Below are positions 1-53,651 of a stretch of DNA of 53,651 nucleotides, piece after piece (positions within the stretch are counted from its first letter, which is position 1; each line of letters starts with the position of its first letter). This stretch comes from a virus (taxonomy: Duplodnaviria; Caudoviricetes), in IMG/VR virus record IMGVR_UViG_3300046837_000247, positions 1 through 53,651 of that record, one strand, 5' to 3'. The notes under the pieces are model-generated. The model saw only the letters and a program-made list of their open reading frames with translations. It was not told the origin of the DNA and searched no databases. The position numbers were made by a program, and so were the translations under genes.

Positions 1-102
1 CGGGCATCTGTTCCGATTGCCGCAAGGCGTACTACCGCGCCCTGCGCCGGGCCGGGCGGATCAAGCCGAAGGAGAAAGAGAAGGAGCGGCTACGACGCAA
101 AG
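1..102. repeat. Left copy of 102-bp terminal direct repeat (circular overlap)
   Basis: 1..102 matches 53550..53651 except A25 vs T53574; the last 77 nt are identical. Confidence 0.97.
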
Positions 103-596
103 CAGAACGCGAAGCCTCCCCGGAGCGGCACCGCGCGGCCGTGCGCCGTTGGTATGCGAAAATGATGGCCGACCCAGAGAAGCACGCGGCCTACCTGGAA
201 AGCGCCAGGATGGGCCGGCGGCTGCGTCGGGAGCGCGAAGGTGTGCCGCTAGACAGGCAGCGGAAAGCAAAGGCCACTATGTTGCGCGACACGCCGCGCT
301 ACCTGCCCTCTGGGCCGCTGGTGGCGCTGCTGGACCGCATCGTGGCCGACAGGCGTGCTGTAGCGCGCGTCACGGGCGATTACAGCGAAGCCACCCACGA
401 TGTGGTGGCCAAGCAGCTGGGCGTGGAGCCGCGCACCGTGCGGGGCTGGCGTAGCGGCACCTATCCCACCGTGCGCGTGGGCAAGGCCGAACAGGTGCTG
501 CTGCGGGCCGGCGTGTCCTGGCAGGAGGTCTACAGCTACGACGACCACGCCTACATCTTTCAGGCCGAACCGAGGCAACGTGCGGCTGGCGCGTGA
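3..596 (+). CDS. 3' part of Zn-finger + HTH DNA-binding protein that starts at 53429 and wraps the junction
   Basis: Open frame GICSDCRKAYY... continues the 53429 ORF; C-terminal HTH-like HDVVAKQLGVEPRTVRGW. Confidence 0.8.
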   Translation, partial: GICSDCRKAYYRALRRAGRIKPKEKEKERLRRKAEREASPERHRAAVRRWYAKMMADPEKHAAYLESARMGRRLRREREGVPLDRQRKAKATMLRDTPRYLPSGPLVALLDRIVADRRAVARVTGDYSEATHDVVAKQLGVEPRTVRGWRSGTYPTVRVGKAEQVLLRAGVSWQEVYSYDDHAYIFQAEPRQRAAGA

Positions 597-762
597 TGGC
601 CTGGAACTGCAGTGTCGCGACGACGACGGTGGCGTTGTGCTGGCCCGCGGCGAGACCACCCTGCACCTGGACCTAGACGAGCTGCGCTGGCTCATGGTGG
701 CTGTCCCGGCGTCTATAGGCGTGCTATGCTGCGGGAACCCAAACCCGAAGGAGGCGTCGTGA
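580..762 (+). CDS. Hypothetical protein (60 aa)
   Basis: GTG after GAGG; GTGA overlap with the next gene. Confidence 0.55.
   Translation: MRLARDGLELQCRDDDGGVVLARGETTLHLDLDELRWLMVAVPASIGVLCCGNPNPKEAS
715..754 (+). promoter_or_regulatory. Motif promoter A: ATAG-N5-CTAT / extended -10 TGcTATGCT / ACCCAAACCCG leader / SD
   Basis: ATAGGCGTGCTATGCTgcgggaACCCAAACCCGaaggagg; 710..746 is identical to 47073..47109. Confidence 0.8.
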
Positions 763-1040
763 CTTGGCAACCGAGTCCCGCAGAATTGGACGCAGCAGAG
801 CGCGTGCTGCACGAGTGCTTGGAGGACGCGCGCCGCGAGCCCGATGGCTACTGGCACGCGCTGGCTACCGCCGTGCTCGAGGCCGCGCACGAGGCCGCAC
901 AAGGCCCAGAGTCCGTAGGCCGGGCCATGGGCGTGCTGGCCCAGCCCCTGAACCCCAGCGGCCCGGCGGGCGCCGAGCGCGTCGACCCCGACACGGTTGC
1001 CCGCTACCGCGAGACCTGGACGCCGGGGGTGCCCCGATGA
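759..1040 (+). CDS. Hypothetical protein
   Basis: AAGGAGG then GTG; coupled by ATGA to the next gene. Confidence 0.7.
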   Translation: MTWQPSPAELDAAERVLHECLEDARREPDGYWHALATAVLEAAHEAAQGPESVGRAMGVLAQPLNPSGPAGAERVDPDTVARYRETWTPGVPR

Positions 1041-1186
1041 TCGCCGCGGTCATAGCCTTGGTGGTGCTGTTCGTGCTGCTGGTGGCGCTAATCGACGCTG
1101 GCGAGCGCCGGCACCTGGAAGCAGACAAGCGCCAGCGTGTACGAGAAGCCACGTGGCAGGCTGGTGATAGGAGGTGGGACAGGTGA
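1037..1186 (+). CDS. Small membrane protein
   Basis: MIAAVIALVVLFVLLVALID hydrophobic helix; 4-nt overlaps at both ends. Confidence 0.65.
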   Translation: MIAAVIALVVLFVLLVALIDAGERRHLEADKRQRVREATWQAGDRRWDR

Positions 1187-1314
1187 ACCAATACAGGCAG
1201 GCGAGGAAGCCCACCAAGGGCGGGGCCTGGGCCATGTTCATCGTGACCCTGTTGACTCTCATCGGGATCGCCGTATGGCTGGTCGAACTACTGGTCAGGG
1301 CGGTGTTCTCGTGA
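1183..1314 (+). CDS. Small membrane protein (43 aa)
   Basis: GGAGGTG SD; AWAMFIVTLLTLIGIAVWLVELLV; GTGA overlaps. Confidence 0.6.
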   Translation: MNQYRQARKPTKGGAWAMFIVTLLTLIGIAVWLVELLVRAVFS

Positions 1315-1595
1315 GCGGCAACTATCCCCCCGGCGTGTCCGGCAACGAGCCGCAGATCACCGGCGAATGGCCGTGTGCGGAGTGCGGCGCCACGCTGCCC
1401 GAGGAGGTCACCTGCCCGGAGTGCGGCAAGGAGATGGAATACCTCGAGGGGTTCAAGGACGACCCCGACACGCGCCCGCGCGACGTGTGGAAGTGCAACA
1501 CGCCGACGGGCTGCGAGCACGAGCTGCCGGGCGACACGTGCCCCGGCGGCTGCTGGACGAAGGACGATCAGCGGCTACATGAGGCGGGGCTGTGA
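1311..1595 (+). CDS. Zn-ribbon protein
   Basis: CAEC, CPEC and further Cys pairs. Confidence 0.65.
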   Translation: MSGNYPPGVSGNEPQITGEWPCAECGATLPEEVTCPECGKEMEYLEGFKDDPDTRPRDVWKCNTPTGCEHELPGDTCPGGCWTKDDQRLHEAGL

Positions 1596-1864
1596 CCCGC
1601 AAGCCCGGCGAGACGTGGCGCTGCGAAGCGTGCTCGGCACCGCTCATCGGCGCCGAGACGCTCGAAGGCAACGTCATGCCCGTGGACTTGGAACCGAACG
1701 GGCCGGGCACGATCCTGCTGTTCCGGCAGGCCGGTGAGCACCACACAAGGCGCGGTGTGGTCAGCTGCCGCACGGCGGCCGGCGGGCACTTGGCCTGGCT
1801 GCGCGAGCAGGACTACCCGCTGCGCACCTCGCACTTCGCGACGTGTCCGGAGGCTGCGGCATGA
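1592..1864 (+). CDS. Zn-binding hypothetical protein
   Basis: CEAC...MPVD...SHFATCP, a small-protein pattern common in actinophages. Confidence 0.7.
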   Translation: MTRKPGETWRCEACSAPLIGAETLEGNVMPVDLEPNGPGTILLFRQAGEHHTRRGVVSCRTAAGGHLAWLREQDYPLRTSHFATCPEAAA

Positions 1865-2175
1865 CCATGACGCCCGGCGATGGCAGGTGTTCGGACGGCC
1901 TGTGCACGCGCAAGGTGTCGGCCTCGGTGCACTTCCTGGACGGCCGGCGGCTGCCTTACTGCGACAAGTGCGCCAAGAGGATAGGCGGCCAGCAGGCACG
2001 CATCTACCCTACGTGCACCACGACCGGCAAGACACGCTACAGGGATGCCGAGGCGGCCGAGCACGCGCTGGCCCACCTACTCATACACGGCCCCGCCTGG
2101 CACCTGCCGCGCCGCGCCTACCCGTGCCCCGACTGCGGTGGCTGGCACCTGACCTCGCAGGAGCGCTGGCCATGA
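1861..2175 (+). CDS. Zn-binding hypothetical protein
   Basis: TGKTRY...RAYPCPDCGGWHLTS. Confidence 0.7.
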   Translation: MTMTPGDGRCSDGLCTRKVSASVHFLDGRRLPYCDKCAKRIGGQQARIYPTCTTTGKTRYRDAEAAEHALAHLLIHGPAWHLPRRAYPCPDCGGWHLTSQERWP

Positions 2176-2510
2176 GCCGGGTGAGCGAGATGTTGTGCGA
2201 GTTCTACTCCGATCGCGGCGTGACATCCGACCTGGCGGCCACCTGCCTGCGCGAGGAGATGCACGAGCTGCGGCAGGTCTTGGGTGGCGCACTGACACGC
2301 ACGGCGCTGGCGCACGAGTTGGCCGACGTCGTGTGGTGCTGCTACGGGATGGCGCAAGCCCAGGCCATAGACCTAGACGTGGCCCTAGATGCCGTGGGTG
2401 CTGCGAACATGGCGAAGCTGAGCGGCCCGCTGCGCGGCGATGGGAAGCAGTTGAAGCCCGAGGGCTGGCAACCGCCCGACATGGCCGAGGCGATCCGTGG
2501 ACACGACTGA
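2172..2510 (+). CDS. MazG-like / PRA-PH all-alpha nucleotide pyrophosphohydrolase
   Basis: EEMHE...HELADVV...ANMAK...DGKQLKPEGWQPPD. Confidence 0.85.
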   Translation: MSRVSEMLCEFYSDRGVTSDLAATCLREEMHELRQVLGGALTRTALAHELADVVWCCYGMAQAQAIDLDVALDAVGAANMAKLSGPLRGDGKQLKPEGWQPPDMAEAIRGHD

Positions 2511-2754
2511 GCGGCGCTTCCTGCTGGCGGCCATCAAGCAGGCCCTGGCCTGCGAGGACGTGAAGCTCGAGTGGTACGCCCTGCAGTTCGCGCCGATGGG
2601 CGCGTTGTCGCTGGCGCATTTCGTGAGCTTCGATACGGGGTTCGTCATAGGCCTCAACACCGGCCGGCAGGTGGGGCAGCAGGAAGAGCAGCACCGGGAC
2701 AAGCGCGAGCGGCGCAAACGCGAGAAACGGCACAAGAACAGGAGCCAGCGATGA
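2497..2754 (+). CDS. Hypothetical protein
   Basis: ORF tiling with overlapping neighbours. Confidence 0.55.
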   Translation: MDTTERRFLLAAIKQALACEDVKLEWYALQFAPMGALSLAHFVSFDTGFVIGLNTGRQVGQQEEQHRDKRERRKREKRHKNRSQR

Positions 2755-3086
2755 ACGACGTAGCAGCTAGTGCTAGCAAAGCGGCCAAGGCCGCGGCACG
2801 TATCGAAGCCGCGCGGGCCTGCCAGCCGCGCATCGACCACCTCCAGGCGCTGCGGCGGTCTCTTGCGGGCGGCAACCATGGTACGGCGGCGGCCTATGGC
2901 GCCGACCGGCTGCCACCGCCCACGCTACCCCAGCGGCTGGTGGGCGTGATTGGGCGGGCGCTGGTGGCGCACAGGGCGGCCCAGGCGCCGGCCCCCGATC
3001 TACTAACGCTGGCACAGCGTCGCCGGGCAGCCGCGTCGTACCGCGAATGGGCCGCACAGATGGAGGCAGGTCGCGATGGCCGCTAA
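2751..3086 (+). CDS. Hypothetical protein
   Basis: AGGAG SD; ATGA overlap. Confidence 0.55.
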   Translation: MNDVAASASKAAKAAARIEAARACQPRIDHLQALRRSLAGGNHGTAAAYGADRLPPPTLPQRLVGVIGRALVAHRAAQAPAPDLLTLAQRRRAAASYREWAAQMEAGRDGR

Positions 3087-3252
3087 GCCCAAGGCACCCA
3101 AGCCGCCAAACCCGCCCAAGGTGCCTACGCCAGAGCAGGTGGCCCGGCGCGAGTGGGTGCGGAAGCGCAACGAGGCCATACAGACGGTGGGACCACGGCC
3201 GGCGGATGGCGTTACGTTCGGCAAGCTGAAGAAGGACAAGCAGGGAGGGTAA
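3076..3252 (+). CDS. Small basic Pro/Lys-rich protein
   Basis: MAAKPKAPKPPNPPK...; GGAGG upstream. Confidence 0.55.
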   Translation: MAAKPKAPKPPNPPKVPTPEQVARREWVRKRNEAIQTVGPRPADGVTFGKLKKDKQGG

Positions 3253-3256
3253 AGCG

Positions 3257-3685
3257 ATGATGAAGCTAGGCGAGCTGCGCTTCGAGCCACGGCGATTCGT
3301 CGTCGGCATCGAGTGGGACCATGAACCCGACGAGCACGGGCATCTGTGGAAGCGCATGGATTTCTGCATCTTCCCGCTGGTCGTGTGGCGTATGTGGTTC
3401 AAGATGACGGTGCCCGGTGCCGGGCTGGCGCGTAGGGCGTTGGGGTTCGAGGTCGCACCGACGGTCTGGACGGGGCGGTGTATGTGCGGATGGGAAACCG
3501 ACGGGGTCAAGGCGTCCTCGGATGAGGTTGTGGAGGCTTATGACGCGCACCTTCTGACGTCCGGTGCGCCGTACCACGGCTGGACGGGACCGTTGTGCGA
3601 CGGCTACCCCGGCCCGGCTAGCTCTTGGATGCGGGAGTTCGGGGCGATGGTCGAAAGGACTCGTGGGGGGCCGTCCGATGGATGA
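3257..3685 (+). CDS. Hypothetical protein
   Basis: GGAGGG SD; tiles between neighbours. Confidence 0.6.
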   Translation: MMKLGELRFEPRRFVVGIEWDHEPDEHGHLWKRMDFCIFPLVVWRMWFKMTVPGAGLARRALGFEVAPTVWTGRCMCGWETDGVKASSDEVVEAYDAHLLTSGAPYHGWTGPLCDGYPGPASSWMREFGAMVERTRGGPSDG

Positions 3686-4400
3686 GATGACGGCAACAGA
3701 GAGAGAGGCGAGGCCGAGGCTGCTGGACCTTTTCTGTGGCGCCGGCGGTGCAGCGGTCGGCTATCACGGTGCGGGCTTCGAGGTTGTGGGTGTGGATATC
3801 GAGCCCCAGCCGAACTACCCGTTCGAGTTCATCCAGGCGGACGCGATGACGTTCGTAGCCGAGGGCCGCATCGACGCGATCCACGCTAGCCCGCCGTGCC
3901 AGGCCCACCTGCGCGGGCTGCGGAGCGTGAACAGGGGCCTTGGCCGCATGGACTCCCATGTCGATCTGATTGAACCTACGAGACAGGCCATCCTTGCCGC
4001 CGGGTTGCCCTACGTGATCGAGAACATCGTAGGCGCACCGTTGAGGAACCCGGTGCGGCTCTGCGGCTCGAGCTTCGGGCTGGCTGTGCAGCGGCACCGT
4101 TTGTTCGAGAGCAACGTGCCGATCATGGTGTCGCCCTGCGCGCACCATCTGCAGCGCGAGCGCCGCTACTGGACGAGCTGGCGACCGGGCGGCGAGAAGG
4201 TGCTGGCGAAGGTCGTGCAGGTCTACGGCAACGCCGGCGACCACAAGACCTGGGGACCCGCCATGGGCATCGACTGGATGACCCCCAACGAGCTTAGGGA
4301 GGCTATCCCCCCCGCCTACACGGAGCACATCGGCTACTTCCTGATGGCCGAGATCCAAGCGCGGTCTGTTGCCTTGGAGGCAGGAGAGCGGGATGGCTGA
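3678..4400 (+). CDS. DNA (cytosine-5) methyltransferase, short phage type
   Basis: Motif I LDLFCGAGG, motif IV SPPCQ, motif VI IENI, C-terminal AIPPAYTEHIG. Confidence 0.9.
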   Translation: MDEMTATEREARPRLLDLFCGAGGAAVGYHGAGFEVVGVDIEPQPNYPFEFIQADAMTFVAEGRIDAIHASPPCQAHLRGLRSVNRGLGRMDSHVDLIEPTRQAILAAGLPYVIENIVGAPLRNPVRLCGSSFGLAVQRHRLFESNVPIMVSPCAHHLQRERRYWTSWRPGGEKVLAKVVQVYGNAGDHKTWGPAMGIDWMTPNELREAIPPAYTEHIGYFLMAEIQARSVALEAGERDG

Positions 4401-4614
4401 GGTCCAGACGATCACGCGAGCGCCGAAGGGCGGCTGGCTGCTATTGGAGCCGGAGGACTGTCCGCTGCGCGAGCAGCACACGCCATCGCCGGACGGCTAT
4501 CTCGCATGGCATGAGTGGGCCGAGCGAATGGGCAAGACGCATAAGCAGATGCGTTGCGCGGGCTGTCATCGCTGGTCGGTGTGGGTGCCGAAGGTGGAGA
4601 CAGGAGAGCAATGA
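4393..4614 (+). CDS. Hypothetical Zn-binding protein
   Basis: HTPSPDGYLAWHEWA...THKQMRCAGC. Confidence 0.65.
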   Translation: MAEVQTITRAPKGGWLLLEPEDCPLREQHTPSPDGYLAWHEWAERMGKTHKQMRCAGCHRWSVWVPKVETGEQ

Positions 4615-5078
4615 GGGTGAGATGCGATGCGCCGACCGCTCGCGGCGCTGGCGGGAAATGCGAACGCGAAGCGGGCCACGACGGGGAGCATGGCGGGCGT
4701 TCAATGGGGGAAGTCATCGAGGATGCTCGTGCGCTTGAGCGTCTTGGCCCGACCCCGACGGATGAGCCAGACAGAGAGGCGATGCAGGCGGCGTGGCTGC
4801 GGTGGGTAGGGTCGGGGCCAGAGTTCTCGACGTCGAACACCAGCCGCGCTCACGATGCGGGACAGACGATGTGGCTAGCCGCCCGCGACTTCTACCGGGC
4901 CGAGTCCCGCGAGCAACGGCTACGAGAGCCGACCGAGGCGACGATCGAGGCGGCGGCGAAAGCCTACATTGACGCTTGCAACAGCGAGCGGTCATCATCG
5001 GGCGCTGGCTCCCTTCGGGATACCCTGCGCGCCGCCCTCCGTGCCGCCGCCCGAGAGACAGAGGACCCCGATGCCTGA
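4611..5078 (+). CDS. Hypothetical protein
   Basis: AGGAG SD; ATGA overlap. Confidence 0.6.
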   Translation: MRVRCDAPTARGAGGKCEREAGHDGEHGGRSMGEVIEDARALERLGPTPTDEPDREAMQAAWLRWVGSGPEFSTSNTSRAHDAGQTMWLAARDFYRAESREQRLREPTEATIEAAAKAYIDACNSERSSSGAGSLRDTLRAALRAAARETEDPDA

Positions 5079-5322
5079 CTTGTCTGAGCCGCAGAGACGG
5101 ACGTTGAGGGAGATTGAGGCCGGGCGCGTCCAATGGTCGATTAGCGGATTTCGGTTTCGCTCGCTGACGTTCCCGCCTTCGGTGCGATCCGACGTGGTGC
5201 AGCGCCTCGTGGATGCCCGGCTGGCTTGTGTGGGAGCGCAGACGATGGGTGCGGCCGACCTGTATCACGTCGTCCTTACCGACGCTGGCCGTGCCGCTCT
5301 CGCCCGAGAGACAGGGCGATGA
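5071..5322 (+). CDS. Small winged-helix-like hypothetical protein
   Basis: LSEPQRRTL...LTDAGRAAL. Confidence 0.55.
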   Translation: MPDLSEPQRRTLREIEAGRVQWSISGFRFRSLTFPPSVRSDVVQRLVDARLACVGAQTMGAADLYHVVLTDAGRAALARETGR

Positions 5323-5513
5323 CCAAACACGAGGCGGTCCACGCCGAGAACTCCTGGATGCTCTACTGCGCGATCACGGAAGTCTCGGAGGCCACGGTCG
5401 GGATGACGCTCGTCTGCCTGCTCGCCCTCGCCTGGCATCATTGCGCCTACGTGTGGCGGGGCTATTCGGCCCGGCCGGGCACGATGCACGGGAGGGCGTG
5501 GGCGCATGGATAG
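5319..5513 (+). CDS. Small putative membrane protein
   Basis: ATGA overlap; hydrophobic central segment. Confidence 0.45.
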   Translation: MTKHEAVHAENSWMLYCAITEVSEATVGMTLVCLLALAWHHCAYVWRGYSARPGTMHGRAWAHG

Positions 5514-5712
5514 CGAGACACGATGGCTGGCGGTGTTCGTGGTGTGCGGCCTCGCGTTCGCGGTGGCCTGGGAGATCTGGATTCGGGGGCTGGGATCGTG
5601 AGAGAATGGTTCCGGCGGCTATGGCACTTCCTGACCGACTGGACAGGCGTCTGGGGAGACCGATGACCTGGCGCTGGCTGTTGGCTTAGCGAGGCGCGCT
5701 AGCCTGTAGTGC

Positions 5713-6237
5713 ATGGCCACGGCCACGCAGAAGCGCGTATGTAAGCACAGCACCAAGGCTGGCCATCCGTGTAGGGCAACCCCACTCAAGAACAGCGACT
5801 ACTGCCTGGCGCATACCGACGAGGAAACGCGGGCTAGCCACGGCTTTGGCGGTAGCGAGAACGGGTCCAAGGGCGGCCGGCCACGTAAGCCGCGTGTCGT
5901 GGATGTGATCCTGGCGCAGATAGAGGAGCGCGCAGACGCGATCTTTGCCGGCCTGTGGGAGATGACCACGGCCACCAAGTGGGTCTACAGCGGCGGCGAC
6001 AGCCCGGCCATGGAGGTGCCCGACTACACCACACGGCTGGCGGCATACCGCGAACTGCTGGACCGCGGCTATGGCAGGCCCAAGCAGGCCGGCGAGCTGA
6101 CGATCATCACAGAGAGCGAGATAGACCGAGAGATCCGCAGACTGGAGGCGCAGCTTGACCAGCAGAACGGTGGAGCTGGACCCGGCGATCCCGCCGCAGA
6201 AGCTAGAGCGCTACCAGCACCTACGCCGGCAGGTTGA
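5713..6237 (+). CDS. Probable terminase small subunit
   Basis: Directly upstream of TerL; N-terminal CKHSTKAGHPC...YCLAH; ELLDRGYGRPKQ. Confidence 0.7.
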   Translation: MATATQKRVCKHSTKAGHPCRATPLKNSDYCLAHTDEETRASHGFGGSENGSKGGRPRKPRVVDVILAQIEERADAIFAGLWEMTTATKWVYSGGDSPAMEVPDYTTRLAAYRELLDRGYGRPKQAGELTIITESEIDREIRRLEAQLDQQNGGAGPGDPAAEARALPAPTPAG

Positions 6238-7492
6238 GGCCAACTGGCAGCCCGCGGGCAGGGCACGGCTAGAGCCGCATCAGATCCCGCCGGCCCAGCC
6301 CTGGCATCTTTGGCTGCTCGAGGGCGGCCGTGGGTGCGGCAAGACGGAGGCGTGCGCGCGGTACTTCGCCAGGTACATGCGGGCCAACGCCGGCCATAGG
6401 GGTCGCATCGTGGCGCCTACCTTCGGCGATGCCGTTGAAGCGTGCATCGAGGGGCCTAGCGGCCTGCTGGCCATGGATCCCGACATACGCTGGCTGCCCA
6501 GCTCGCCGGGTGGTGCCAAGGTCGTGTGGCCCAACGGCAGCGAGGCGTTGGTGTTCGGCACGCCGTTCCCCCGCGATATAGACCGCTTCAAGGCCGGCGG
6601 GAACCGGCACATCGACTGGTGGGAGGAGATGGCGGCCAACACGCAGCTGGCAAAGGCGTGGGACCAGGCGGCACTCGGCTTGCGCCTGGGAGAGCACCCG
6701 CACAGCATCGCGTCGACCACGCCGCGCGGCACGGGCGACTACCGGGCGATCCGCAAGATGCCCGACGTGGTGCGCACGCACGCCACGCTGTTCGACAACC
6801 CGCACAACCCCAGCGAGTGGGTGGAGCGGATGCGGGCGCGCTACGAAGGCACGCGGCTGGGCCGCCAGGAACTTGCCGGCGAACTGCTAGACGATGCCCT
6901 CGGTGCCCTGTGGAGGCGCGAGCTGTTCGACGATCGGGCAGACACGCCGCCCACGCTGGTGCGTGTGGTGGTGGCCATAGACCCGGCGGCTACAAGCGGA
7001 GAGGACGCAGATGACACGGGCATCGTGATAGCCGGCCTGGGAGCAGACGGCCACGGCTACGTGCTGGCCGACCGCACGTGCCACCTACCGCCCGACCAGT
7101 GGGCTAGGCGCGTGCACGCCGCCTACGAGGAGTTCAGCGCCGATCGTGTGGTAGCCGAGGTCAACAACGGCGGCGAGATGGTGGGCGTGGTGCTGAAGAC
7201 GACAGAGACCGGCATGGCCTACAAGTCGATACACGCCAGCCGCGGCAAGGCCATCAGAGCCGAGCCTGTAGCCGCCCTCTATGAACAGGGCAAGGTGCAC
7301 CACGTGGGCGCCTTCCCGCACTTGGAGGACCAGTGCTGCCAGTGGGTGCCGGGCGAGGGAGAGGACAGCCCAGACAGGCTAGACGCGCTCGTTTGGGCTA
7401 TAACTGACCTAATGCTGGCAGGTGGCCCCGGCCAAGTGCTTGTGGCGCAAGGTAGGATTCCTGGTGTGAAAGCTCAGCGGGGTCGGTGGTGA
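6155..7492 (+). CDS. terL: Terminase large subunit
   Basis: Walker A GGRGCGKT, Walker B WWEEMA, STTP, nuclease IDPA...DDTG...SPDRLDA. Confidence 0.95.
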   Translation: MTSRTVELDPAIPPQKLERYQHLRRQVEANWQPAGRARLEPHQIPPAQPWHLWLLEGGRGCGKTEACARYFARYMRANAGHRGRIVAPTFGDAVEACIEGPSGLLAMDPDIRWLPSSPGGAKVVWPNGSEALVFGTPFPRDIDRFKAGGNRHIDWWEEMAANTQLAKAWDQAALGLRLGEHPHSIASTTPRGTGDYRAIRKMPDVVRTHATLFDNPHNPSEWVERMRARYEGTRLGRQELAGELLDDALGALWRRELFDDRADTPPTLVRVVVAIDPAATSGEDADDTGIVIAGLGADGHGYVLADRTCHLPPDQWARRVHAAYEEFSADRVVAEVNNGGEMVGVVLKTTETGMAYKSIHASRGKAIRAEPVAALYEQGKVHHVGAFPHLEDQCCQWVPGEGEDSPDRLDALVWAITDLMLAGGPGQVLVAQGRIPGVKAQRGRW

Positions 7493-7686
7493 GCGACCAC
7501 CTAGACCAACTGCGCCAGCTGGCCAAAGAGCCGCCCGTAACGCACGGGCTGCCCGACCATCTGCGCAAGCTGCACAGACGGGTCATGGAGCACACGCGGC
7601 AGGAACGCGCCAGACCACAGGCAACCGATGATGAAGGCCGGCGCTGGGGACCAGCGGGCGGTACACGCAAGCACAGGAGCGGATAA
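7489..7686 (+). CDS. Hypothetical protein
   Basis: GTGA and TAATG coupling. Confidence 0.5.
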   Translation: MSDHLDQLRQLAKEPPVTHGLPDHLRKLHRRVMEHTRQERARPQATDDEGRRWGPAGGTRKHRSG

Positions 7687-8330
7687 TGTCAGGCACGAAA
7701 GACAACGCAGAGCGGCTGCTGGCGCTCCTAAACGGCCCGCCGTCGGTTAGTGGCCTTGGGAACCTCAGGCAGGCAGAAAACGAAGGCTCGGCCGCACGCA
7801 GCAACGCCGACTGGCTGGGCGTGCCCATCCTCGACGAGGCGATGGTGGCAACGGAAAAAGGCACCACGAGCGCGATCCCGGTGCAGATCGGTGACGTCTT
7901 CTCCAAGATCCTGCTCCCGTTCGGGAAAACGTCCGGCAAAAAAGTGGAAAAGGCGTACTGCGCCCTCTACGCCGGCAAAAAAGACGGCGCGCTGCTCGCG
8001 CAGTCTAAAGAAGCCAACCTCGTGGAAACGGCGAAAAAAGAAACCACGCTGCCGTTCACGCTGGAAAGCGCGGTCACGATCACCAGCGCGATGGCGCCCA
8101 ACGGCTACATCTACGCCCAGTTCGGCTCCGAAACAGAAACCATGCCCACGGGCATCGGCTGGACGCTCTCGGCGGAAGCCCAGGCGTCGTGGGCGGCCGT
8201 GTCGGCTGCCTCGGTGATGGGCCTTGGCGGCAAAGCAAGCAAAGCCCTGAAAGGCAAAGCCGACGCGAAACTAGGCGAATCGGAAGCCTTCGCGGCGGTC
8301 GCGAACGTCATCTGCTTCATCCTGCAATAG
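7686..8330 (+). CDS. Probable virion structural (decoration/minor capsid-like) protein
   Basis: Beta-rich AIPVQIGDV...ALY...ALLAQS; hand count 15 AAA vs 2 AAG and 13 GAA vs 2 GAG. Confidence 0.6.
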   Translation: MSGTKDNAERLLALLNGPPSVSGLGNLRQAENEGSAARSNADWLGVPILDEAMVATEKGTTSAIPVQIGDVFSKILLPFGKTSGKKVEKAYCALYAGKKDGALLAQSKEANLVETAKKETTLPFTLESAVTITSAMAPNGYIYAQFGSETETMPTGIGWTLSAEAQASWAAVSAASVMGLGGKASKALKGKADAKLGESEAFAAVANVICFILQ

Positions 8331-8378
8331 CCCCGGCCCCGCGTGCCGGCGCGATAAGGCCGGCGGAAGGGAGGGCAG

Positions 8379-8687
8379 GTGCAGGGCGAGCTACTACGAC
8401 GAGACGTGCACCCGGCGGAGGTGCTGTTTCCTGATGGCCGGTTCGTCAAGGACGCGCGTGCGTTCGTGACGAGCCACCGGCTGATCGTGTGGCAGCGCGA
8501 CGGCCCTAGCAAGATGCACGAGATGCTGCTGGCCGAGCCCTTCAGCGTCGAAGCCCGGCGCGGCACGCTGGGCGGCAGCCTCGAGGTGGAGACGTCCGAG
8601 GGCACGGTGCACCTGAGCCGTGGCTACGGCTGCGGCTGCGGGTCGCCGCTGCTGGCCCTGGCGCCGCCGGTTGGGTGGACGGGATGA
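8379..8687 (+). CDS. Hypothetical protein with C-terminal GCGCGS motif
   Basis: GGAGGG SD; GYGCGCGSPL. Confidence 0.7.
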   Translation: MQGELLRRDVHPAEVLFPDGRFVKDARAFVTSHRLIVWQRDGPSKMHEMLLAEPFSVEARRGTLGGSLEVETSEGTVHLSRGYGCGCGSPLLALAPPVGWTG

Positions 8688-8869
8688 GGTGGAGGCACGG
8701 CATATATGCTGTGCTAACGCTGGCGGTCGGCTTCTCTCTCGGTGCGTTTGCCTATACGGGCAGCGCCCTGTGGGCTCTATCGGGCGCCCTGCTTGCGTTG
8801 GCCTCGGCGCTGTACGACGCCGGTGAACCTCAGCCGGGAGATCCGCCCAAGCAGAGGTGGACGGGATGA
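8684..8869 (+). CDS. Two-TM membrane protein
   Basis: Two hydrophobic segments; ATGA overlaps. Confidence 0.6.
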   Translation: MRWRHGIYAVLTLAVGFSLGAFAYTGSALWALSGALLALASALYDAGEPQPGDPPKQRWTG

Positions 8870-9078
8870 GCGACACGCTGATCATGGCCCTGGCCACGGC
8901 CATCCACCAAGAGGTGCACGGTACGCGGTTCGAGGCCTGCCCCGACTGCGTGCGTGCCGCCGGGCGGGTGCACCGCCACCTGCAGGGCCTGGGCTACCGT
9001 GCCGGCCTGCCCGACGAACTGCCGGGGCTGTGCGAACACGCAGAGCACATCGTCTACCCGCAGCTACTCGGCAGATGA
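8866..9078 (+). CDS. Hypothetical protein
   Basis: ATGA overlap; CPDC. Confidence 0.5.
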   Translation: MSDTLIMALATAIHQEVHGTRFEACPDCVRAAGRVHRHLQGLGYRAGLPDELPGLCEHAEHIVYPQLLGR

Positions 9079-9082
9079 GGGT

Positions 9083-9253
9083 ATGTCGCGGCGAGCCTTC
9101 ATGCGCGTCCTCGTTGCCGAGGCGCGCAGCTCGCTGCGGCGTGGTAGGCGGCGCATGGGCAAGCGGTGGGATGAGTGGGGCTGGCGCCGCGACGAACGTA
9201 GGCTGCTGCGGGGCTACCGCGGCAGTAACGGCAGGCGGCGGATGAGGAGCTGA
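9083..9253 (+). CDS. Very Arg-rich small protein
   Basis: MSRRAFMR...RRGRRRMGKRW; fills the gap and couples by TGATG. Confidence 0.45.
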   Translation: MSRRAFMRVLVAEARSSLRRGRRRMGKRWDEWGWRRDERRLLRGYRGSNGRRRMRS

Positions 9254-9618
9254 TGCTCACCCCGGTCATCCTCACGGCCAGCTTCCGCAAGGCCGACGGC
9301 ACGTATGCCGGCGGCTACCTGATCGCCACGCTCTCAGAGCCGATCGTCAACGGCACCGAGGAGGTCGACACTACGCCGCTGCGGGGCCAGCTAAACGCCG
9401 AAGGCGAACTCGTGAACATGCGCGGCGACCCATTCATCCTGGTGGCGAACGAGGACCCCGGCACGGAACCCGTTGGCACCGCCTACGAGATCACGCTGCA
9501 ACTGGATGGAGAGGCTGTGCGCTCCTTCTGGATCAAAGTGCCTACGCCGCTACCGCCGGGAGAAGGAGAAGAACCCAAGCCGGCCACCATCGACCTAGCG
9601 GAACTGGAGACGCCATGA
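9253..9618 (+). CDS. Hypothetical beta-sandwich virion protein
   Basis: LNAEGEL...LVANEDPGTEPVGTAYEI...IDLAEL. Confidence 0.6.
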   Translation: MLTPVILTASFRKADGTYAGGYLIATLSEPIVNGTEEVDTTPLRGQLNAEGELVNMRGDPFILVANEDPGTEPVGTAYEITLQLDGEAVRSFWIKVPTPLPPGEGEEPKPATIDLAELETP

Positions 9619-9944
9619 CCCACGCCTGGTGGTGGCTCATCGTGGACGCCCTAGCGGTCTACCGGCTCACGGTGCTGGTAACGCGCGACGGCGCGACCGA
9701 GGGCCTGCGCAAGCGGCTGGGCCGGCCGTGGCAGATCAAGGACATGACGGGCGTGATGCTGACGCGCCCCGGCGCAGGGCTGCGCTACTGGCTATGGCAG
9801 ATGTGCCTGTGCTCATGGTGCACCTCGGTATGGGTCGCGCTGGGCGCGGTGCTACTAACGCGCTTCTGGCCCAGCGGCTGGCAGTACCCGGCGCTGGTGC
9901 TGGCCTTGTCAGGTGTGGCCGGGTATCTGGAGGAGCGGCGATGA
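9615..9944 (+). CDS. DUF1360-like membrane protein
   Basis: LAVYRLTVLVTRD...CSWCTSVW plus TM helices, just before the portal. Confidence 0.75.
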   Translation: MTHAWWWLIVDALAVYRLTVLVTRDGATEGLRKRLGRPWQIKDMTGVMLTRPGAGLRYWLWQMCLCSWCTSVWVALGAVLLTRFWPSGWQYPALVLALSGVAGYLEERR

Positions 9945-10189
9945 CCGACACCGAGCGGCGCATTCTGCAGTATGTGGCACGCACCAGCGAGAGCAAGCCC
10001 TACGCACCCGGCGGCTGGGTCGTCTACGCCGTGCCGGTGCGCACAGACGGCAGCCAGGCGTGGGAGTGGGACGCCTATAAGCCGCTGGTGGAGCGCGGCC
10101 TGCTCAATCGCGGCGAGGACTGGAAGAACATCTACTTGCGACTGACCGACGCCGGCTGGCGCGCACTCAGCAAGACTAAGGTCGGCTGA
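9941..10189 (+). CDS. Hypothetical protein
   Basis: GGAGGAG SD; LRLTDAGWRAL. Confidence 0.55.
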   Translation: MTDTERRILQYVARTSESKPYAPGGWVVYAVPVRTDGSQAWEWDAYKPLVERGLLNRGEDWKNIYLRLTDAGWRALSKTKVG

Positions 10190-13100
10190 TGGCCCCGTGG
10201 TTCGGCAAACGCCAGAAGCAGCAGGGCATACGTGTCCTGACTGCGGCCGGCAAGCGTATAGACGTAGGCGATCGTCACGAGGCGATGGTCATGCGCGCGT
10301 TGCGCCAGGGCTGGCAGGCCGACGCCTGGAACTACTGGGCCAGCATCGGTGAGATCCACTACGCCGTGAAGTTCTTGGCCAACTGCGCCGCGCGGATGCA
10401 GCTCTACACGGCCGCCTACCCTAACGAAGGGGAGACGGACAAACCGGCGCCGCTGGCCGAGGTGGCTGGCATACCGCCCGAGGTTGCGTCCATAGCCGAG
10501 CAGGCGATGCTCGAGCTAGGGCACGGCAAGCTGGCGCTGGGGCAGATCATGGCGGCGCTCAGCACCAACACGAGCGTGGCCGGCGAGTCGTGGCTGGTGG
10601 GCATACCCGACCCGGTCACAGGCGAGCCGCAGTGGAAGGTGCGCTCGGTCCACGAAATCGTCATCAAGGACGACCGCTGGACGCTGCGGGAGGTGCCGGC
10701 CGACGCACAGGGCATCATCCCGTGGATCACGCTGGACCCGCGCACTACGGTGCTCTCGCGCATCTGGACGCCCTCGCCGCAGTTCAGCAAGCTGGCCGAC
10801 AGCCCGATGCGGGCGATGCTGGACGACTGTGAGAGCCTGCTGATCCTGCGCCGCATGATCCGCGCCGAGGGCCGCTCGCGTCTTGCCACCGCCGGCATCC
10901 TGGTCGTGCCCAACGAGCTGTCGATCAAGGCGCCAACAGACGACAACGCCGACCCACAGGCTGACCCGTTCATGGGGCCGCTGGCTGAAGCGATGATGGA
11001 GCCGATCGCGGATGAGGGCGTGGCGTCGGCCGTGGTGCCCATCGTGGTGCGTGGGCCTGTCGAGGCAGCCAAGGAGCTGCGGCACATAGACATGGCGCGT
11101 AGCTTCGATGCCGAGGCGGGCAAGCTGCGCGAAGAGCTAATCGGCATCATCGCCACGAGCTTCGACCTGCCCAAGGAGGTCATCACGGGCATCGTGGACC
11201 TCAACCATTGGAGTGCGTGGCAGGTAGACGACAACACCTTCCGCCATCACGTAGAGCCGCACGTCATCGAGTGCTGCGACAGCCTCACGGCCGCATACCT
11301 GCGCCCCTACCTCGAAGCCGCTGGTGTAGACGCCACGCTGGCCCGGCGCGTCTGTATTTGGTACGACGCCACCGAGCTGGTCACGCATCCCGATCAGACG
11401 AAGGATGCGCTGGACCTGCACGACCGCCTGGTGATCAGTGACGAGGCCCTGCTGCGCGTGGCCGGGTTCGAGGCCGCCGACAAGCCCGGCAAGCCCGAGT
11501 TGCAGGTGCGGCTGCTCGAGAAGATGCGGACATGGCCACCTAACCTCGTGATGGCCTTCCTCCACGCTTGGGATCCCACGCTGGTGGCGCCGTCCATGAC
11601 CGGCCCGCCCGCGATCCCCGGCATAGGCCCCGGTGGCGTGGAGGCCCCCGAACCACCCCCCGGCACGCCTCCCGCGGCCGGCGCAGCCCCCTCTCCGCCG
11701 GCACAGCCGGGGGGTGGACTCCCTTCGCCGGCCACGGCACCGCCGGGGCACAACGGCACGCCGCCGATGCAACGGCAACTGCCGGCGCCGCCCACGACGG
11801 CCAGCGGCGGGTTGGAGGCCGTCGCTACTGTGCTGGCCGCAGACCCAGAGCGGGCAGAGCAACTGCTGGAGCTGCTGGCCCATGCGCCCATCGCGCACAA
11901 GGCTGACGCGGCTGCGCCCGGCGAAGGCTCCACAGCGCCCGAAGGTGCCAGCGAAGAAGTGCCCACTGAACCCGTGACGCTGACGCCCGAAGAAACGGAA
12001 CAGGCCGAAGCGGCGCTGCGGGAATACGAAACCAAGACGGACGCCGAACGGGAAAAAGAACGAGAAGAAGCCGAAAAGGCAGGCGAACCGGAACCGGGTG
12101 ACGCACCGCCCACGGCACCACCAGGCGGCACGATCCAGGACCTCCACCCGCGCATACAGCGCGAATGGGCACAGCGGGCCACGCGCGGCGCCAAGCAGCG
12201 CCACCACGCCAAGCCTAAGGCCCACAAGGGCGAGAAACGAGGCAAGGGCGGGCGCTTCGAGCCGCTAACGGCCGCCGGCAAGCGCCGCGGCAAGGGCCTG
12301 CGCACGTCACAGCGCCTGGTCGCCATAGACCAGGACCTGCGCGCCCGGCTGCAGGTGGCGGCCAATGCGGCGATGCTGCGGCAGCTAGAACGCGCCGGCC
12401 AGCGCCTGCGCAAGAGCGTGGCGCGCGACGAGCGGGCGCGCGGGAAGATTGCGCACAAGTCGACCTATCTTGTGGCGGCGGCTCTTGGTCCAGCTGGGGT
12501 CGCCGCCACAGGGCTCACACCCACGGACCTGCTGGGCCGCGACTGGAACGGGCTTAAGGCCCAGTTCGAGGAGTGGGTTGCCGCAGCCCAGCAGCAGGCC
12601 GTGCGGCTGGCCCTCGGCCTGGTAGACCCGCCCAAGGAGGTCGTGAAGGCAGCCGAAGCCCGGCTCGAGGAGCAGCGCGCGCTCGCCTGGCGATCGCTGG
12701 CCGCCGAGCTATCGCAGCTGGCCGAACGCCTGCTCTACCACCCGCACCCCGACGACGAAGGGCCGGCCAACCCAAACACGCTGGTGCCGACGGGCGTGCT
12801 GCGCCGTGCGCTGGCCATTGCCGGCGGGGCCAAGCCGCGTGTCCTGACCGCTGCAGGCGAGGGCGAAGTGAATGAAGGCGCCGTGGCAACGATGCCCACG
12901 GAGGGCGTGGACGTGGTGCTGGCCGGCGACGAACCCAGCGAAGGCGGCAGCGTGTCGGTGGGCGTGGGCCAGATCGGCACGGGCGAAGCGGTGGGCGACC
13001 TGATCGAAGCCGGCGGCGGCGGGCAGGAGGGCTGGGAATGGGTGCATGGCCCGGCGCTCAACCCCTTCGAGCCGCACGTGGACCTGGATGGCACGACGTT

Positions 13101-13650
13101 CGTCTCTTTCGACGACGAAGCCCTAGCCAACACGGGCGACTTCCCAGACAACGAGTTCTACATGCCGGGCGACCACGATGGCTGCACGTGCGACTACATG
13201 CCGGTGCTGCTGGCGCCCGACGAAGTGCCAGCAGCCGAAGGGGGACCAAGTTGGGAGGACGCGGTGGCGATGGTGGCACAGGCCAACGAGGGCACGTCCT
13301 ATGGTACGGCCAACGCCGAGGTCCATGCGGCATCAACGACAACCGACCACCCGCAGTTCTTCTACCATCAGAGCAAGGCCAGCAACCGAGAGTCGATCGA
13401 CGCCACAGGGCTTGAGGCCAATCGATCTCTCGGCGGCAAGACGACTCGCATATACCTTGCGGAAGAGCGGCCCGTGTTGGTGGCTCGCAGTGACAGCGCC
13501 CCGAAAGACCTCTACCGAATTGACACCGCTGGCCTGCCCCTGCGACCCGACCCAGAGCTGCCCGGCAAGTGGGCCATAGCTGAACAGGACATTGCTGCTG
13601 CCCGCCTCAATCTCATAGGCACAACACACCCCGACGGTCTGCCGGGGTAA
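10189..13650 (+). CDS. Portal protein fused to a MuF-like head domain and a C-terminal ADP-ribosyltransferase-like (Tpt1/KptA-type) domain
   Basis: Portal motifs WQADAW...IGE, IWTPSP...ADSP, NHWSAWQV; MuF-like PFEPHVDLDG...PGDHDGCTC; tail YHQS...SIDATGL...IYLA...RID. Confidence 0.85.
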   Translation: MAPWFGKRQKQQGIRVLTAAGKRIDVGDRHEAMVMRALRQGWQADAWNYWASIGEIHYAVKFLANCAARMQLYTAAYPNEGETDKPAPLAEVAGIPPEVASIAEQAMLELGHGKLALGQIMAALSTNTSVAGESWLVGIPDPVTGEPQWKVRSVHEIVIKDDRWTLREVPADAQGIIPWITLDPRTTVLSRIWTPSPQFSKLADSPMRAMLDDCESLLILRRMIRAEGRSRLATAGILVVPNELSIKAPTDDNADPQADPFMGPLAEAMMEPIADEGVASAVVPIVVRGPVEAAKELRHIDMARSFDAEAGKLREELIGIIATSFDLPKEVITGIVDLNHWSAWQVDDNTFRHHVEPHVIECCDSLTAAYLRPYLEAAGVDATLARRVCIWYDATELVTHPDQTKDALDLHDRLVISDEALLRVAGFEAADKPGKPELQVRLLEKMRTWPPNLVMAFLHAWDPTLVAPSMTGPPAIPGIGPGGVEAPEPPPGTPPAAGAAPSPPAQPGGGLPSPATAPPGHNGTPPMQRQLPAPPTTASGGLEAVATVLAADPERAEQLLELLAHAPIAHKADAAAPGEGSTAPEGASEEVPTEPVTLTPEETEQAEAALREYETKTDAEREKEREEAEKAGEPEPGDAPPTAPPGGTIQDLHPRIQREWAQRATRGAKQRHHAKPKAHKGEKRGKGGRFEPLTAAGKRRGKGLRTSQRLVAIDQDLRARLQVAANAAMLRQLERAGQRLRKSVARDERARGKIAHKSTYLVAAALGPAGVAATGLTPTDLLGRDWNGLKAQFEEWVAAAQQQAVRLALGLVDPPKEVVKAAEARLEEQRALAWRSLAAELSQLAERLLYHPHPDDEGPANPNTLVPTGVLRRALAIAGGAKPRVLTAAGEGEVNEGAVATMPTEGVDVVLAGDEPSEGGSVSVGVGQIGTGEAVGDLIEAGGGGQEGWEWVHGPALNPFEPHVDLDGTTFVSFDDEALANTGDFPDNEFYMPGDHDGCTCDYMPVLLAPDEVPAAEGGPSWEDAVAMVAQANEGTSYGTANAEVHAASTTTDHPQFFYHQSKASNRESIDATGLEANRSLGGKTTRIYLAEERPVLVARSDSAPKDLYRIDTAGLPLRPDPELPGKWAIAEQDIAAARLNLIGTTHPDGLPG

Positions 13651-13671
13651 GCCCGTACCATAGGAGGCACC

Positions 13672-15810
13672 ATGAGCCAGAAGACACGCACCGAGCTGAT
13701 CGCCTCCTACGGGTACGGCGACGAGGCGGCCAGCCTGGCCGAGGCGCCCGCGCCGCCCAACCCCGAGCCCGCCGAGGCCGGCGACGAGGGCCAGATCCTT
13801 GCCGCCATCGAAGCCGCCATCGCCGCACAGGAAGCAGACGAGGATGTGGCCACGGACCCAAACGACGCCAAGACCTTGGACCTGTTGAAGCAGGCACTGG
13901 AGGCACACCTAGCGGACGTGGCAGCAGAGGCCCCACAAGCGGCGCCTCCCGCCAAGGCAGCACCGCCCGTGGGCACCCCTAAAGGGCCGGCCAAGCCAGC
14001 GGCGCACGCAGCGGCTGGCGTGTGCACGATGTGCGGCGGCAGCGGCAAGACGAGCGAGGGCAAGGTCTGCGCGATGTGCAACGGCAGCGGCAAGCTAGCC
14101 CTGACGCCCGGCCCGGAGGCGCCGGGGAAAGCCAAGATGCCAACCCAAGCACAGGCCGACAAGAAAGGCCCGGAAAACGGCGACGTCTGCCAGAACCAGG
14201 ACTGCGGGCACACGGCCGCGATGCACGCCAACGAACAGGGCGGCGACAACGTAGGCGCGTGCACGGCGCCGGACTGCAAGTGCCCGAACTTCCAGACGGA
14301 AGAAGAAGCGTCGTCCGGTGAACCCGGCACGCCCAACCTGCAGGCAGCCATGCCCGGCACACCGCCTGGCGCGGCGCCCACCGAGGGCGAGCCCAAGACG
14401 CAGCAGAACGCACCGCCGCCAGTCGAAGGAGGAGAAAACATGGGCGCATCGTTCGTCATTCCCGTGGGCATCATCGAGGGCCAGGAGACGGGCGACGGCA
14501 GGATGATCGCGCCGGGCGCCCTCACGTGGCGCGAGCCGCCGATGCCGCTCATGCTGCTCACGACCAGCCCGCACGACCCCAGCGGCATGTCGCCCAACGA
14601 CCCGGCTGTGATCGCCGGCCGCATCGACAGCCTCGAGCGCGTCGACGGCGAGGGCGGCACGCAGGTGATCTGCGCCAAGGGCTTCTGCCTGCCCAACGAG
14701 GACGGCCAGCAGCTGGCGCAGCTCTGCGAGTCGATGGGCCGGCTGGGCGTTAGCGGCGACGTGGCCGTGGACGCCACCGAGATCACGGGTGTGGAGATGG
14801 ACCCGGATATGCCGGGCCTGCCGCTGAACATGAACGAGCAGATCACCGAGGGCACCATCATGGGCTTCACGGCCTGCCCGTTCCCGGCGTTCGAGGGCGC
14901 CTACATGGTGCTGGGCGACGGCACCGAGGAGGCGCCCGCGGCCATAGCGCAGCGCAGCCCCGAGAAGTCGGCGGAAGCCAAGCAGACGCCGCCCCTGGCC
15001 GCCTCAATCCACTTCATGGCTTACGAGGAGTGCGTGCCCTGCCAGGAGGGCTTCGACATCATCACGGCGGCCGGTGGCCCGGTGCGCCCGCCCGCGGCGT
15101 GGTTCGCAGACCCGGACTTCGTGGTGGGAGACGACCGGCTGGTGGAGATCCTGGACAAGCGCGGCAACGGCGACGCCTACGCCTGCCCGCTCACCGTCAC
15201 CGAGGATGGCCGGGTGTACGGGCACATCGCCCCGTGGGGCGTCTGCCACACCGGCAAGCTCGGCACGTGCGTGACGGCGCCGCACACGACCACCGACTAC
15301 GCCTACTTCCGGCTGGGCGAGATCCAGACGGCCGAGGGCGAGCACATCAAGGTGGGCAAGCTGACGGCCGACGTAGGCCACGCCACCACACAGCCGGGCG
15401 TCATGGGCTTCACGGCTCCCGAGGCGATCGCCCACTACGACAACAGCGCCCTGCAGGTGGCCTACGTAAACATCGGCGAGGACGAGTTCGGCATCTGGGT
15501 GGCCGGCGCCGTGGCGCCCACGGCCACCGAAGAGCAGGTGCAGAAGCTCCGGGCATCGAGCATCAGCGGCGACTGGCGCGGCATCGGCGGCAAGCCTGAG
15601 CTGGTGGCGGCCCTGTGCGTGAACCAGCCGGGCTTCCCGCTGGCCGTCGTGGCGCACGGGCAGCAGGCGCTGGTGGCTGCCGGCGCGTCGGTGATGGCGC
15701 ACCTGAAGGACCCGCGGCCCAGCGCCACGGGCCTGCCTCAGTGGGCCGAGGGTCCGCTGCTCGAGCTGGCCGCGCAGCGTGCGCGCGAGCGCGTGCAAGC
15801 ACTCGGCTAA
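13672..15810 (+). CDS. Capsid maturation protease-like protein with N-terminal Zn fingers
   Basis: ETGDGR...GALTW...GRID; GRVYGHIAPWGVCH, HYDN, GEDEFGIWVAG, SGDWR, VNQPGFP; lies between portal and capsid genes. Confidence 0.75.
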   Translation: MSQKTRTELIASYGYGDEAASLAEAPAPPNPEPAEAGDEGQILAAIEAAIAAQEADEDVATDPNDAKTLDLLKQALEAHLADVAAEAPQAAPPAKAAPPVGTPKGPAKPAAHAAAGVCTMCGGSGKTSEGKVCAMCNGSGKLALTPGPEAPGKAKMPTQAQADKKGPENGDVCQNQDCGHTAAMHANEQGGDNVGACTAPDCKCPNFQTEEEASSGEPGTPNLQAAMPGTPPGAAPTEGEPKTQQNAPPPVEGGENMGASFVIPVGIIEGQETGDGRMIAPGALTWREPPMPLMLLTTSPHDPSGMSPNDPAVIAGRIDSLERVDGEGGTQVICAKGFCLPNEDGQQLAQLCESMGRLGVSGDVAVDATEITGVEMDPDMPGLPLNMNEQITEGTIMGFTACPFPAFEGAYMVLGDGTEEAPAAIAQRSPEKSAEAKQTPPLAASIHFMAYEECVPCQEGFDIITAAGGPVRPPAAWFADPDFVVGDDRLVEILDKRGNGDAYACPLTVTEDGRVYGHIAPWGVCHTGKLGTCVTAPHTTTDYAYFRLGEIQTAEGEHIKVGKLTADVGHATTQPGVMGFTAPEAIAHYDNSALQVAYVNIGEDEFGIWVAGAVAPTATEEQVQKLRASSISGDWRGIGGKPELVAALCVNQPGFPLAVVAHGQQALVAAGASVMAHLKDPRPSATGLPQWAEGPLLELAAQRARERVQALG

Positions 15811-15939
15811 ACGCCCTCGCACAAAGTCTCGGCGGATCGCTGTCAAGCGAACATTTATGTTGGCTTGCTAGTGCGGTTTTCGGCTGCGGGGTTTCCGCAA
15901 AGGCCCTGCAAAGGCACAAAGTCCAGAATCGGCGTTTAG

Positions 15940-15999
15940 TAGAATTCGTGTACGGCGCGGAAGAAGTTACCCGCCGTGCGGACCTTGACAACTGCATAG
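15940..15999 (+). promoter_or_regulatory. -10 TAGAAT, leader hairpin and boxA-like CTTGACAACTGCATAG
   Basis: TAGAAT 15940-45; GTACGGCG/CGCCGTGC stem; motif 15984-15999. Confidence 0.45.
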
Positions 16000-16025
16000 C
16001 CCGAGCGCTGAAAGGAGGGCCAGCC

Positions 16026-16589
16026 ATGGCCCGTGACAGCCAGCGGTCGAAGGTGTACGCAGCGGAGCGTGCCGCGTTCCCGCAGCGCAACGAAAACCTG
16101 ACCACCGCAGAGGCGCAGGCGATAATCGACAAGTGGTCGTCCAGCGCCTACCTACGCAAGCGCTACCCACGTGCTGCGTACCCACTGGAAGTACGCGATG
16201 GCCGCGGTCGCAGGAACGCCGCCTACCTGGGGCACTACAGCCCGAGCGAAAACGGCTACCTAAGCCACGGCCGCTACGCCATTGCGATACCGAAGTGGGG
16301 GCGCTCCAAGTGGGTGCTAGCCCACGAGTTCGCGCATCACCTCGTCGGCATGAGGGATGGTGCGTGGCACGACTGGAAGTTCGTCGAGGCATATCTGTAC
16401 GTCGTGCGGGTGTTCCTCGGCAAGGGCACTGAAGAGACGCTCAAGGCCGAGATGAAGGCCCGGCGCGTGAAGTGGCGCAAGCCAGTGAAGCGCCAGATGA
16501 CGGACGAGCAACGGCAGGCTGCCCGCGAGCGAATGCTCGCGATGCACGCCACCGGAGCACTCAGCAAGAAGAACGGCCCCGACGCCTAA
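16026..16589 (+). CDS. HEXXH metallopeptidase-like protein (Rv0185/SprT-like)
   Basis: RDSQRSKVYAAE start; VLAHEFAHH...HDWKF; AAAGGAGG SD. Confidence 0.8.
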   Translation: MARDSQRSKVYAAERAAFPQRNENLTTAEAQAIIDKWSSSAYLRKRYPRAAYPLEVRDGRGRRNAAYLGHYSPSENGYLSHGRYAIAIPKWGRSKWVLAHEFAHHLVGMRDGAWHDWKFVEAYLYVVRVFLGKGTEETLKAEMKARRVKWRKPVKRQMTDEQRQAARERMLAMHATGALSKKNGPDA

Positions 16590-16605
16590 ACGCCGAGGCC
16601 GCAAC

Positions 16606-16857
16606 CTACCCTACACACACGCAGAATGATAGCCGCTCGGGCTGTGCAGTTGTTTGGTCTGCGCTACGGCGCCCGGCGTCGGGACGCACCGCCGCCCGGC
16701 GGTCTGTGCCCAGCCGGCGCTCGACCTCGGCCAGCGCCACCAGCCACTCGCCGGTCGCCCGGTGGGCCAGCTCCTCGGTTGGATTGGTCTCTAGCGGTCT
16801 CATGGCGGGCATCCCGCGCAGAACCTCGAGCGCATCACCGGCGATGATCTCAGCCAC
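16606..16857 (-). CDS. Hypothetical protein; N-terminus resembles an amino-methyltransferase start
   Basis: VAEIIAGDALEVLRGMP; overlaps the stop of the upstream minus-strand gene. Confidence 0.4.
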   Translation of the reverse strand: MAEIIAGDALEVLRGMPAMRPLETNPTEELAHRATGEWLVALAEVERRLGTDRRAAVRPDAGRRSADQTTAQPERLSFCVCVG

Positions 16858-17029
16858 GGGTAGCCTCTGGCCACACCACGCCATCGGTCTCGGCTGCGGC
16901 CTTGATGGCCTCCCGCATGCAGGCGTCCTTGGCCTTCTCTGCGTCGCCGAAGTGATCGACCCACACCTCGGCGTTGTAGGCTCGCCAGGCGTCGCGTATG
17001 GCTGCGGGGCTGGGGCTGGGGCTAGGCAT
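16850..17029 (-). CDS. Hypothetical protein (59 aa)
   Basis: AAGGAGG SD and motif promoter F upstream. Confidence 0.65.
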   Translation of the reverse strand: MPSPSPSPAAIRDAWRAYNAEVWVDHFGDAEKAKDACMREAIKAAAETDGVVWPEATRG

Positions 17030-17041
17030 CGTGGCCTCCTT

Positions 17042-17068
17042 CGGGTTCGGGTCTGCACATCTTAGCGC
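17042..17068 (-). promoter_or_regulatory. Motif promoter F (-10 TAAGAT, leader ACCCGAACCCG)
   Basis: Minus strand reads gcgcTAAGATgtgcagACCCGAACCCGaaggagg; back-to-back with a plus-strand TGcTACGCT at 17075-83. Confidence 0.65.
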
Positions 17069-17185
17069 CACCCGTGCTACGCTTGCGACATCGGCGCCAT
17101 AGGCGCAACGCCCCGCACAGTAGGCCATCGGCCCCGCGGAGCTTAGGTTCTACATACCTTTCGAGCACCGAAGGAGCCGATCACG

Positions 17186-18937
17186 ATGGATGCGATTCGC
17201 GAGCTGCTAGGACGGCTCAACGCGCTTACCGCGGAGGAGCTTGCGGACCTCCGTCAGAAAATCACAGAGGAGTTCAACGGCCTCGAGCCGGCCGACGGCG
17301 AGCAGGTAACGCCCGAGATCGCGCAGGCCATGACCGAGCTACGCGAAGCCGCCGACCAGGTCCTGGCCGAGAGCGGCGCACGCGACGAGGCGCAGGCGGC
17401 GGCCGAACAGGCAGCCGAAGCGGCACGCGAGGGCGTGCGCGCGCTGGCGCCGCCCGAGGAGCCCGAGGCCGAAGCCGAGCCAGAAGAGGCAGAGCCCGAG
17501 CCCGAGGCAGAGCCGACGGGCGAGACCGAGGCAGAGGCCCCACAGCCCGAGCCCGTGGCCGCCAGCGGCCAGCGCCTCGCCAGGATGGCGCAGCGCCAGG
17601 CCAAGGCCGCGCCCAGCCCCGAGGTATCCGTGCCCGACACCAAGCGTGGCACGCTGGTAGCAGCTGGCTCGCTGTCAAGCTCGCTCCCACAGGGCAGCGA
17701 GATCCACACGCGCGGCGAGCTGGCCGAGGCGTTCTGCGACACGCTGCAGCGCCTCTCCCGGCAGGGGCCGGCTAAAGGCAACGTCCTAGTTGCCTCCTCG
17801 ACGTTCGAGTACCCCGAGGAGCGGCGCCTGACCGAGGACCCGTTCCGCAACACCGAGATGGTGCTGCGCGAGTGCGGGCCGGCGGCCAAAGGCATCGACC
17901 CGGCGACGGGCGCAGAGGCCCTCGTGGCGACCGGCGGTATCTGCCTCCCGGTGAACGTCGACTACGCCGTGCCCACGTGGGCGACGGCGGAGCGGCCGGT
18001 GCGCGATGCGCTGCCGGCGTTCCAGGCGACCCGCGGCGGCATCCGCTTCGTCATCCCGCCGGACATCAGCACGTGGGAAGCCGCGACAGGGATCTGGACC
18101 GAGGCGACGGACGCCTCGCCGGGCGTCGAAGTGAAGCCCGTTGTGGCCCTGACGTGCGGGACCGAGGAACTCGTCTACGTCGAGGCCATCTCGACCCGGC
18201 TGGGCTTCGGCAACATGCAGAGCCGGTTCGCTCCCGAGCAGGTGGCGGCCAACACGGACGTGGCCATTGCGGCTGCGGCACGGGTGGCCGAGAACAACCT
18301 GCTCAACCTGATCGCAGAAACGTGCGTGAAAGGCGTCACGGCCGGCACGGCCTCGCAACTGGGCACGGTGCGGGAACTCCTATCCTCGGTGCTGCCGTTG
18401 CTCTGCAGCCAGCAGAAGCAGCTGCACAGGCTCTCCGACGACCAGGCGTTCTCGTTCATCCTGCCCCGCTGGCTCCGTAACGAGATCAAAGCGGACCTGG
18501 CCCGCGAGGCGGCGCACGTCTACGCACCGGGCCGCGATGCGCTGTGCGTATCGGACGCCGACGTGGACGCGCTGTTCGCGCCCTACAACGTGCGGCCGAT
18601 CTGGCACTTCGACGGGCAGACGGCGGCGGTGGAAGGCGGCGTGAGCCAGATCTTCGTCGCCCCGGCCAAAGCGGCCATCAAGCCGTTCCCGACCAAAGTG
18701 GTGGGCTACTTCTTCGTCGAGGGGGCCATCCAGTTCCTCGACGCGGGACGGCTCGACCTCGGCGTGGTGCGCGACAGCACCCTGGACGCCACGAACGACT
18801 ACGAGACGTTCGTGGAGACCTTCGAGGGCATCGCGAAACGCAGCTACGCCAACGGCGCGCTCCAGACGGTGATGACCTTCGAGTCGACCGGCACGGCTGC
18901 GGCGCCCCTGGACATGAAAGGCAAACCGCCCGCCTGA
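17186..18937 (+). CDS. Major capsid protein (hexamer type) with N-terminal scaffolding domain
   Basis: Coiled-coil/acidic N-terminus; ALVATGGICLP, LPAFQATRGGIRF, LDLGVVRDSTL..TNDY..FVETFEG. Confidence 0.88.
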   Translation: MDAIRELLGRLNALTAEELADLRQKITEEFNGLEPADGEQVTPEIAQAMTELREAADQVLAESGARDEAQAAAEQAAEAAREGVRALAPPEEPEAEAEPEEAEPEPEAEPTGETEAEAPQPEPVAASGQRLARMAQRQAKAAPSPEVSVPDTKRGTLVAAGSLSSSLPQGSEIHTRGELAEAFCDTLQRLSRQGPAKGNVLVASSTFEYPEERRLTEDPFRNTEMVLRECGPAAKGIDPATGAEALVATGGICLPVNVDYAVPTWATAERPVRDALPAFQATRGGIRFVIPPDISTWEAATGIWTEATDASPGVEVKPVVALTCGTEELVYVEAISTRLGFGNMQSRFAPEQVAANTDVAIAAAARVAENNLLNLIAETCVKGVTAGTASQLGTVRELLSSVLPLLCSQQKQLHRLSDDQAFSFILPRWLRNEIKADLAREAAHVYAPGRDALCVSDADVDALFAPYNVRPIWHFDGQTAAVEGGVSQIFVAPAKAAIKPFPTKVVGYFFVEGAIQFLDAGRLDLGVVRDSTLDATNDYETFVETFEGIAKRSYANGALQTVMTFESTGTAAAPLDMKGKPPA

Positions 18938-18980
18938 TCGGATACAGGCAAACGGGTAACGGCAAAGGAGGGAGATCGGT

Positions 18981-20330
18981 ATGGCAGCGAACATGGCGAT
19001 ACCTGTACCGACCATCCCTCCACAGCCGCCGCAGCTCAGCCTGCTCAACAGTGCCGTCAGGCCCGACGATGCGACGGACCCGACGATCGGCACGGACCTG
19101 GAGCTTGTCTCCGGGGACCAGCAGGCTCTGCTGCGGGAACAGGTGCCGGACCTCTACGCGGAGCTACAGCGGCGGCAGGGCGAGGCGTGGGTAAGGGGCA
19201 TTACGTATGCACCCGAGTCCCACGCCGCCGCCGCTGTGCGCGACCCGTGCGACCTGACGTCGGTGGACCTGCCGGCGCTGCCGGCGCCGACCATCGAAAA
19301 AGCGGTGATCAAAGCAGGCGGCGCCCTAGCCGAAGAAGAATTCGAATACGTTGTAACCGCGATCAACGCCAACGGCGAGACTACGGCATCGGCCGTAGTA
19401 GCAGCCACGCCGGCCGGTGCCTCCAAATCCGTCACGCTGACGGTTTACAAGATCGGCTCGGCGGGCGTCAAATACCGCTTCTACCGCTGCAAAGCCGGCG
19501 TGAAAAAACCGCTGCGGATCAAAACGAAAGCGGTCACGGCCGTGAACCCGTACACGCCCGCGGGCGAAGGCACGACGTTCACGTGGACGGACATTGGCGA
19601 AGCAGAAGAAGCCGGCAAAGAAGCGCCCGCGGAAAACAAATCGGCGGGGCCGGGCGGCTACACCAACCTGGGTCTCATCACGGCGGTGCCCTACCTGATC
19701 CGCGTGACCGACCAGTGCTCGACGTTCGCCTTCGAGGCGCGCGACTTCAAGGGCCGCGCGCTGCGGCTGCTGGAGAACGCGCAGCACCAGGCGATCGAGA
19801 AGGAGTTCTGGACGGGCGCGCAGGCGATCAAATCGACATGGCCCAACCACTATCTGGCCCAGGAAACGGGCCTGACCGAGCTGGAAGCCGGGAAAAAAGT
19901 GAGCCCTACGCGCGGGCTGCAGCTGCTACAGGATGCCCTCGACACCGGCTTCGGCGGCCAGGGCATGATCCACGTGCAGAAGCAGACGGCCACCAACCTC
20001 ACAAAGGTGCGCCGGGTGGGCAGCATGATGCTCGACATGTTCGACAACATCGTGGTGCCAGGCGCGGGCTACCCCGGCACAGGCCCCGACAAAGGCGAAG
20101 GCGGCGGCGGCAAAGCACCGGGCGCCGGCTGCGCCTACATGTTCGCCTCAACGCTCGTGATGGTGCGGGCCGAGAAAGAGGGCACGGTGTTCCCCGACAC
20201 CTTTGCCGAGGCCGTCGACTGGGGGCAGGGTGGGTTCCCCAACACGATCCGCTTCTACGCCGAGAAGTTCGCCGTGGCGTACCTGGACAACAGCGCGCGC
20301 TACTGCGTGGAAGTGAAACTCGAAGAATGA
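18981..20330 (+). CDS. Second capsid protein (pentamer type) with inserted FN3-like domain
   Basis: WVRGITY.PE, CS...RA..LL, AIEKEFWTG, GMIH, VVPGAGYPG; insert YVVTAINANGETT. Confidence 0.75.
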   Translation: MAANMAIPVPTIPPQPPQLSLLNSAVRPDDATDPTIGTDLELVSGDQQALLREQVPDLYAELQRRQGEAWVRGITYAPESHAAAAVRDPCDLTSVDLPALPAPTIEKAVIKAGGALAEEEFEYVVTAINANGETTASAVVAATPAGASKSVTLTVYKIGSAGVKYRFYRCKAGVKKPLRIKTKAVTAVNPYTPAGEGTTFTWTDIGEAEEAGKEAPAENKSAGPGGYTNLGLITAVPYLIRVTDQCSTFAFEARDFKGRALRLLENAQHQAIEKEFWTGAQAIKSTWPNHYLAQETGLTELEAGKKVSPTRGLQLLQDALDTGFGGQGMIHVQKQTATNLTKVRRVGSMMLDMFDNIVVPGAGYPGTGPDKGEGGGGKAPGAGCAYMFASTLVMVRAEKEGTVFPDTFAEAVDWGQGGFPNTIRFYAEKFAVAYLDNSARYCVEVKLEE

Positions 20331-20355
20331 GCAACCGAGACAAGGAGCCTGACCG

Positions 20356-21606
20356 ATGACCGTAGTCACACCAGGCGCGAGCGTCTTCGTCAAGGCATTC
20401 CGCGTCAGCCAGTTGACCGAAGAAGGCACCATCGCCCCCGGCGCCGTGACCGTCACGACCAAAGACGGCATGAAACTGAACATCGCGCCCTCGATGCACA
20501 CGGGCGCCGACATCGCCATCGAGAACGCTGCCGGTGACCTGGCCACGCTGGCCAAGCACGGCGACATGATCAAGTTCTACACCGTGCAGCTGGAGCTGGC
20601 GAAGCCCGACCCGCAGATTGAGCAGATGTGCTGCGGTGGCACGCTGCTGGGATCGAGCGCGGCGGCGCTGGGCGAACCGGGCGCCCCCGCCGTGGTTTCG
20701 CAGAAAACGGAAGGCACGATCCTCGAAGGTTTCGTCGGCTACCGCACGGCGCAATACAACGTCTACGGCGAGAGCAAAGCCACCGTTGAAGTGCTGGGCG
20801 CGAAAACGAACGCCTCCAACACCAACACGGCCATCGTGACGCCCACGGGCGCAGCGGCTACGGCCATCGGCTACCGCATCTACGGCCGCAGTCCCGCCGC
20901 CGGCCAGTTCCTCGGCAACGTGCCGAACATCGCCAAACCGAAACTGAAAAAAGCGGTGGCGATCAAAGGGCTGAAAAAAGGCACGCCGCTGGTGATCGAA
21001 GTGGAAACGGTGACGGTAGGGATCCCCGGCGGCACCTACCTCGTGACCGAGGCGGCAGCAGAAGGCAAGGCCGTCGTCAAGGTGGTGGGCTACGTGCCCA
21101 TCGGCGCATCCTCGGCCACCGTCGAAATCGTGAACGAAACGGAAAACGCCGCTGAATTCAAAATCGGCGAATTCAAAGCGGTGTTCTGGGACACGGGCAG
21201 CATCGTGCCCAACGGCAACGTCTCGGAAACGGACACCACGGGCGGCGCGGGCGAAAACCTGGGCGTGAGCGCCCCGTTGCTTGGCCCCGTAGGCCAGCCC
21301 AACGGCGTGAGCATCGAGGCGTGGAGCTACAACTACGTGGAAGGCGCCGTGAGCCAGACGCTGCCCTACTGGTGGTGGGTGCTGCCGAGGGTGCGGCACA
21401 TGCACATCGCCGCACGCGACCTCAACAACGCCAACACGGCCACGCTCATGGAAGGCATCGGCGTGGGCAACACGGGCTGGGGCACGGGGCCAAGCGGCGA
21501 ATGGCCGGCCAGCACCTTCTCTGCCGCGAGGGCCTGGCAGCGGCTACGGTGCGGCGCCGAGGTCGTGCCGGAACCGTCCTACTCGCCGCAGTACGCGACG
21601 GTCTAG
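20356..21606 (+). CDS. Major tail (tube) protein with inserted FN3-like domain
   Basis: ENAAGD...LELAKPDP; GVSIEAWS...PYWWWVLP...NTGWGTGP. Confidence 0.8.
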   Translation: MTVVTPGASVFVKAFRVSQLTEEGTIAPGAVTVTTKDGMKLNIAPSMHTGADIAIENAAGDLATLAKHGDMIKFYTVQLELAKPDPQIEQMCCGGTLLGSSAAALGEPGAPAVVSQKTEGTILEGFVGYRTAQYNVYGESKATVEVLGAKTNASNTNTAIVTPTGAAATAIGYRIYGRSPAAGQFLGNVPNIAKPKLKKAVAIKGLKKGTPLVIEVETVTVGIPGGTYLVTEAAAEGKAVVKVVGYVPIGASSATVEIVNETENAAEFKIGEFKAVFWDTGSIVPNGNVSETDTTGGAGENLGVSAPLLGPVGQPNGVSIEAWSYNYVEGAVSQTLPYWWWVLPRVRHMHIAARDLNNANTATLMEGIGVGNTGWGTGPSGEWPASTFSAARAWQRLRCGAEVVPEPSYSPQYATV

Positions 21607-21617
21607 ACGTAGCCGTG

Positions 21618-22109
21618 CTAGCTAGCTTGCTTGCGGGCGTCGCGCCTCCGGGCGTAGCGCCCGCGCTCAAGTTCAGCACGGCGAGCCTTGCGTCGCTGCA
21701 ATTCCTCGGGCGTTGCTGGGGTCGCGTTTTCGCGGCGTGTCTGCTCGCGCGCGAGGGCACGCGCACGCTGTGGACCCGAGGACAGGTTGCGCGCCAGGTT
21801 GGCGGCGCGTTCCTTTGGGGTTTGCGGAGCCGGTCGTGGGCCGTAGATGCGCTCGCTGTTTTCAAGCGTCTTGATCTTGTGGCAGTTCGCGCACAGCAGT
21901 TGATACTCGCTTGGGTTGGCTGCAATCAGGTCGTAATAGCGTCGGGTGCCGTGTTTGATGCCAGCACGGCGCTCGGCGTGGCCGCCGCCGTTGACATGGT
22001 CAATCTCAAGCACTCGCGGGTCACCATTTCCGCAGCGCACGCAACACCCGCCCATTTCGCGGAACGCGTCAGCTCTACGGTTTATGTTCATCTGGCGTCG
22101 GTCGCTCAC
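21618..22109 (-). CDS. HNH endonuclease
   Basis: CVRCG...LEIDHVNGGG...QLLCANCHKIK. Confidence 0.85.
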   Translation of the reverse strand: MSDRRQMNINRRADAFREMGGCCVRCGNGDPRVLEIDHVNGGGHAERRAGIKHGTRRYYDLIAANPSEYQLLCANCHKIKTLENSERIYGPRPAPQTPKERAANLARNLSSGPQRARALAREQTRRENATPATPEELQRRKARRAELERGRYARRRDARKQAS

Positions 22110-22149
22110 GTGTCCCACCCTAACACCACGGCGGGGAGGGAGTAACCCC

Positions 22150-23031
22150 GTGGCACGTACAGGGCCATGCACACCTTGGACATCGGGCCAGGACGTGGAA
22201 GAACTGCAGTGGGTCAAGGAAGCCGCCGACGCGCTCACGAAAAAGCAGGCGCTAACCGACGGCCAGCTGGAGGCCATCTGCGCCTCCTCTGCCATGGAGG
22301 CCAGCGAGGCGCTCTACGAGCAGAGCGGGCGCCTGTTCACGGGCGAGTGCGGGCCGGCCACGATCCGGCCCGTAAGCCGCCCCACGGACATAGACATGCG
22401 CTCCCTGGGCGCCACGCTATCACCCGTCGGCTGGTACTCGAGCAGCGGCTTTAGCTCGGCCTACGGCAGCTTCGTCCCCGGCGTGCTAACGCACTACGGC
22501 CGCAGCGACCCGCCGGAAATCCAGATCCCGTGGCCGGTGCGCGCGATCGTGCAGGTGCAGATCGACGGCATCGTGATCCCAGACGAAGAGTACGAGTTGC
22601 GCGACGCCAAGACGCTGGTGCGGATACGGCCCACGGCCAGCTACGTGCCCACCGCCCGCTACGGCTGGCCCACGAGCCAGCGCATGGACCTGCCCGACAC
22701 GCAGCCGGGCACGTTCAGCATCACGTTCCTGTTCGGGCAGGACCCGCCGGCCTTGGGCACGGCCGCGGCGCTCACGCTGGCGCAGTACATAGCCCTGCCA
22801 AAGCTGGGCGATCGCAAGCACATGCCCCAGCGCGTCACCTCAATGCAGAGACAGGGCATCAGCGCCCAGGTGGTGGACGTGATCGACCTGCTGCGCAAAG
22901 GCGCCGGCACGGGCATCTACGAGGTCGACCTGTTCCTGAAGAGCGTCAACCCCGGCATGGCCGACAGGCAGGGCATGGTGTGGTCGCCGGACATGGGCAG
23001 GCCGCGGCGCCAGGCGCAGGCGGCGCCCTAA
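22150..23031 (+). CDS. Head-to-tail adaptor
   Basis: ASEALYEQSGRLF.G.C...RP; VTSMQRQGIS; TGIYEVDLFL..VNP; WSPD. Confidence 0.8.
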   Translation: MARTGPCTPWTSGQDVEELQWVKEAADALTKKQALTDGQLEAICASSAMEASEALYEQSGRLFTGECGPATIRPVSRPTDIDMRSLGATLSPVGWYSSSGFSSAYGSFVPGVLTHYGRSDPPEIQIPWPVRAIVQVQIDGIVIPDEEYELRDAKTLVRIRPTASYVPTARYGWPTSQRMDLPDTQPGTFSITFLFGQDPPALGTAAALTLAQYIALPKLGDRKHMPQRVTSMQRQGISAQVVDVIDLLRKGAGTGIYEVDLFLKSVNPGMADRQGMVWSPDMGRPRRQAQAAP

Positions 23032-23084
23032 CCGTGAGCGGCCACAGAACCGCCACGACAGCCCCGTTGGGGCGGTGAGCCGGC

Positions 23085-23561
23085 GTGACGGTAGGGGAGG
23101 TGGCCACCAAGGCGCTGGCGGCGTTTGCGGACGCGCTCGAGGAGCAGGGCGTGACGTTGCCGGATCGCCGCTATATGGCGCCAGGCTCGATCATCCCGTG
23201 GGACGGCGAACAGCTCGTCGTGACGCTGCAGAGCGTGGGTCAGGGCAAACCCGGCGCCCCACAGGCGCAACGTTACCTGCCGGGCTCTGAGAACTTCTAC
23301 GCGCAGTTCGCCGTGGCGATCGTGCGCGTCGTGCCGGCGCTAAGCGACGGCCCCGAAGGCATCCCAGACGAAGGTGAACTCAACGACGCCGGGGTGGTGG
23401 CCATGACCGACGCGCTGGCGCTGGTGCGCGCGGCCGTGACGGTACACGCGGCCTCGGTCGCCACGGGCCTGGGCATGGACTTCGTCGTAGGGCCGTGCAC
23501 GACGGTCGGGCCAGAGGGCGGGCTGGCGGGGCACCGGCTGCTGTTCGAGGTGTCGCTATAG
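23085..23561 (+). CDS. Tail terminator / neck protein
   Basis: PGS.IPWDGEQLVV...VGPEGGLAG; position after the adaptor. Confidence 0.7.
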   Translation: MTVGEVATKALAAFADALEEQGVTLPDRRYMAPGSIIPWDGEQLVVTLQSVGQGKPGAPQAQRYLPGSENFYAQFAVAIVRVVPALSDGPEGIPDEGELNDAGVVAMTDALALVRAAVTVHAASVATGLGMDFVVGPCTTVGPEGGLAGHRLLFEVSL

Positions 23562-23983
23562 CCATCAGGCTCGTCACCGACGGCGCGAAGCTCCAGGCGC
23601 TGCTGAAGGGACCGGGCGGCCCCGTGTTCCGGCACCTATCAGAGCGCGCCACGGTCGTGCAGATGGCCGCGCGGGCCAAAGCGCCCCGGCGCACCGGCTG
23701 CCTGCAGGAGAGCATCGTCAAGCGCGTGGAGTTCGGCGTGCCCTCGGGCTTCATCATCAGGATCGTCTGCGACACCACGCCGTGCAGCCCTACGCGGACG
23801 AGCTACAGCCTGTTCGTTCACGAGGGCACGCAGCCGCACGCGATCTACGGCAACCCGACGCTCAGTTTTTGGTGGGACGCAGGCCCCAACGGGCCGGGCC
23901 AATACTTCTTCAGCAGCGTGCAGCACCCCGGCACGCGCCCGCAGCCGTTTCTGCGGGACGCGCTACCGCTGGCCGCGGGCTAG
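23558..23983 (+). CDS. HK97 gp10-like neck protein, probable ATA start
   Basis: APRRTGCLQESI, VHEGTQPHAI, VQHPGTRPQPFLRDAL; GAGGTG 5 nt before an in-frame ATA. Confidence 0.75.
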   Translation: MAIRLVTDGAKLQALLKGPGGPVFRHLSERATVVQMAARAKAPRRTGCLQESIVKRVEFGVPSGFIIRIVCDTTPCSPTRTSYSLFVHEGTQPHAIYGNPTLSFWWDAGPNGPGQYFFSSVQHPGTRPQPFLRDALPLAAG

Positions 23984-24024
23984 CGCCAGCCCTGTGCGCC
24001 GAGGGAACTATAGCACACCAATAG

Positions 24025-24285
24025 CTAGGATGCAAGCGACCAGTGCTCGGGATTGACGCATTCCCGGTCACCGCAAGCGTTCACGAGCTTGCGGCCTTTG
24101 GGCACCGGCCCGACCAGTGCTTCATAGGAGAACCTGTGGGCCATGCGGCTGCCCTCGCCCCGGTGCGGGAAGTAGGCGTAGCCGCTCTGCGTGCGTCCCG
24201 CCCACTCCCAGCAGCGGCCGAGGCCGCAGCGATCGTTGCCGGCGTAGCGCACCCGGCCCAAGAAGCGCTCCATGGTCGTGGGCAT
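24025..24285 (-). CDS. HNH_3-type endonuclease, probably degenerate
   Basis: CWEWAG...GY...AHRFSY...C.NPEH; the His expected before the first Cys is missing (LVNAC). Confidence 0.7.
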   Translation of the reverse strand: MPTTMERFLGRVRYAGNDRCGLGRCWEWAGRTQSGYAYFPHRGEGSRMAHRFSYEALVGPVPKGRKLVNACGDRECVNPEHWSLAS

Positions 24286-24370
24286 GGCCAAATGTTGCCA
24301 CACCTGCCTAGCCAGCGGGGAGCCACCCGCGCATACTGCCCTCACAACCCAACGCAGGAGGCGAGGCACC

Positions 24371-24808
24371 ATGGACATCAACATCGCACCGGGCGAGACG
24401 CTAGAGGAGGCACAGGCCGCCGAGCCGATCCCGTTCAAGGTGGTGGGGCACCAGCGCGACGACAAGGGCAAGGTCAAGGTCGTGGAGTACGGCTACGAGT
24501 GCAACTCGACCTACCCGTTCGGCGCGTTCACAGACTTTCTGGAGGCGGTGGGGTCGGGCCGCGGCGGCGCACAGCTGCTCGAGTTCGTCCTGGACTGCCT
24601 GGCCAACGACGAGGAACGCGAGCGCTTCCGGGCGATGCTGGACGCCACGCGGCACGGGCTGAGCCTCAACCCCGACCTGCTGGACCTGCTCTCCAACAGC
24701 CTGATCGCCGCCTACACAAACCGCCCTACGAGACGGCCTTCCGCCTCGGCTGGTGGGCCATCGCGCGGCGCGCGGAGATCAGCGGCCGGGGCCAACGGGA
24801 GGGCATAG
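24371..24808 (+). CDS. Tail assembly chaperone (G)
   Basis: AGGAGG SD; ends YTNRPTRRPS; upstream of the tape measure gene. Confidence 0.75.
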   Translation: MDINIAPGETLEEAQAAEPIPFKVVGHQRDDKGKVKVVEYGYECNSTYPFGAFTDFLEAVGSGRGGAQLLEFVLDCLANDEERERFRAMLDATRHGLSLNPDLLDLLSNSLIAAYTNRPTRRPSASAGGPSRGARRSAAGANGRA

Positions 24809-25068
24809 CCGACCTGCGCCGTAGGCCGGCCAGCCTAGCCCTCGATGTGGTCTACACCTACATGCTCGATGAAGTGCCCGTCGAAGCCCGGCAGGCATAC
24901 CGCGAGTCGCTGGAACACGAGCTGCCAGCGCCGCTCACACCAGCGGAGCGCGAGGAGTACGAGGAGCAGGAGTGGGGGCTGCGGCCGGCGCAGGTGCGCG
25001 AGGCAGAACGGTCGGAGGAGATGCTGGCGCAGTGGGAGCGGCTGCCCCAGGCGGCAGAGGGGGTGTAG
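24724..25068 (+). CDS. Tail assembly chaperone T segment reached by -1 frameshift
   Basis: Open -1 frame PYETAFRLGWW...EEQEWG with no convincing start of its own; candidate slip site CGC CCT AC at 24722-29. Confidence 0.6.
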   Translation, partial: PYETAFRLGWWAIARRAEISGRGQREGIADLRRRPASLALDVVYTYMLDEVPVEARQAYRESLEHELPAPLTPAEREEYEEQEWGLRPAQVREAERSEEMLAQWERLPQAAEGV

Positions 25069-25071
25069 CCC

Positions 25072-28000
25072 GTGACCGACGTCGTAGGCGCAGCAGAGAT
25101 CATCATCACGCCGGTCACGGCTGGCTTCGAGGAGGCGCTGCACGCACAGACGGCCACGCCGCTGGGCAACTTCGGCAAGCGGGCGGAGAAGGCCGGCGAG
25201 GAGGGCGGGCAGAAGCTGAGCAAGGGCTTCAGCTCGGGCACCAGCGGCATAGGCCGCACGCTCAACAACCTGGGCGTGCCGTTCGCCAACTTCGGCGGGC
25301 ACCTTACGACCACGGCCGACAAGATGGCCAAGGTCGATCAGAGCGGTTCGCACCTGGGCGCCACCATGGCCACGCTGGGAGGTCACGTCCTGCTGGGCGT
25401 GGGCGTGGCCATGGCCGGGGTAGCGGCGGCGGGCGTCGACCTGGCGGTGAAGCAGGAAAAGGTCACGGCGGCCATAGCCAACAGCGAGGGCATCAGCGTC
25501 AAGGCCGCCAACAGCATCAGCAACGCCTTCCTGGCCACCGCCGGCACCACCATCTTCAGCGGCAAAGCTATCGGTGAAGCCTACGCCAAAGTCGCCGGCG
25601 AGCTAGGCGCTGTGGTGGGGCACGCCCTGAGTGCCGGCGAAGCCACCAAGGTCATGGCGGCATCCATGGACCTAGCCGAGGCGTCGGGCATCGAGCTAGG
25701 CGCCGCCACCGACTCGCTGGGCAAGATCATGCTGGCGTACCACCTGAACGCCGGGCAGGCGGCAGGCGCCTCAGACGTGCTGTTCAACGCCTCCAAACAG
25801 ACCGGCACGTCGGTGGAGCAGTTGGCCAGCCAGTTGCAGCGTATGCGGGGCCGCCTGGGCGACCTGGCGCCCTCGCTGGCCGAATCGGGCGGGCTCATGG
25901 AGCTACTGGCCAAGCACGGCATCACCGGGCGTATGTCGCTCATGGCCCTGAACGGGGCCTTCAACACCCTGCTATCGGGCGGCACCAAGACGCAGGAAAT
26001 GATGAAACAGCTCGGCATTCACGTGTTTGACTCGAGCGGTAAGTTCGTCGGCCTGACCAGCGTCATCGCGCAACTGCAGCCGAAGCTAGTCGGCCTGAAC
26101 CAGCAGAGCCAACTGCAGGCCACGCGCGCGCTGTTCGGCGCCAGCGCCAATAAGCAACTCCTCGACATCATCCTGCAAGGCCCGCACGCCTACCAGGCCA
26201 GCACGGCAGCGGTGCAGAGGCACGGCGCCGCGGCCGACGCAGCCAAGAAGCAGTCGGAAACCCTTGGCGGGCAGATGAAAATACTGCGCGCCACGGTAGA
26301 AGATCTGGCAACCAAGATCGGGCAGGCGCTAATCCCGATCATCACCAAACTGGCCAAAGGCCTCAGCGAAGGCATCGACTGGCTGAAAAAGCACGAAGCC
26401 GCCGCCAAGGTCCTAGCCGGCGTCATAGCCACGGTGCTGGGCGCGGCCATCGGCTCGTTTGTGGCCGTCAAGGTGGCAGCGTTCATCGGTGGCACGAAAA
26501 ACATGATCGCGGCGATGGTGTCTATGGGCAAGAAAATGCTCGAGACGGCCGGGATCATGGGCACAGCCGACGCAGCCATTGCCGCCGACGCTGAGGCCAC
26601 AGCGGTGTCCGTCGATGCCTCGCTGATGGGCACCGGCATAGGTGTGGCCGTGGTGGCGCTGGGCATAGCCGCCTACGAGCTTTCCCAGCATTGGGAAGCG
26701 GCTATGAAAGGCATGGAAGAAGCCACCGTTGCAGCCGCCAATTTCATCATCGGGATCCTGAACAGCCTGATCGACGTCTTCAACGAAACCATCGGCGAAA
26801 TCACTGGCGACATCGGCAAAATCCAGGAAATGAGCGTCGAAGCCAGTGGCTTCACTCACAAGCAGGAAGAAGAAAACGAAGCCGAAGGCACACCCCGCGA
26901 AGTCGGTGGCAGCAAGTCGGCCACGCAGGGCGGCATCATGGCGTTCTTCGAATCCAAGGGCCTGACCCGTGCGCAGGCCGCCGGCATCGTCGGGAACATC
27001 GAACAGGAGTCGTCCACCAACCCCAACGCGCCCGGCGGAGGGCTGTTCCAGGGCATCGGCTCGCGCTCGGGGTTGGGGTCGGGCAGTGTCAAACAGCAGA
27101 TCGAAGCAGCGTGGAAGGAACTGTCGTCCAACCCCGAATACGGGCTAGCGCAACTCAAGAAAGCCAAGTCGCCCGAGGAAGCGGCGCGCATCTTCTCGCA
27201 GCACTTCGAGAAACCGGGCCAGCCGGAAGTGCAGAACCGCGAAAAATACGCCCGCGAAGCCCTCAAGCAGCACCCCGCCGAAGCCAAGCACACGTCCGCG
27301 ATGGAACACCACAGCAAGGCCCTAGAAGGCGCCGGCCACCTACAGGAAGCCGCCGCCAAGACGCAGCACAAAGCGGCGACGGTGCACCACTCCGCGGCCA
27401 AGAAGGTCAGCGAGTCGCCCAAGGAAATCGTCAAGTGGGCCGAACAGATGGTCGGGCACTTCAAGGAGTCCACCGGCTCCAACCGCGGTCCGGAGCTGGA
27501 CAAGCTGCAGGGTGAATTCCACACGCGCGCCGCTGCGTGGTGCGCAGAGTTCGCTACCACGGCAGCCATGATGGGCGGCGCCAACAAAGCCGTGCGCACC
27601 GCCAGCGTGAAAACGATCCGCGAATGGGCCGAGGCGGGCTCGCACGGCTATGAAAAAGGCGTCAAGAAGACGCCCAAGGCCGGCGACCTGATGATGTTCG
27701 GTGACTCGCACGTGGGCTTCGTCCAGTCCGTGCACGGCAGCACCGTGCAGACGATCGAGGGCAACGTGGGCGGCAGCGGCGGCGTGGCGCACGAGACACG
27801 CAAAGTAGGCGAAGGCGACTTCGCCCGGCCGGCGTACAAGAAGCTCGAAACGGGCGCCGTCGAACTGCAGCGGGTGAGCAAGCAGTTCGAAACGGCGCAG
27901 AAGGAGTGGGTAGCCAAAGTCTCGGCCGACACCAAACAGGGCCAGGACCAGCTCAACAAGATCACGGGCGCGATCCAGTCGGGCGGCGTAAAGGAACTCA

Positions 28001-28734
28001 CGGCCGTGGTGGGCGGCAAGCACGACACGTGGCTGAACAAACTCGTGGCCAAGCTGCACTCGGACCACACCGCCGGCCTAGACAAGATGGTCACCAAACT
28101 GGTCGACGCCCACAAGAAAGCACTGGAAGCGCTCAAGGTGGCGCTGGTCAAGGCCGCCGAAAAAGCCACGGCGGAAAAACTCTCCTACGAAGACAAGATC
28201 CACACCGACCAGGCCGAGCGCCAGGCCACGCTGATCGCCAACCAGGCCAAGACGACGCTCGACAGGGCCGCCATGGTGGGCAAGCAGGGCGCAGACCTCT
28301 TCGCCGCGCAGGCGCAGGTCGCGCTAGACGAATGGAAGGAACGCGATGACGTGGCGATCAGCCTGGCCAAACAGGCGGTGGACGAAACGGAAGGCCACGG
28401 CGAACGGGCAGAGGCCGAAGCCAAGCAGCGCCTCGTCAATACAGAGAACACGGCCAAAGTGAACGAGACCAGCCAGCAGGCGGCCGTCGAGATGGCCAAC
28501 AACGCGGCGCAGGAAGCCAAGAGCGCCGAAGAGCGGGACAAGACGGAAAAAGAACGGCTCAAGGTGGAAGAAGAACGGCTGGCGCAGGAAAAGAAGACCA
28601 CGGCCGAAGGCGCCACGCAGGCGCCGGTCAACTTCACCATCACGATCCCAGACGGGACCAAAATGAGTGCTGGCGAACTGCTGCAGGAGATCAGCTGGCA
28701 CATCCACACGGGCACGCTGCCGGTGGCCAAATGA
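25072..28734 (+). CDS. Tape measure protein with phage tail lysozyme-like and CHAP domains
   Basis: Long Ala/Gly-rich helical protein; AAGIVGNIEQES...GLFQ...FEKPG; AWCAEF...PKAGD...HVGFV...TIEGN. Confidence 0.92.
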   Translation: MTDVVGAAEIIITPVTAGFEEALHAQTATPLGNFGKRAEKAGEEGGQKLSKGFSSGTSGIGRTLNNLGVPFANFGGHLTTTADKMAKVDQSGSHLGATMATLGGHVLLGVGVAMAGVAAAGVDLAVKQEKVTAAIANSEGISVKAANSISNAFLATAGTTIFSGKAIGEAYAKVAGELGAVVGHALSAGEATKVMAASMDLAEASGIELGAATDSLGKIMLAYHLNAGQAAGASDVLFNASKQTGTSVEQLASQLQRMRGRLGDLAPSLAESGGLMELLAKHGITGRMSLMALNGAFNTLLSGGTKTQEMMKQLGIHVFDSSGKFVGLTSVIAQLQPKLVGLNQQSQLQATRALFGASANKQLLDIILQGPHAYQASTAAVQRHGAAADAAKKQSETLGGQMKILRATVEDLATKIGQALIPIITKLAKGLSEGIDWLKKHEAAAKVLAGVIATVLGAAIGSFVAVKVAAFIGGTKNMIAAMVSMGKKMLETAGIMGTADAAIAADAEATAVSVDASLMGTGIGVAVVALGIAAYELSQHWEAAMKGMEEATVAAANFIIGILNSLIDVFNETIGEITGDIGKIQEMSVEASGFTHKQEEENEAEGTPREVGGSKSATQGGIMAFFESKGLTRAQAAGIVGNIEQESSTNPNAPGGGLFQGIGSRSGLGSGSVKQQIEAAWKELSSNPEYGLAQLKKAKSPEEAARIFSQHFEKPGQPEVQNREKYAREALKQHPAEAKHTSAMEHHSKALEGAGHLQEAAAKTQHKAATVHHSAAKKVSESPKEIVKWAEQMVGHFKESTGSNRGPELDKLQGEFHTRAAAWCAEFATTAAMMGGANKAVRTASVKTIREWAEAGSHGYEKGVKKTPKAGDLMMFGDSHVGFVQSVHGSTVQTIEGNVGGSGGVAHETRKVGEGDFARPAYKKLETGAVELQRVSKQFETAQKEWVAKVSADTKQGQDQLNKITGAIQSGGVKELTAVVGGKHDTWLNKLVAKLHSDHTAGLDKMVTKLVDAHKKALEALKVALVKAAEKATAEKLSYEDKIHTDQAERQATLIANQAKTTLDRAAMVGKQGADLFAAQAQVALDEWKERDDVAISLAKQAVDETEGHGERAEAEAKQRLVNTENTAKVNETSQQAAVEMANNAAQEAKSAEERDKTEKERLKVEEERLAQEKKTTAEGATQAPVNFTITIPDGTKMSAGELLQEISWHIHTGTLPVAK

Positions 28735-29651
28735 GCTTCCCCGCCCCCTCCGTCCAGCTACCCAACCTCACGCCGTGGCAACTGGCCTACGGCGACTTCT
28801 CCTTCGGCGGCGTCGTGCAGGGCAGCACCTTCCAGCTACAGGAAATCGCGGAAGGCCTCGACCCGCCCGACTACGTGACCGGCGATGTGCAGCGCGCGTT
28901 GGACCAGGGCGAATACCTGGGCCTAGACCTCTCTCCCGGCCGCAACATCGTGGTCAAGCAGGTGATTGCGGCCACCACGGCCAAAGCCCTAGACGTGGCG
29001 CGGCAGGAACTAGGCGCTGTGCTGGGGCCTCGAGGCAACGTAGAGGAACCGCTGTTCCTACAACTGCCCAACGGCCTCTTTGCCAGCATGGCCCGGCCAC
29101 GGAAACACAAGTGCCCGGTGGGCACGGAGACCGTCTTCGGTTACGCCACGATCGCCACTACGGCCTTCCATGCCACGGACCCGCGCTGGTACGCGGTGCC
29201 GGTGAACAGCAGCACGGTGGGCCTGCCGGAAGTGGCCGGCGGCATCAAATTCCCCATCAAATTCCCGATCGTCTTTGCGGCGGCCGGCGGCGGCAACATC
29301 GTGACCGTCGAAAACCTGGGCGGCTTCGAGACGCGCCCGCTGCTCGTGGTGACCGGCCCGTGCACCAACCCGCGCATCACCTGCCGCTCGCAGCCAGGTG
29401 CCCCCGGCATAGGCTTCGAACTGGTGCTCAACGCGAGCGACACGCTGACCATAGACCTCGACTGGCAGAGTGCCGTGCTGCGCACAGCCGGCACCGTGCA
29501 GGGCAGCAGCAGGCGCAGCTCGGAGCAGCCGGGGAATGACTGGTTCAACTGCCCGCCGGGCAACACGGAGCTGGCGTTCACGAGTGAAGACAAAGTCAAA
29601 GAAGCGGGCACCCTAACCGTGCAGTGGGCGTCGGCGTACATGGGCCTATGA
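28731..29651 (+). CDS. Distal tail / minor tail protein
   Basis: Follows the tape measure gene; FHATDPRWY, KFPIKFP, N.G...TRP...GP.TNP. Confidence 0.8.
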   Translation: MSFPAPSVQLPNLTPWQLAYGDFSFGGVVQGSTFQLQEIAEGLDPPDYVTGDVQRALDQGEYLGLDLSPGRNIVVKQVIAATTAKALDVARQELGAVLGPRGNVEEPLFLQLPNGLFASMARPRKHKCPVGTETVFGYATIATTAFHATDPRWYAVPVNSSTVGLPEVAGGIKFPIKFPIVFAAAGGGNIVTVENLGGFETRPLLVVTGPCTNPRITCRSQPGAPGIGFELVLNASDTLTIDLDWQSAVLRTAGTVQGSSRRSSEQPGNDWFNCPPGNTELAFTSEDKVKEAGTLTVQWASAYMGL

Positions 29652-29671
29652 GGCCCCGGAAGGAGTAGGTC

Positions 29672-30142
29672 ATGGCCGCTGGTGGATCAACAGTGTTTGA
29701 GAAGGAAATCGCCGAATACCTGTTCAATGGCAAAGCGATCAAAGCGATCGCGGCGGAAAAACTCTATCTTGGCTTCTGCGAAAAAGAATCCAAGAAAAAC
29801 GCCGACTTTGCCACGATGAAAGAACTGAAGGGTACGACGGGGTACAAAGAACGCATCGAAGTCAAAACAGTTCTGGCTGTTACCGAACAGGAAGGTGTGC
29901 TTGGGGAAGCAGGCAAAGGCGCCCTGTTGCAGAACGCGGCAATCGTCAAAGTCTTCATCGCGGTCCCCGGCGTTGTCACGAACCCGAAAGTGAAATTTGC
30001 GTATATCGCCAGAGCAGCGGCTGCCACGTTTGAAACAGGCGAACTGTTGCAGATGATCCCGGTGGCGCCGGAAGTGACGATCCTCGAAACGACGACGGAA
30101 TTCAGCTTCGCTGCCAAAGAACTCACGTTTGAAGTGCTCTGA
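29672..30142 (+). CDS. Virion structural protein, K/E-rich
   Basis: LYLGF...EL.GT.GY.R; tail region; near-exclusive GAA/AAA usage. Confidence 0.65.
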   Translation: MAAGGSTVFEKEIAEYLFNGKAIKAIAAEKLYLGFCEKESKKNADFATMKELKGTTGYKERIEVKTVLAVTEQEGVLGEAGKGALLQNAAIVKVFIAVPGVVTNPKVKFAYIARAAAATFETGELLQMIPVAPEVTILETTTEFSFAAKELTFEVL

Positions 30143-30357
30143 TGGCTACCCCGATGGCAGAACTCGCTGCGGCCTGCGACGAATTGCAGAACCTACAGCC
30201 GACGAACAACAAGCTGGGGCAGGCTATTCGGTTCATCGAACTCGGGGAGCAGCTCGGCTTGTTCGATGCGGTCACGCATGAAGTGAACCAGCAGGCGACT
30301 GCCAAACTCGCAAAAAGCGTACAGGGGTTGGTAGCTACCCTTACCGCTAACCCGTAA
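30142..30357 (+). CDS. Hypothetical protein
   Basis: TGATG coupling. Confidence 0.6.
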   Translation: MATPMAELAAACDELQNLQPTNNKLGQAIRFIELGEQLGLFDAVTHEVNQQATAKLAKSVQGLVATLTANP

Positions 30358-30363
30358 CCCGTC

Positions 30364-31464
30364 ATGCCGCGCCTCGTCGGCAACGAAACCGCCGAAGCAA
30401 CACTTGTCATAGAGAGTAAAGAACGCCCGTTTGCCTGTAAGTTCAAAGCGGCGGCGACGGGCACAATCGAAGAACTCAAGGTCACCGTCAAATGCGAAAC
30501 GGCGGAAACCGACTGTGACATAGGGATCTACAGCGAAGGGGCCGGTGTCCCCGGGGTCCTGAAAGCCCATAAAAAAACCGGCAAAATCAAAATCGGGGAA
30601 GAACTCACCCTAACGGCCACAGGGTTCTCGGTTGCTGTGACGGCCGGCACGACGTACTGGCTTGCAGTCGTCCCGACGCTCGGGACGTTCAAACTCAAGT
30701 ATAAAAAAGAAGCCGGCAAAGAAGATATCAAGAAAGGCACCACCGGCACGAAAGCCCCCGAACTGGGGGAAGCGACGACATGGGAAGTATTCGCCGAATC
30801 GACGTTGATGACGATTTGGGCGCTCGGCACGGAAACGGGCGGCCAACTCGAAGGCAAAGCCAAAGGGACGATACTCCTTGGCGGGACGTCGAAAGGTGTC
30901 GCCGCCAACGTCGTCAAAGGCATAGCGACTGGGCCGCTGCTGCTGGGGGGCACGGGCAAAGGCGTCGCAGCGAACGTCGTCAAAGGCGTAGGTACTGGTT
31001 CCCTGCTGCTGACGGGCAAAGCGAAAGGCGCGACAGCCGAAGCCCTGAAAGGCAAAGCGGCCGGCGCGATCCTGCTCACGGGCACCGCGAAAGGCACCAT
31101 CTCGGGGGGGGCGCCGGTCGTCGGCAAAGCCACCGGCACTCTGACGCTCACGGGTTCGGCGAAAGGTACTGCGTCCAACCGCGTCGTCGGCAAAGCCACG
31201 GGCGCGCTGACGCTGACAGGCACCGCCAAAGGCACCCTGAGAGCCGTTGTCACAGGCAAAGCCTCGGGCGCCCTGCTGCTCGCCGGCTCGAGCAAAGGCA
31301 TCGCCTCCAACCGCGTCGGCGGCAAAGCCACGGGTGCCCTGCTCCTCGTCGGCCATGCGCGCACACATGAAACCGGCCCGAAGCTGCTGCTGTTCGCCAA
31401 CGGCGCATCGCAGACAGTCACCCCAGCGGGCGGTGGCAGCTCGCTGGCACTCGCCTACCCCTAA
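30364..31464 (+). CDS. Minor tail / fibre protein: beta domain plus about 8 tandem repeats of about 22 aa
   Basis: IGIYSE..G.PG...VTAGTTYWLAV; repeats GKATGALxLTGxAKG. Confidence 0.7.
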   Translation: MPRLVGNETAEATLVIESKERPFACKFKAAATGTIEELKVTVKCETAETDCDIGIYSEGAGVPGVLKAHKKTGKIKIGEELTLTATGFSVAVTAGTTYWLAVVPTLGTFKLKYKKEAGKEDIKKGTTGTKAPELGEATTWEVFAESTLMTIWALGTETGGQLEGKAKGTILLGGTSKGVAANVVKGIATGPLLLGGTGKGVAANVVKGVGTGSLLLTGKAKGATAEALKGKAAGAILLTGTAKGTISGGAPVVGKATGTLTLTGSAKGTASNRVVGKATGALTLTGTAKGTLRAVVTGKASGALLLAGSSKGIASNRVGGKATGALLLVGHARTHETGPKLLLFANGASQTVTPAGGGSSLALAYP

Positions 31465-31484
31465 GTGATTGGAGAACAAACGCC

Positions 31485-31886
31485 ATGGCCGACTACAAAG
31501 TGCTGAACGATGGGCTGGACTGGCTGCTGACAAACTCGCTCGCCGGCACGCCCGTGAAATACGCGCTGTCGACGTTCACGGCAGACGAAATCGTCGCGAC
31601 CGACAAACTCATCGCAGCCAAAATGCCGGGCGAGATCACAGGCACCCTCTACGAACAGCAGGCTGAAGCGGAAGCAAACGAGCCGGTGGCCACGCAGATC
31701 GTCTCCGACCAGCACGAATGGAAAACGGGGGCTGCGGTGAACTGGCCAGCAGCCGTGAAGTCGTGTGGCCTGATTGCAGGCGGCGTGCTGATCGCGGTGC
31801 GCAACCTGCAGACGAACGGTGTGGCGCGGGACATGTCGGGCGCCAACACGACCGAGAAGTTCACGTTCACGTTGGACCTGAGCTGA
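31485..31886 (+). CDS. Virion structural protein
   Basis: GEITGTLY.QQ...WKTGAAVNW, similar to the N-terminus of the next gene. Confidence 0.6.
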   Translation: MADYKVLNDGLDWLLTNSLAGTPVKYALSTFTADEIVATDKLIAAKMPGEITGTLYEQQAEAEANEPVATQIVSDQHEWKTGAAVNWPAAVKSCGLIAGGVLIAVRNLQTNGVARDMSGANTTEKFTFTLDLS

Positions 31887-31889
31887 CCG

Positions 31890-33116
31890 ATGGAGGCTCT
31901 CCTTTTCGACGGGGGTGCGCGCTTGCTGCTCAAGGGTGGCCTGGTCGGCGGCGTTGAATTCGCGCTGTCGTTGAAGCCCGTAGAGGGAGAAGGGGCTCAC
32001 GAACGGGCCGATACCATCGCGGACATTGCCGAGGTATCCGGCACTGGCTACACGCGCCAGGCCTCGGAAGCCCCCCTGTCGTTCGGTGACGTATTCACAT
32101 TTCCCCAGGTTGAATGGAATACCGGCAGCGCGACAAACTGGGAAGACGCTGGGTCTGTGGTGCTGGTCAAGGGAATCACGGCGATCGCCGCGTTCGGGAT
32201 CAAGCGCGGCTCGGAATACCCTGAACGGCACCTGCCGGCGCACTCGGTGTATCGCTACACGGCGCGGCTACGGCTGGGGCCGGAAGTGCCGCCGCCCGAA
32301 GAAGGCAAAGAAGGGGAACCACAGCTGACATGGATTCCCTACGGGCCTGGCGCGGACAACTCGGAAGACGAAGTGGTAACGGTAGTCTACCCGGCATCGA
32401 AACCGGGGCGTCCGGTGGTAGTGATGGTGCATGGTGGGAGCTGGTCGTCGGGCAATGCGAAACCGGGCGAAGCGCCGGCCAACGATTCGGCCAACAAAAT
32501 GCTCCAGAGCACCTACAACTTCTGCGTCATCGACATCAACTACCCGCTCATCAAAGGGCCGACGGGCACGAATCCGGGGGCGCCGAAGCAAACCGCCGCG
32601 TTGCCGCGTGCGTTTCAGTGGGTCGTCGATCATTGCGCGGACTACAACGGCGACCCGGCGAAGGTCTGCGCGGTCGGCACGTCGGCGGGTGGCCACGTTG
32701 CGATGTGGGGTGCGATCACCGCGAACAAAGCGCATTCCGGACGAGTGAAGGGTGTGGGCACGCTGAGCGGGCCGGTGGCGCTCGTGACGCTTGAACAGAT
32801 CGTGCTCGGCGAACTACCGGGCGGGCCATCGTTGTCGGCGGCGGGCGAGGTTGGGCACGCCTACCCGGCGCGGACTTTCAGCGAAGCCTACGACCCGGCG
32901 TCGCACGTCGAGTCCACGTGCCCGAACATGCTCTGCTTTCACTCGCACGAGAAACTGGTGCCCTTCGCCTTGGCTGAAACGCTGCGGGCGGCGATGGTCG
33001 CAGCGGGGTATGGGTCGCGTATAACCATCGTGCAGAAGGAAGGGACTGGGCACGGCGCGGCGCTAATGGGCGCCTGCAAGGTCGAACTCGCGGCGTTTGT
33101 CGAAGCGGTGACGTGA
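31890..33116 (+). CDS. Structural domain fused to an alpha/beta hydrolase (HSL-like esterase)
   Basis: VHGGSW, INY, GTSAGGH nucleophile elbow, EKLVP, GHG. Confidence 0.85.
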   Translation: MEALLFDGGARLLLKGGLVGGVEFALSLKPVEGEGAHERADTIADIAEVSGTGYTRQASEAPLSFGDVFTFPQVEWNTGSATNWEDAGSVVLVKGITAIAAFGIKRGSEYPERHLPAHSVYRYTARLRLGPEVPPPEEGKEGEPQLTWIPYGPGADNSEDEVVTVVYPASKPGRPVVVMVHGGSWSSGNAKPGEAPANDSANKMLQSTYNFCVIDINYPLIKGPTGTNPGAPKQTAALPRAFQWVVDHCADYNGDPAKVCAVGTSAGGHVAMWGAITANKAHSGRVKGVGTLSGPVALVTLEQIVLGELPGGPSLSAAGEVGHAYPARTFSEAYDPASHVESTCPNMLCFHSHEKLVPFALAETLRAAMVAAGYGSRITIVQKEGTGHGAALMGACKVELAAFVEAVT

Positions 33117-33919
33117 TGGACCTGCTCGCGGGCAATGCCACTCCGAAAACGAAAGCACAGTCGATCAGCTCGACGAAACTACAGGTGTTCCAGTTCACCG
33201 CGCTTGAATCGGGCACGATCGAAGAAATACAGATCAGATCATCGGCTGCGTCTGGCTCGTCTACGAGTCAATGGGTCGCGGTCTACGCCGACACGGGCGC
33301 TAACGCTCCGGTCACGGGTGCCGCGCCGCTGGGCAAGGGCAAACACGATACCAAACCCGGCAACAGCGAATGGTGGAAAGTGACGGGCCTGTCCATAGCG
33401 GTCCTCACTGGGACGAAGTATTGGGTCGCGGTGAATCCGCAGGTTGCCGCCACGAGCGTCACGATACGCGAGGAAGCCGGCCTCACTTTCCAGAATAAAA
33501 AACCGGCGACGTTCGCCGAACCGGGCGCGGTCGAAGAATGGGGAACGGTAGCCGTCTCGGGGCCGGTGGACTTTCAGGCGCTCGGCACGAAAGCCGCCAT
33601 CGTCGCGGTGTCGTGCCTGGGCAATGAGGAAGAGCAGGTGGAGGACACCGCTACCCTTGTCATCCTGCCGGAAGCGCTCGGCCTAGACGAATACCAGCAC
33701 GAGGACGCGGGCACGGCCGTCATCGCCACCACCGCGGACGGCTCTGATACCTACGTCGTGGCTGGCGTTATCGAATACGGCGACGATGGGGTTGTTGTGA
33801 TCTACGCGGCAGCTCTGGGAACCGACGTGCACCATGTGGGCGAAGCTGGCCCGCTACTGCCGCTGTTCGTCGGCGGCGGTAGCTCTGTTGTCACTCTATC
33901 TGGAGGCGCCGTGCAATGA
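33113..33919 (+). CDS. Minor tail protein, paralog of the 30364 N-domain
   Basis: FQFTA..SGTIEEI...AVYAD...GTKYWVAV. Confidence 0.65.
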   Translation: MMDLLAGNATPKTKAQSISSTKLQVFQFTALESGTIEEIQIRSSAASGSSTSQWVAVYADTGANAPVTGAAPLGKGKHDTKPGNSEWWKVTGLSIAVLTGTKYWVAVNPQVAATSVTIREEAGLTFQNKKPATFAEPGAVEEWGTVAVSGPVDFQALGTKAAIVAVSCLGNEEEQVEDTATLVILPEALGLDEYQHEDAGTAVIATTADGSDTYVVAGVIEYGDDGVVVIYAAALGTDVHHVGEAGPLLPLFVGGGSSVVTLSGGAVQ

Positions 33920-34260
33920 TTTCATCATGGCCAGTTGAAAACGAAACACGGCTGCGGTTCTTCTTCGCCGTCCGCGAGCTAACCGACGATGAGTTCGAGC
34001 GCTTCATGGAGGGCAACGGGCTTCCCAGCGGCGTGGGCCGCGACCCAGGCGGCACAGTCAACTGCGTGTACCAGCCGCCGCGCGGCCAAGAGCACACGGT
34101 CGTGGCGGTCAGGGATGGCGTGGGCGAATACCACCTCGTCGTGGTGCCCACGGCCTCGCAGGCCGGTATGTGGCGGTGGCGCGGGCAGGGCCTAAACGCC
34201 GAAGGAGAACCCCAGGTCTCGACACAAGACTTCCTCTTCAACGCTACGAGGTCCTTCTGA
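33916..34260 (+). CDS. BppU-like baseplate/minor tail protein
   Basis: DP..V......P...RDGVGEYH......AGMWRWR..G. Confidence 0.6.
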   Translation: MISSWPVENETRLRFFFAVRELTDDEFERFMEGNGLPSGVGRDPGGTVNCVYQPPRGQEHTVVAVRDGVGEYHLVVVPTASQAGMWRWRGQGLNAEGEPQVSTQDFLFNATRSF

Positions 34261-36608
34261 TGGCCACCTACGCCGTACAAACCTGGACGGACGAAGTGAC
34301 GTGGGCCAACGCGGCCGACATGCAGCACATGGAGGCCGGCATAGCCCTGATCAACACGCAGGGCCTCCCGGCCGGCGGCACGGCGGGCCAGGTGCTGGCC
34401 AAGTCCAGCGGCACCGACTACGCCGTCGCGTGGAAAGCGGTACTCGGCTCCGAAGTGGTCGAAACGGCCAACATCAAGAACCTGAACGTGACCACCGGCA
34501 AGATCGCCGTGGGTGCCGTGACCGAAGAAAAGCTCACCATCGGCGCCGAAGGCAAGCTGATCCCCACCGCTGGCTTCAAAACCGGCTACATCCTGACGGC
34601 CGGGGCGACCGCGGCCGAATGGAAAGCCAACACGGGCGGCACGGGCATCACCGCAGCCGAAGCCGAAGTCATCGCCTCCAACATAGCTCAGCGCGAAAAC
34701 GTGAGCGCTCGAGTGGTGCTAACGGCCAAAGTGACGCTGAAAGGCATCCCGGCCAGCGCCGAAACAGACGGGGTGACGCTCCTCGAAGGCGACATCGTCC
34801 TGGCCTCCAAACAGACCGGCACCGAAGCGGAAAACGGCCTATGGGAAGTCAAGAAAGGGACCACGGCCTGGGCACGTCCGGCCTCCTACGCCACGGGCGC
34901 TCTGAAGCACGGCATCTTCGTCCCGATCCTCCAGGGCACGACGCACGGTGGCTCGACGTGGGTGCAGACGAATACGACGTTCATCAAAGTGGACACCGAA
35001 GCGTCGTCGTGGGCGGAAAACAGCGCCGGCACAGGCGTGATCGGCAACCCCCAGGAATTCAACAAAGAAGAAGCGAAAACGGGCGTGTCGGGCGCCACCA
35101 ATCTCGACCTCAGTAAAGCCAGCGTGTTCCGCATCGAACTGACCGGCGCCGCCGTGTTCACGCTGACCAACCTGCCCACCACCTACCCGATGGAAATCAC
35201 CCTGCTGATCAAGCAGGACGCCACGGGCGGGCGCACGTGGAGCTTCGCCAACGCTGCCCCGGCGCTGGAATGGATCGGCCCCGAACCAACGTTCGAAACG
35301 GCAGCCGGGTCACGTGCGGTGATGCAGCTGGCGGTGCTCAGCAAAGGCACGGAAATACTCGGCTGGGCCAAGGCTGGCGGCAGCGTGCCGGCCATCAAAG
35401 CACCGCCGCCGACGGGGATGATCGTGGGCGTCAACTGGATGCAGGACGAATCGGAATCCACGATGATCGGCACGCAGGCTACGTGCTACACCGCTGGTGT
35501 CCGCTCCGAACGCATCAACCTGCGCCGCGACAGCCTCAGCAAAGCTCAGGCGGCGGGCTTCACCAACAACTGTTGCACCATCGGCGACTGGACAAGCGCG
35601 GAATCAAACCTGAGCCCCGCGCAGATGTTGGAAGCCCCGAACAAAGCGGCGTGGCTCACCAAAGCCGCGGCTGAATTCCTGGAAGGTGCCGAAAAAGGCG
35701 AACTGATCTTCGAGGTTATCAACGAGACCTACGAAAAGAAAGGCTACGGCACGGGCGAAGGGGCTGGGACCGAAGCAGAAAAATACGAAAAATGCGCCAA
35801 AAACAACGCCAAACTGTTCATCGCCCTGGTCGAAGAACTGAAGGCCAAATACAGCGGGAAAGGCTGGTGGCCTAACGTCAAATTCCTGATCACCACGTCG
35901 GGCAGGACGATCGCCGAATGGCTGACGCCCACACTCGCCGAACTAAACACGGCGGAAAAGAAAGCGTTCGTCAGCGGGTGGGCCTGCCACCCCTACGGTG
36001 GCAGCAACACGACCGGCAAACTTGAAGGCGAAGGCGGGAGCTGCAAGTGGAGCCGGATGGAACAGTACCGTACCGAACTCGTGGCGGTGGGCTTCCCCAA
36101 CACCGACATCTGGGCGACGGAGTGGGGCATCGAATGCAACGGGCCGTGGCTCACGCTGGACAAAGAAAAAGCCGGGGCGACGGCGCTACGGAAAGTCGGC
36201 GAAGAAGGGACGTGCGAAACCGAATTCGCGGCGCTCATCCTGGAACGCCTGGAACGCCTGAAGGTGCTGACAGCCAAGGGCTCGTGGTACTACAGCGCCC
36301 ACGACAACACTGGCAAAGCTGCTGCGATCACGGCCGTCAAAGTGAACAAGGGCGCCTGGAAATCCGAAACGTTCGCGATCGGCGACGCGGTCCAGTCGGT
36401 CAAAATCAATGACGCGGAATGGTATGTGTGCATCAAAGCGGGCTCGGCTGTTGAACCCAGCAAAACCGGGTGGGAAACGTGGTGGGAACCCATCACCCAG
36501 GATCGCTGGGGCCTGCTGAAGCCCGAAGCGACCGCGACCGCGTACATAGGGAAACGCTCGCACGACAAAGCACGCACGGCGCTGGCGACCGTGGCGACGT
36601 TCAAATAA
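34260..36608 (+). CDS. Tail fibre/spike with clan GH-A-like glycoside hydrolase domain
   Basis: Fibre motifs GGTAGQVLAK..TDY, DGVTL.EGD.VL...Q...ENGLW, QDATGGRT; GH motifs FEVINE, HPY, IWATEWG, WGLL. Confidence 0.8.
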   Translation: MATYAVQTWTDEVTWANAADMQHMEAGIALINTQGLPAGGTAGQVLAKSSGTDYAVAWKAVLGSEVVETANIKNLNVTTGKIAVGAVTEEKLTIGAEGKLIPTAGFKTGYILTAGATAAEWKANTGGTGITAAEAEVIASNIAQRENVSARVVLTAKVTLKGIPASAETDGVTLLEGDIVLASKQTGTEAENGLWEVKKGTTAWARPASYATGALKHGIFVPILQGTTHGGSTWVQTNTTFIKVDTEASSWAENSAGTGVIGNPQEFNKEEAKTGVSGATNLDLSKASVFRIELTGAAVFTLTNLPTTYPMEITLLIKQDATGGRTWSFANAAPALEWIGPEPTFETAAGSRAVMQLAVLSKGTEILGWAKAGGSVPAIKAPPPTGMIVGVNWMQDESESTMIGTQATCYTAGVRSERINLRRDSLSKAQAAGFTNNCCTIGDWTSAESNLSPAQMLEAPNKAAWLTKAAAEFLEGAEKGELIFEVINETYEKKGYGTGEGAGTEAEKYEKCAKNNAKLFIALVEELKAKYSGKGWWPNVKFLITTSGRTIAEWLTPTLAELNTAEKKAFVSGWACHPYGGSNTTGKLEGEGGSCKWSRMEQYRTELVAVGFPNTDIWATEWGIECNGPWLTLDKEKAGATALRKVGEEGTCETEFAALILERLERLKVLTAKGSWYYSAHDNTGKAAAITAVKVNKGAWKSETFAIGDAVQSVKINDAEWYVCIKAGSAVEPSKTGWETWWEPITQDRWGLLKPEATATAYIGKRSHDKARTALATVATFK

Positions 36609-36618
36609 GGGAGGCAGC

Positions 36619-36810
36619 ATGGAGAGAGAGTTCAAGCTCGTGAAGGTGCAGCTACAGATACACGGCACGCGGGAGGAGGACGGTGCCACGGTGGCCGAGC
36701 TGGTTTCCCACCCGATCGCCGTCTACGCCGCGCAGTGGCCCACCTACGCGCGGGATGGGTTCCCCAAACACCTGGCCGAACTAGAAGAGCAGCTGGCCGC
36801 AGAGGGCTAG
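36619..36810 (+). CDS. Hypothetical protein
   Basis: GGGAGG SD. Confidence 0.6.
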   Translation: MEREFKLVKVQLQIHGTREEDGATVAELVSHPIAVYAAQWPTYARDGFPKHLAELEEQLAAEG

Positions 36811-38193
36811 ATGCCGCGCATACCCGCCCGCATCCCGTTTCTCGTAGGTGGCGAACCCGCCATCCCCGGCGGCGAAGAAGAAGTCGCGGGCGGCGGGTCG
36901 GCAGCCGAAGTGGCGGCGGGCCTTCCACCCCAGCCGCCCGGCGGTAACCCGTTCACCTACCTGGCCAGAGACCTGCTCACCTGGGAGCCCTTGGACTCGC
37001 TGCCCTACCAGGGCGTCTCCTTCGGCCGGGTGCTGGACACGCCCGGCTCGTGGCAGGGCAGCCTGCCGCTATCGGGCATGTACGACGCGCCCAGCCAGAC
37101 CTACCTGTTCGACTGGAAAGACGCCACGCGGCCCTCGCGCACGGCGCTGTTCGTGGACATGAACGGCACGCTGGTGTGGGGCGGGATCATCTGGAACGCC
37201 GACTACGAATCCGACGACGCCACGCACAGCCTGAAGGTCAAGGCTGCGGAGTTCGGCAGCTACTTCCAGCGCCGGCTGCAGGCCGAGGACTACGGCACGA
37301 TCTGGGCGGCCGGTGAAGACCCCATGAAAGTCGCCAAGCGGGTCACAGAAGATGCCATCGGTCGCGAACGGTGGGAAGACTGGCCGGCGGAAACGGTGCC
37401 TGGGCCGGGCTACCTGACGGGCGCGAAAATCCCGCTGGTGCTGAACCCCGTGGGCGGCTCGGGCGCCAAAGTGGAAGCAAGCTACAGCGGCACCAGCCTG
37501 CAGACCATAGACAGCATCGTGAGCACGCTGGCGCAGATGGGCTACGGCACGGGCTTCGACGTCAGTTACGACGTGGCCTACCTGCCGGGCACCAAGACGC
37601 CCGCCGTGACGATCAACCTGTGGTGGCCGCTCAAGGGCCGCAACGCCGCGGAAACGAGCATCGTGATTCTGGGCCGAGACACGGCCAAGTGGGGCTACCC
37701 GGAGGATGGCACGCAGCAGGGCACCGAAGTGGTTGAGACGGGCGGGACGGGCACCACACCGGCCTTTGGGCAGGCCCAGCCCACCGGCTACCCGCTGCTG
37801 CAGCGCGTGCAGGCCCGTAGCCAGGTGACCTCGGAGGAACTGCTCGAGGAGGTGGCCATAGGAGACCTGGCGCTCTACCAGTACCCCTCGGTGACGCCCA
37901 GCATCGTCTTGCCCGTGCCGCTGCCGGGCACGCCGGCCGCCGAACGCAGCACCCTGGCGCTGGGCGAATTCGACGTGGGCGATCGCCTGCTGTTCAGGAT
38001 CGACCCTGTGACGGCCAACGGGTTCGGCGTGTCCGGCGAGAACACCGACCCGCGGTTCCCCGAGGGCATGGAGCACGAATGGCGTCTCAACCAGTGGACG
38101 TGCACACCTAAAGATCACGGCCTCAGCACCGTGCAACTCGACCTCGGCGTGGCGCCGCTGCTCAGCACAGCGCCACCAGCGCCCCCCCACTGA
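36811..38193 (+). CDS. Minor tail (hub) protein
   Basis: DLLT....LP...VSF...L..PG; LVWGGIIW; YPED; GYPLL. Confidence 0.8.
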   Translation: MPRIPARIPFLVGGEPAIPGGEEEVAGGGSAAEVAAGLPPQPPGGNPFTYLARDLLTWEPLDSLPYQGVSFGRVLDTPGSWQGSLPLSGMYDAPSQTYLFDWKDATRPSRTALFVDMNGTLVWGGIIWNADYESDDATHSLKVKAAEFGSYFQRRLQAEDYGTIWAAGEDPMKVAKRVTEDAIGRERWEDWPAETVPGPGYLTGAKIPLVLNPVGGSGAKVEASYSGTSLQTIDSIVSTLAQMGYGTGFDVSYDVAYLPGTKTPAVTINLWWPLKGRNAAETSIVILGRDTAKWGYPEDGTQQGTEVVETGGTGTTPAFGQAQPTGYPLLQRVQARSQVTSEELLEEVAIGDLALYQYPSVTPSIVLPVPLPGTPAAERSTLALGEFDVGDRLLFRIDPVTANGFGVSGENTDPRFPEGMEHEWRLNQWTCTPKDHGLSTVQLDLGVAPLLSTAPPAPPH

Positions 38194-38612
38194 TGCCCGC
38201 CCCAGCTCCCAGCGCACGCGACGCCGGCCTAGCGGGTCTCATCGAACTACAGAGCCGCGTCGCGGCCATCGAGACGTTGCTTCGCGGGCGCCCGCCGTGG
38301 GTGGAACCGGCGTTGCTCAATGCTTGGAAAAACGCGGCAGGCAGCGAGCCGGCCGCATACACCAAGGACCTGCTGGGGTTCGTCCACCTGCGCGGCAGGG
38401 TGCAGTCTGGGGCATCGGGGAAAACGATCTTCGAACTCCCCGAAGGCTTCCGGCCGGGCAAGCTGAGCGACTACCCTGCCGGCGCCCTGAACGGCGAAAC
38501 AGCCCTGGCCGCCACGATCATCGTAAGCGAAGCAGGGATCGTCAACGGCTACTACGCAGCGGGGATGACGGACTTCGGCCTGGGCGGCGTTAGCTTCTTT
38601 GCGGAAAACTAG
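38193..38612 (+). CDS. Minor tail protein with receptor-binding-tip-like domain
   Basis: LLNAW.N...G.VHLRG...IFELPEGFRP. Confidence 0.7.
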   Translation: MPAPAPSARDAGLAGLIELQSRVAAIETLLRGRPPWVEPALLNAWKNAAGSEPAAYTKDLLGFVHLRGRVQSGASGKTIFELPEGFRPGKLSDYPAGALNGETALAATIIVSEAGIVNGYYAAGMTDFGLGGVSFFAEN

Positions 38613-38624
38613 AATGGAGACACC

Positions 38625-39524
38625 ATGACGCTAGCCATACCGTGGGCGCTGGATGGCCCCTCAACAGACGCACAGGTGGCCCGCCTAGCCATGGGCTCGC
38701 TAATCAGCGCAGCGGGTGGCGTAGTCACGGCGGGAGCCATGGAAGTGAAACAGAAGGGCACGCCGGACATGCACGTGCTCATCGCGGGTGGCACGGTGGC
38801 AGAAGGCGGTGCGTGGGTGCCGGGCACGGTCACGACCACCCAAGGCCCGTTCTTCGCCTACAACAACGCGAACGTTGAACTAGCCATCGTGGCCGCGGGC
38901 GCCACCAACCCGCGAGTGGACACGATCATCGTCCGCGTCTACGACGACGCCACCGACAGCACGGGCAAATCGGAATCGAAATTCGAATCCCTCAAAGGTG
39001 CCGAAGAACCGGGCTGTACGCTGGAAAACCTGAAAGGCGTGGCGGCCGTGCCCAAATCCAGCCTCGTGCTGGGCTACGTGTTGGTCGAAGCAAAAGTGAC
39101 GAGCATCGTCACGGCCAAGATTCTGAACGTGGCGCGGCCCAGCGGAACAGGCGCTGGAGCATGGACTGCCATGGAATCCTTTGGGGCCAAATCAGAAGCT
39201 CTTAGTGGTGGTGTGACGCCCGGCGCGCGTATAGAGGGAGCGCGAATATTTCTAAGAGGAGTTATCGCCCCCCAAGTTGGGCAAACCCTCAAAAAGAACG
39301 ATGTTCTTTGCACCTTGCCAACGGGCCTACGGCCCCTAGAGGGCACTCAACAGCCCGCGGTATGTCGCGAAGGCGGGGGCGAAGGCGCCTCCTACTTGGC
39401 CCCAAGTGCAATTGTCATAGAAACTAACGGTAAAATCAGCTACGCAGGCAACCTAACCATCACACGTTCAGTCCTACCCGTGGGAACCATCTCGCTGGAT
39501 GCCATGAGCTTCAGGCTGTCGTAG
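38625..39524 (+). CDS. Minor tail protein with a lower-GC C-terminal tip
   Basis: TPDM.V....G.A.V.G...NPRVDTIIVRVYD; tip RIFLRG...TLPTGLRP. Confidence 0.75.
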   Translation: MTLAIPWALDGPSTDAQVARLAMGSLISAAGGVVTAGAMEVKQKGTPDMHVLIAGGTVAEGGAWVPGTVTTTQGPFFAYNNANVELAIVAAGATNPRVDTIIVRVYDDATDSTGKSESKFESLKGAEEPGCTLENLKGVAAVPKSSLVLGYVLVEAKVTSIVTAKILNVARPSGTGAGAWTAMESFGAKSEALSGGVTPGARIEGARIFLRGVIAPQVGQTLKKNDVLCTLPTGLRPLEGTQQPAVCREGGGEGASYLAPSAIVIETNGKISYAGNLTITRSVLPVGTISLDAMSFRLS

Positions 39525-39573
39525 GGGCTTGCCGTGATCGCCTACTCGATGTCTAGCCGGGTGTCTTAGTTGC

Positions 39574-39765
39574 ATGGCCCTCACTCGCCTCGACCGCGCA
39601 CTGCGCGTACTAAGCAAGAGCTTCTCTCCCGTGGCCAAATGGGTCGCGCTGATCGGGATCATCGTGGGCCTTACGATTGGCAAACCGGCCATCGCGTATT
39701 CATTCCTGGGCCTGCTTCTGGCCCCGGCCGTCATCGGCAGCAGAGAGCACGAGCCAAGCGAGTGA
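39574..39765 (+). CDS. Small two-TM membrane protein (holin-like)
   Basis: Two hydrophobic segments at the start of the lysis block. Confidence 0.5.
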   Translation: MALTRLDRALRVLSKSFSPVAKWVALIGIIVGLTIGKPAIAYSFLGLLLAPAVIGSREHEPSE

Positions 39766-39844
39766 AGACAGCCATCATTACCCTGTTCTTCGTCCTCTGG
39801 ATCGGCGGCACGATCCTGCTGGCCCTCTACCCGCCGCCGATGCC

Positions 39845-40246
39845 ATGAGCCCCCGCGAGTGGAAGGCCGTAGCGCTGGCATCGCTGGCCCTGTGGATAGG
39901 GTCGGCCGGCGTGTTCATCTGGCAGGGCACGCTGATCTCCTACAACACGGACAAGGCCAACCGTGCGGCGGCGCTGGCCGTCCGCACAGCCGGGCAGCTG
40001 GCCGGGCACGACCGCGGGGACAAACTAGCCATCTACGCGACCGACTATCGCATCTGCATCCGCCAGATGGAGGTGCGGGCGTCGATCATAATTCACGTCC
40101 GGGCTAGCAACGGCACCCTAGACCGCTTCCTGCCGATCTTCGACTGCACGCCAGACCTAGCCGGCCAAGAGGCGCGCCGGCTCTCTGCCACAGAAGAAGC
40201 GGCCTACATCAAGCACTTCGACCACCATGCGGCGTTGGCGCCGTGA
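39845..40246 (+). CDS. Membrane-anchored protein
   Basis: MSPREWKAVALASLALWIGSAGVFIW TM; Cys pair in the soluble part. Confidence 0.55.
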   Translation: MSPREWKAVALASLALWIGSAGVFIWQGTLISYNTDKANRAAALAVRTAGQLAGHDRGDKLAIYATDYRICIRQMEVRASIIIHVRASNGTLDRFLPIFDCTPDLAGQEARRLSATEEAAYIKHFDHHAALAP

Positions 40247-40590
40247 TCGCGTTTCTATCCCACGTGCCGTTCACCGAAGCCTGGACCGAAGTCCTGGCGC
40301 TGCTGGGCCTTGTGACGCTGCTGGGCGGCCTGTTCAAGCACCTCGAATGCCATCGCGCCGGCTGCCATCGCTGGGGCCGCTACCCGCACGGGCACTTCAA
40401 ACTGTGCCGGCTGCACCACCCCCAAGTGCCTAACGACGGGAAGGTGCGGGCCGAGCACATAGCCGCCGTGGCCAAGCACGAGGATCGCGTCATGGACCGC
40501 GTGGACAAGGTGGGCAAATCGGTGCGCGATCTACACGACGTGCCGCCGCAGCCACCGCCCTCGAGCCGGTCCGGCAAGGCCGTGGAATAG
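40243..40590 (+). CDS. Membrane protein with His/Cys cluster
   Basis: One TM then HLECHRAGC.RWG...CRLHHP. Confidence 0.6.
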   Translation: MIAFLSHVPFTEAWTEVLALLGLVTLLGGLFKHLECHRAGCHRWGRYPHGHFKLCRLHHPQVPNDGKVRAEHIAAVAKHEDRVMDRVDKVGKSVRDLHDVPPQPPPSSRSGKAVE

Positions 40591-40600
40591 GCGGTAGCCT

Positions 40601-41470
40601 ATGAGAAGGATGCGCGCAGCCCTCGTAGTGCTGTTGGGCGCCGCCCTCTTGGCTGGCTGTGGGGGCGGCAAGGCGACGCCGCAGCCCAAGCCAGCCTGCC
40701 CGCCTGGGCAGGTTGCGATCCCCAGCCACGGCTGCCTGCCCGTCCAGGTGCCCGGTCCCGGTGGCTCTGGCGTCAGGCCCGAAGGTGCGCCAGCGGTGCC
40801 ACGCGGCGCGGTGCCACGCACGGTAGCCGGGCTGGCTGTCTCGACGCGCGGGGTGCTGTTCGTCGCCGGCTTCGAGGGCTTCTCGAGCTGCCCGTATTGG
40901 GATCCCTACGGGCGTGTCTCCACCCGCGGCTACGGCGAAACCGACTTCGGCGACACGTTCGGCGGCCGGTGCATCAGCAGGTCCTTCGGGCTGGCCAATC
41001 TACGCAACCTGCTCAACCGCAACTACCTCTACCCCATCCGGCAGATAGGCGGCAGCTACAACCAGTGCATGGTCGACGCCATGGGCTCCGCGTCCTACAA
41101 CCTAGGGCCAGGTATCATCTTCTCGCTCGCCGGCAGCTTCCGGGCGCACAACGCCTACCCGCTGCTGGGGTATGTCCATGCCGGTGGGGTCACGCTGCCG
41201 GGCCTAGTGCGGCGCAGGCACGCCGAGGTGGCGCTGTTCTACAGCCACGGCTGCACACCGCCGGCACCCGAGAGCAGGGCGCACAAGCGGCTGCGGTTAT
41301 ACGCGGCCTACAGGCGCCGCTCGACGCTGCGGTATGCGCTGGCCCACTACGGCTGCCGGCAGCGCGTCAAGCACCGCCAGCGGGTAGGCCCTACCTGCCG
41401 TCGGTGGTTCGCCGAAGGACGGGCACGCAACCACGAAATCGCGCAACTGCACCGAGAAGGGATCACGTGA
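40601..41470 (+). CDS. GH24-type lysozyme (endolysin) with lipoprotein signal
   Basis: Lipobox LLAGC; FEGFSSCPYWD...TRGYG; YNLG; LPGLVRRRHAE. Confidence 0.85.
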   Translation: MRRMRAALVVLLGAALLAGCGGGKATPQPKPACPPGQVAIPSHGCLPVQVPGPGGSGVRPEGAPAVPRGAVPRTVAGLAVSTRGVLFVAGFEGFSSCPYWDPYGRVSTRGYGETDFGDTFGGRCISRSFGLANLRNLLNRNYLYPIRQIGGSYNQCMVDAMGSASYNLGPGIIFSLAGSFRAHNAYPLLGYVHAGGVTLPGLVRRRHAEVALFYSHGCTPPAPESRAHKRLRLYAAYRRRSTLRYALAHYGCRQRVKHRQRVGPTCRRWFAEGRARNHEIAQLHREGIT

Positions 41471-41967
41471 GCGCAACCGCACTACAGCACGCTGAATGGG
41501 CGCACAATGCGGCCGACCACCTCGCAGGGCAGCTCGAGCCCTACGTCTTGGGTGGAGGCCACGGTGTGGCCGCTGTCGCGGGCTACCTGCCGCCGACACG
41601 TGGCATCGAACCGGCACGCAACCCCGTGGCCGGCTTTGACTGCTCGGGGTGGGTCAGTTCGATCCTGTGGCACGCTGGTCTGCTCGGGCACGCCGAGGCA
41701 ATCGCCACGCAGGGCTTCGAGGCCTGGGGGCTGCCCGGCATAGGCGAGCATGTAACCGTTTGGGTCCACGACGACCCGACCCCCAACGAAGGACTGCACC
41801 ACTGCTTCGCGCACCTCTACGTGGCCGGACGCCCGCACGTCTGGACGGCCGCTACGCACACCGGCACGATCTGCGGGTGGCAAGACCAGTGGGGCGATTG
41901 GATCACGGCGGGATACACGCCGCGGCGCCCCGACCCGGCAAGGTTCACAGGGAGGCAGTTCGCATGA
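41467..41967 (+). CDS. NlpC/P60-like cell-wall peptidase
   Basis: PYVLGGGH...FDCSGWVS..L..AG.L...WG.PG.G..VTV...H. Confidence 0.8.
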   Translation: MSATALQHAEWAHNAADHLAGQLEPYVLGGGHGVAAVAGYLPPTRGIEPARNPVAGFDCSGWVSSILWHAGLLGHAEAIATQGFEAWGLPGIGEHVTVWVHDDPTPNEGLHHCFAHLYVAGRPHVWTAATHTGTICGWQDQWGDWITAGYTPRRPDPARFTGRQFA

Positions 41968-43277
41968 GCACCGTAGACCTCAGCACCGAACAGTGGGCGC
42001 GCGTGATTGCCGCTGTGACCGGCGGGCCGGACCTAAGCCCGACCGTCGCCACCGATGCGGCAATCCTTGCAGTCCTGCAGTCGACACAGCCGCCACCTCC
42101 ACCGCCACCACCCCCGCCGGCCTCCCAGCTGACGTTCGGGCTGGACGGCAAAGGCGGCGCCGTAGTCTCCTCGGCACCTGCCGGCACCGTGACCATCGAG
42201 CCTGCGTGGAGCAGGACGACGAAACCCGAAGCGGGCGACACGATCTACTCGCAGGCGGCCGAATGGGTGCCGCCAACGGCAACGATCCTGCCGAAGCCCG
42301 GCTACCCAGTCATTGGCGGCCGGGCGCGCGACGCGGCCGGCAAAGTGATCGGCTCGCCGACGTGGGCGCCACGGCTGCTAGTCGGCGAACCGGCGCCCCC
42401 GCCGCCGCCACCTCCGCCGCCACCTCCGCCGCCACCCTCTTCGCTGGTAGTGGCTGCGGACACCTACCAGCTAGCGCCGACATCCGAAAAGAACGGGATC
42501 AAGGCCGGCCCCGATATCGCCGCCTGCGTGACGGCTGTGCGGATGTGCGGCACCTCGCGGGGCTCGACGGCGGGGCTACCCAACTCAGCCCTGACGGCCT
42601 GGCAGAAACAGGGCTGCGGTGTCATCATCACCGACTTCAACGGCGGCATGACGGTCGCGAGCATCCCGGTGGGCACCTGGACGGGGCGGTTTGTGGAACG
42701 TCAGCTGGCGGGCCCGCTCGCGATCGAGGAGGGCAACGAGCTGTACGAACCGCCGTGGGGTCCGAATCAGACAGCACAGGCCGCGATCGACGCCTACTTC
42801 GCCCGTCTGGAAGCGACGCGTGTGGCGATGGACAAAGCCTACGGCCGTGGCAACTATGCACCGCTGCTGGCCTGCTGCCAGGGCAGCGAGAAAATGGGCT
42901 GGACGAACGCGCTCGCCGCGAAAGGGCTCAAAGACGTGGTTGACGGCGCGGTCGTCCACTGCTACCCCAAAGAATCCCAGACCGAAACGACCGGCGCCAG
43001 CCTGAGCTTCGAGCGGGCAGGGGAAGTCCACAACGCGACGGGCCTGCCGATCTGGATCACGGAGTTCTGTCCGCCCAGCCCCGGCAAGTTCACGCTCGCC
43101 AACCAAGCCAGCGATACAGCGGCGTTCGTCGAAAAATGCCGCGCCACGAGCTGGATCCACGGCTGCTCCTACTTCGCCTACGAGGAACGCAAAGAGGGCA
43201 CCTACGGCTTCGGGCTGGTCGACGAAAGCTGGAAACACAAGCCGGTCTACGCGGCCCTACAGGCTGCGGCGAAATAG
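41964..43277 (+). CDS. Clan GH-A-like glycoside hydrolase with poly-Pro linkers
   Basis: IEEGNE, VHCY, PIWITEF, FGLVD...KP.Y; two Pro runs. Confidence 0.8.
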   Translation: MSTVDLSTEQWARVIAAVTGGPDLSPTVATDAAILAVLQSTQPPPPPPPPPPASQLTFGLDGKGGAVVSSAPAGTVTIEPAWSRTTKPEAGDTIYSQAAEWVPPTATILPKPGYPVIGGRARDAAGKVIGSPTWAPRLLVGEPAPPPPPPPPPPPPPPSSLVVAADTYQLAPTSEKNGIKAGPDIAACVTAVRMCGTSRGSTAGLPNSALTAWQKQGCGVIITDFNGGMTVASIPVGTWTGRFVERQLAGPLAIEEGNELYEPPWGPNQTAQAAIDAYFARLEATRVAMDKAYGRGNYAPLLACCQGSEKMGWTNALAAKGLKDVVDGAVVHCYPKESQTETTGASLSFERAGEVHNATGLPIWITEFCPPSPGKFTLANQASDTAAFVEKCRATSWIHGCSYFAYEERKEGTYGFGLVDESWKHKPVYAALQAAAK

Positions 43278-43286
43278 GAGGAACCA

Positions 43287-43508
43287 ATGCAGACATCGGT
43301 ACAAATCGGGATCACAACCGTCATCGGCTGGCTGACAGCCGGGCTGGCGGCAATCCCTGTGGTCATCACGATCCTTGAAGAAGGCAACGCGGCGGTCGCG
43401 ATCAATGGGCCGACGAAATGGGCGGCGATCCTGTCAGTCGTGTCGTTCGCGATCACGCAGATAGGCCGCTACTTCCAGGCGCACGCGCAGATCAAGTCCA
43501 GCAAGTGA
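43287..43508 (+). CDS. Holin-like two-TM protein
   Basis: 73 aa, two TM helices, basic C-terminus. Confidence 0.6.
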   Translation: MQTSVQIGITTVIGWLTAGLAAIPVVITILEEGNAAVAINGPTKWAAILSVVSFAITQIGRYFQAHAQIKSSK

Positions 43509-44377
43509 GCCGCTCCTACGGGCGCACGCCCAAGACACCCGACCCCCGCGACTTCCTGCTCGGGGACCACCTAGCGGGCATCGACCCCGTGCAGGCCGTT
43601 GCGGGCGCAACCTTCGGCCACGGCAACACCTACGCCAACTGGCGCATGAACGGCAACGGGCCGGTGCAGCCGGGCGAAGCGCTACCGGCCAAGTGGAAGG
43701 CCGCCAAGGAAGGCGCAGGCGACTGCGTGTATGCCGCCTGGGTCAACGAGGTGAAGGAGGCACTGACGGACGCCGGCATGGACCCAGCTGCGGCCGAGGC
43801 CAAGGTAGGCAACGCCGAGACGGCGATCCGCGCCTACATGAGCACCGGCTACAACCCCTCGACGGGCGCCCACGACGACGGAGCTGAAGTGCGCGACCGC
43901 CTGAAGCGTGCGCAGAAGACCGGGCTGACCCTGGCCGACAAAACCGTGCACAAGATCGGCATGTATGTGGCGGTCGACTACACAAACCTCGACCACCTGC
44001 TGTTCGCACTCAAGTATTTCGAGGGGCTGCCCATCGGCTGCGCGGTCCTGAACGCCAACGAGGAAGCCTTCGGGGAGGCGGAAGGCAAGCTCGACCCGGA
44101 AGGCCACCCGCTGGCGGCCGTGTGGGACGACGAACCGAACGGCGAGGTCGTGGCCCTGCATTGCATCCCGCTCGTGGGCCGGCCGGACAGCACGCACATC
44201 GCCGCGCTCACGTGGGGGCGGCGCGTGTTCCTGACGCCGGCCTACATGGCCAAGCGTGTCGAAGAGGTCTGGGCGTACCTGAGCGCAGACCGCATCAGCG
44301 CCGTGACGGGCAAGAGCTACGAGGGTGCTAGCGAAGCGGTGCTGGCCGAATACATCCAGAAGGTAGTGGCGATGTGA
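43505..44377 (+). CDS. Papain-like cysteine peptidase
   Basis: MNGN...GDCVYAA (Cys), HCIPLVG (His), LTWG. Confidence 0.7.
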   Translation: MSRSYGRTPKTPDPRDFLLGDHLAGIDPVQAVAGATFGHGNTYANWRMNGNGPVQPGEALPAKWKAAKEGAGDCVYAAWVNEVKEALTDAGMDPAAAEAKVGNAETAIRAYMSTGYNPSTGAHDDGAEVRDRLKRAQKTGLTLADKTVHKIGMYVAVDYTNLDHLLFALKYFEGLPIGCAVLNANEEAFGEAEGKLDPEGHPLAAVWDDEPNGEVVALHCIPLVGRPDSTHIAALTWGRRVFLTPAYMAKRVEEVWAYLSADRISAVTGKSYEGASEAVLAEYIQKVVAM

Positions 44378-45471
44378 AGGCCTACGGATGCGGCTTCGAC
44401 GGGCACTACGAGCTAGGGCAGGGCTGGCCGCGCAAAGCCATGGAAGGCCAGGCGAAGCTCAAATGGACGCTAATCCCGAACCTCGGCTCCGATAACGCCT
44501 GGTGCCACACGCTGTCGTTCTCATCGCTGTTCCTGAAGCAAGGAGCCGTGACGCTGACCGACGCCCGCCCTAACACCGTCTATGCGCTCGGGACAACGCT
44601 GGCCGGACATCTGCTGCTGGGCTGGAAAGACCAGTCGGCGGTATGGTTCCCGTCCAGAACGCTGCTCCCGCCATGCGCGCAGATCGCCGGCACCTGCAAC
44701 CATCCCGTGCATCTGACACTCGACGGGCGGATCGTCACCGGCGGCCCGAACGCCGAAGGGACGTTAGCCAACGGCGAAAGAGGCACCCGTGAAGAACCGA
44801 AAGCAGTTTCCGTGCCGGTGTTCCCCGACCTGTCCGCCTTCGCCGGCAAACGGGTAATCGCAGTCGACGGGGGCTACGGCCACTGCGGCTGCCTTTTCGA
44901 TGACGGGACCACCGCCGGCTGGGGGGAGAACGCCTCATCCCAGGTCGGGGACGGCACGCTGACCGACCGGCTGGTGGTCACGCAGACGATCGCCACGGAA
45001 GTCGTCGCCTTTGCGTGCCTGTGGAACGCAAAGCTCTACCTGAAAGCTGACGGGCGGGTTTCGATGGTCGGCAACAACAATCAGAACCAGTCTGCCGGCG
45101 CCGCCCCTGCAATCGCCCATTCGATCAAGCAGCCGTTACTGATCCCTGGCCTTGAAGGGATCATCGCTGTCGCCGGGGCAGGCGGACGTGCTCTAGCCGT
45201 CGACGTGAACGGCGACCTGTTCATGTGGGGTGCCGACGAACCCGGTCCGCCGCGGAAGGTGCTCGATCAGGTGTCTGCGATCAGCGCCGGCTGCTACCAG
45301 TGGGCCACAACATGCCTCGCCGTCCGCGACGGGGAAGTCTGGGCACAAGGCCGCGCGAACTATGGGCAGATTGGAGATGGCACGCGCGACGATAAAGAGG
45401 CGTTCGTGCCTACAGGCTTCGGGGCGTCTGTCATCAGCGCCGGGGAAACGCATAGCCTGGCGCTGGCCTAG
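44374..45471 (+). CDS. RCC1/BLIP-II-like beta-propeller repeat protein
   Basis: Repeats WGEN..SQVGDGT.TDR, G..NYGQIGDGT..D, ISAGETHSLAL. Confidence 0.85.
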   Translation: MKAYGCGFDGHYELGQGWPRKAMEGQAKLKWTLIPNLGSDNAWCHTLSFSSLFLKQGAVTLTDARPNTVYALGTTLAGHLLLGWKDQSAVWFPSRTLLPPCAQIAGTCNHPVHLTLDGRIVTGGPNAEGTLANGERGTREEPKAVSVPVFPDLSAFAGKRVIAVDGGYGHCGCLFDDGTTAGWGENASSQVGDGTLTDRLVVTQTIATEVVAFACLWNAKLYLKADGRVSMVGNNNQNQSAGAAPAIAHSIKQPLLIPGLEGIIAVAGAGGRALAVDVNGDLFMWGADEPGPPRKVLDQVSAISAGCYQWATTCLAVRDGEVWAQGRANYGQIGDGTRDDKEAFVPTGFGASVISAGETHSLALA

Positions 45472-45475
45472 CCGC

Positions 45476-45598
45476 TACACTCCCTCGCCAGCACCGCAGG
45501 ACCGCCCCGTAACGGGCGCAGCACGCTGGCCTAACGCCCGCGTGATCCTCGCCACAGGCCCCAACCTGATGGTGTTCCCCAGCGAAGGAGGAGAGCCC
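45476..45598 (+). promoter_or_regulatory. -10 TACACT and structured leader of about 110 nt
   Basis: Nested stems; two loops ending in TAAC; SD AAGGAGGA at 45585-92. Confidence 0.45.
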
Positions 45599-46066
45599 AT
45601 CAGACGGCTACTCGCCCTAGTTGTAGTTGCCCTGTCCATTCCTACCGCAGCGCTCGCAATGCCCGCCCACAGCAGTGTCTACCACGCCCACAGCCGGGGT
45701 TGCCTGACCCGCGCGTGCGATGGGCGCGTAGACCACTGGCTGCGCCGATGGCGGGAAGCACACCGCCCCAAGGTCACCGGCCCCGAATACGTGGGCATGG
45801 CTACCTACTACCAAACCGAAGGCTGCGACGCGAGCGGCGGCGGCGGCACGACCGCCATGGGCACGGCGCCCCACTTCGGCGAGGTCGCCAACAGCGTGCT
45901 GCCGCTAGGCACCCGCATCTGGGTGGAGCCGGCGATCAAAGGGCGCCACGAATTCCGCGTCGAGGACCGCTTCGGCGGGCAGCAGGAAGCCGGACGCCTA
46001 GACGTGTGGATCCACTGCGGCGAAGAAATCCCCAACCCGACAGAGCGGTTCCACGTGATCGGCTAG
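45599..46066 (+). CDS. Secreted 3D-domain (MltA-like) cell-wall enzyme, probable ATC start
   Basis: Signal peptide RRLLALVVVALSIPTAALA; ATYY...TAMG...VA...LPLGTRI...VEDRFGG...LDVW. Confidence 0.8.
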   Translation: MRRLLALVVVALSIPTAALAMPAHSSVYHAHSRGCLTRACDGRVDHWLRRWREAHRPKVTGPEYVGMATYYQTEGCDASGGGGTTAMGTAPHFGEVANSVLPLGTRIWVEPAIKGRHEFRVEDRFGGQQEAGRLDVWIHCGEEIPNPTERFHVIG

Positions 46067-46069
46067 GCC

Positions 46070-46300
46070 GGGACGAACGGGCACCGAGGGAGGCGCCCAA
46101 AGCATGGTGGCGGGCTGGCTAGGCGGCTGGCTCGCCACCTCCTAAGAGCAGAGAAGCGCATCGTCGCGCCGCAAGCCTTCTCGGCAGCACGCCCCTTCGG
46201 TCCCAACCACCCTGACGCGCCGCACGTCTCCTGAGGCCTGGCGAGGCTGACGACTGCGGGGCGTGAGCGCCGGGCGGCGCTAGGCCCGTGCTATGCGGTA
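46070..46300 (+). ncRNA. Candidate structured non-coding RNA
   Basis: No credible ORF; at least five stems including a 10-bp GGTGGCGGGC/GCTCGCCACC. Confidence 0.4.
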
Positions 46301-46351
46301 CGCTTTCGCTGGCTGCCACATACAGCCTCGGAGCATACACGCTCCCCCCAG

Positions 46352-46390
46352 CAAGCGCCCCGGCCCAGCGGTCCGGGGCGCTTGTGCTTT
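46352..46390 (+). terminator. Intrinsic terminator
   Basis: 12-bp stem CAAGCGCCCCGG/CCGGGGCGCTTG followed by TGCTTT. Confidence 0.75.
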
Positions 46391-46402
46391 AGGCTGTAGG
46401 CC

Positions 46403-46654
46403 ATGGAGGTCCCAGATCTGGCCGCACAGCAGCAGCAACTGCCGCCCAAGCAGATAGGCTTCCCGCCGCCGCCAGTCATGCATCTCGAGGTCGCCCCGGC
46501 CGGGCCGGGCCACGTGATGCTGAAGATGCTGGACCGCCAGCGCAACGAGCTGTATGCGATCCCGATGACGACCGGCTACGCCCGCGAACTTGGCAACGAA
46601 CTAATCGCGCCCAACGTCGTGCCAGCGAACGGGAACGGAACACCACCCGCATAG
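46403..46654 (+). CDS. Hypothetical protein
   Basis: Clean ORF after a TAGGCT -10-like box (possibly leaderless). Confidence 0.6.
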   Translation: MEVPDLAAQQQQLPPKQIGFPPPPVMHLEVAPAGPGHVMLKMLDRQRNELYAIPMTTGYARELGNELIAPNVVPANGNGTPPA

Positions 46655-46696
46655 TCGTGCTATATTCGTCGGGTAGCCCAAACCCGACGAAAGGAA
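46651..46696 (+). promoter_or_regulatory. Motif promoter C
   Basis: ATAGTCGTGCTATATT, then 8-bp stem TCGTCGGG/CCCGACGA around tagcccaaa, then AAAGGA. Confidence 0.75.
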
Positions 46697-46701
46697 ACAC
46701 G

Positions 46702-46977
46702 ATGGTAACCAAGGCACCAACGAAGGAAGCGCTTCGCCGCGACCGCGTTCTACTGGCCTTGCGCAAGCAGCCCGACCAGACTTGGCAGCAGTTGGCGGGG
46801 CCACTGGCCGACATGAAAGAAGACAGGCGTGTCGTCTGGGTATGGGAGGCAGAGAGGGATGGCTGGATCCGTAAGTCGGGCGGCGTGAAAAACGGCAGGG
46901 GTCGGCCGTCTAACACCTACCGCCTGACGCCCAAGGGCAGCAAGCGCGCCAGCGCGCTGGCCAAACGCGCGGCGTAG
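46702..46977 (+). CDS. Winged-helix DNA-binding protein
   Basis: RVLLALR...TWQQLA...GWIRK...GRGRPSNTYRLTPKG. Confidence 0.8.
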   Translation: MVTKAPTKEALRRDRVLLALRKQPDQTWQQLAGPLADMKEDRRVVWVWEAERDGWIRKSGGVKNGRGRPSNTYRLTPKGSKRASALAKRAA

Positions 46978-46989
46978 GCTATCCTGCGT

Positions 46990-47072
46990 GCAGCGGTCGC
47001 TCGGCGATCTGCTCACGCGGGTTTGGGTGACACGCGTGCTCGTGGCCTCGGCTAATCCCCGGGGCCACGGGT
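46990..47072 (+). ncRNA. Candidate trans-acting antisense sRNA with three hairpins
   Basis: -10 TATCCT 46980-85; central stem CACGCG/CGCGTG with loop GGTTTGGGTGACA complementary to the leader motif; 11-bp 3' stem. Confidence 0.7.
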
Positions 47073-47077
47073 CGTCT

Positions 47078-47121
47078 ATAGGCGTGCTATGCTGCGGGAA
47101 CCCAAACCCCGACTAGGGAGG
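47078..47121 (+). promoter_or_regulatory. Motif promoter B
   Basis: ATAGGCGTGCTATGCT...ACCCAAACCC...GGGAGG. Confidence 0.8.
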
Positions 47122-47126
47122 CACCC

Positions 47127-47915
47127 ATGACAGACGAGCCTAGCCACCAGCTTGTGCGCGTGGCCGCAGCTACCGACATACCATCGGCGCAGGACATCAA
47201 CCTGCTGGGCACGGTGGCCGAGAACCTGGCCAAGTCGGGCATGTTCCCAGACGCCCGCACCGCCTCGCAGGCGTTCGCCAAGATCATGCTGGGCCGCAGC
47301 CTGGGCCTTGGCCCCATGCAGGCCATGACCGGCATCCACATCGTGGAGGGCAAACCGCAGCTGGCGGCCACCACGCTGGCTGGCTTTGTGCGCCAGCACC
47401 CGGACTACGACTACCAGGTGGCGCAGCACGACGACAAGACGTGCGAGATCTTCTTCTACGGTGCAGACAGCCGCGAGCTAGGCACCTCGAGCTTCACGCT
47501 GGATGAAGCTAAGCAGGCAGGCCTAGTAAAGCCGAAGTCAGCCTGGGAGAAATACCCCAAGAACATGCTCTTCGCCCGCGCCATGAGCAACGGCGTGCGC
47601 TGGTACTGCCCCGACCTCTTCGGTGGCGTGCCGGTCTACACCGAGGCCGACGAGTTCGAGGTGCGCCCGGCGCTAACGCAGGGCCGCGGCGACGGCGAGC
47701 CGGTGGGCATCGAGCTGCCAGCGGCTGTGGAGGCGATCATTGCGCGCGCAACCGAGTTGGGCCACCAGGGCCTAGCCGACCGTGCGGCAGCAGAGATGGC
47801 CATCGGCGGCATGCCCGTCAAGATGGTGGCCGTGTGGGTGGCTACCGCCGAGGCCGAGCTGGACGCGATCGAGCAGGCGGCCGTCGACGCCGAGGTTGAG
47901 GAGCCCGCCAAATGA
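47127..47915 (+). CDS. RecT/Red-beta-like single-strand annealing protein
   Basis: GLGPMQAMTGIHIVEGKP...FTLDEAKQAGL...WEKYPKNMLFARA...PD. Confidence 0.8.
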   Translation: MTDEPSHQLVRVAAATDIPSAQDINLLGTVAENLAKSGMFPDARTASQAFAKIMLGRSLGLGPMQAMTGIHIVEGKPQLAATTLAGFVRQHPDYDYQVAQHDDKTCEIFFYGADSRELGTSSFTLDEAKQAGLVKPKSAWEKYPKNMLFARAMSNGVRWYCPDLFGGVPVYTEADEFEVRPALTQGRGDGEPVGIELPAAVEAIIARATELGHQGLADRAAAEMAIGGMPVKMVAVWVATAEAELDAIEQAAVDAEVEEPAK

Positions 47916-48115
47916 CTATGCGTGGTGCGCGACGCCACGCAGCGCAGGCGGCGTCTCATGTAGGACAAGCGCGCGACCATCGGCGGCAGCTGGCCCGGCT
48001 GTTGCGTGCTGCCCGCACACAGATCCCAGACGATGCTGCGTGGCGGCAGTGGCTAAAGGAGAACACGAGCCTGACACCGCAGCAGGCAGACGGCTATATC
48101 AGGAGGGGCAAATGA
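47912..48115 (+). CDS. Hypothetical protein
   Basis: ATGA overlaps on both sides. Confidence 0.6.
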   Translation: MTMRGARRHAAQAASHVGQARDHRRQLARLLRAARTQIPDDAAWRQWLKENTSLTPQQADGYIRRGK

Positions 48116-49185
48116 AGATACCCGACGCCTTTCGCCAGTCGCTGGTTGGCACCTTTGACGACTGCGCCCTGGCCACGCGCTTCGAGTTGGAAGGCCACCG
48201 CGAGTGGTCAAGCAAGGCGCAGGCGCGCGGCACGATCTTCCACAGTATTGCCGAGGAGATCTTGCGCACCCTGCACCGTCAGGGCGAGAACGCGATCAGC
48301 ACGCAGGAGGCCATAGAGGTCGCCTACGAGGTGATGGCCCAGCGCGACGTGCCGGCAGGCGATGTGGTGGTGCTGGACGCCGACGAGCGGGCCATGCTGA
48401 TCCGCACGGTGCTGATGTTCGCTGGCCTCACGTGGGACGACCTGCACATCGTGGGGCTGGAGAAGCGTCTGACGGTGCCGATCAAGTGCGAGGACGGCAA
48501 GACGCGCACGTTCACCGGCAAGCTGGACCTCCTGGCGGCAGACCCGCCGGGGGGAGCCATCGTTGTGGATTTCAAGACTGGCTGGGGGTCGCCCAAGGAC
48601 AGCCGCGGCCCCGAGGAGCCGGTCGGCAAGCAGTACCTCAGCGAGCGCGGGCACTTCCAGCTGGACGCCTACGGGCTGCTGGTGATGGGCACATACCCCA
48701 GCATCGACCACGTGACGTTGCGGGAGTTCCACGTGATGACGGACGCCGTGCGTGAAGCCACGCTGACCCGCGACGAGTTGGAGCACGTGACGCGCGAGCT
48801 GGGCGTACAGATGGAGCTGCTGGAACGGGCCATGACCGAAGGCGCCAAGTCGAAGCTGTGGAAGCCCACGCCCGGTAAGCATTGCCAATGGTGCTGTCGG
48901 CCCAGCGGCTGTCCTATTGCGGCGGCAGAACGCGGCGAGGGGGCCGTGGAGACGCCCGAGATGGCTGCAGAATGGGCTGAGGGTCTAGTGGCTGCTTCGG
49001 CCAGTCGAGACAACTATCGCAAGGCACTAAAGGCATACGTAGACGAGACTGGCGCCATTGTGCCTGCAGGGCGCAATCTGGCTGTCGGCTGGCGCGTGGA
49101 CGACAAGAACGGACGGCGTGCCTTCGGCATATATCCACGGGCTACGCTTGAAGACCAGCGGAAGATCGGAGCCGCAACCCCATGA
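48112..49185 (+). CDS. PD-(D/E)XK Cas4/RecB-like exonuclease
   Basis: GTIFH, GKLD, VVDFKTG, QLDAY, HCQWC...CP Fe-S-type cysteines. Confidence 0.88.
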   Translation: MKIPDAFRQSLVGTFDDCALATRFELEGHREWSSKAQARGTIFHSIAEEILRTLHRQGENAISTQEAIEVAYEVMAQRDVPAGDVVVLDADERAMLIRTVLMFAGLTWDDLHIVGLEKRLTVPIKCEDGKTRTFTGKLDLLAADPPGGAIVVDFKTGWGSPKDSRGPEEPVGKQYLSERGHFQLDAYGLLVMGTYPSIDHVTLREFHVMTDAVREATLTRDELEHVTRELGVQMELLERAMTEGAKSKLWKPTPGKHCQWCCRPSGCPIAAAERGEGAVETPEMAAEWAEGLVAASASRDNYRKALKAYVDETGAIVPAGRNLAVGWRVDDKNGRRAFGIYPRATLEDQRKIGAATP

Positions 49186-49670
49186 AAGCCATCGATATCG
49201 GCGAGACTTACGGGCGCCTCACGGTGCTGGCGTCTGCCGGCACAAGCCCCGAAGGTAGGGCACTTTACGACTGCCGATGTGAGTGCGGAACGCGACGCGT
49301 AGTCCTAGGTAGAAACTTGGGCAAGACGGTCTCGTGCGGATGCCTGCAGCGAGAGAAGGCTGCAGCACGGATGCGCGGTCTGGCTAGGCACGGGCATTGC
49401 AATCCGGCCAGCCCGACCTACACGACGTGGAACGGGATGCATATGCGGTGCCGCGATCCGCGCACCAACGGCTACCACAACTACGGCGGGCGCGGCATTC
49501 GCGTTTGCGACCGCTGGCGCGACTTCGCCAACTTCTTAGCGGACATGGGCGAGCGCCCAGCGGGCCTGACGCTAGATCGGATTGACCCAGACAGAGATTA
49601 CGAACCGGGCAACTGCCGCTGGGCAACACGCTCAGAACAGCGGCGCAATCAACGAAAGAAGGCAGCATGA
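49182..49670 (+). CDS. HNH homing-type endonuclease
   Basis: YGRLTV...CRCECG...SCGC; YGGRGIRVCDRW...DMGERP..LTLDRID...NCRWAT. Confidence 0.9.
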   Translation: MKAIDIGETYGRLTVLASAGTSPEGRALYDCRCECGTRRVVLGRNLGKTVSCGCLQREKAAARMRGLARHGHCNPASPTYTTWNGMHMRCRDPRTNGYHNYGGRGIRVCDRWRDFANFLADMGERPAGLTLDRIDPDRDYEPGNCRWATRSEQRRNQRKKAA

Positions 49671-49951
49671 CCGACGGAGCAACACAGCCACCCCTGCAGG
49701 CAGCACCCGACCCGGCGCCGGCACAGCGCAAGCGGAACCCGGTCTACGCCGTGTTCTTCAAAAGCGCGACCGGCGGCTGGACCTGCATGAGCACGAACCG
49801 CGCGGCGGGCAGCCGCAAGGAGGCCGTGTTGGCCGAGTGCAAGGCCAACAACGAACCGGACCTCGAGGGCGAGTTCATGGTGATCCCGGCCGACGCCATC
49901 AAGCACATCAAGCGCACCGTGAAAAAGCAGACCGTCGATGAGTTCAACTAA
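49667..49951 (+). CDS. Hypothetical protein
   Basis: ATGA overlap; typical codon usage. Confidence 0.6.
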   Translation: MTDGATQPPLQAAPDPAPAQRKRNPVYAVFFKSATGGWTCMSTNRAAGSRKEAVLAECKANNEPDLEGEFMVIPADAIKHIKRTVKKQTVDEFN

Positions 49952-50147
49952 GCCCACCACATTCGGCAATGGCCGGCCGGCGGCACAGCGCACACCGCGC
50001 AAGTCGCTGAAGGATCGGCTGGCCGAGGGACCAGGCGCTGGTGAACGAGACGCACGTGCGGCTGCGCAGGGAATTCCGGCGCCGCGACAAACGGCGCAAC
50101 CCCGACGGCTGGCGCCTGCCACCGGACAAGGAGTGCGGCGATCGTAG
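49938..50147 (+). CDS. Small basic hypothetical protein
   Basis: ORF tiling. Confidence 0.45.
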   Translation: MSSTKPTTFGNGRPAAQRTPRKSLKDRLAEGPGAGERDARAAAQGIPAPRQTAQPRRLAPATGQGVRRS

Positions 50148-50164
50148 GGGCTACTCTTGAGGGT

Positions 50165-50380
50165 ATGTCCGATGGCACCGGACGAGCGGCAAGAGAGGAA
50201 GGTCGGGCCGGCTGGGAGGTCGTTGTCCACCAGCGCGACGCGGCCCGGCGGGAACGCGATGAGGCGAGGCGCGAGTGCGTAGACCTGCGCGGCCAGCTGG
50301 ACGCCCTGCAGCTCCGTATGGCTACGCCTGGCATCACATCGTCTACCAGCAGACCGTCCGGCGGCACGGCGGCAACCTAG
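50165..50380 (+). CDS. Small coiled-coil hypothetical protein
   Basis: TACTCT -10-like box just upstream; QRDAARRERDEARRE. Confidence 0.5.
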   Translation: MSDGTGRAAREEGRAGWEVVVHQRDAARRERDEARRECVDLRGQLDALQLRMATPGITSSTSRPSGGTAAT

Positions 50381-50598
50381 ACGACCCGCGCAACCTGGTG
50401 CTGGTGCGCAACGACGCGCACGAGCACCACCACAAACGGTCGCGGGTCATCCTGCTGGCAGCCCTGCCCGACGCCGCCTACGAGTACGCTGCCGAGCTGC
50501 TGGGGCGGGGCAAGGCATACAACTACCTGCGCCGGCACTACGCGGTCGGGCCGCCACCCCAGCGTAGAGAGGACCCTCGGCTTGCAGCTTTGCTATAG
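50275..50598 (+). CDS. HNH-like protein
   Basis: HHIV...DPRNLVLV...H..HH. Confidence 0.6.
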   Translation: MRRPARPAGRPAAPYGYAWHHIVYQQTVRRHGGNLDDPRNLVLVRNDAHEHHHKRSRVILLAALPDAAYEYAAELLGRGKAYNYLRRHYAVGPPPQRREDPRLAALL

Positions 50599-50633
50599 CC
50601 GCGCTATAATGGGGTTCACCCAAACCCAAGGAG
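50595..50633 (+). promoter_or_regulatory. Motif promoter D
   Basis: TATAGC-CGC-GCTATA palindrome over TATAAT; TCACCCAAACCC; AAGGAG. Confidence 0.8.
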
Positions 50634-50639
50634 CGAACA

Positions 50640-51067
50640 ATGGCAACGCCGTATCTAGACCCCAAGACGAAGCACCCGCATCCCGGCTGGGTTGATCCGG
50701 AAGCCGATCTCGTGGGCTTGAAAACTTGCAGGCGCACTTCGAATCGCTGACCGATTGGGCGATGTTGGATGGCTGCTGGCCGGCCAACGTTCACCCCGGC
50801 GACATAGACGGTTTCATAGAGCGTCGCGGCATCAGTCTGTTCTTGGAGCATAAGAAACCGGGCGCGAAACTAGGCCGCGGGCAGATGATCGCCTACGAGA
50901 GCCTCGCTCGGCAGGGCAACACGACGCTGGCGTGTTGGGGCGACCGCCTGAACGTGGAAGCCCTGCAGATCATTGGCCCCAGCGGCACGCGGCCTATCGT
51001 CGAGGCCTCGCTAGAGGAGATGCGGCGACTGTGTGCGGGATGGTGGCGGCAGGCCAGCCGCAGATAG
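50640..51067 (+). CDS. PD-(D/E)XK (VRR-NUC-like) nuclease, split by a -1 frame change near 50720
   Basis: ATG ORF 50640..50750 overlaps a -1 frame ORF carrying PGDIDG..ER.G..LFLEHK...GQ. Confidence 0.6.
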
Positions 51068-51298
51068 AACGACTACGGCCCGACACACGAGGATCGCCGG
51101 GCCGTAGTATGCTGTGCCGCTGAGAGTTATGCGCGGGGCAAGCGTAGCAAATGTCGCGCCCCGCGCGGTCTGCAGGTCACCGCGAAGGAGGGCACCATGA
51201 CCGAGCTGCAAACCCCCCAGAGGCTAGGGCGCTGGGCTATGCCACGAGAACGCACGGCACCCACGCGGGAGGCTACTGCAGCATCCGGGTAGGCGGCT

Positions 51299-51841
51299 AT
51301 GGCCGCCCCGGCGCAGCACCTAGCGCCCATCCCAGACAGGCAGACGGGCGAGTTGCAGCCAGCGACGCCCGAGGGCCTGGCGCAGGAGAACCAAGCCCTG
51401 CGCGACGAACTGGCTGGCGCCATGCGCTCCCTAAGAGCCGAGTCGCGGCGCCTGGAGGAGCTAAAGCGAGACCACCAGGCAGAAGCAGAAGAACACAAGC
51501 TCTGGCCACAGGCCACCAACCTGTTCGCGCACTGGCAGAAAGCGTGCAGGCACCCCGGCGCCGACTGGAAATGGGAGCGGTTCGAGTTGGTGGTGCCGTA
51601 CCTGAAACGGCGCAAGTACGGATTGGAGCTGTGCCTGCGCGCCATCGCGGGCGCGGCCTTTGACCCGTTCGTCACCAAGGCGAAAAACGGCAACCCGATA
51701 CGTCACGACGGCTGGGATCTGATCTTCCGCAACTCCGAAAAGTTCGAGTCGTTCTGCAACCGTGCTCCGGTGCCGTGGGAGTGCCCGGACCTGGCGCCGT
51801 TCATGCGGCCTGGCCCGGTGCTGGTGGTGGTGGGCGGGTGA
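51299..51841 (+). CDS. Hypothetical protein, possibly related to replication-initiator C-terminal domains
   Basis: Coiled coil then LFAHWQ...LCLRAI.G...DPF...WDLIFRN.EKFE.F. Confidence 0.55.
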   Translation: MAAPAQHLAPIPDRQTGELQPATPEGLAQENQALRDELAGAMRSLRAESRRLEELKRDHQAEAEEHKLWPQATNLFAHWQKACRHPGADWKWERFELVVPYLKRRKYGLELCLRAIAGAAFDPFVTKAKNGNPIRHDGWDLIFRNSEKFESFCNRAPVPWECPDLAPFMRPGPVLVVVGG

Positions 51842-52284
51842 GCAAGTTGCAGGTGGTGCCGATGACACTGAGGGAGGCGAACGCTTACGTCGAACGCAAC
51901 CATCGTCACAGCGTTCCCGTGCGCGGCATGAAGTTTGCAATCGGGGCGGCTCTAGGCGAGGCTGTGGTGGGCGTTGCTCTCGTCGGTCGTCCCGTGGCGC
52001 GCGTAGCAGACGACGGCTGGACGGCCGAGGTTCTGCGCGTCTGTACAAATGGCACGCCCAACGCACCTTCAATGCTGTATCGCGCCTGCTGGCGGGCCTG
52101 CCGCGCGATGGGCTATCGGAAGCTCATCACATACACGCTCAAGACAGAGCCGGGCACGAGCCTGCGCGCGGCGGGATGGACCGTTGTCGGGGAGGTTGCG
52201 AAGCGTAGTTGGCATACACCGTCGCGCCCGCGCGTAGATAGAGACGAGCGACAGGAGCGTTTCCGCTGGGAGATCGTGGCGTGA
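51838..52284 (+). CDS. XF1762-family protein (Mom-like/GNAT-like)
   Basis: ANAYV..NHRH...VGRPVAR..DDG.TAEV.R.CT.GT.NA.SMLY...MGY..LITY...E.GTSLRAAGW. Confidence 0.8.
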   Translation: MSKLQVVPMTLREANAYVERNHRHSVPVRGMKFAIGAALGEAVVGVALVGRPVARVADDGWTAEVLRVCTNGTPNAPSMLYRACWRACRAMGYRKLITYTLKTEPGTSLRAAGWTVVGEVAKRSWHTPSRPRVDRDERQERFRWEIVA

Positions 52285-52670
52285 GGTATTGGACATGTCG
52301 GCGGCAGGCCAAGGGCGTCGTGTGCGGCGCGCGCAACCCGGCGGTCAAGCAGCGATGCACCGGCTGCGGCAAGCCTCGGCCGAAGCGCCAGGCCCCGGCC
52401 CACAAGGCCGCGCTCGACCTGCCATACGAGACCTACGTCAAACTGAACGGCGGCGACCACTGCTACCTCTGCGAACGCCAGCCCAGCGCCGGCCGCCGGC
52501 TAGACCGTGACCACGACCACCGCACGGGCCAGCCGCGGGGTCTCTTGTGCCACCGCTGCAACCGGGCTCTGCCCAGCTGGACGACGCCGCAGTGGCATCG
52601 GCACGCGGCGGCCTACCTGGAAATAGGCGTGCTATGCTCTGTGCTACCCAAGCCCAAGGAGGCCGCGTGA
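52281..52670 (+). CDS. Endonuclease VII-like protein
   Basis: CYLC...LDRDHDHRTGQPRGLLCHRCN. Confidence 0.88.
   Translation: MRYWTCRRQAKGVVCGARNPAVKQRCTGCGKPRPKRQAPAHKAALDLPYETYVKLNGGDHCYLCERQPSAGRRLDRDHDHRTGQPRGLLCHRCNRALPSWTTPQWHRHAAAYLEIGVLCSVLPKPKEAA
52623..52662 (+). promoter_or_regulatory. Motif promoter E
   Basis: ATAGGCGTGCTATGCT...ACCCAAGCCC AAGGAGG. Confidence 0.75.
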
Positions 52671-52867
52671 AGGTCCCGCAGATAGTCGGCAAGCCCGAGG
52701 CTGCGGCCATCCTGGGCATCCACCCGAACAACATGAAGCAGGACGGCAAGTGGGGCTATGGCCTGCCGCCGTCGCTACAGGACCGCGGGCTGGCCGAATG
52801 CGCCACGACGCCCCTTTGGCTTCGCAGCGAGGTAGAGGCGGCTGCACGCAGCAGGAAGAAGCCGTGA
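52667..52867 (+). CDS. AlpA/Xis-like HTH protein
   Basis: IVGKPEAAAILGI...LP....PLWLRSEVE. Confidence 0.7.
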   Translation: MKVPQIVGKPEAAAILGIHPNNMKQDGKWGYGLPPSLQDRGLAECATTPLWLRSEVEAAARSRKKP

Positions 52868-53013
52868 TGCGGATGCGGATGCGGGCGGGTTGGCTACAGG
52901 ACGGCCACTTCTGGCTTACGCGAGGCAGGTGGTTCTGGCGCTACACGTACTGCTACAACTGCGGGTTGCCGTACCGCGATGGCCTTTCTAAGTGCTCTAG
53001 GCGAGGCCGATGA
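52867..53013 (+). CDS. Small Zn-binding hypothetical protein
   Basis: TGATG coupling; CYNCG. Confidence 0.45.
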   Translation: MRMRMRAGWLQDGHFWLTRGRWFWRYTYCYNCGLPYRDGLSKCSRRGR

Positions 53014-53014
53014 C

Positions 53015-53290
53015 GTGGCTGAGGAACCTCTGTCGGGCTATGGTGACCGCCCTGTGGTTGGCGGCCCGCTCGATGGCCACAACGCCACTGCGACCGCTGA
53101 GTGCTTCGCCTACCTCGATGCCTCCGGTGACGCCTGGGACCTGGACGGCCCCGGCCGTGCCCTCTACCAGCGCCGAGGCACCCTCTGGGAGTTCGCCGGC
53201 CATGGCCAATACCTGTGCGTGGGATGCCGAGCGATGGTGGCTTCCCGAGCGGGCAGCACTTGTCCGCTGTGCGGAGCTGGACAGCCGTGA
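53015..53290 (+). CDS. Hypothetical protein with GGPLDG motif and C-terminal Zn ribbon
   Basis: VVGGPLDG; CVGC...CPLCG. Confidence 0.55.
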   Translation: MAEEPLSGYGDRPVVGGPLDGHNATATAECFAYLDASGDAWDLDGPGRALYQRRGTLWEFAGHGQYLCVGCRAMVASRAGSTCPLCGAGQP

Positions 53291-53428
53291 ACGGGCTGCG
53301 CAGTTCGTGGACGGCGTGAAGTTTGCGCTGATCGCCGAGTCCAACGAGGTCGACGACGACGAGGTCTACGCAGCCCTGACGATACTGCTGGCCGACGTGT
53401 TGGAAGCCCAGGACAGGCTGGCCGCCTA

Positions 53429-53651
53429 ATGGGCGGGGTGCACCTACGTAATCGCACCTGGGAGTGTGAGGAGACAGGGATGGTGGTGCGGCGGTGCTCG
53501 CGCTGCGAGCAGGTCAAGGTGCTGCAGGAGTTCGGAGACCAAAGCAGGCCGGGCATCTGTTCCGATTGCCGCATGGCGTACTACCGCGCCCTGCGCCGGG
53601 CCGGGCGGATCAAGCCGAAGGAGAAAGAGAAGGAGCGGCTACGACGCAAAG
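53429..53651 (+). CDS. 5' part of Zn-finger + HTH protein continuing at the window start
   Basis: TAATG coupling; CSRCEQVK...F...CSDC; open into the repeat. Confidence 0.8.
   Translation, partial: MGGVHLRNRTWECEETGMVVRRCSRCEQVKVLQEFGDQSRPGICSDCRMAYYRALRRAGRIKPKEKEKERLRRK
53550..53651. repeat. Right copy of terminal direct repeat
   Basis: Matches 1..102 with one mismatch. Confidence 0.97.

Follow-up and report, generated by a model that had tools for sequence, protein, structure and literature searches.

Site-by-site conservation of GAA/GAG and AAA/AAG codon choice in a high-GC siphovirus and its clade

Introduction

Synonymous sites are usually regarded as close to neutral, or as adjusted at the level of the whole gene. 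Under translational-accuracy selection, conserved and variable protein domains were found to differ in their use of preferred codons (PMC7374057), and in 2017 codon rarity was described as being kept at homologous positions beyond amino-acid need, in clusters of any rare codons (PMC5438181). For very highly expressed phage genes, a model of T7 and E. coli that matches codon use to the charged-tRNA pool predicts an intermediate bias (Hill, To and Wilke, 2026; PMC12799730). Two further systems concern the Actinobacteria, in which GAG is reported as the optimal Glu codon (PMC5066170). The toxin MazF-mt9 cleaves tRNA-Lys(UUU), and ribosomes then stall at AAA and not at AAG (PMC6620280; PMC7033543), and in Acidimicrobiales RAAP-2 the codon ACA is reported as reassigned from Thr to Asp by way of an altered U34 tRNA (bioRxiv 10.64898/2026.05.03.722492).

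The phage clade described here resembles each of these systems in part. As under translational-accuracy selection, the preferred codons GAG and AAG occupy conserved, critical Glu and Lys sites and the non-preferred codons tolerant ones; compared with that selection as outlined in its source, however, the phage effect is limited to two boxes of the code, with odds ratios (OR) of approximately 10 between conservation classes and 7-79 site-wise, and tolerant sites are pushed to the opposite codon, not just relaxed. Rarity is likewise kept at homologous positions, but where the earlier study describes clusters of any rare codons (PMC5438181), the phage has single GAA and AAA codons that account for most Glu and Lys of whole genes and mark added residues. 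The near 1:1 ratio of GAA to GAG in the phage equals the 1:1 tRNA genes of one candidate host, whereas the charged-tRNA model as presented for T7 and E. coli predicts no site-specificity and should also cover Gln, which deviates in the window phage. MazF-mt9 offers a precedent for functional non-equivalence of AAA and AAG through the U34 isoacceptor in Actinobacteria, but it is described as a host stress toxin that acts proteome-wide, and heavy use of AAA would expose the phage more, not less. RAAP-2 shares the high-GC actinomycetotal setting, a rare A-ending codon that is re-expanding and an unusual U34 tRNA; there, however, ACA is reported to align with Asp columns, while GAA and AAA in the window phage align best with Glu and Lys. 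New here is the site-by-site conservation of GAA/GAG and AAA/AAG in eight independent phage lineages in which other synonymous sites are saturated.

The Phage, Its Relatives and Its Candidate Hosts

The window, that is, the whole stretch of DNA analysed (53,651 nucleotides; IMG/VR record IMGVR_UViG_3300046837_000247), is a complete or near-complete siphovirus of 53.6 kb and 67% GC, whose host is probably an uncultured member of the Actinomycetota. Its clade comprises at least eight lineages (the window, L001, L005, L007, L008, L009, L031, and L044), the nucleotide identity of which to each other is only approximately 67-71% in alignable parts. The gene set comprised 54 ORFs chosen by GC3, among which those of low GC3 may in some cases be in the wrong frame. 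Over the whole phage, 515 GAA and 550 GAG, 285 AAA and 379 AAG were counted; for Gln, CAA is rare (71/475 CAA/CAG). The A-ending codons GAA and AAA (together RAA) and their G-ending partners GAG and AAG (RAG) are unevenly distributed (Table 1): early genes are almost devoid of RAA and tail genes are full of them (GAA/GAG 18/1 at 29672-30142 and 20/1 at 30364-31464), while Glu in the capsid, portal, and early genes is written with GAG. At all remaining codons the RAA-rich genes have very high GC3. The bias of the gene downstream of the terminase is repeated in its orthologues of L001 and L005.

Neither a tRNA search nor an Rfam scan of the window returned any match (0 tRNA, 0 families), and five clade contigs searched carry only Met, Ser, and UAA-anticodon tRNAs, with none for Glu or Lys. 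The protein matches are to actinophage-style "minor tail protein" families. Only metagenome-assembled genomes (MAGs) in which the capsid gene has a prophage relative were taken as candidate hosts, and they belong to the Solirubrobacterales, the Acidimicrobiales, and other Actinomycetota. A single clade member, L044, lies within a MAG, on a 41-kb contig that was possibly binned there by chance. The EF-Tu and ribosomal-protein operons of the candidate hosts use approximately 86% GAG and 93% AAG, and one of the MAGs encodes single-copy tRNAs with anticodons CUC and UUC for Glu and CUU and UUU for Lys; its Gln tRNAs, UUG and CUG, have the same layout.

Table 1. Features of the window, with counts of Glu and Lys codons where these were made.
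Coordinates	Strand	Feature	GAA/GAG	AAA/AAG	Basis or remark
7686..8330	+	Unknown-function gene after terminase	13/2	15/2	
17186..18937	+	Major capsid protein	11/49	10/5	Codon counts
18981..21606	+	Two virion genes downstream of capsid gene (second major-tail-like)	38/21	32/12	
25072..28734	+	Tape measure protein with lysozyme and CHAP domains	65/33	33/64	
28731..33919	+	Tail genes (Dit-like, two unknowns, BD-FAE esterase, others)			Strong RAA bias
34260..36608	+	Tail-fibre-like protein, 782 aa	63/4	39/17	Fibre N-terminus and C-terminal GH-A-like domain
34332..34334	+	E25 (GAG) in HMEAG, fibre N-terminus			Glu in 4/8 homologues (only 8 aligned)
35439..36605	+	C-terminal domain, aa 394-782			Modelled (beta/alpha)8 barrel, without Pfam family
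35712..35726	+	FEVINE motif: E485 (GAG, 35712), N488-E489 (GAG, 35724), presumed acid/base			35/35 homologues
35772..35774	+	E505 (GAA), counter-example			Invariant, 35/35; homologue alignment
36120..36122	+	E621 (GAG) in ATEWG, presumed nucleophile			35/35 homologues; model strand 224-230
38625..39524	+	Minor-tail-like gene	14/2	10/3	
41649..43277	+	Second glycoside hydrolase (Glyco_hydro_cc)	14/10		IEEGNE and WITEF Glu all GAG

The Putative Fibre-Hydrolase Gene

An earlier note on this DNA had drawn attention to the gene at 34260-36608, in which it counted 63 GAA and only 4 GAG, the latter in HMEAG, FEVINE (both Glu) and ATEWG. The recount from ATG to stop agrees in number and position, and adds 1 CAA and 17 CAG. 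Other amino acids of the gene retain G or C in the third position, as had been stated (NNA/NNG 25/185; NNT/NNC 34/358).

The C-terminal domain is predicted to fold as a clan GH-A (beta/alpha)8 barrel. An AF2 model of aa 394-782 built from 36 sequences (pLDDT 70.4, pTM 0.74; 38 for the pLDDT of a single-sequence model) has alternating strands and helices, and a Foldseek search with it returned 199 PDB matches at E<=1e-3, the top matches listed all being to GH39, GH10, GH53, GH5, GH1, GH158, GH51, or PslG (probability 0.99-1.0, TM 0.3-0.5). Residues N488 and E489 follow model strand 90-93, with strand 4 assigned by order in the model and not by superposition. The predicted barrel, the invariant Asn-Glu acid/base after strand 4 and the invariant nucleophile Glu in strand 7 together make this a putative hydrolase of the clan, resembling GH39, GH10, GH53, GH5, GH1, and PslG; it differs from them in having no Pfam or PDB sequence match and TM-scores of only 0.3-0.5. 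A Pfam search at E<=1 with the domain and with its homologue P0081 returned no family, which places the domain by sequence in no described GH family, and a PDB sequence search with the domain gave a chance match only. A blastn search of the gene against phages returned two short N-terminal matches only; relatives of it were absent in searches of viral contigs and metagenome contigs and in a word-based protein search.

Thirty-five homologues of the C-terminal domain were reached via P0081, and all have Glu at its three GAG codons (E485, E489, and E621). These three, the only GAG among 40 Glu in aa 394-782, lie within the 4 Glu columns invariant in the 35 homologues (chance 4e-4). The note's own figure of 24/287430 (8.3e-5) was correct as arithmetic but post hoc, and 4e-4 is its homologue-based version. 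The accompanying claim, that catalytic Glu are GAG and bulk Glu GAA, stands as a statistical but strong rule across 10 genes, with exceptions: besides the invariant E505, GAA encodes the near-invariant E665 (36252; 33/35) and E475 (35682; 30/35), AAA encodes K508, which is Lys in 28/35, and GAA is found in this domain at 6 columns with Glu in >=60% of homologues. Elsewhere in the window, every motif Glu listed in the note was found to be GAG, namely IEEGNE (3/3) and WITEF of the second glycoside hydrolase, QES, FEKP, and TIEGN of the tape measure protein, NGET (19377), YGES (20770), and EKLVP of the esterase, with GAA at the Glu preceding QES. As for the fibre lysines presented as conserved, K48 in VLAK is so (42/44), but K81 in TGKI (4/17) and K91 in EEKL (6/17) are not.

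Codon Choice and Residue Conservation

The relation between codon and conservation was examined in 10 genes with outgroup relatives, sites being classed as conserved if the residue is present in >=60% of outgroups and as unconserved if in <=20%. At conserved Glu, 7 GAA and 62 GAG were found, against 67 and 63 at unconserved Glu (Fisher p=2.2e-9); for Lys the AAA/AAG counts were 2/10 and 49/61 (p=0.07). In the two virion genes downstream of the capsid gene alone, conserved Glu were encoded by 0 GAA and 9 GAG and unconserved by 32 and 6. Of the sites classed as ancient, 13/84 Glu are GAA and 3/14 Lys are AAA. The same effect was sought in 14 other amino acids and was found in none (p 0.05-0.91), and when these were pooled the mean conservation of A/T-ending and G/C-ending codons was 0.45 and 0.46 (p=0.33). 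By Akashi-type criteria, host-preferred codons do lie at conserved sites, with the preference taken from candidate hosts only, and the effect is not general across amino acids.

Outgroups retain the type of charge at RAG sites outside the ancient class (Glu+Asp 33%, Lys+Arg 28%), while at RAA sites outgroup residues are Ala, Ser, Thr, or Gly, and exchange of Glu and Lys is much freer at RAA than at RAG sites. In the capsid protein, which as the note remarked is encoded mostly with GAG, outgroups likewise have Glu at the GAG sites, and the RAA sites are clade-specific. Overall, clade virion proteins contain 4-8% additional Glu and Lys that are encoded by RAA and are absent from outgroups, and this excess matches RAA content gene by gene. 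Only Glu and Lys are raised in the clade; Asn, Thr, Gln, and Ile are not, and the rise is not balanced by depletion of any one amino acid. Ancestral, charge-constrained Glu and Lys, including the catalytic Glu, are written GAG or AAG, and the added, mostly surface, Glu and Lys are written GAA or AAA.

These distributions bear on the proposal that the true host prefers GAA and AAA, perhaps lacking C34 tRNAs for Glu and Lys, as do beta- and gamma-proteobacteria in the case of Glu, such that the late genes would reflect ordinary translational selection. In beta- and gamma-proteobacteria GAA is reported as optimal irrespective of GC content (PMC5066170), and the very high GC3 of RAA-rich genes at other codons would suit it. 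The proposal is nonetheless very unlikely: conserved sites carry GAG, the reverse of accuracy selection with GAA optimal, the capsid, portal, and early genes are on GAG, and both the prophage relatives in MAGs and the minor tail protein matches point to Actinomycetota.

Conservation of Codon Class at Homologous Sites

At homologous sites that encode Glu, or Lys, in both genomes, the codon class of the window was compared with that of L001, L005, L007, L008, L009, L031, and L044; the Mantel-Haenszel OR for GAA/GAG were 22.7, 6.8, 19.4, 13.7, 7.4, 6.5, and 9.8, respectively, and for AAA/AAG 27, 9.6, 4.6, 2.8, infinite (small n), 23, and 8.3. Pairs of lineages that exclude the window gave OR of 7.7-79 for Glu and 2.8-100 for Lys. 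Control OR for C- versus G-ending codons of Ala, Thr, Pro, Val, and Leu were approximately 0.2-3, with Gly and Val reaching 4-5 in single pairs, and for Asp GAT/GAC 0-2. Codon-class conservation at homologous sites thus exceeds both amino-acid constraint and that of other synonymous sites; it remains among sites that are not ancient, and it discriminates GAA from GAG as strongly as Ser from Thr or Ile from Val. The note's claim that GAA and AAA are not interchangeable with GAG and AAG is hence borne out for this phage lineage by third bases kept site by site in eight lineages. Each Glu and Lys site is kept in its class by purifying selection, whereas the remaining synonymous sites are randomised.

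Several other causes were considered and rejected. The codon pattern is frame-specific, and AAG turns up often in other reading frames (frame 2 of the fibre-hydrolase gene has 46), contrary to avoidance of a DNA motif. Local nucleotide or Shine-Dalgarno-like context was discounted, as GAA and GAG have similar flanking bases; prediction from gene identity gained little when +/-9 nt of context were included (AUC 0.727 to 0.746, Glu; 0.714 to 0.717, Lys). Regional, domain-level heterogeneity did not agree with the neighbouring-site controls (OR 0.6-1.6 for nearest-neighbour Glu; 0-1.9 for Lys, with few sites), nor recent recombination or gene conversion of conserved patches with flanking 4-fold sites at background identity (chance approximately 0.40-0.45). 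Selection acting on the DNA itself to keep A at particular sites was set aside since relatives with residues other than Glu or Lys at RAA sites have third-position A in 8% (clade) and 4% (outgroups) of cases, equal to controls; a general pressure for A or purines, since only Glu and Lys increase; and slow transitions, since Asp GAT/GAC is saturated.

A historical legacy, in which the extra Glu and Lys arose as RAA in the clade stem, for instance by C-to-A change from Asp and Asn or under an earlier host with a preference for RAA, and the third base has not yet been randomised, would account for RAA sites being residues gained by the clade. It would perhaps also account for the missing CAA, His being rare and constrained, and some turnover is seen, the third position differing in 29% of cases at RAA and 16% at RAG. 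This account is nevertheless quite unlikely. Asp GAT/GAC, also a transition, has an OR of approximately 1 in the same alignments and 4-fold sites are at chance identity; the pattern recurs in eight lineages as divergent as these; most source codons (GCG, ACG, CAG) would yield RAG; and RAA does not decay with the age of a site, given that its fraction (0.42-0.48) is alike whether Glu is clade-wide, patchy, or found in the window only.

Decoding of GAA and AAA

The note had proposed, as an example, that at GAA and AAA the U34 tRNAs insert another residue or a modified one. In keeping with this, GAA and GAG act like a conservative pair of amino acids, the apparent excess of Glu and Lys equals RAA content, GAA and AAA swap comparatively freely, and an NNA reassignment, the ACA of Acidimicrobiales, is reported from a candidate-host order (bioRxiv 10.64898/2026.05.03.722492). 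Furthermore, the tRNA(UUC) that reads GAA in Solirubrobacterales MAGs is odd, with a hairpin in the D-loop and without the D-stem pattern of their own tRNA-Glu(CUC); inspection of host tRNAs, as the note had suggested, thus did reveal an atypical molecule, but GAA sites of candidate hosts align with Glu at 65-75%, compared to 75-77% for GAG (EF-Tu, EF-G, SecY, and ribosomal proteins). The Codetta-style table, likewise suggested, also went against the proposal: its GAA row gave Glu 17% (2.7-fold), Ala 16% (outside the two most enriched) and Asp 12% (2.1-fold), Lys was the most enriched residue for AAA (3.6-fold), no alternative for either codon was enriched more than approximately 2-fold, and ACA aligned with Thr. 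Neither codon is found in columns of another amino acid in the manner of a reassigned sense codon; both occur at invariant Glu and Lys columns, no residue is depleted in the clade, and there is no tRNA in the window and no tRNA-Glu or tRNA-Lys on the clade contigs searched. The sequence evidence thus indicates that GAA and AAA, like GAG and AAG, are probably read normally, and altered or ambiguous reading through U34 tRNAs is highly improbable. Equally remote is its specific form, in which host U34 tRNAs would be ambiguous (a Glu/Lys mixture) or modifying at GAA and AAA and the extra 4-8% layer on the virion surface would constitute a codon-addressed class of residue.

A codon-conservation test on plus-strand genes of the Solirubrobacterales MAGs gave OR of 9-48 for Glu against 2.6-9 for controls, on small counts, with no excess relative to a more distant MAG.

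A Proposed Explanation

The leading explanation, advanced tentatively, is standard decoding coupled with site-specific selection between codons read by U34 and C34 tRNAs. With decoding presumed standard, the U34 isoacceptors tRNA-Glu(UUC) and tRNA-Lys(UUU) of these split purine-ending boxes would be reachable only through the A-ending codon, and a host that uses GAG and AAG would leave them idle. Late, massively expressed proteins enriched in Glu and Lys may consequently place their extra demand on RAA, sharing the load where charged tRNA is limiting, while sites at which a wrong residue is costly would stay, for fidelity, on the host-optimal RAG read by C34 tRNAs.

Some observations sit uneasily with this proposal. 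The candidate host has a U34 and a C34 tRNA for Gln as well and yet CAA is rare, which load sharing leaves unexplained, and the most abundant protein, the capsid, is encoded mostly with GAG. Pure load sharing would, moreover, let individual sites drift, so that site-specificity rests on an assumed difference in fidelity between RAA and RAG; an accuracy-type effect is lacking at every other amino acid.

A kinetic role for the codons is the other possibility weighed, and a rather unlikely one. As slow codons in a host that uses GAG and AAG, GAA and AAA would be fixed in place to pace elongation while beta-rich virion proteins fold co-translationally or assemble, or would gate late translation on the availability of U34 tRNAs. 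Gating of this kind has a parallel in the TTA codons and bldA of Streptomyces. RAA codons are indeed rare in candidate hosts and distributed between early and tail genes as such gating would have it, and they tend to lie two codons apart (i+/-2), the spacing of residues that share one face of a beta-strand; that homologues keep rare codons at the same positions is also documented (PMC5438181). However, 94% of the Glu codons of one gene cannot all be pauses, conservation and enrichment extend to no other rare codon, and the RAA codons represent added residues, not recoded ancestral ones.

Significance

Two codon boxes are split site by site over a whole phage clade, marking an added layer of charged residues. 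If a difference in isoacceptor supply and fidelity is the cause, as favoured above, the clade would provide an unusually clean natural system for measuring that difference, and the finding would be relevant when high-GC phage genes are recoded for expression; were altered decoding to prove true, it would represent a new kind of sense-codon split. With either cause, the third positions of GAR and AAR codons in such genomes are unfit as neutral markers.

Codon counts in the target gene and across the genome

The window genome is a whole virus record of 53,651 bases (~67% GC) in which all convincing open reading frames (ORFs) lie on the + strand; gene identities were taken from PHROG and Pfam matches (see table), and neither tRNAs nor Rfam families were found in the whole window. 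The target gene encodes a protein of 782 residues with a tail-fibre-like N-terminus and a GH-A-like C-terminal domain (residues 394-782). The hand counts of the earlier note for this gene, 63 GAA and 4 GAG, proved exact, as did its positions for the four GAG (34332, 35712, 35724 and 36120) and, checked codon by codon, all of its motif examples from other genes; the recount also gave 39 AAA and 17 AAG. Only Glu and Lys are biased in this way, CAA/CAG being 1/17, other NNA/NNG 25/185 and NNT/NNC 34/358. Frame 2 of the gene holds 46 AAG, and hence the bias belongs to the reading frame rather than to the DNA, which excludes DNA motifs as its cause or makes them unlikely.

Across 54 ORFs, chosen by GC3 and including some of low GC3 that are possibly in the wrong frame, the totals were 515 GAA/550 GAG, 285 AAA/379 AAG and 71 CAA/475 CAG. 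The N-terminus of the capsid protein is rich in Glu and variable in sequence; its Glu codons are nearly all GAG, so that "variable" does not always equate with GAA. Among the rare codons of the window, A-ending exceed T-ending for most amino acids (e.g., ATA 78 vs. ATT 41, CTA 156 vs. CTT 68, GCA 267 vs. GCT 186), an excess that may derive in part from misframed ORFs; AT skew is positive throughout.

Features of the window and of related loci, with GAA/GAG counts unless another pair is named
Feature	Position	Strand	Codon usage	Identified by
Early genes, terminase, protease-like gene			GAG-rich, e.g., 1/17, 0/9, 1/20	
Terminase	6155-7492	+		PHROG/Pfam
Strong GAA/AAA bias	7686-8330; 18981-21606; tail genes 28731 to 39524			
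Portal	10189-13650	+	mixed, 42/53	PHROG/Pfam
Portal/protease-like protein	13672-15810	+		PHROG/Pfam
Major head protein (capsid)	17186-18937	+	11/49	PHROG/Pfam
Capsid N-terminus (~aa 1-125)	17186-17560		5 GAA, ~30 GAG	
Major-tail-like protein	20356-21606	+		PHROG/Pfam
Head-tail adaptor	21946-23031	+		PHROG/Pfam
Tape measure, 1220 aa, with lysozyme and CHAP domains	25072-28734	+	GAA-rich, 65/33, yet AAG-rich, AAA/AAG 33/64	PHROG/Pfam
Dit-like and "minor tail" proteins		+		PHROG/Pfam
BD-FAE esterase	31890-33116	+		PHROG/Pfam
Target gene	34260-36608	+		
Lysozyme	40601-41470	+		PHROG/Pfam
Glyco_hydro_cc protein	41649-43277	+		PHROG/Pfam
RCC1-repeat protein	44374-45471	+		PHROG/Pfam
PD-(D/E)XK nuclease	47782-49185	+		PHROG/Pfam
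PG_binding/NlpC-P60 protein	L037:18229-19839	-	23/10	
RCC1 protein	L037:2267-3553	+	11/5	
159-aa protein	L036:2862-3341	-	14/1	
UUC tRNA, L103	G003:C1:112703-112798			
UAA tRNA, phage contig of L009	L134:622-696			

Site-by-site conservation of the third base

Relatives of the capsid protein numbered 34 in IMG/VR (L001-L034) and 13 in uncultured Actinomycetota genomes, which are assigned to Solirubrobacterales, to Acidimicrobiales or Acidimicrobiaceae and, for one metagenome-assembled genome (MAG) each, to "Actinomycetes" and Mycobacteriales. The gene-by-gene pattern recurs in seven further independent lineages, L001, L005 (=L004), L007 (=L006), L008, L009, L031 and L044, which with the window form a clade sharing ~67-71% nucleotide identity over alignable parts. 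At sites encoding Glu (or Lys) in both genomes, agreement in the Glu codon was far above gene-level expectation. Mantel-Haenszel odds ratios, stratified by gene, were 22.7, 6.8, 19.4, 13.7, 7.4, 6.5 and 9.8 for Glu between the window and the seven lineages in the order named, and 27, 9.6, 4.6, 2.8, infinite (small n), 23 and 8.3 for Lys; the comparison covered ~21 kb each of L005, L009 and L007 (contigs of 46-56 kb). With L001, the Glu table comprised 68 GAA-GAA and 115 GAG-GAG sites with 13 and 20 discordant, while pairs that did not involve the window gave 7.7-79 (Glu) and 2.8-100 (Lys). The effect was absent from, or no greater than controls in, five pairs outside the clade (L015-L021, L020-L022, L023-L026, L003-L035 and L013-L014).

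Control odds ratios for GCC/GCG, ACC/ACG, CCC/CCG, GTC/GTG, CTC/CTG, GGC/GGG and GAT/GAC were mostly 0.3-3, with a few reaching ~5; those for NNT/NNC were 0.8-1.9, and those for other NNA/NNG pooled were 1.3-2.8, apart from 12 for L031 on 12 concordant sites. Pairing each site with the next Glu-Glu site returned 0.6-1.6, leaving regional effects excluded or unlikely, and the same is true of local context. Recombination is likewise excluded or improbable, as 4-fold sites beside concordant Glu/Lys sites were mostly at the background identity of ~0.40-0.48; those flanking AAA-AAA were somewhat raised (0.50-0.71). The third base differs at 29% of GAA/AAA (RAA) and 16% of GAG/AAG (RAG) sites, roughly half-way to saturation. 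Sites of 4-fold degeneracy and Asp sites (GAT/GAC) are essentially saturated, which discounts slow transitions. The discrimination within the Glu and Lys codon pairs is as strong as that between Ser/Thr (10-19), Ile/Val (6-13) and Ala/Ser (7-21).

What is new here is that the "synonymous" third base of Glu and Lys codons is conserved site by site throughout the clade; a limited search of open-access literature, supplements aside, returned no account of phages in which GAA/GAG or AAA/AAG use is partitioned by site. Retention of rare codons at homologous positions has been described (PMC5438181), and a kinetic or regulatory use of rare codons is a somewhat unlikely explanation of the present pattern. 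RAA codons also tend to recur two codons apart.

Conservation of the encoded residues

Codon pairs were taken from tblastn alignments (E<=1e-8) of the window proteins with the loci; 18 of the 54 ORFs had matches, the target gene having none. The outgroups are phages and prophages with hardly any GAA/AAA. Glu constituted 18% of outgroup residues at window GAA sites vs. 43% at GAG sites (101 and 204 sites; p=1.3e-10), and Lys 9% at AAA vs. 21% at AAG (p=9e-4), in comparisons that include the near-duplicate pairs L002/L003, L004/L005 and L006/L007; later analyses omit duplicates. Glu kept in at least 60% of outgroups was encoded by 7 GAA/62 GAG, and that kept in at most 20% by 67/63 (p=2.2e-9). 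No link between A/T-ending codons and low conservation was found for other amino acids (pooled means 0.45 and 0.46, p=0.33). The relation of codon choice to conserved and variable regions is a subject treated in PMC7374057.

The RAA fraction of Glu was 0.15 for ancient residues and 0.42-0.47 for the others, whether clade-wide, patchy or window-only; within the clade, conservation at RAA sites came close to that at RAG sites (Glu, 44% vs. 52%). With outgroup-conserved sites removed, the Glu odds ratios were still 4.9-25. A purely historical legacy is improbable. In the outgroups, RAA sites mainly hold Ala, Ser, Thr, Gly or Asp, while non-ancient RAG sites retain the same charge type; Glu and Lys replace one another far more readily at RAA than at RAG sites. 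Gene by gene, the Glu+Lys content of the clade exceeds that of the outgroups by about its RAA content. For 18981-20330, clade members have 12-14% Glu+Lys and 6.6-9.3% RAA (L009 lower, 9.1% and 3.1%) and outgroups 3-5.5% and 0-2.3%, and the tail and tape-measure genes follow suit. Over seven genes the rise is confined to Glu (+2.9 points) and Lys (+2.0 points), which excludes general A pressure or renders it unlikely, and no single residue was found to be depleted in compensation.

The GH-A-like domain of the target protein

Many fibre-type proteins are related to the N-terminal 400 residues. The C-terminal domain has no Pfam match and no PDB sequence match; among the matches listed in an exhaustive HMMER search, a single protein, P0081, covered it, from which a family of 36 proteins lacking annotation was retrieved; 35 of these were aligned, the half-length match P0184 being excluded. 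The AlphaFold model from this alignment is a beta/alpha barrel (pLDDT 70, pTM 0.74), the top listed Foldseek PDB matches of which are all clan GH-A enzymes (probability ~1, TM 0.3-0.5).

Residues E485, N488, E489 and E621 are each kept in all 35 aligned homologues; the three Glu among them correspond to the domain's three GAG codons, bearing out the proposal that catalytic Glu, as these are predicted to be, use GAG. GAA is also found at conserved Glu, viz. E505 (35/35), E665 (33/35) and E475 (30/35); K508 (28/35) is AAA and the invariant K493 is AAG. The remaining GAG, E25, has 8 aligned homologues only (Glu in 4/8). In the N-terminal part, where 10 or more homologues align, mean conservation was 0.10 at 12 AAA vs. 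0.28 at 9 AAG sites (p=0.03). Of the fibre lysines that had been called conserved and AAG-encoded, K48 is indeed kept in 42/44, but K81 and K91 are weakly conserved.

In bacterial members of the family (P0169-P0178) the domain is frequently joined to RCC1 or collagen repeats or to beta-propellers, and the window itself encodes an RCC1-repeat protein. The database protein P0001 (462 residues) matches residues 1-397 of the target identically (vs. window 34260-35450), after which it runs out of frame; it is a frameshifted or mis-assembled copy of this gene from another record.

Decoding and the candidate hosts

The earlier note had raised the possibility that U34 tRNAs deliver an altered residue at GAA/AAA. 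In a Codetta-style table limited to relatives' residues with G/C-ending codons, the standard amino acid was the most enriched for every codon with enough sites, which excludes reassignment to another standard residue or makes it unlikely; GAA (Glu 2.7-fold) and AAA (Lys 3.6-fold) gave weak profiles, yet no competing residue. Altered or ambiguous decoding is very improbable. The remaining A-ending codons resemble their synonyms, and ACA, for which reassignment from Thr to Asp in Acidimicrobiales is reported in a preprint (bioRxiv 10.64898/2026.05.03.722492), aligns with Thr.

PMC5066170 gives GAG as the optimal Glu codon of Actinobacteria and GAA as that of beta- and gamma-proteobacteria. In the EF-Tu, EF-G and ribosomal-protein operons of five candidate-host MAGs, usage was ~86% GAG and 93% AAG (totals that include a few spurious antisense ORFs), and GAA sites aligned with Glu in 65-75% vs. 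75-77% for GAG; a host with RAA preference is quite improbable. Three GAA-rich genes near prophage relatives in otherwise GAG-using MAG contigs (L036 and L037) may be phage-derived. The distant capsid relative L017 (an IMG/VR contig of 50% GC), with GAA 120/GAG 5, AAA 56/AAG 66 and CAA 72/CAG 68, has a bias of another kind, restricted to Glu, such as would be expected if its host lacked a C34 tRNA-Glu.

Candidate-host MAG G003 has 46 tRNAs, including Lys CUU and UUU, Gln CUG and UUG, and Glu CUC. Its sole UUC tRNA (L103) is 97 nt with a hairpin inserted in the D-loop, and two further Solirubrobacterales MAGs have this tRNA with compensatory changes (L123 and L124; 97-99 nt, anticodon loop CUUUCAA in all three); its D-stem and 5-nt variable loop are unlike those of the same genome's tRNA-Glu(CUC). 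UAA-anticodon tRNAs of 73-75 nt (L110 in G003, L063 in G005, and one on the phage contig of L009) lack the long variable arm that a normal class II tRNA-Leu has; the two MAG copies resemble each other, and the phage tRNA differs from them in sequence and has a Leu-like D-arm. No tRNA-Glu or tRNA-Lys was found in the five clade contigs searched, so phage tRNAs are excluded or unlikely as the cause of the partition. Cleavage of tRNA-Lys(UUU) by MazF-mt9, stalling ribosomes at AAA, is described in PMC6620280 and PMC7033543.

Two isoacceptor pools as a proposed explanation

The Glu and Lys boxes are partitioned at the codon level, site-specifically and clade-wide, and such a partition requires selection in both directions. 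As the best, still tentative, reading, decoding would be standard and the phages would draw on two separate isoacceptor pools; a model of T7 in E. coli in which codon use is matched to the charged-tRNA pool is presented in PMC12799730. This reading leaves the rarity of CAA and the GAG-rich capsid gene unexplained, and is consistent with the near 1:1 GAA:GAG ratio of the genome. Only split purine-ending boxes would be affected because, it is proposed, four-codon boxes already share the load via NNC and NNG. Assuming a difference in fidelity between RAA and RAG, the extra Glu/Lys demand of the late virion proteins would be directed through RAA codons to idle U34 tRNAs, while positions sensitive to charge or catalysis would remain on the host-optimal RAG codons.

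Follow-up and report, generated by a model that had tools for sequence, protein, structure and literature searches.

A single antisense copy of a shared promoter-leader motif downstream of a putative regulator gene in a siphovirus-like soil phage

In an uncultured, siphovirus-like soil phage, a strongly folding 149-nt spacer between the gene of a putative regulator and a RecT-like gene carries one inverted copy (TCACCCAAACCCG on the minus strand) of a short motif that otherwise stands, in sense orientation, in the leaders of six transcription units. The locus raises the question of whether this inverted copy, here called the anti-leader, works as an RNA that pairs with these leaders, as a protein-binding site in the DNA, or not at all. 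An earlier sequence-only reading had taken the spacer for a free-standing small RNA with its own promoter and the antisense segment displayed in a loop, which may gate the six units as an early shut-off or as an immunity switch. The window, i.e., the whole stretch of DNA that was analysed, comprises an entire IMG/VR virus record (53,651 bp, 66% G+C), which is classed as "linear" and estimated to be 70% complete; its DNA was also found in rhizosphere and soil metagenome runs. The plus strand carries nearly all genes of the window (Table 1), which also encodes a PD-(D/E)XK exonuclease and an HNH endonuclease; tRNA genes were not found in the window. The proposed immunity role gains nothing from the gene content, since the 53.6-kb record, at an estimated completeness of 70%, yielded no Phage_integrase or Recombinase match (integrase, serine recombinase). 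The portal ORF is 1153 amino acids long, and its portal homology is limited to residues 11-521, so that it encodes a large fused portal protein; the C-terminal 630 residues gave no family match. Contigs from four DNA runs were identical to the window region wherever they covered it (one spans 46612-48045 with 0 differences), and thus provided no natural variants to use.

Table 1. Features of the window discussed in the text; positions are counted from the first base of the window.
Feature	Position	Strand	Remarks
DNA methyltransferase	3663-4400
Large terminase	6155-7492
Portal	10189-13650
Major head protein	17186-18937
Tape measure	25072-28734		with lysozyme and CHAP domains
Winged-helix-like protein	46702-46977	+	putative DNA-binding regulator, 91 aa; has consensus cassette P46657
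RecT-like annealing protein	47127-47915
Endonuclease VII	52281-52670
Cassette P721	711-758	+	ACCCAAACCCG at 737-747; followed by a 93-aa ORF and an operon including a DNA methyltransferase
Cassette P17064	17030-17078	-	ACCCGAACCCG at 17042-17052; fronts a 59-aa ORF divergent from the major head gene
Cassette P46657	46647-46701	+	ATAGTCGTGCTATATT, 10 nt, GCCCAAACCCG at 46676-46686, weak Shine-Dalgarno; 23.7 bits
Cassette P47084	47074-47126	+	ACCCAAACCC at 47100-47109; fronts the RecT-like gene
Cassette P50601	50591-50639	+	TCACCCAAACCC at 50616-50627; longest match (12 nt) to the anti-leader
Cassette P52629	52619-52666	+	ACCCAAGCCC at 52646-52655; within the last codons of the endonuclease VII gene
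Hairpin 1	46983-47021	+	long imperfect stem; 3' base CGGG is the start of the anti-leader; then TTTGGGTGA
Anti-leader	47018-47030	+	CGGGTTTGGGTGA; can pair with 10-12 nt in each of the six leaders
Hairpin 2	47034-47075	+	14-bp GC-rich core stem, 7-nt loop; then GGGTCGTCTATAGG

The shared leader exists as the sequence-only reading had described it: all seven copies of the motif, six in sense orientation and the complement at 47018-30, were recovered at their positions, and each sense leader sits between an extended -10 element (GYGCTAWNNT) and the Shine-Dalgarno sequence of its unit. The six cassettes have a common order, in which an ATAG-N-CG-YGCTAWNNT extended -10 element without a -35 element is followed by a G-rich stretch of 7-10 nt, by A/G and CCCRARCCC, by a Shine-Dalgarno sequence 0-7 nt past the leader motif, and by the start codon; 37 nt are identical between two of them (710-746 and 47073-47109). 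The promoter element GYGCTAWRNT has 7 matches (1.82 expected; 0 of 100 shuffles reached 7), 6 of which carry the leader, the exception being on the minus strand at 24016. In the whole window, counting both strands, ACCCAAACCC occurs 4 times against 0.07 expected and, for the degenerate form, ACCCRARCCC was matched 6 times against 0.64 expected, counts that none of 100 shuffles reached in either case. On a matrix of 20 columns built from the six cassettes, these score 16.6-27.1 bits, in part by construction since they also supplied the matrix; 6 of the 7 sites above 16 bits carry the motif and no operon-internal gene does, which ties the leader motif to promoters. The purine before CCC lies 7-8 nt past the -10 hexamer in five cassettes and 10 nt past it in one, distances from which we infer transcription to start at the A/G just before CCC; the leader motif probably forms the first ten bases of each early-type mRNA.

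P52629 overlaps the end of the endonuclease VII ORF and P721 that of ORF 580-762, so that promoter and leader are also coding sequence there; at both places the adjoining ORFs share GTGA start/stop overlaps. The remaining cassettes lie directly behind an upstream ORF or in a short divergent spacer, and a long spacer occurs only at 46978-47126. The promoter-like site without a leader, GTGCTATAGT, runs leftward on the minus strand (24016-23925) between two tail-assembly genes; at 24012 it scores 16.8 bits on the matrix, to which it had not contributed, and it has no ORF behind it. The site is followed by about 78 nt whose last part is a hairpin, located within the 3'-terminal part of gene 23738-23983 and with a fold z of only -1.5, and it could possibly yield an antisense RNA.

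Another non-coding stretch, of 336 nt (46067-46402), separates the last late gene from the early region. It contains a GC hairpin (46106-46139), a canonical intrinsic terminator (46351-46392) and, at 46288-46297, GTGCTATGCG, which closely resembles the promoter except for its defective -10 element and scores no better than chance (11.9 bits); positions 46296-46400 fold at -57.0 kcal/mol (z -4.66). A second small RNA is one possible identity of this stretch, a genome end or a packaging region another.

The protein of the regulator gene that precedes the anti-leader had a single homologue, with 56% identity and encoded on a 537-bp contig, among 5.8 billion proteins, and IMG/VR yielded no relative. 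The AlphaFold2 model, of low confidence (pLDDT 64), has a helix-helix-helix-wing topology; Foldseek returned weak but consistent matches to MarR, PadR and AspA proteins (E of 0.018 or higher), and a PadR profile matched below threshold (E 0.025). A perfect 7-bp inverted repeat, CGTCGGG-N9-CCCGACG, spans the leader of the regulator's own cassette at 46667-46689; its geometry is that of a dimeric operator, and suggests that the regulator may be autoregulated at the DNA level.

The anti-leader element (46978-47075) begins one base past the regulator stop codon and the anti-leader itself 41 nt past it; its bases 47019-47028 are the sole copy of the leader that is antisense to local transcription. 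Dinucleotide shuffling of the 98-nt element (5000 replicates) produced Watson-Crick runs of at least 11 to any leader at a frequency of 0.002, and a single antisense copy by chance is unlikely; the expectation of about 0.035 extra copies on one strand is a significance calculated only after the motif had been noticed. The spacer folds at -57.2 kcal/mol on the plus strand (z -4.67, reached by 0 of 200 shuffles) and at -39.0 kcal/mol on the minus strand (z -2.32). A search of Rfam, proposed along with the free-standing small RNA, returned nothing for 46978-47075 at E <= 10. The element was also considered as a seventh leader, read on the minus strand, and this candidate was rejected: that strand has neither a promoter-like site nor a Shine-Dalgarno sequence, and the antisense GC profile (0.76/0.56/0.65) is that of non-coding DNA.

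The predicted structure differs from the three hairpins of the sequence-only reading. The minimum-energy fold has two long hairpins, the second ending where the RecT cassette begins; the CGGG of the motif closes hairpin 1, and UUUGGGUGA forms the linker to hairpin 2. The three-hairpin fold costs about 9.7 kcal/mol in an RNA starting at 46992, and it is this alternative fold alone that exposes the motif in a 13-nt loop; CACGCG/CGCGTG (47014-47038), which closes the loop, flanks the anti-leader as a perfect 6-bp inverted repeat. Accessibility depends on the 5' end of the RNA: when nucleotides 46978-46991 are included, the motif has its UUU and UGA mostly exposed (unpaired probability 0.56-1.0) and forcing GGGUUUGGG open costs 8.2 kcal/mol (RNA from 46978), vs. 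9.7 kcal/mol for an RNA from 46992; in RNAs from 46990-46992, the motif is buried, with an unpaired probability of at most 0.22 at every base. No U tract follows either hairpin, and GGGTCGTC stands after the strong hairpin 2; a terminator scan of 44000-53651 found two terminator-like sites, neither of them at the element.

The anti-leader can form 10-12 contiguous pairs with each of the six leaders, at or near the ribosome binding site. The predicted duplexes range from -20.5 to -25.2 kcal/mol, and the costs of opening are 1.1-7.9 kcal/mol for the targets and 8.2-9.7 kcal/mol for the element; net binding is thus favorable in all six leaders, and pairing with all of them is, by these models, energetically feasible. 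Whole-length duplex energies were also calculated for 144 candidate start regions, but were of no use in DNA of such high GC content, as intramolecular structure does not enter into them. Within the predicted regulator transcript, which contains both the antisense segment (47018-47028) and a target (46676-46686), the model mRNA 46673-47078 pairs 47019-47027 with 46685-46677 at 1.0 and 47028 with 46676 at 0.94; when the RecT leader is included in the model, the anti-leader pairs downstream and not with the regulator leader. Such long-range pairing within a translated mRNA of 400 nt is a thermodynamic prediction. As an argument for recognition at the RNA level, the sequence-only reading had pointed to deviations in the leader core that preserve G-U wobble pairs; all three core deviations are indeed A-to-G, with p of about 0.04-0.12 by our own arithmetic, which makes this weak support, and at position 11 three of the six leaders would mismatch C47018.

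Our preferred reading, at a probability of roughly 0.4, is that the anti-leader belongs to the 3' untranslated tail of the mRNA that encodes the winged-helix regulator, where it would close this mRNA in cis and perhaps act on other leaders in trans. In this proposal, 46978-47075 would be the tail, and its two stable hairpins would insulate the one-gene regulator unit from the RecT promoter; the anti-leader (GGGUUUGGGU) would sit at the foot of hairpin 1 and in the linker between the hairpins. With transcription of the cassettes presumed to start at the A/G before CCC, every early-type mRNA would open with ACCCAAACCC at its very 5' terminus. In cis, a helix of 10-11 bp would then join the 5' end of the regulator mRNA to its 3' tail; in trans, the tail, or a processed fragment of it, may pair with the other five leaders. 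The most likely effect would be reduced ribosome access: in four of the six leaders the Shine-Dalgarno sequence stands directly behind the motif, and pairing would hinder ribosome binding there. As part of the regulator transcript, the anti-leader would be made whenever the regulator is transcribed and would need no promoter of its own, and the lack of support for a separate promoter favors this 3'-UTR origin. What the analysis shows are the sequences with their statistics and the predicted energies; start sites, transcription of the element, and any effect on translation or stability are inferred; transcription of the anti-leader assumes that RNA polymerase does not stop before 47019, and if hairpin 1 terminated at its UUU, the anti-leader would be cut short.

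Relatives of the phage were used to follow leader and element separately. A blastn search of 46400-47400 against 50,697 phage records gave no match, and the best relatives of the RecT-like protein have at most 45% identity; the cassette series was absent from the loci of these RecT relatives and from the whole record G001. The major head protein led to 34 IMG/VR loci. The pattern GCTATNNTN{7,10}CCCAAACCC was found in 113 stretches; among the 80 listed, which had one match each, two (L023 and L073) looked cassette-like, and the pattern ATAGNCGTGCTATGCTN{5,10}CCC was found in the relative G002 only. This closest relative, a contig of only 19.8 kb with hits to 32 window ORFs and a head protein 64% identical to that of the window, carries TATAGCCGTGCTATGCT-ggctct-ACCCGAACCCGAGGAG-ATG on the minus strand just upstream of its head gene, the same place and the same leader variant as P17064. 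Between its head gene and the divergent cassette (locus L130, approximately 9640-9720, minus strand) lies an insertion with a tRNA-like T-arm, GAGTTCGAATCTC. The 54-kb relative G004 has hits to 41 window ORFs in conserved order, and its TGCTAACCT promoters have the leaders ATCCCAACAGC, ACCCAACCCGG, and ATCCCAACCGC, one of them in front of the RecT orthologue; no complement of at least 10 nt to the 5' part of these three leaders was found in this genome. At the place of the window's regulator it has a divergent SSB gene, with leftward transcription upstream of RecT. The almost unrelated G012 (two ORFs with hits) contains GCGCTATGGT-gcaggc-ACCCAAACCCGAAAGGAG and the leader-like ACCCAAAC. Both the regulator gene and the anti-leader are absent from G002, G004, and G012. 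The leader core is older and wider than the element, and its retention in relatives without the element indicates that the leader has a role independent of it, possibly in promoter escape, 5'-end stability, or translation.

As an alternative to the 3'-tail proposal, the spacer could hold nothing but terminators or an insulator, with the leader complementarity arising as a coincidence of a G-rich stem foot and a short T run; two very stable hairpins lie exactly between the stop codon and the next promoter, TTT stands directly behind the stem of hairpin 1, and relatives with similar leaders do without any anti-leader. The match was moreover noticed post hoc, and a local chance of 0.2% becomes, by rough estimate, about 0.05 over all non-coding DNA of the window. 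This explanation, unlikely as we judge it but to be taken seriously, has difficulty with a 10-mer expected just 0.07 times in the whole window on both strands, with a match that extends to 11-13 nt and is framed by the perfect inverted repeat, and with hairpins that both lack a canonical U tract, while the window has a canonical terminator at 46351-46392. The motif may alternatively be read at the DNA level, as an asymmetric repressor site at +1 to +10 of each promoter, the inverted copy being an extra site near the regulator gene. The adjacent winged-helix protein, probably DNA-binding, is the obvious candidate repressor, the strict coupling of motif and promoters (6 of 7 sites) would be expected, and the 7-bp inverted repeat across the leader lies in the regulator's own promoter; monomeric repressors that read asymmetric sites are described for Cluster A mycobacteriophages (PMC9283540). 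The inverted copy, however, overlaps no promoter and stands 60 nt ahead of the -10 element of the RecT cassette, phages that have no homologue of the winged-helix protein retain the same leader core, and all three core deviations keep RNA pairing via G-U, the latter being weak evidence. PadR- and MarR-like proteins, furthermore, usually bind dyads, and the motif is not one. Taken together, a DNA operator appears rather improbable.

More doubtful still is the free-standing RNA of about 80 nt, transcribed from TATCCT at 46980 and acting in trans on the six leaders from a 13-nt loop. The complementarity to all six leaders is as this proposal requires, CACGCG/CGCGTG is able to close the loop around the motif, and TAGGC-TATCCTGCG loosely resembles TAGGCGTGCTATGCTGCG. 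The supposed -10 element (46980-85), however, is a bare TANNNT that lacks the TG and has no correctly spaced ATAG upstream; with a score of -3.9 bits, vs. 16.6-27.1 bits for the cassettes, it ranks 1797th among 107,262 positions, and a sigma-70 scan found no site in the element region. An RNA starting at 46990-46992 would bury the motif, the loop fold lying 9.7 kcal/mol above the ensemble, and the missing U tract behind hairpin 2 and the empty Rfam search argue in the same direction. It is very improbable that the anti-leader is the relic of a lost divergent minus-strand leader: G004 offers a precedent in its divergent SSB gene, whose CCCAACCC leader lies about 300 nt upstream of its RecT promoter, but the minus strand of the window shows no remaining promoter-like site or Shine-Dalgarno sequence upstream and no coding signal in the antisense frame, and a neutral remnant would not keep 13 perfect nucleotides amid decayed surroundings. 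The observation behind the sequence-only reading is real and non-random; its mechanism, RNA pairing with a shared leader, is at best right in kind, and its particulars (own promoter, loop display, immunity role) are probably wrong.

The P4 CI and P1 C4 RNAs, which are processed from operon leaders and control one operon of temperate elements, are small structured RNAs that display a short antisense segment and thereby control downstream phage genes. The predicted arrangement in the window is similar in that the antisense segment and a target would share one transcript; unlike in these systems, the segment is located in the 3' tail, it would have as its targets six distinct units, at their 5' ends, and no integrase was found in the window record. 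Pairing between 5'-UTR and 3'-UTR is described for the Staphylococcus aureus icaR mRNA (PMC3868564) and the Bacillus subtilis hbs mRNA (PMC5737220), where it alters translation or decay; in the model of the regulator mRNA, the 3' tail motif likewise pairs with the 5' leader. The two are cellular genes with a single target, whereas the leader in the window is common to five further units, so that action in trans is possible. The stoperators of Cluster A phages, asymmetric repressor DNA sites located between genes throughout the genome and oriented with transcription (PMC9283540), resemble the window motif, which is likewise short, asymmetric, oriented with transcription, and spread over the genome; unlike the stoperators, it is restricted to promoters, where it takes up what are probably the first ten transcribed bases.

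The nearest system yet described is the start-associated sequence (SAS) of Cluster K mycobacteriophages, a 13-bp asymmetric motif before the starts of 11-19 non-structural genes (PMC3203893; PMC11373665), which the window motif resembles in its working at most. SAS and ESAS have one orientation and frequently come with an upstream module that carries a promoter (Pope et al., 2011, PMC3203893; PMC11373665), one SAS copy has the opposite orientation in the four subcluster K1 phages, and the authors leave open whether an RNA or a protein binds. As with SAS, a short, asymmetric, repeated motif is tied to gene starts and promoter modules in the window. SAS (GGGATAGGAGCCC) contains the Shine-Dalgarno core, lies 3-9 bp before start codons, and occurs also inside operons; the window motif precedes the Shine-Dalgarno sequence, starts at the presumed +1, and accompanies promoters only (6 copies). 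With no sequence similarity to SAS, it is not a member of that family.

The reverse SAS copy of Cluster K was examined for a comparable setting. The right half of the Anaya genome has 15 forward copies and 1 reverse copy at up to 2 mismatches, the reverse one in the 385-bp gap between gp96 and gp97, a gap that is kept in 182 Cluster K records and is mostly unannotated. An alignment of 9 of the 182 records, picked across the identity range, showed a conserved terminator, an invariant TAGACT within the nearly invariant TTTTAGACT (8 of 9), and a structure of 52 pairs. Twelve of these pairs change on both sides, vs. 5.7 +/- 1.5 in shuffles (1 of 500 reached 12) and 1-3 in slid controls, in a count made on the same alignment from which the structure was derived. 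The reverse SAS (CCTCCTATCCC) forms the apical loop of helices 4 and 5 in four of the nine sequences; of the other five loops, four are C/U-rich but different, and one (Keshu) is unlike them. The Cluster K hairpin, behind the terminator and TTTTAGACT (Anaya, locus L129, 29765-29986), is a candidate anti-SAS non-coding RNA and offers a structural precedent for the anti-leader. Our literature search found no description of this RNA; it covered papers outside subscription and their main text, and a description may be in print among subscription papers and supplements.

To our knowledge, the targets of the phage antisense RNAs described to date are limited to a single operon or a few host genes. 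Tentatively, and with odds that we put somewhat on the unlikely side, some actinophages may tag the starts of their early mRNAs with a common sequence and gate the resulting regulon by one structured RNA that shows the exact complement. The window would be one instance, its anti-leader lying in the tail of the regulator mRNA, and Cluster K the other, where an anti-SAS would be carried by the loop of the covarying, conserved hairpin downstream of the conserved promoter-like TTTTAGACT. The genetics and RNA-seq data of Cluster K phages already exist in Mycobacterium smegmatis. If this idea is true, the repeated motifs at gene starts that have been listed for actinophages from 2011 on, but left unexplained, would gain a testable function, and a single complement to a shared tag would provide a compact post-transcriptional switch for a whole temporal class of genes.
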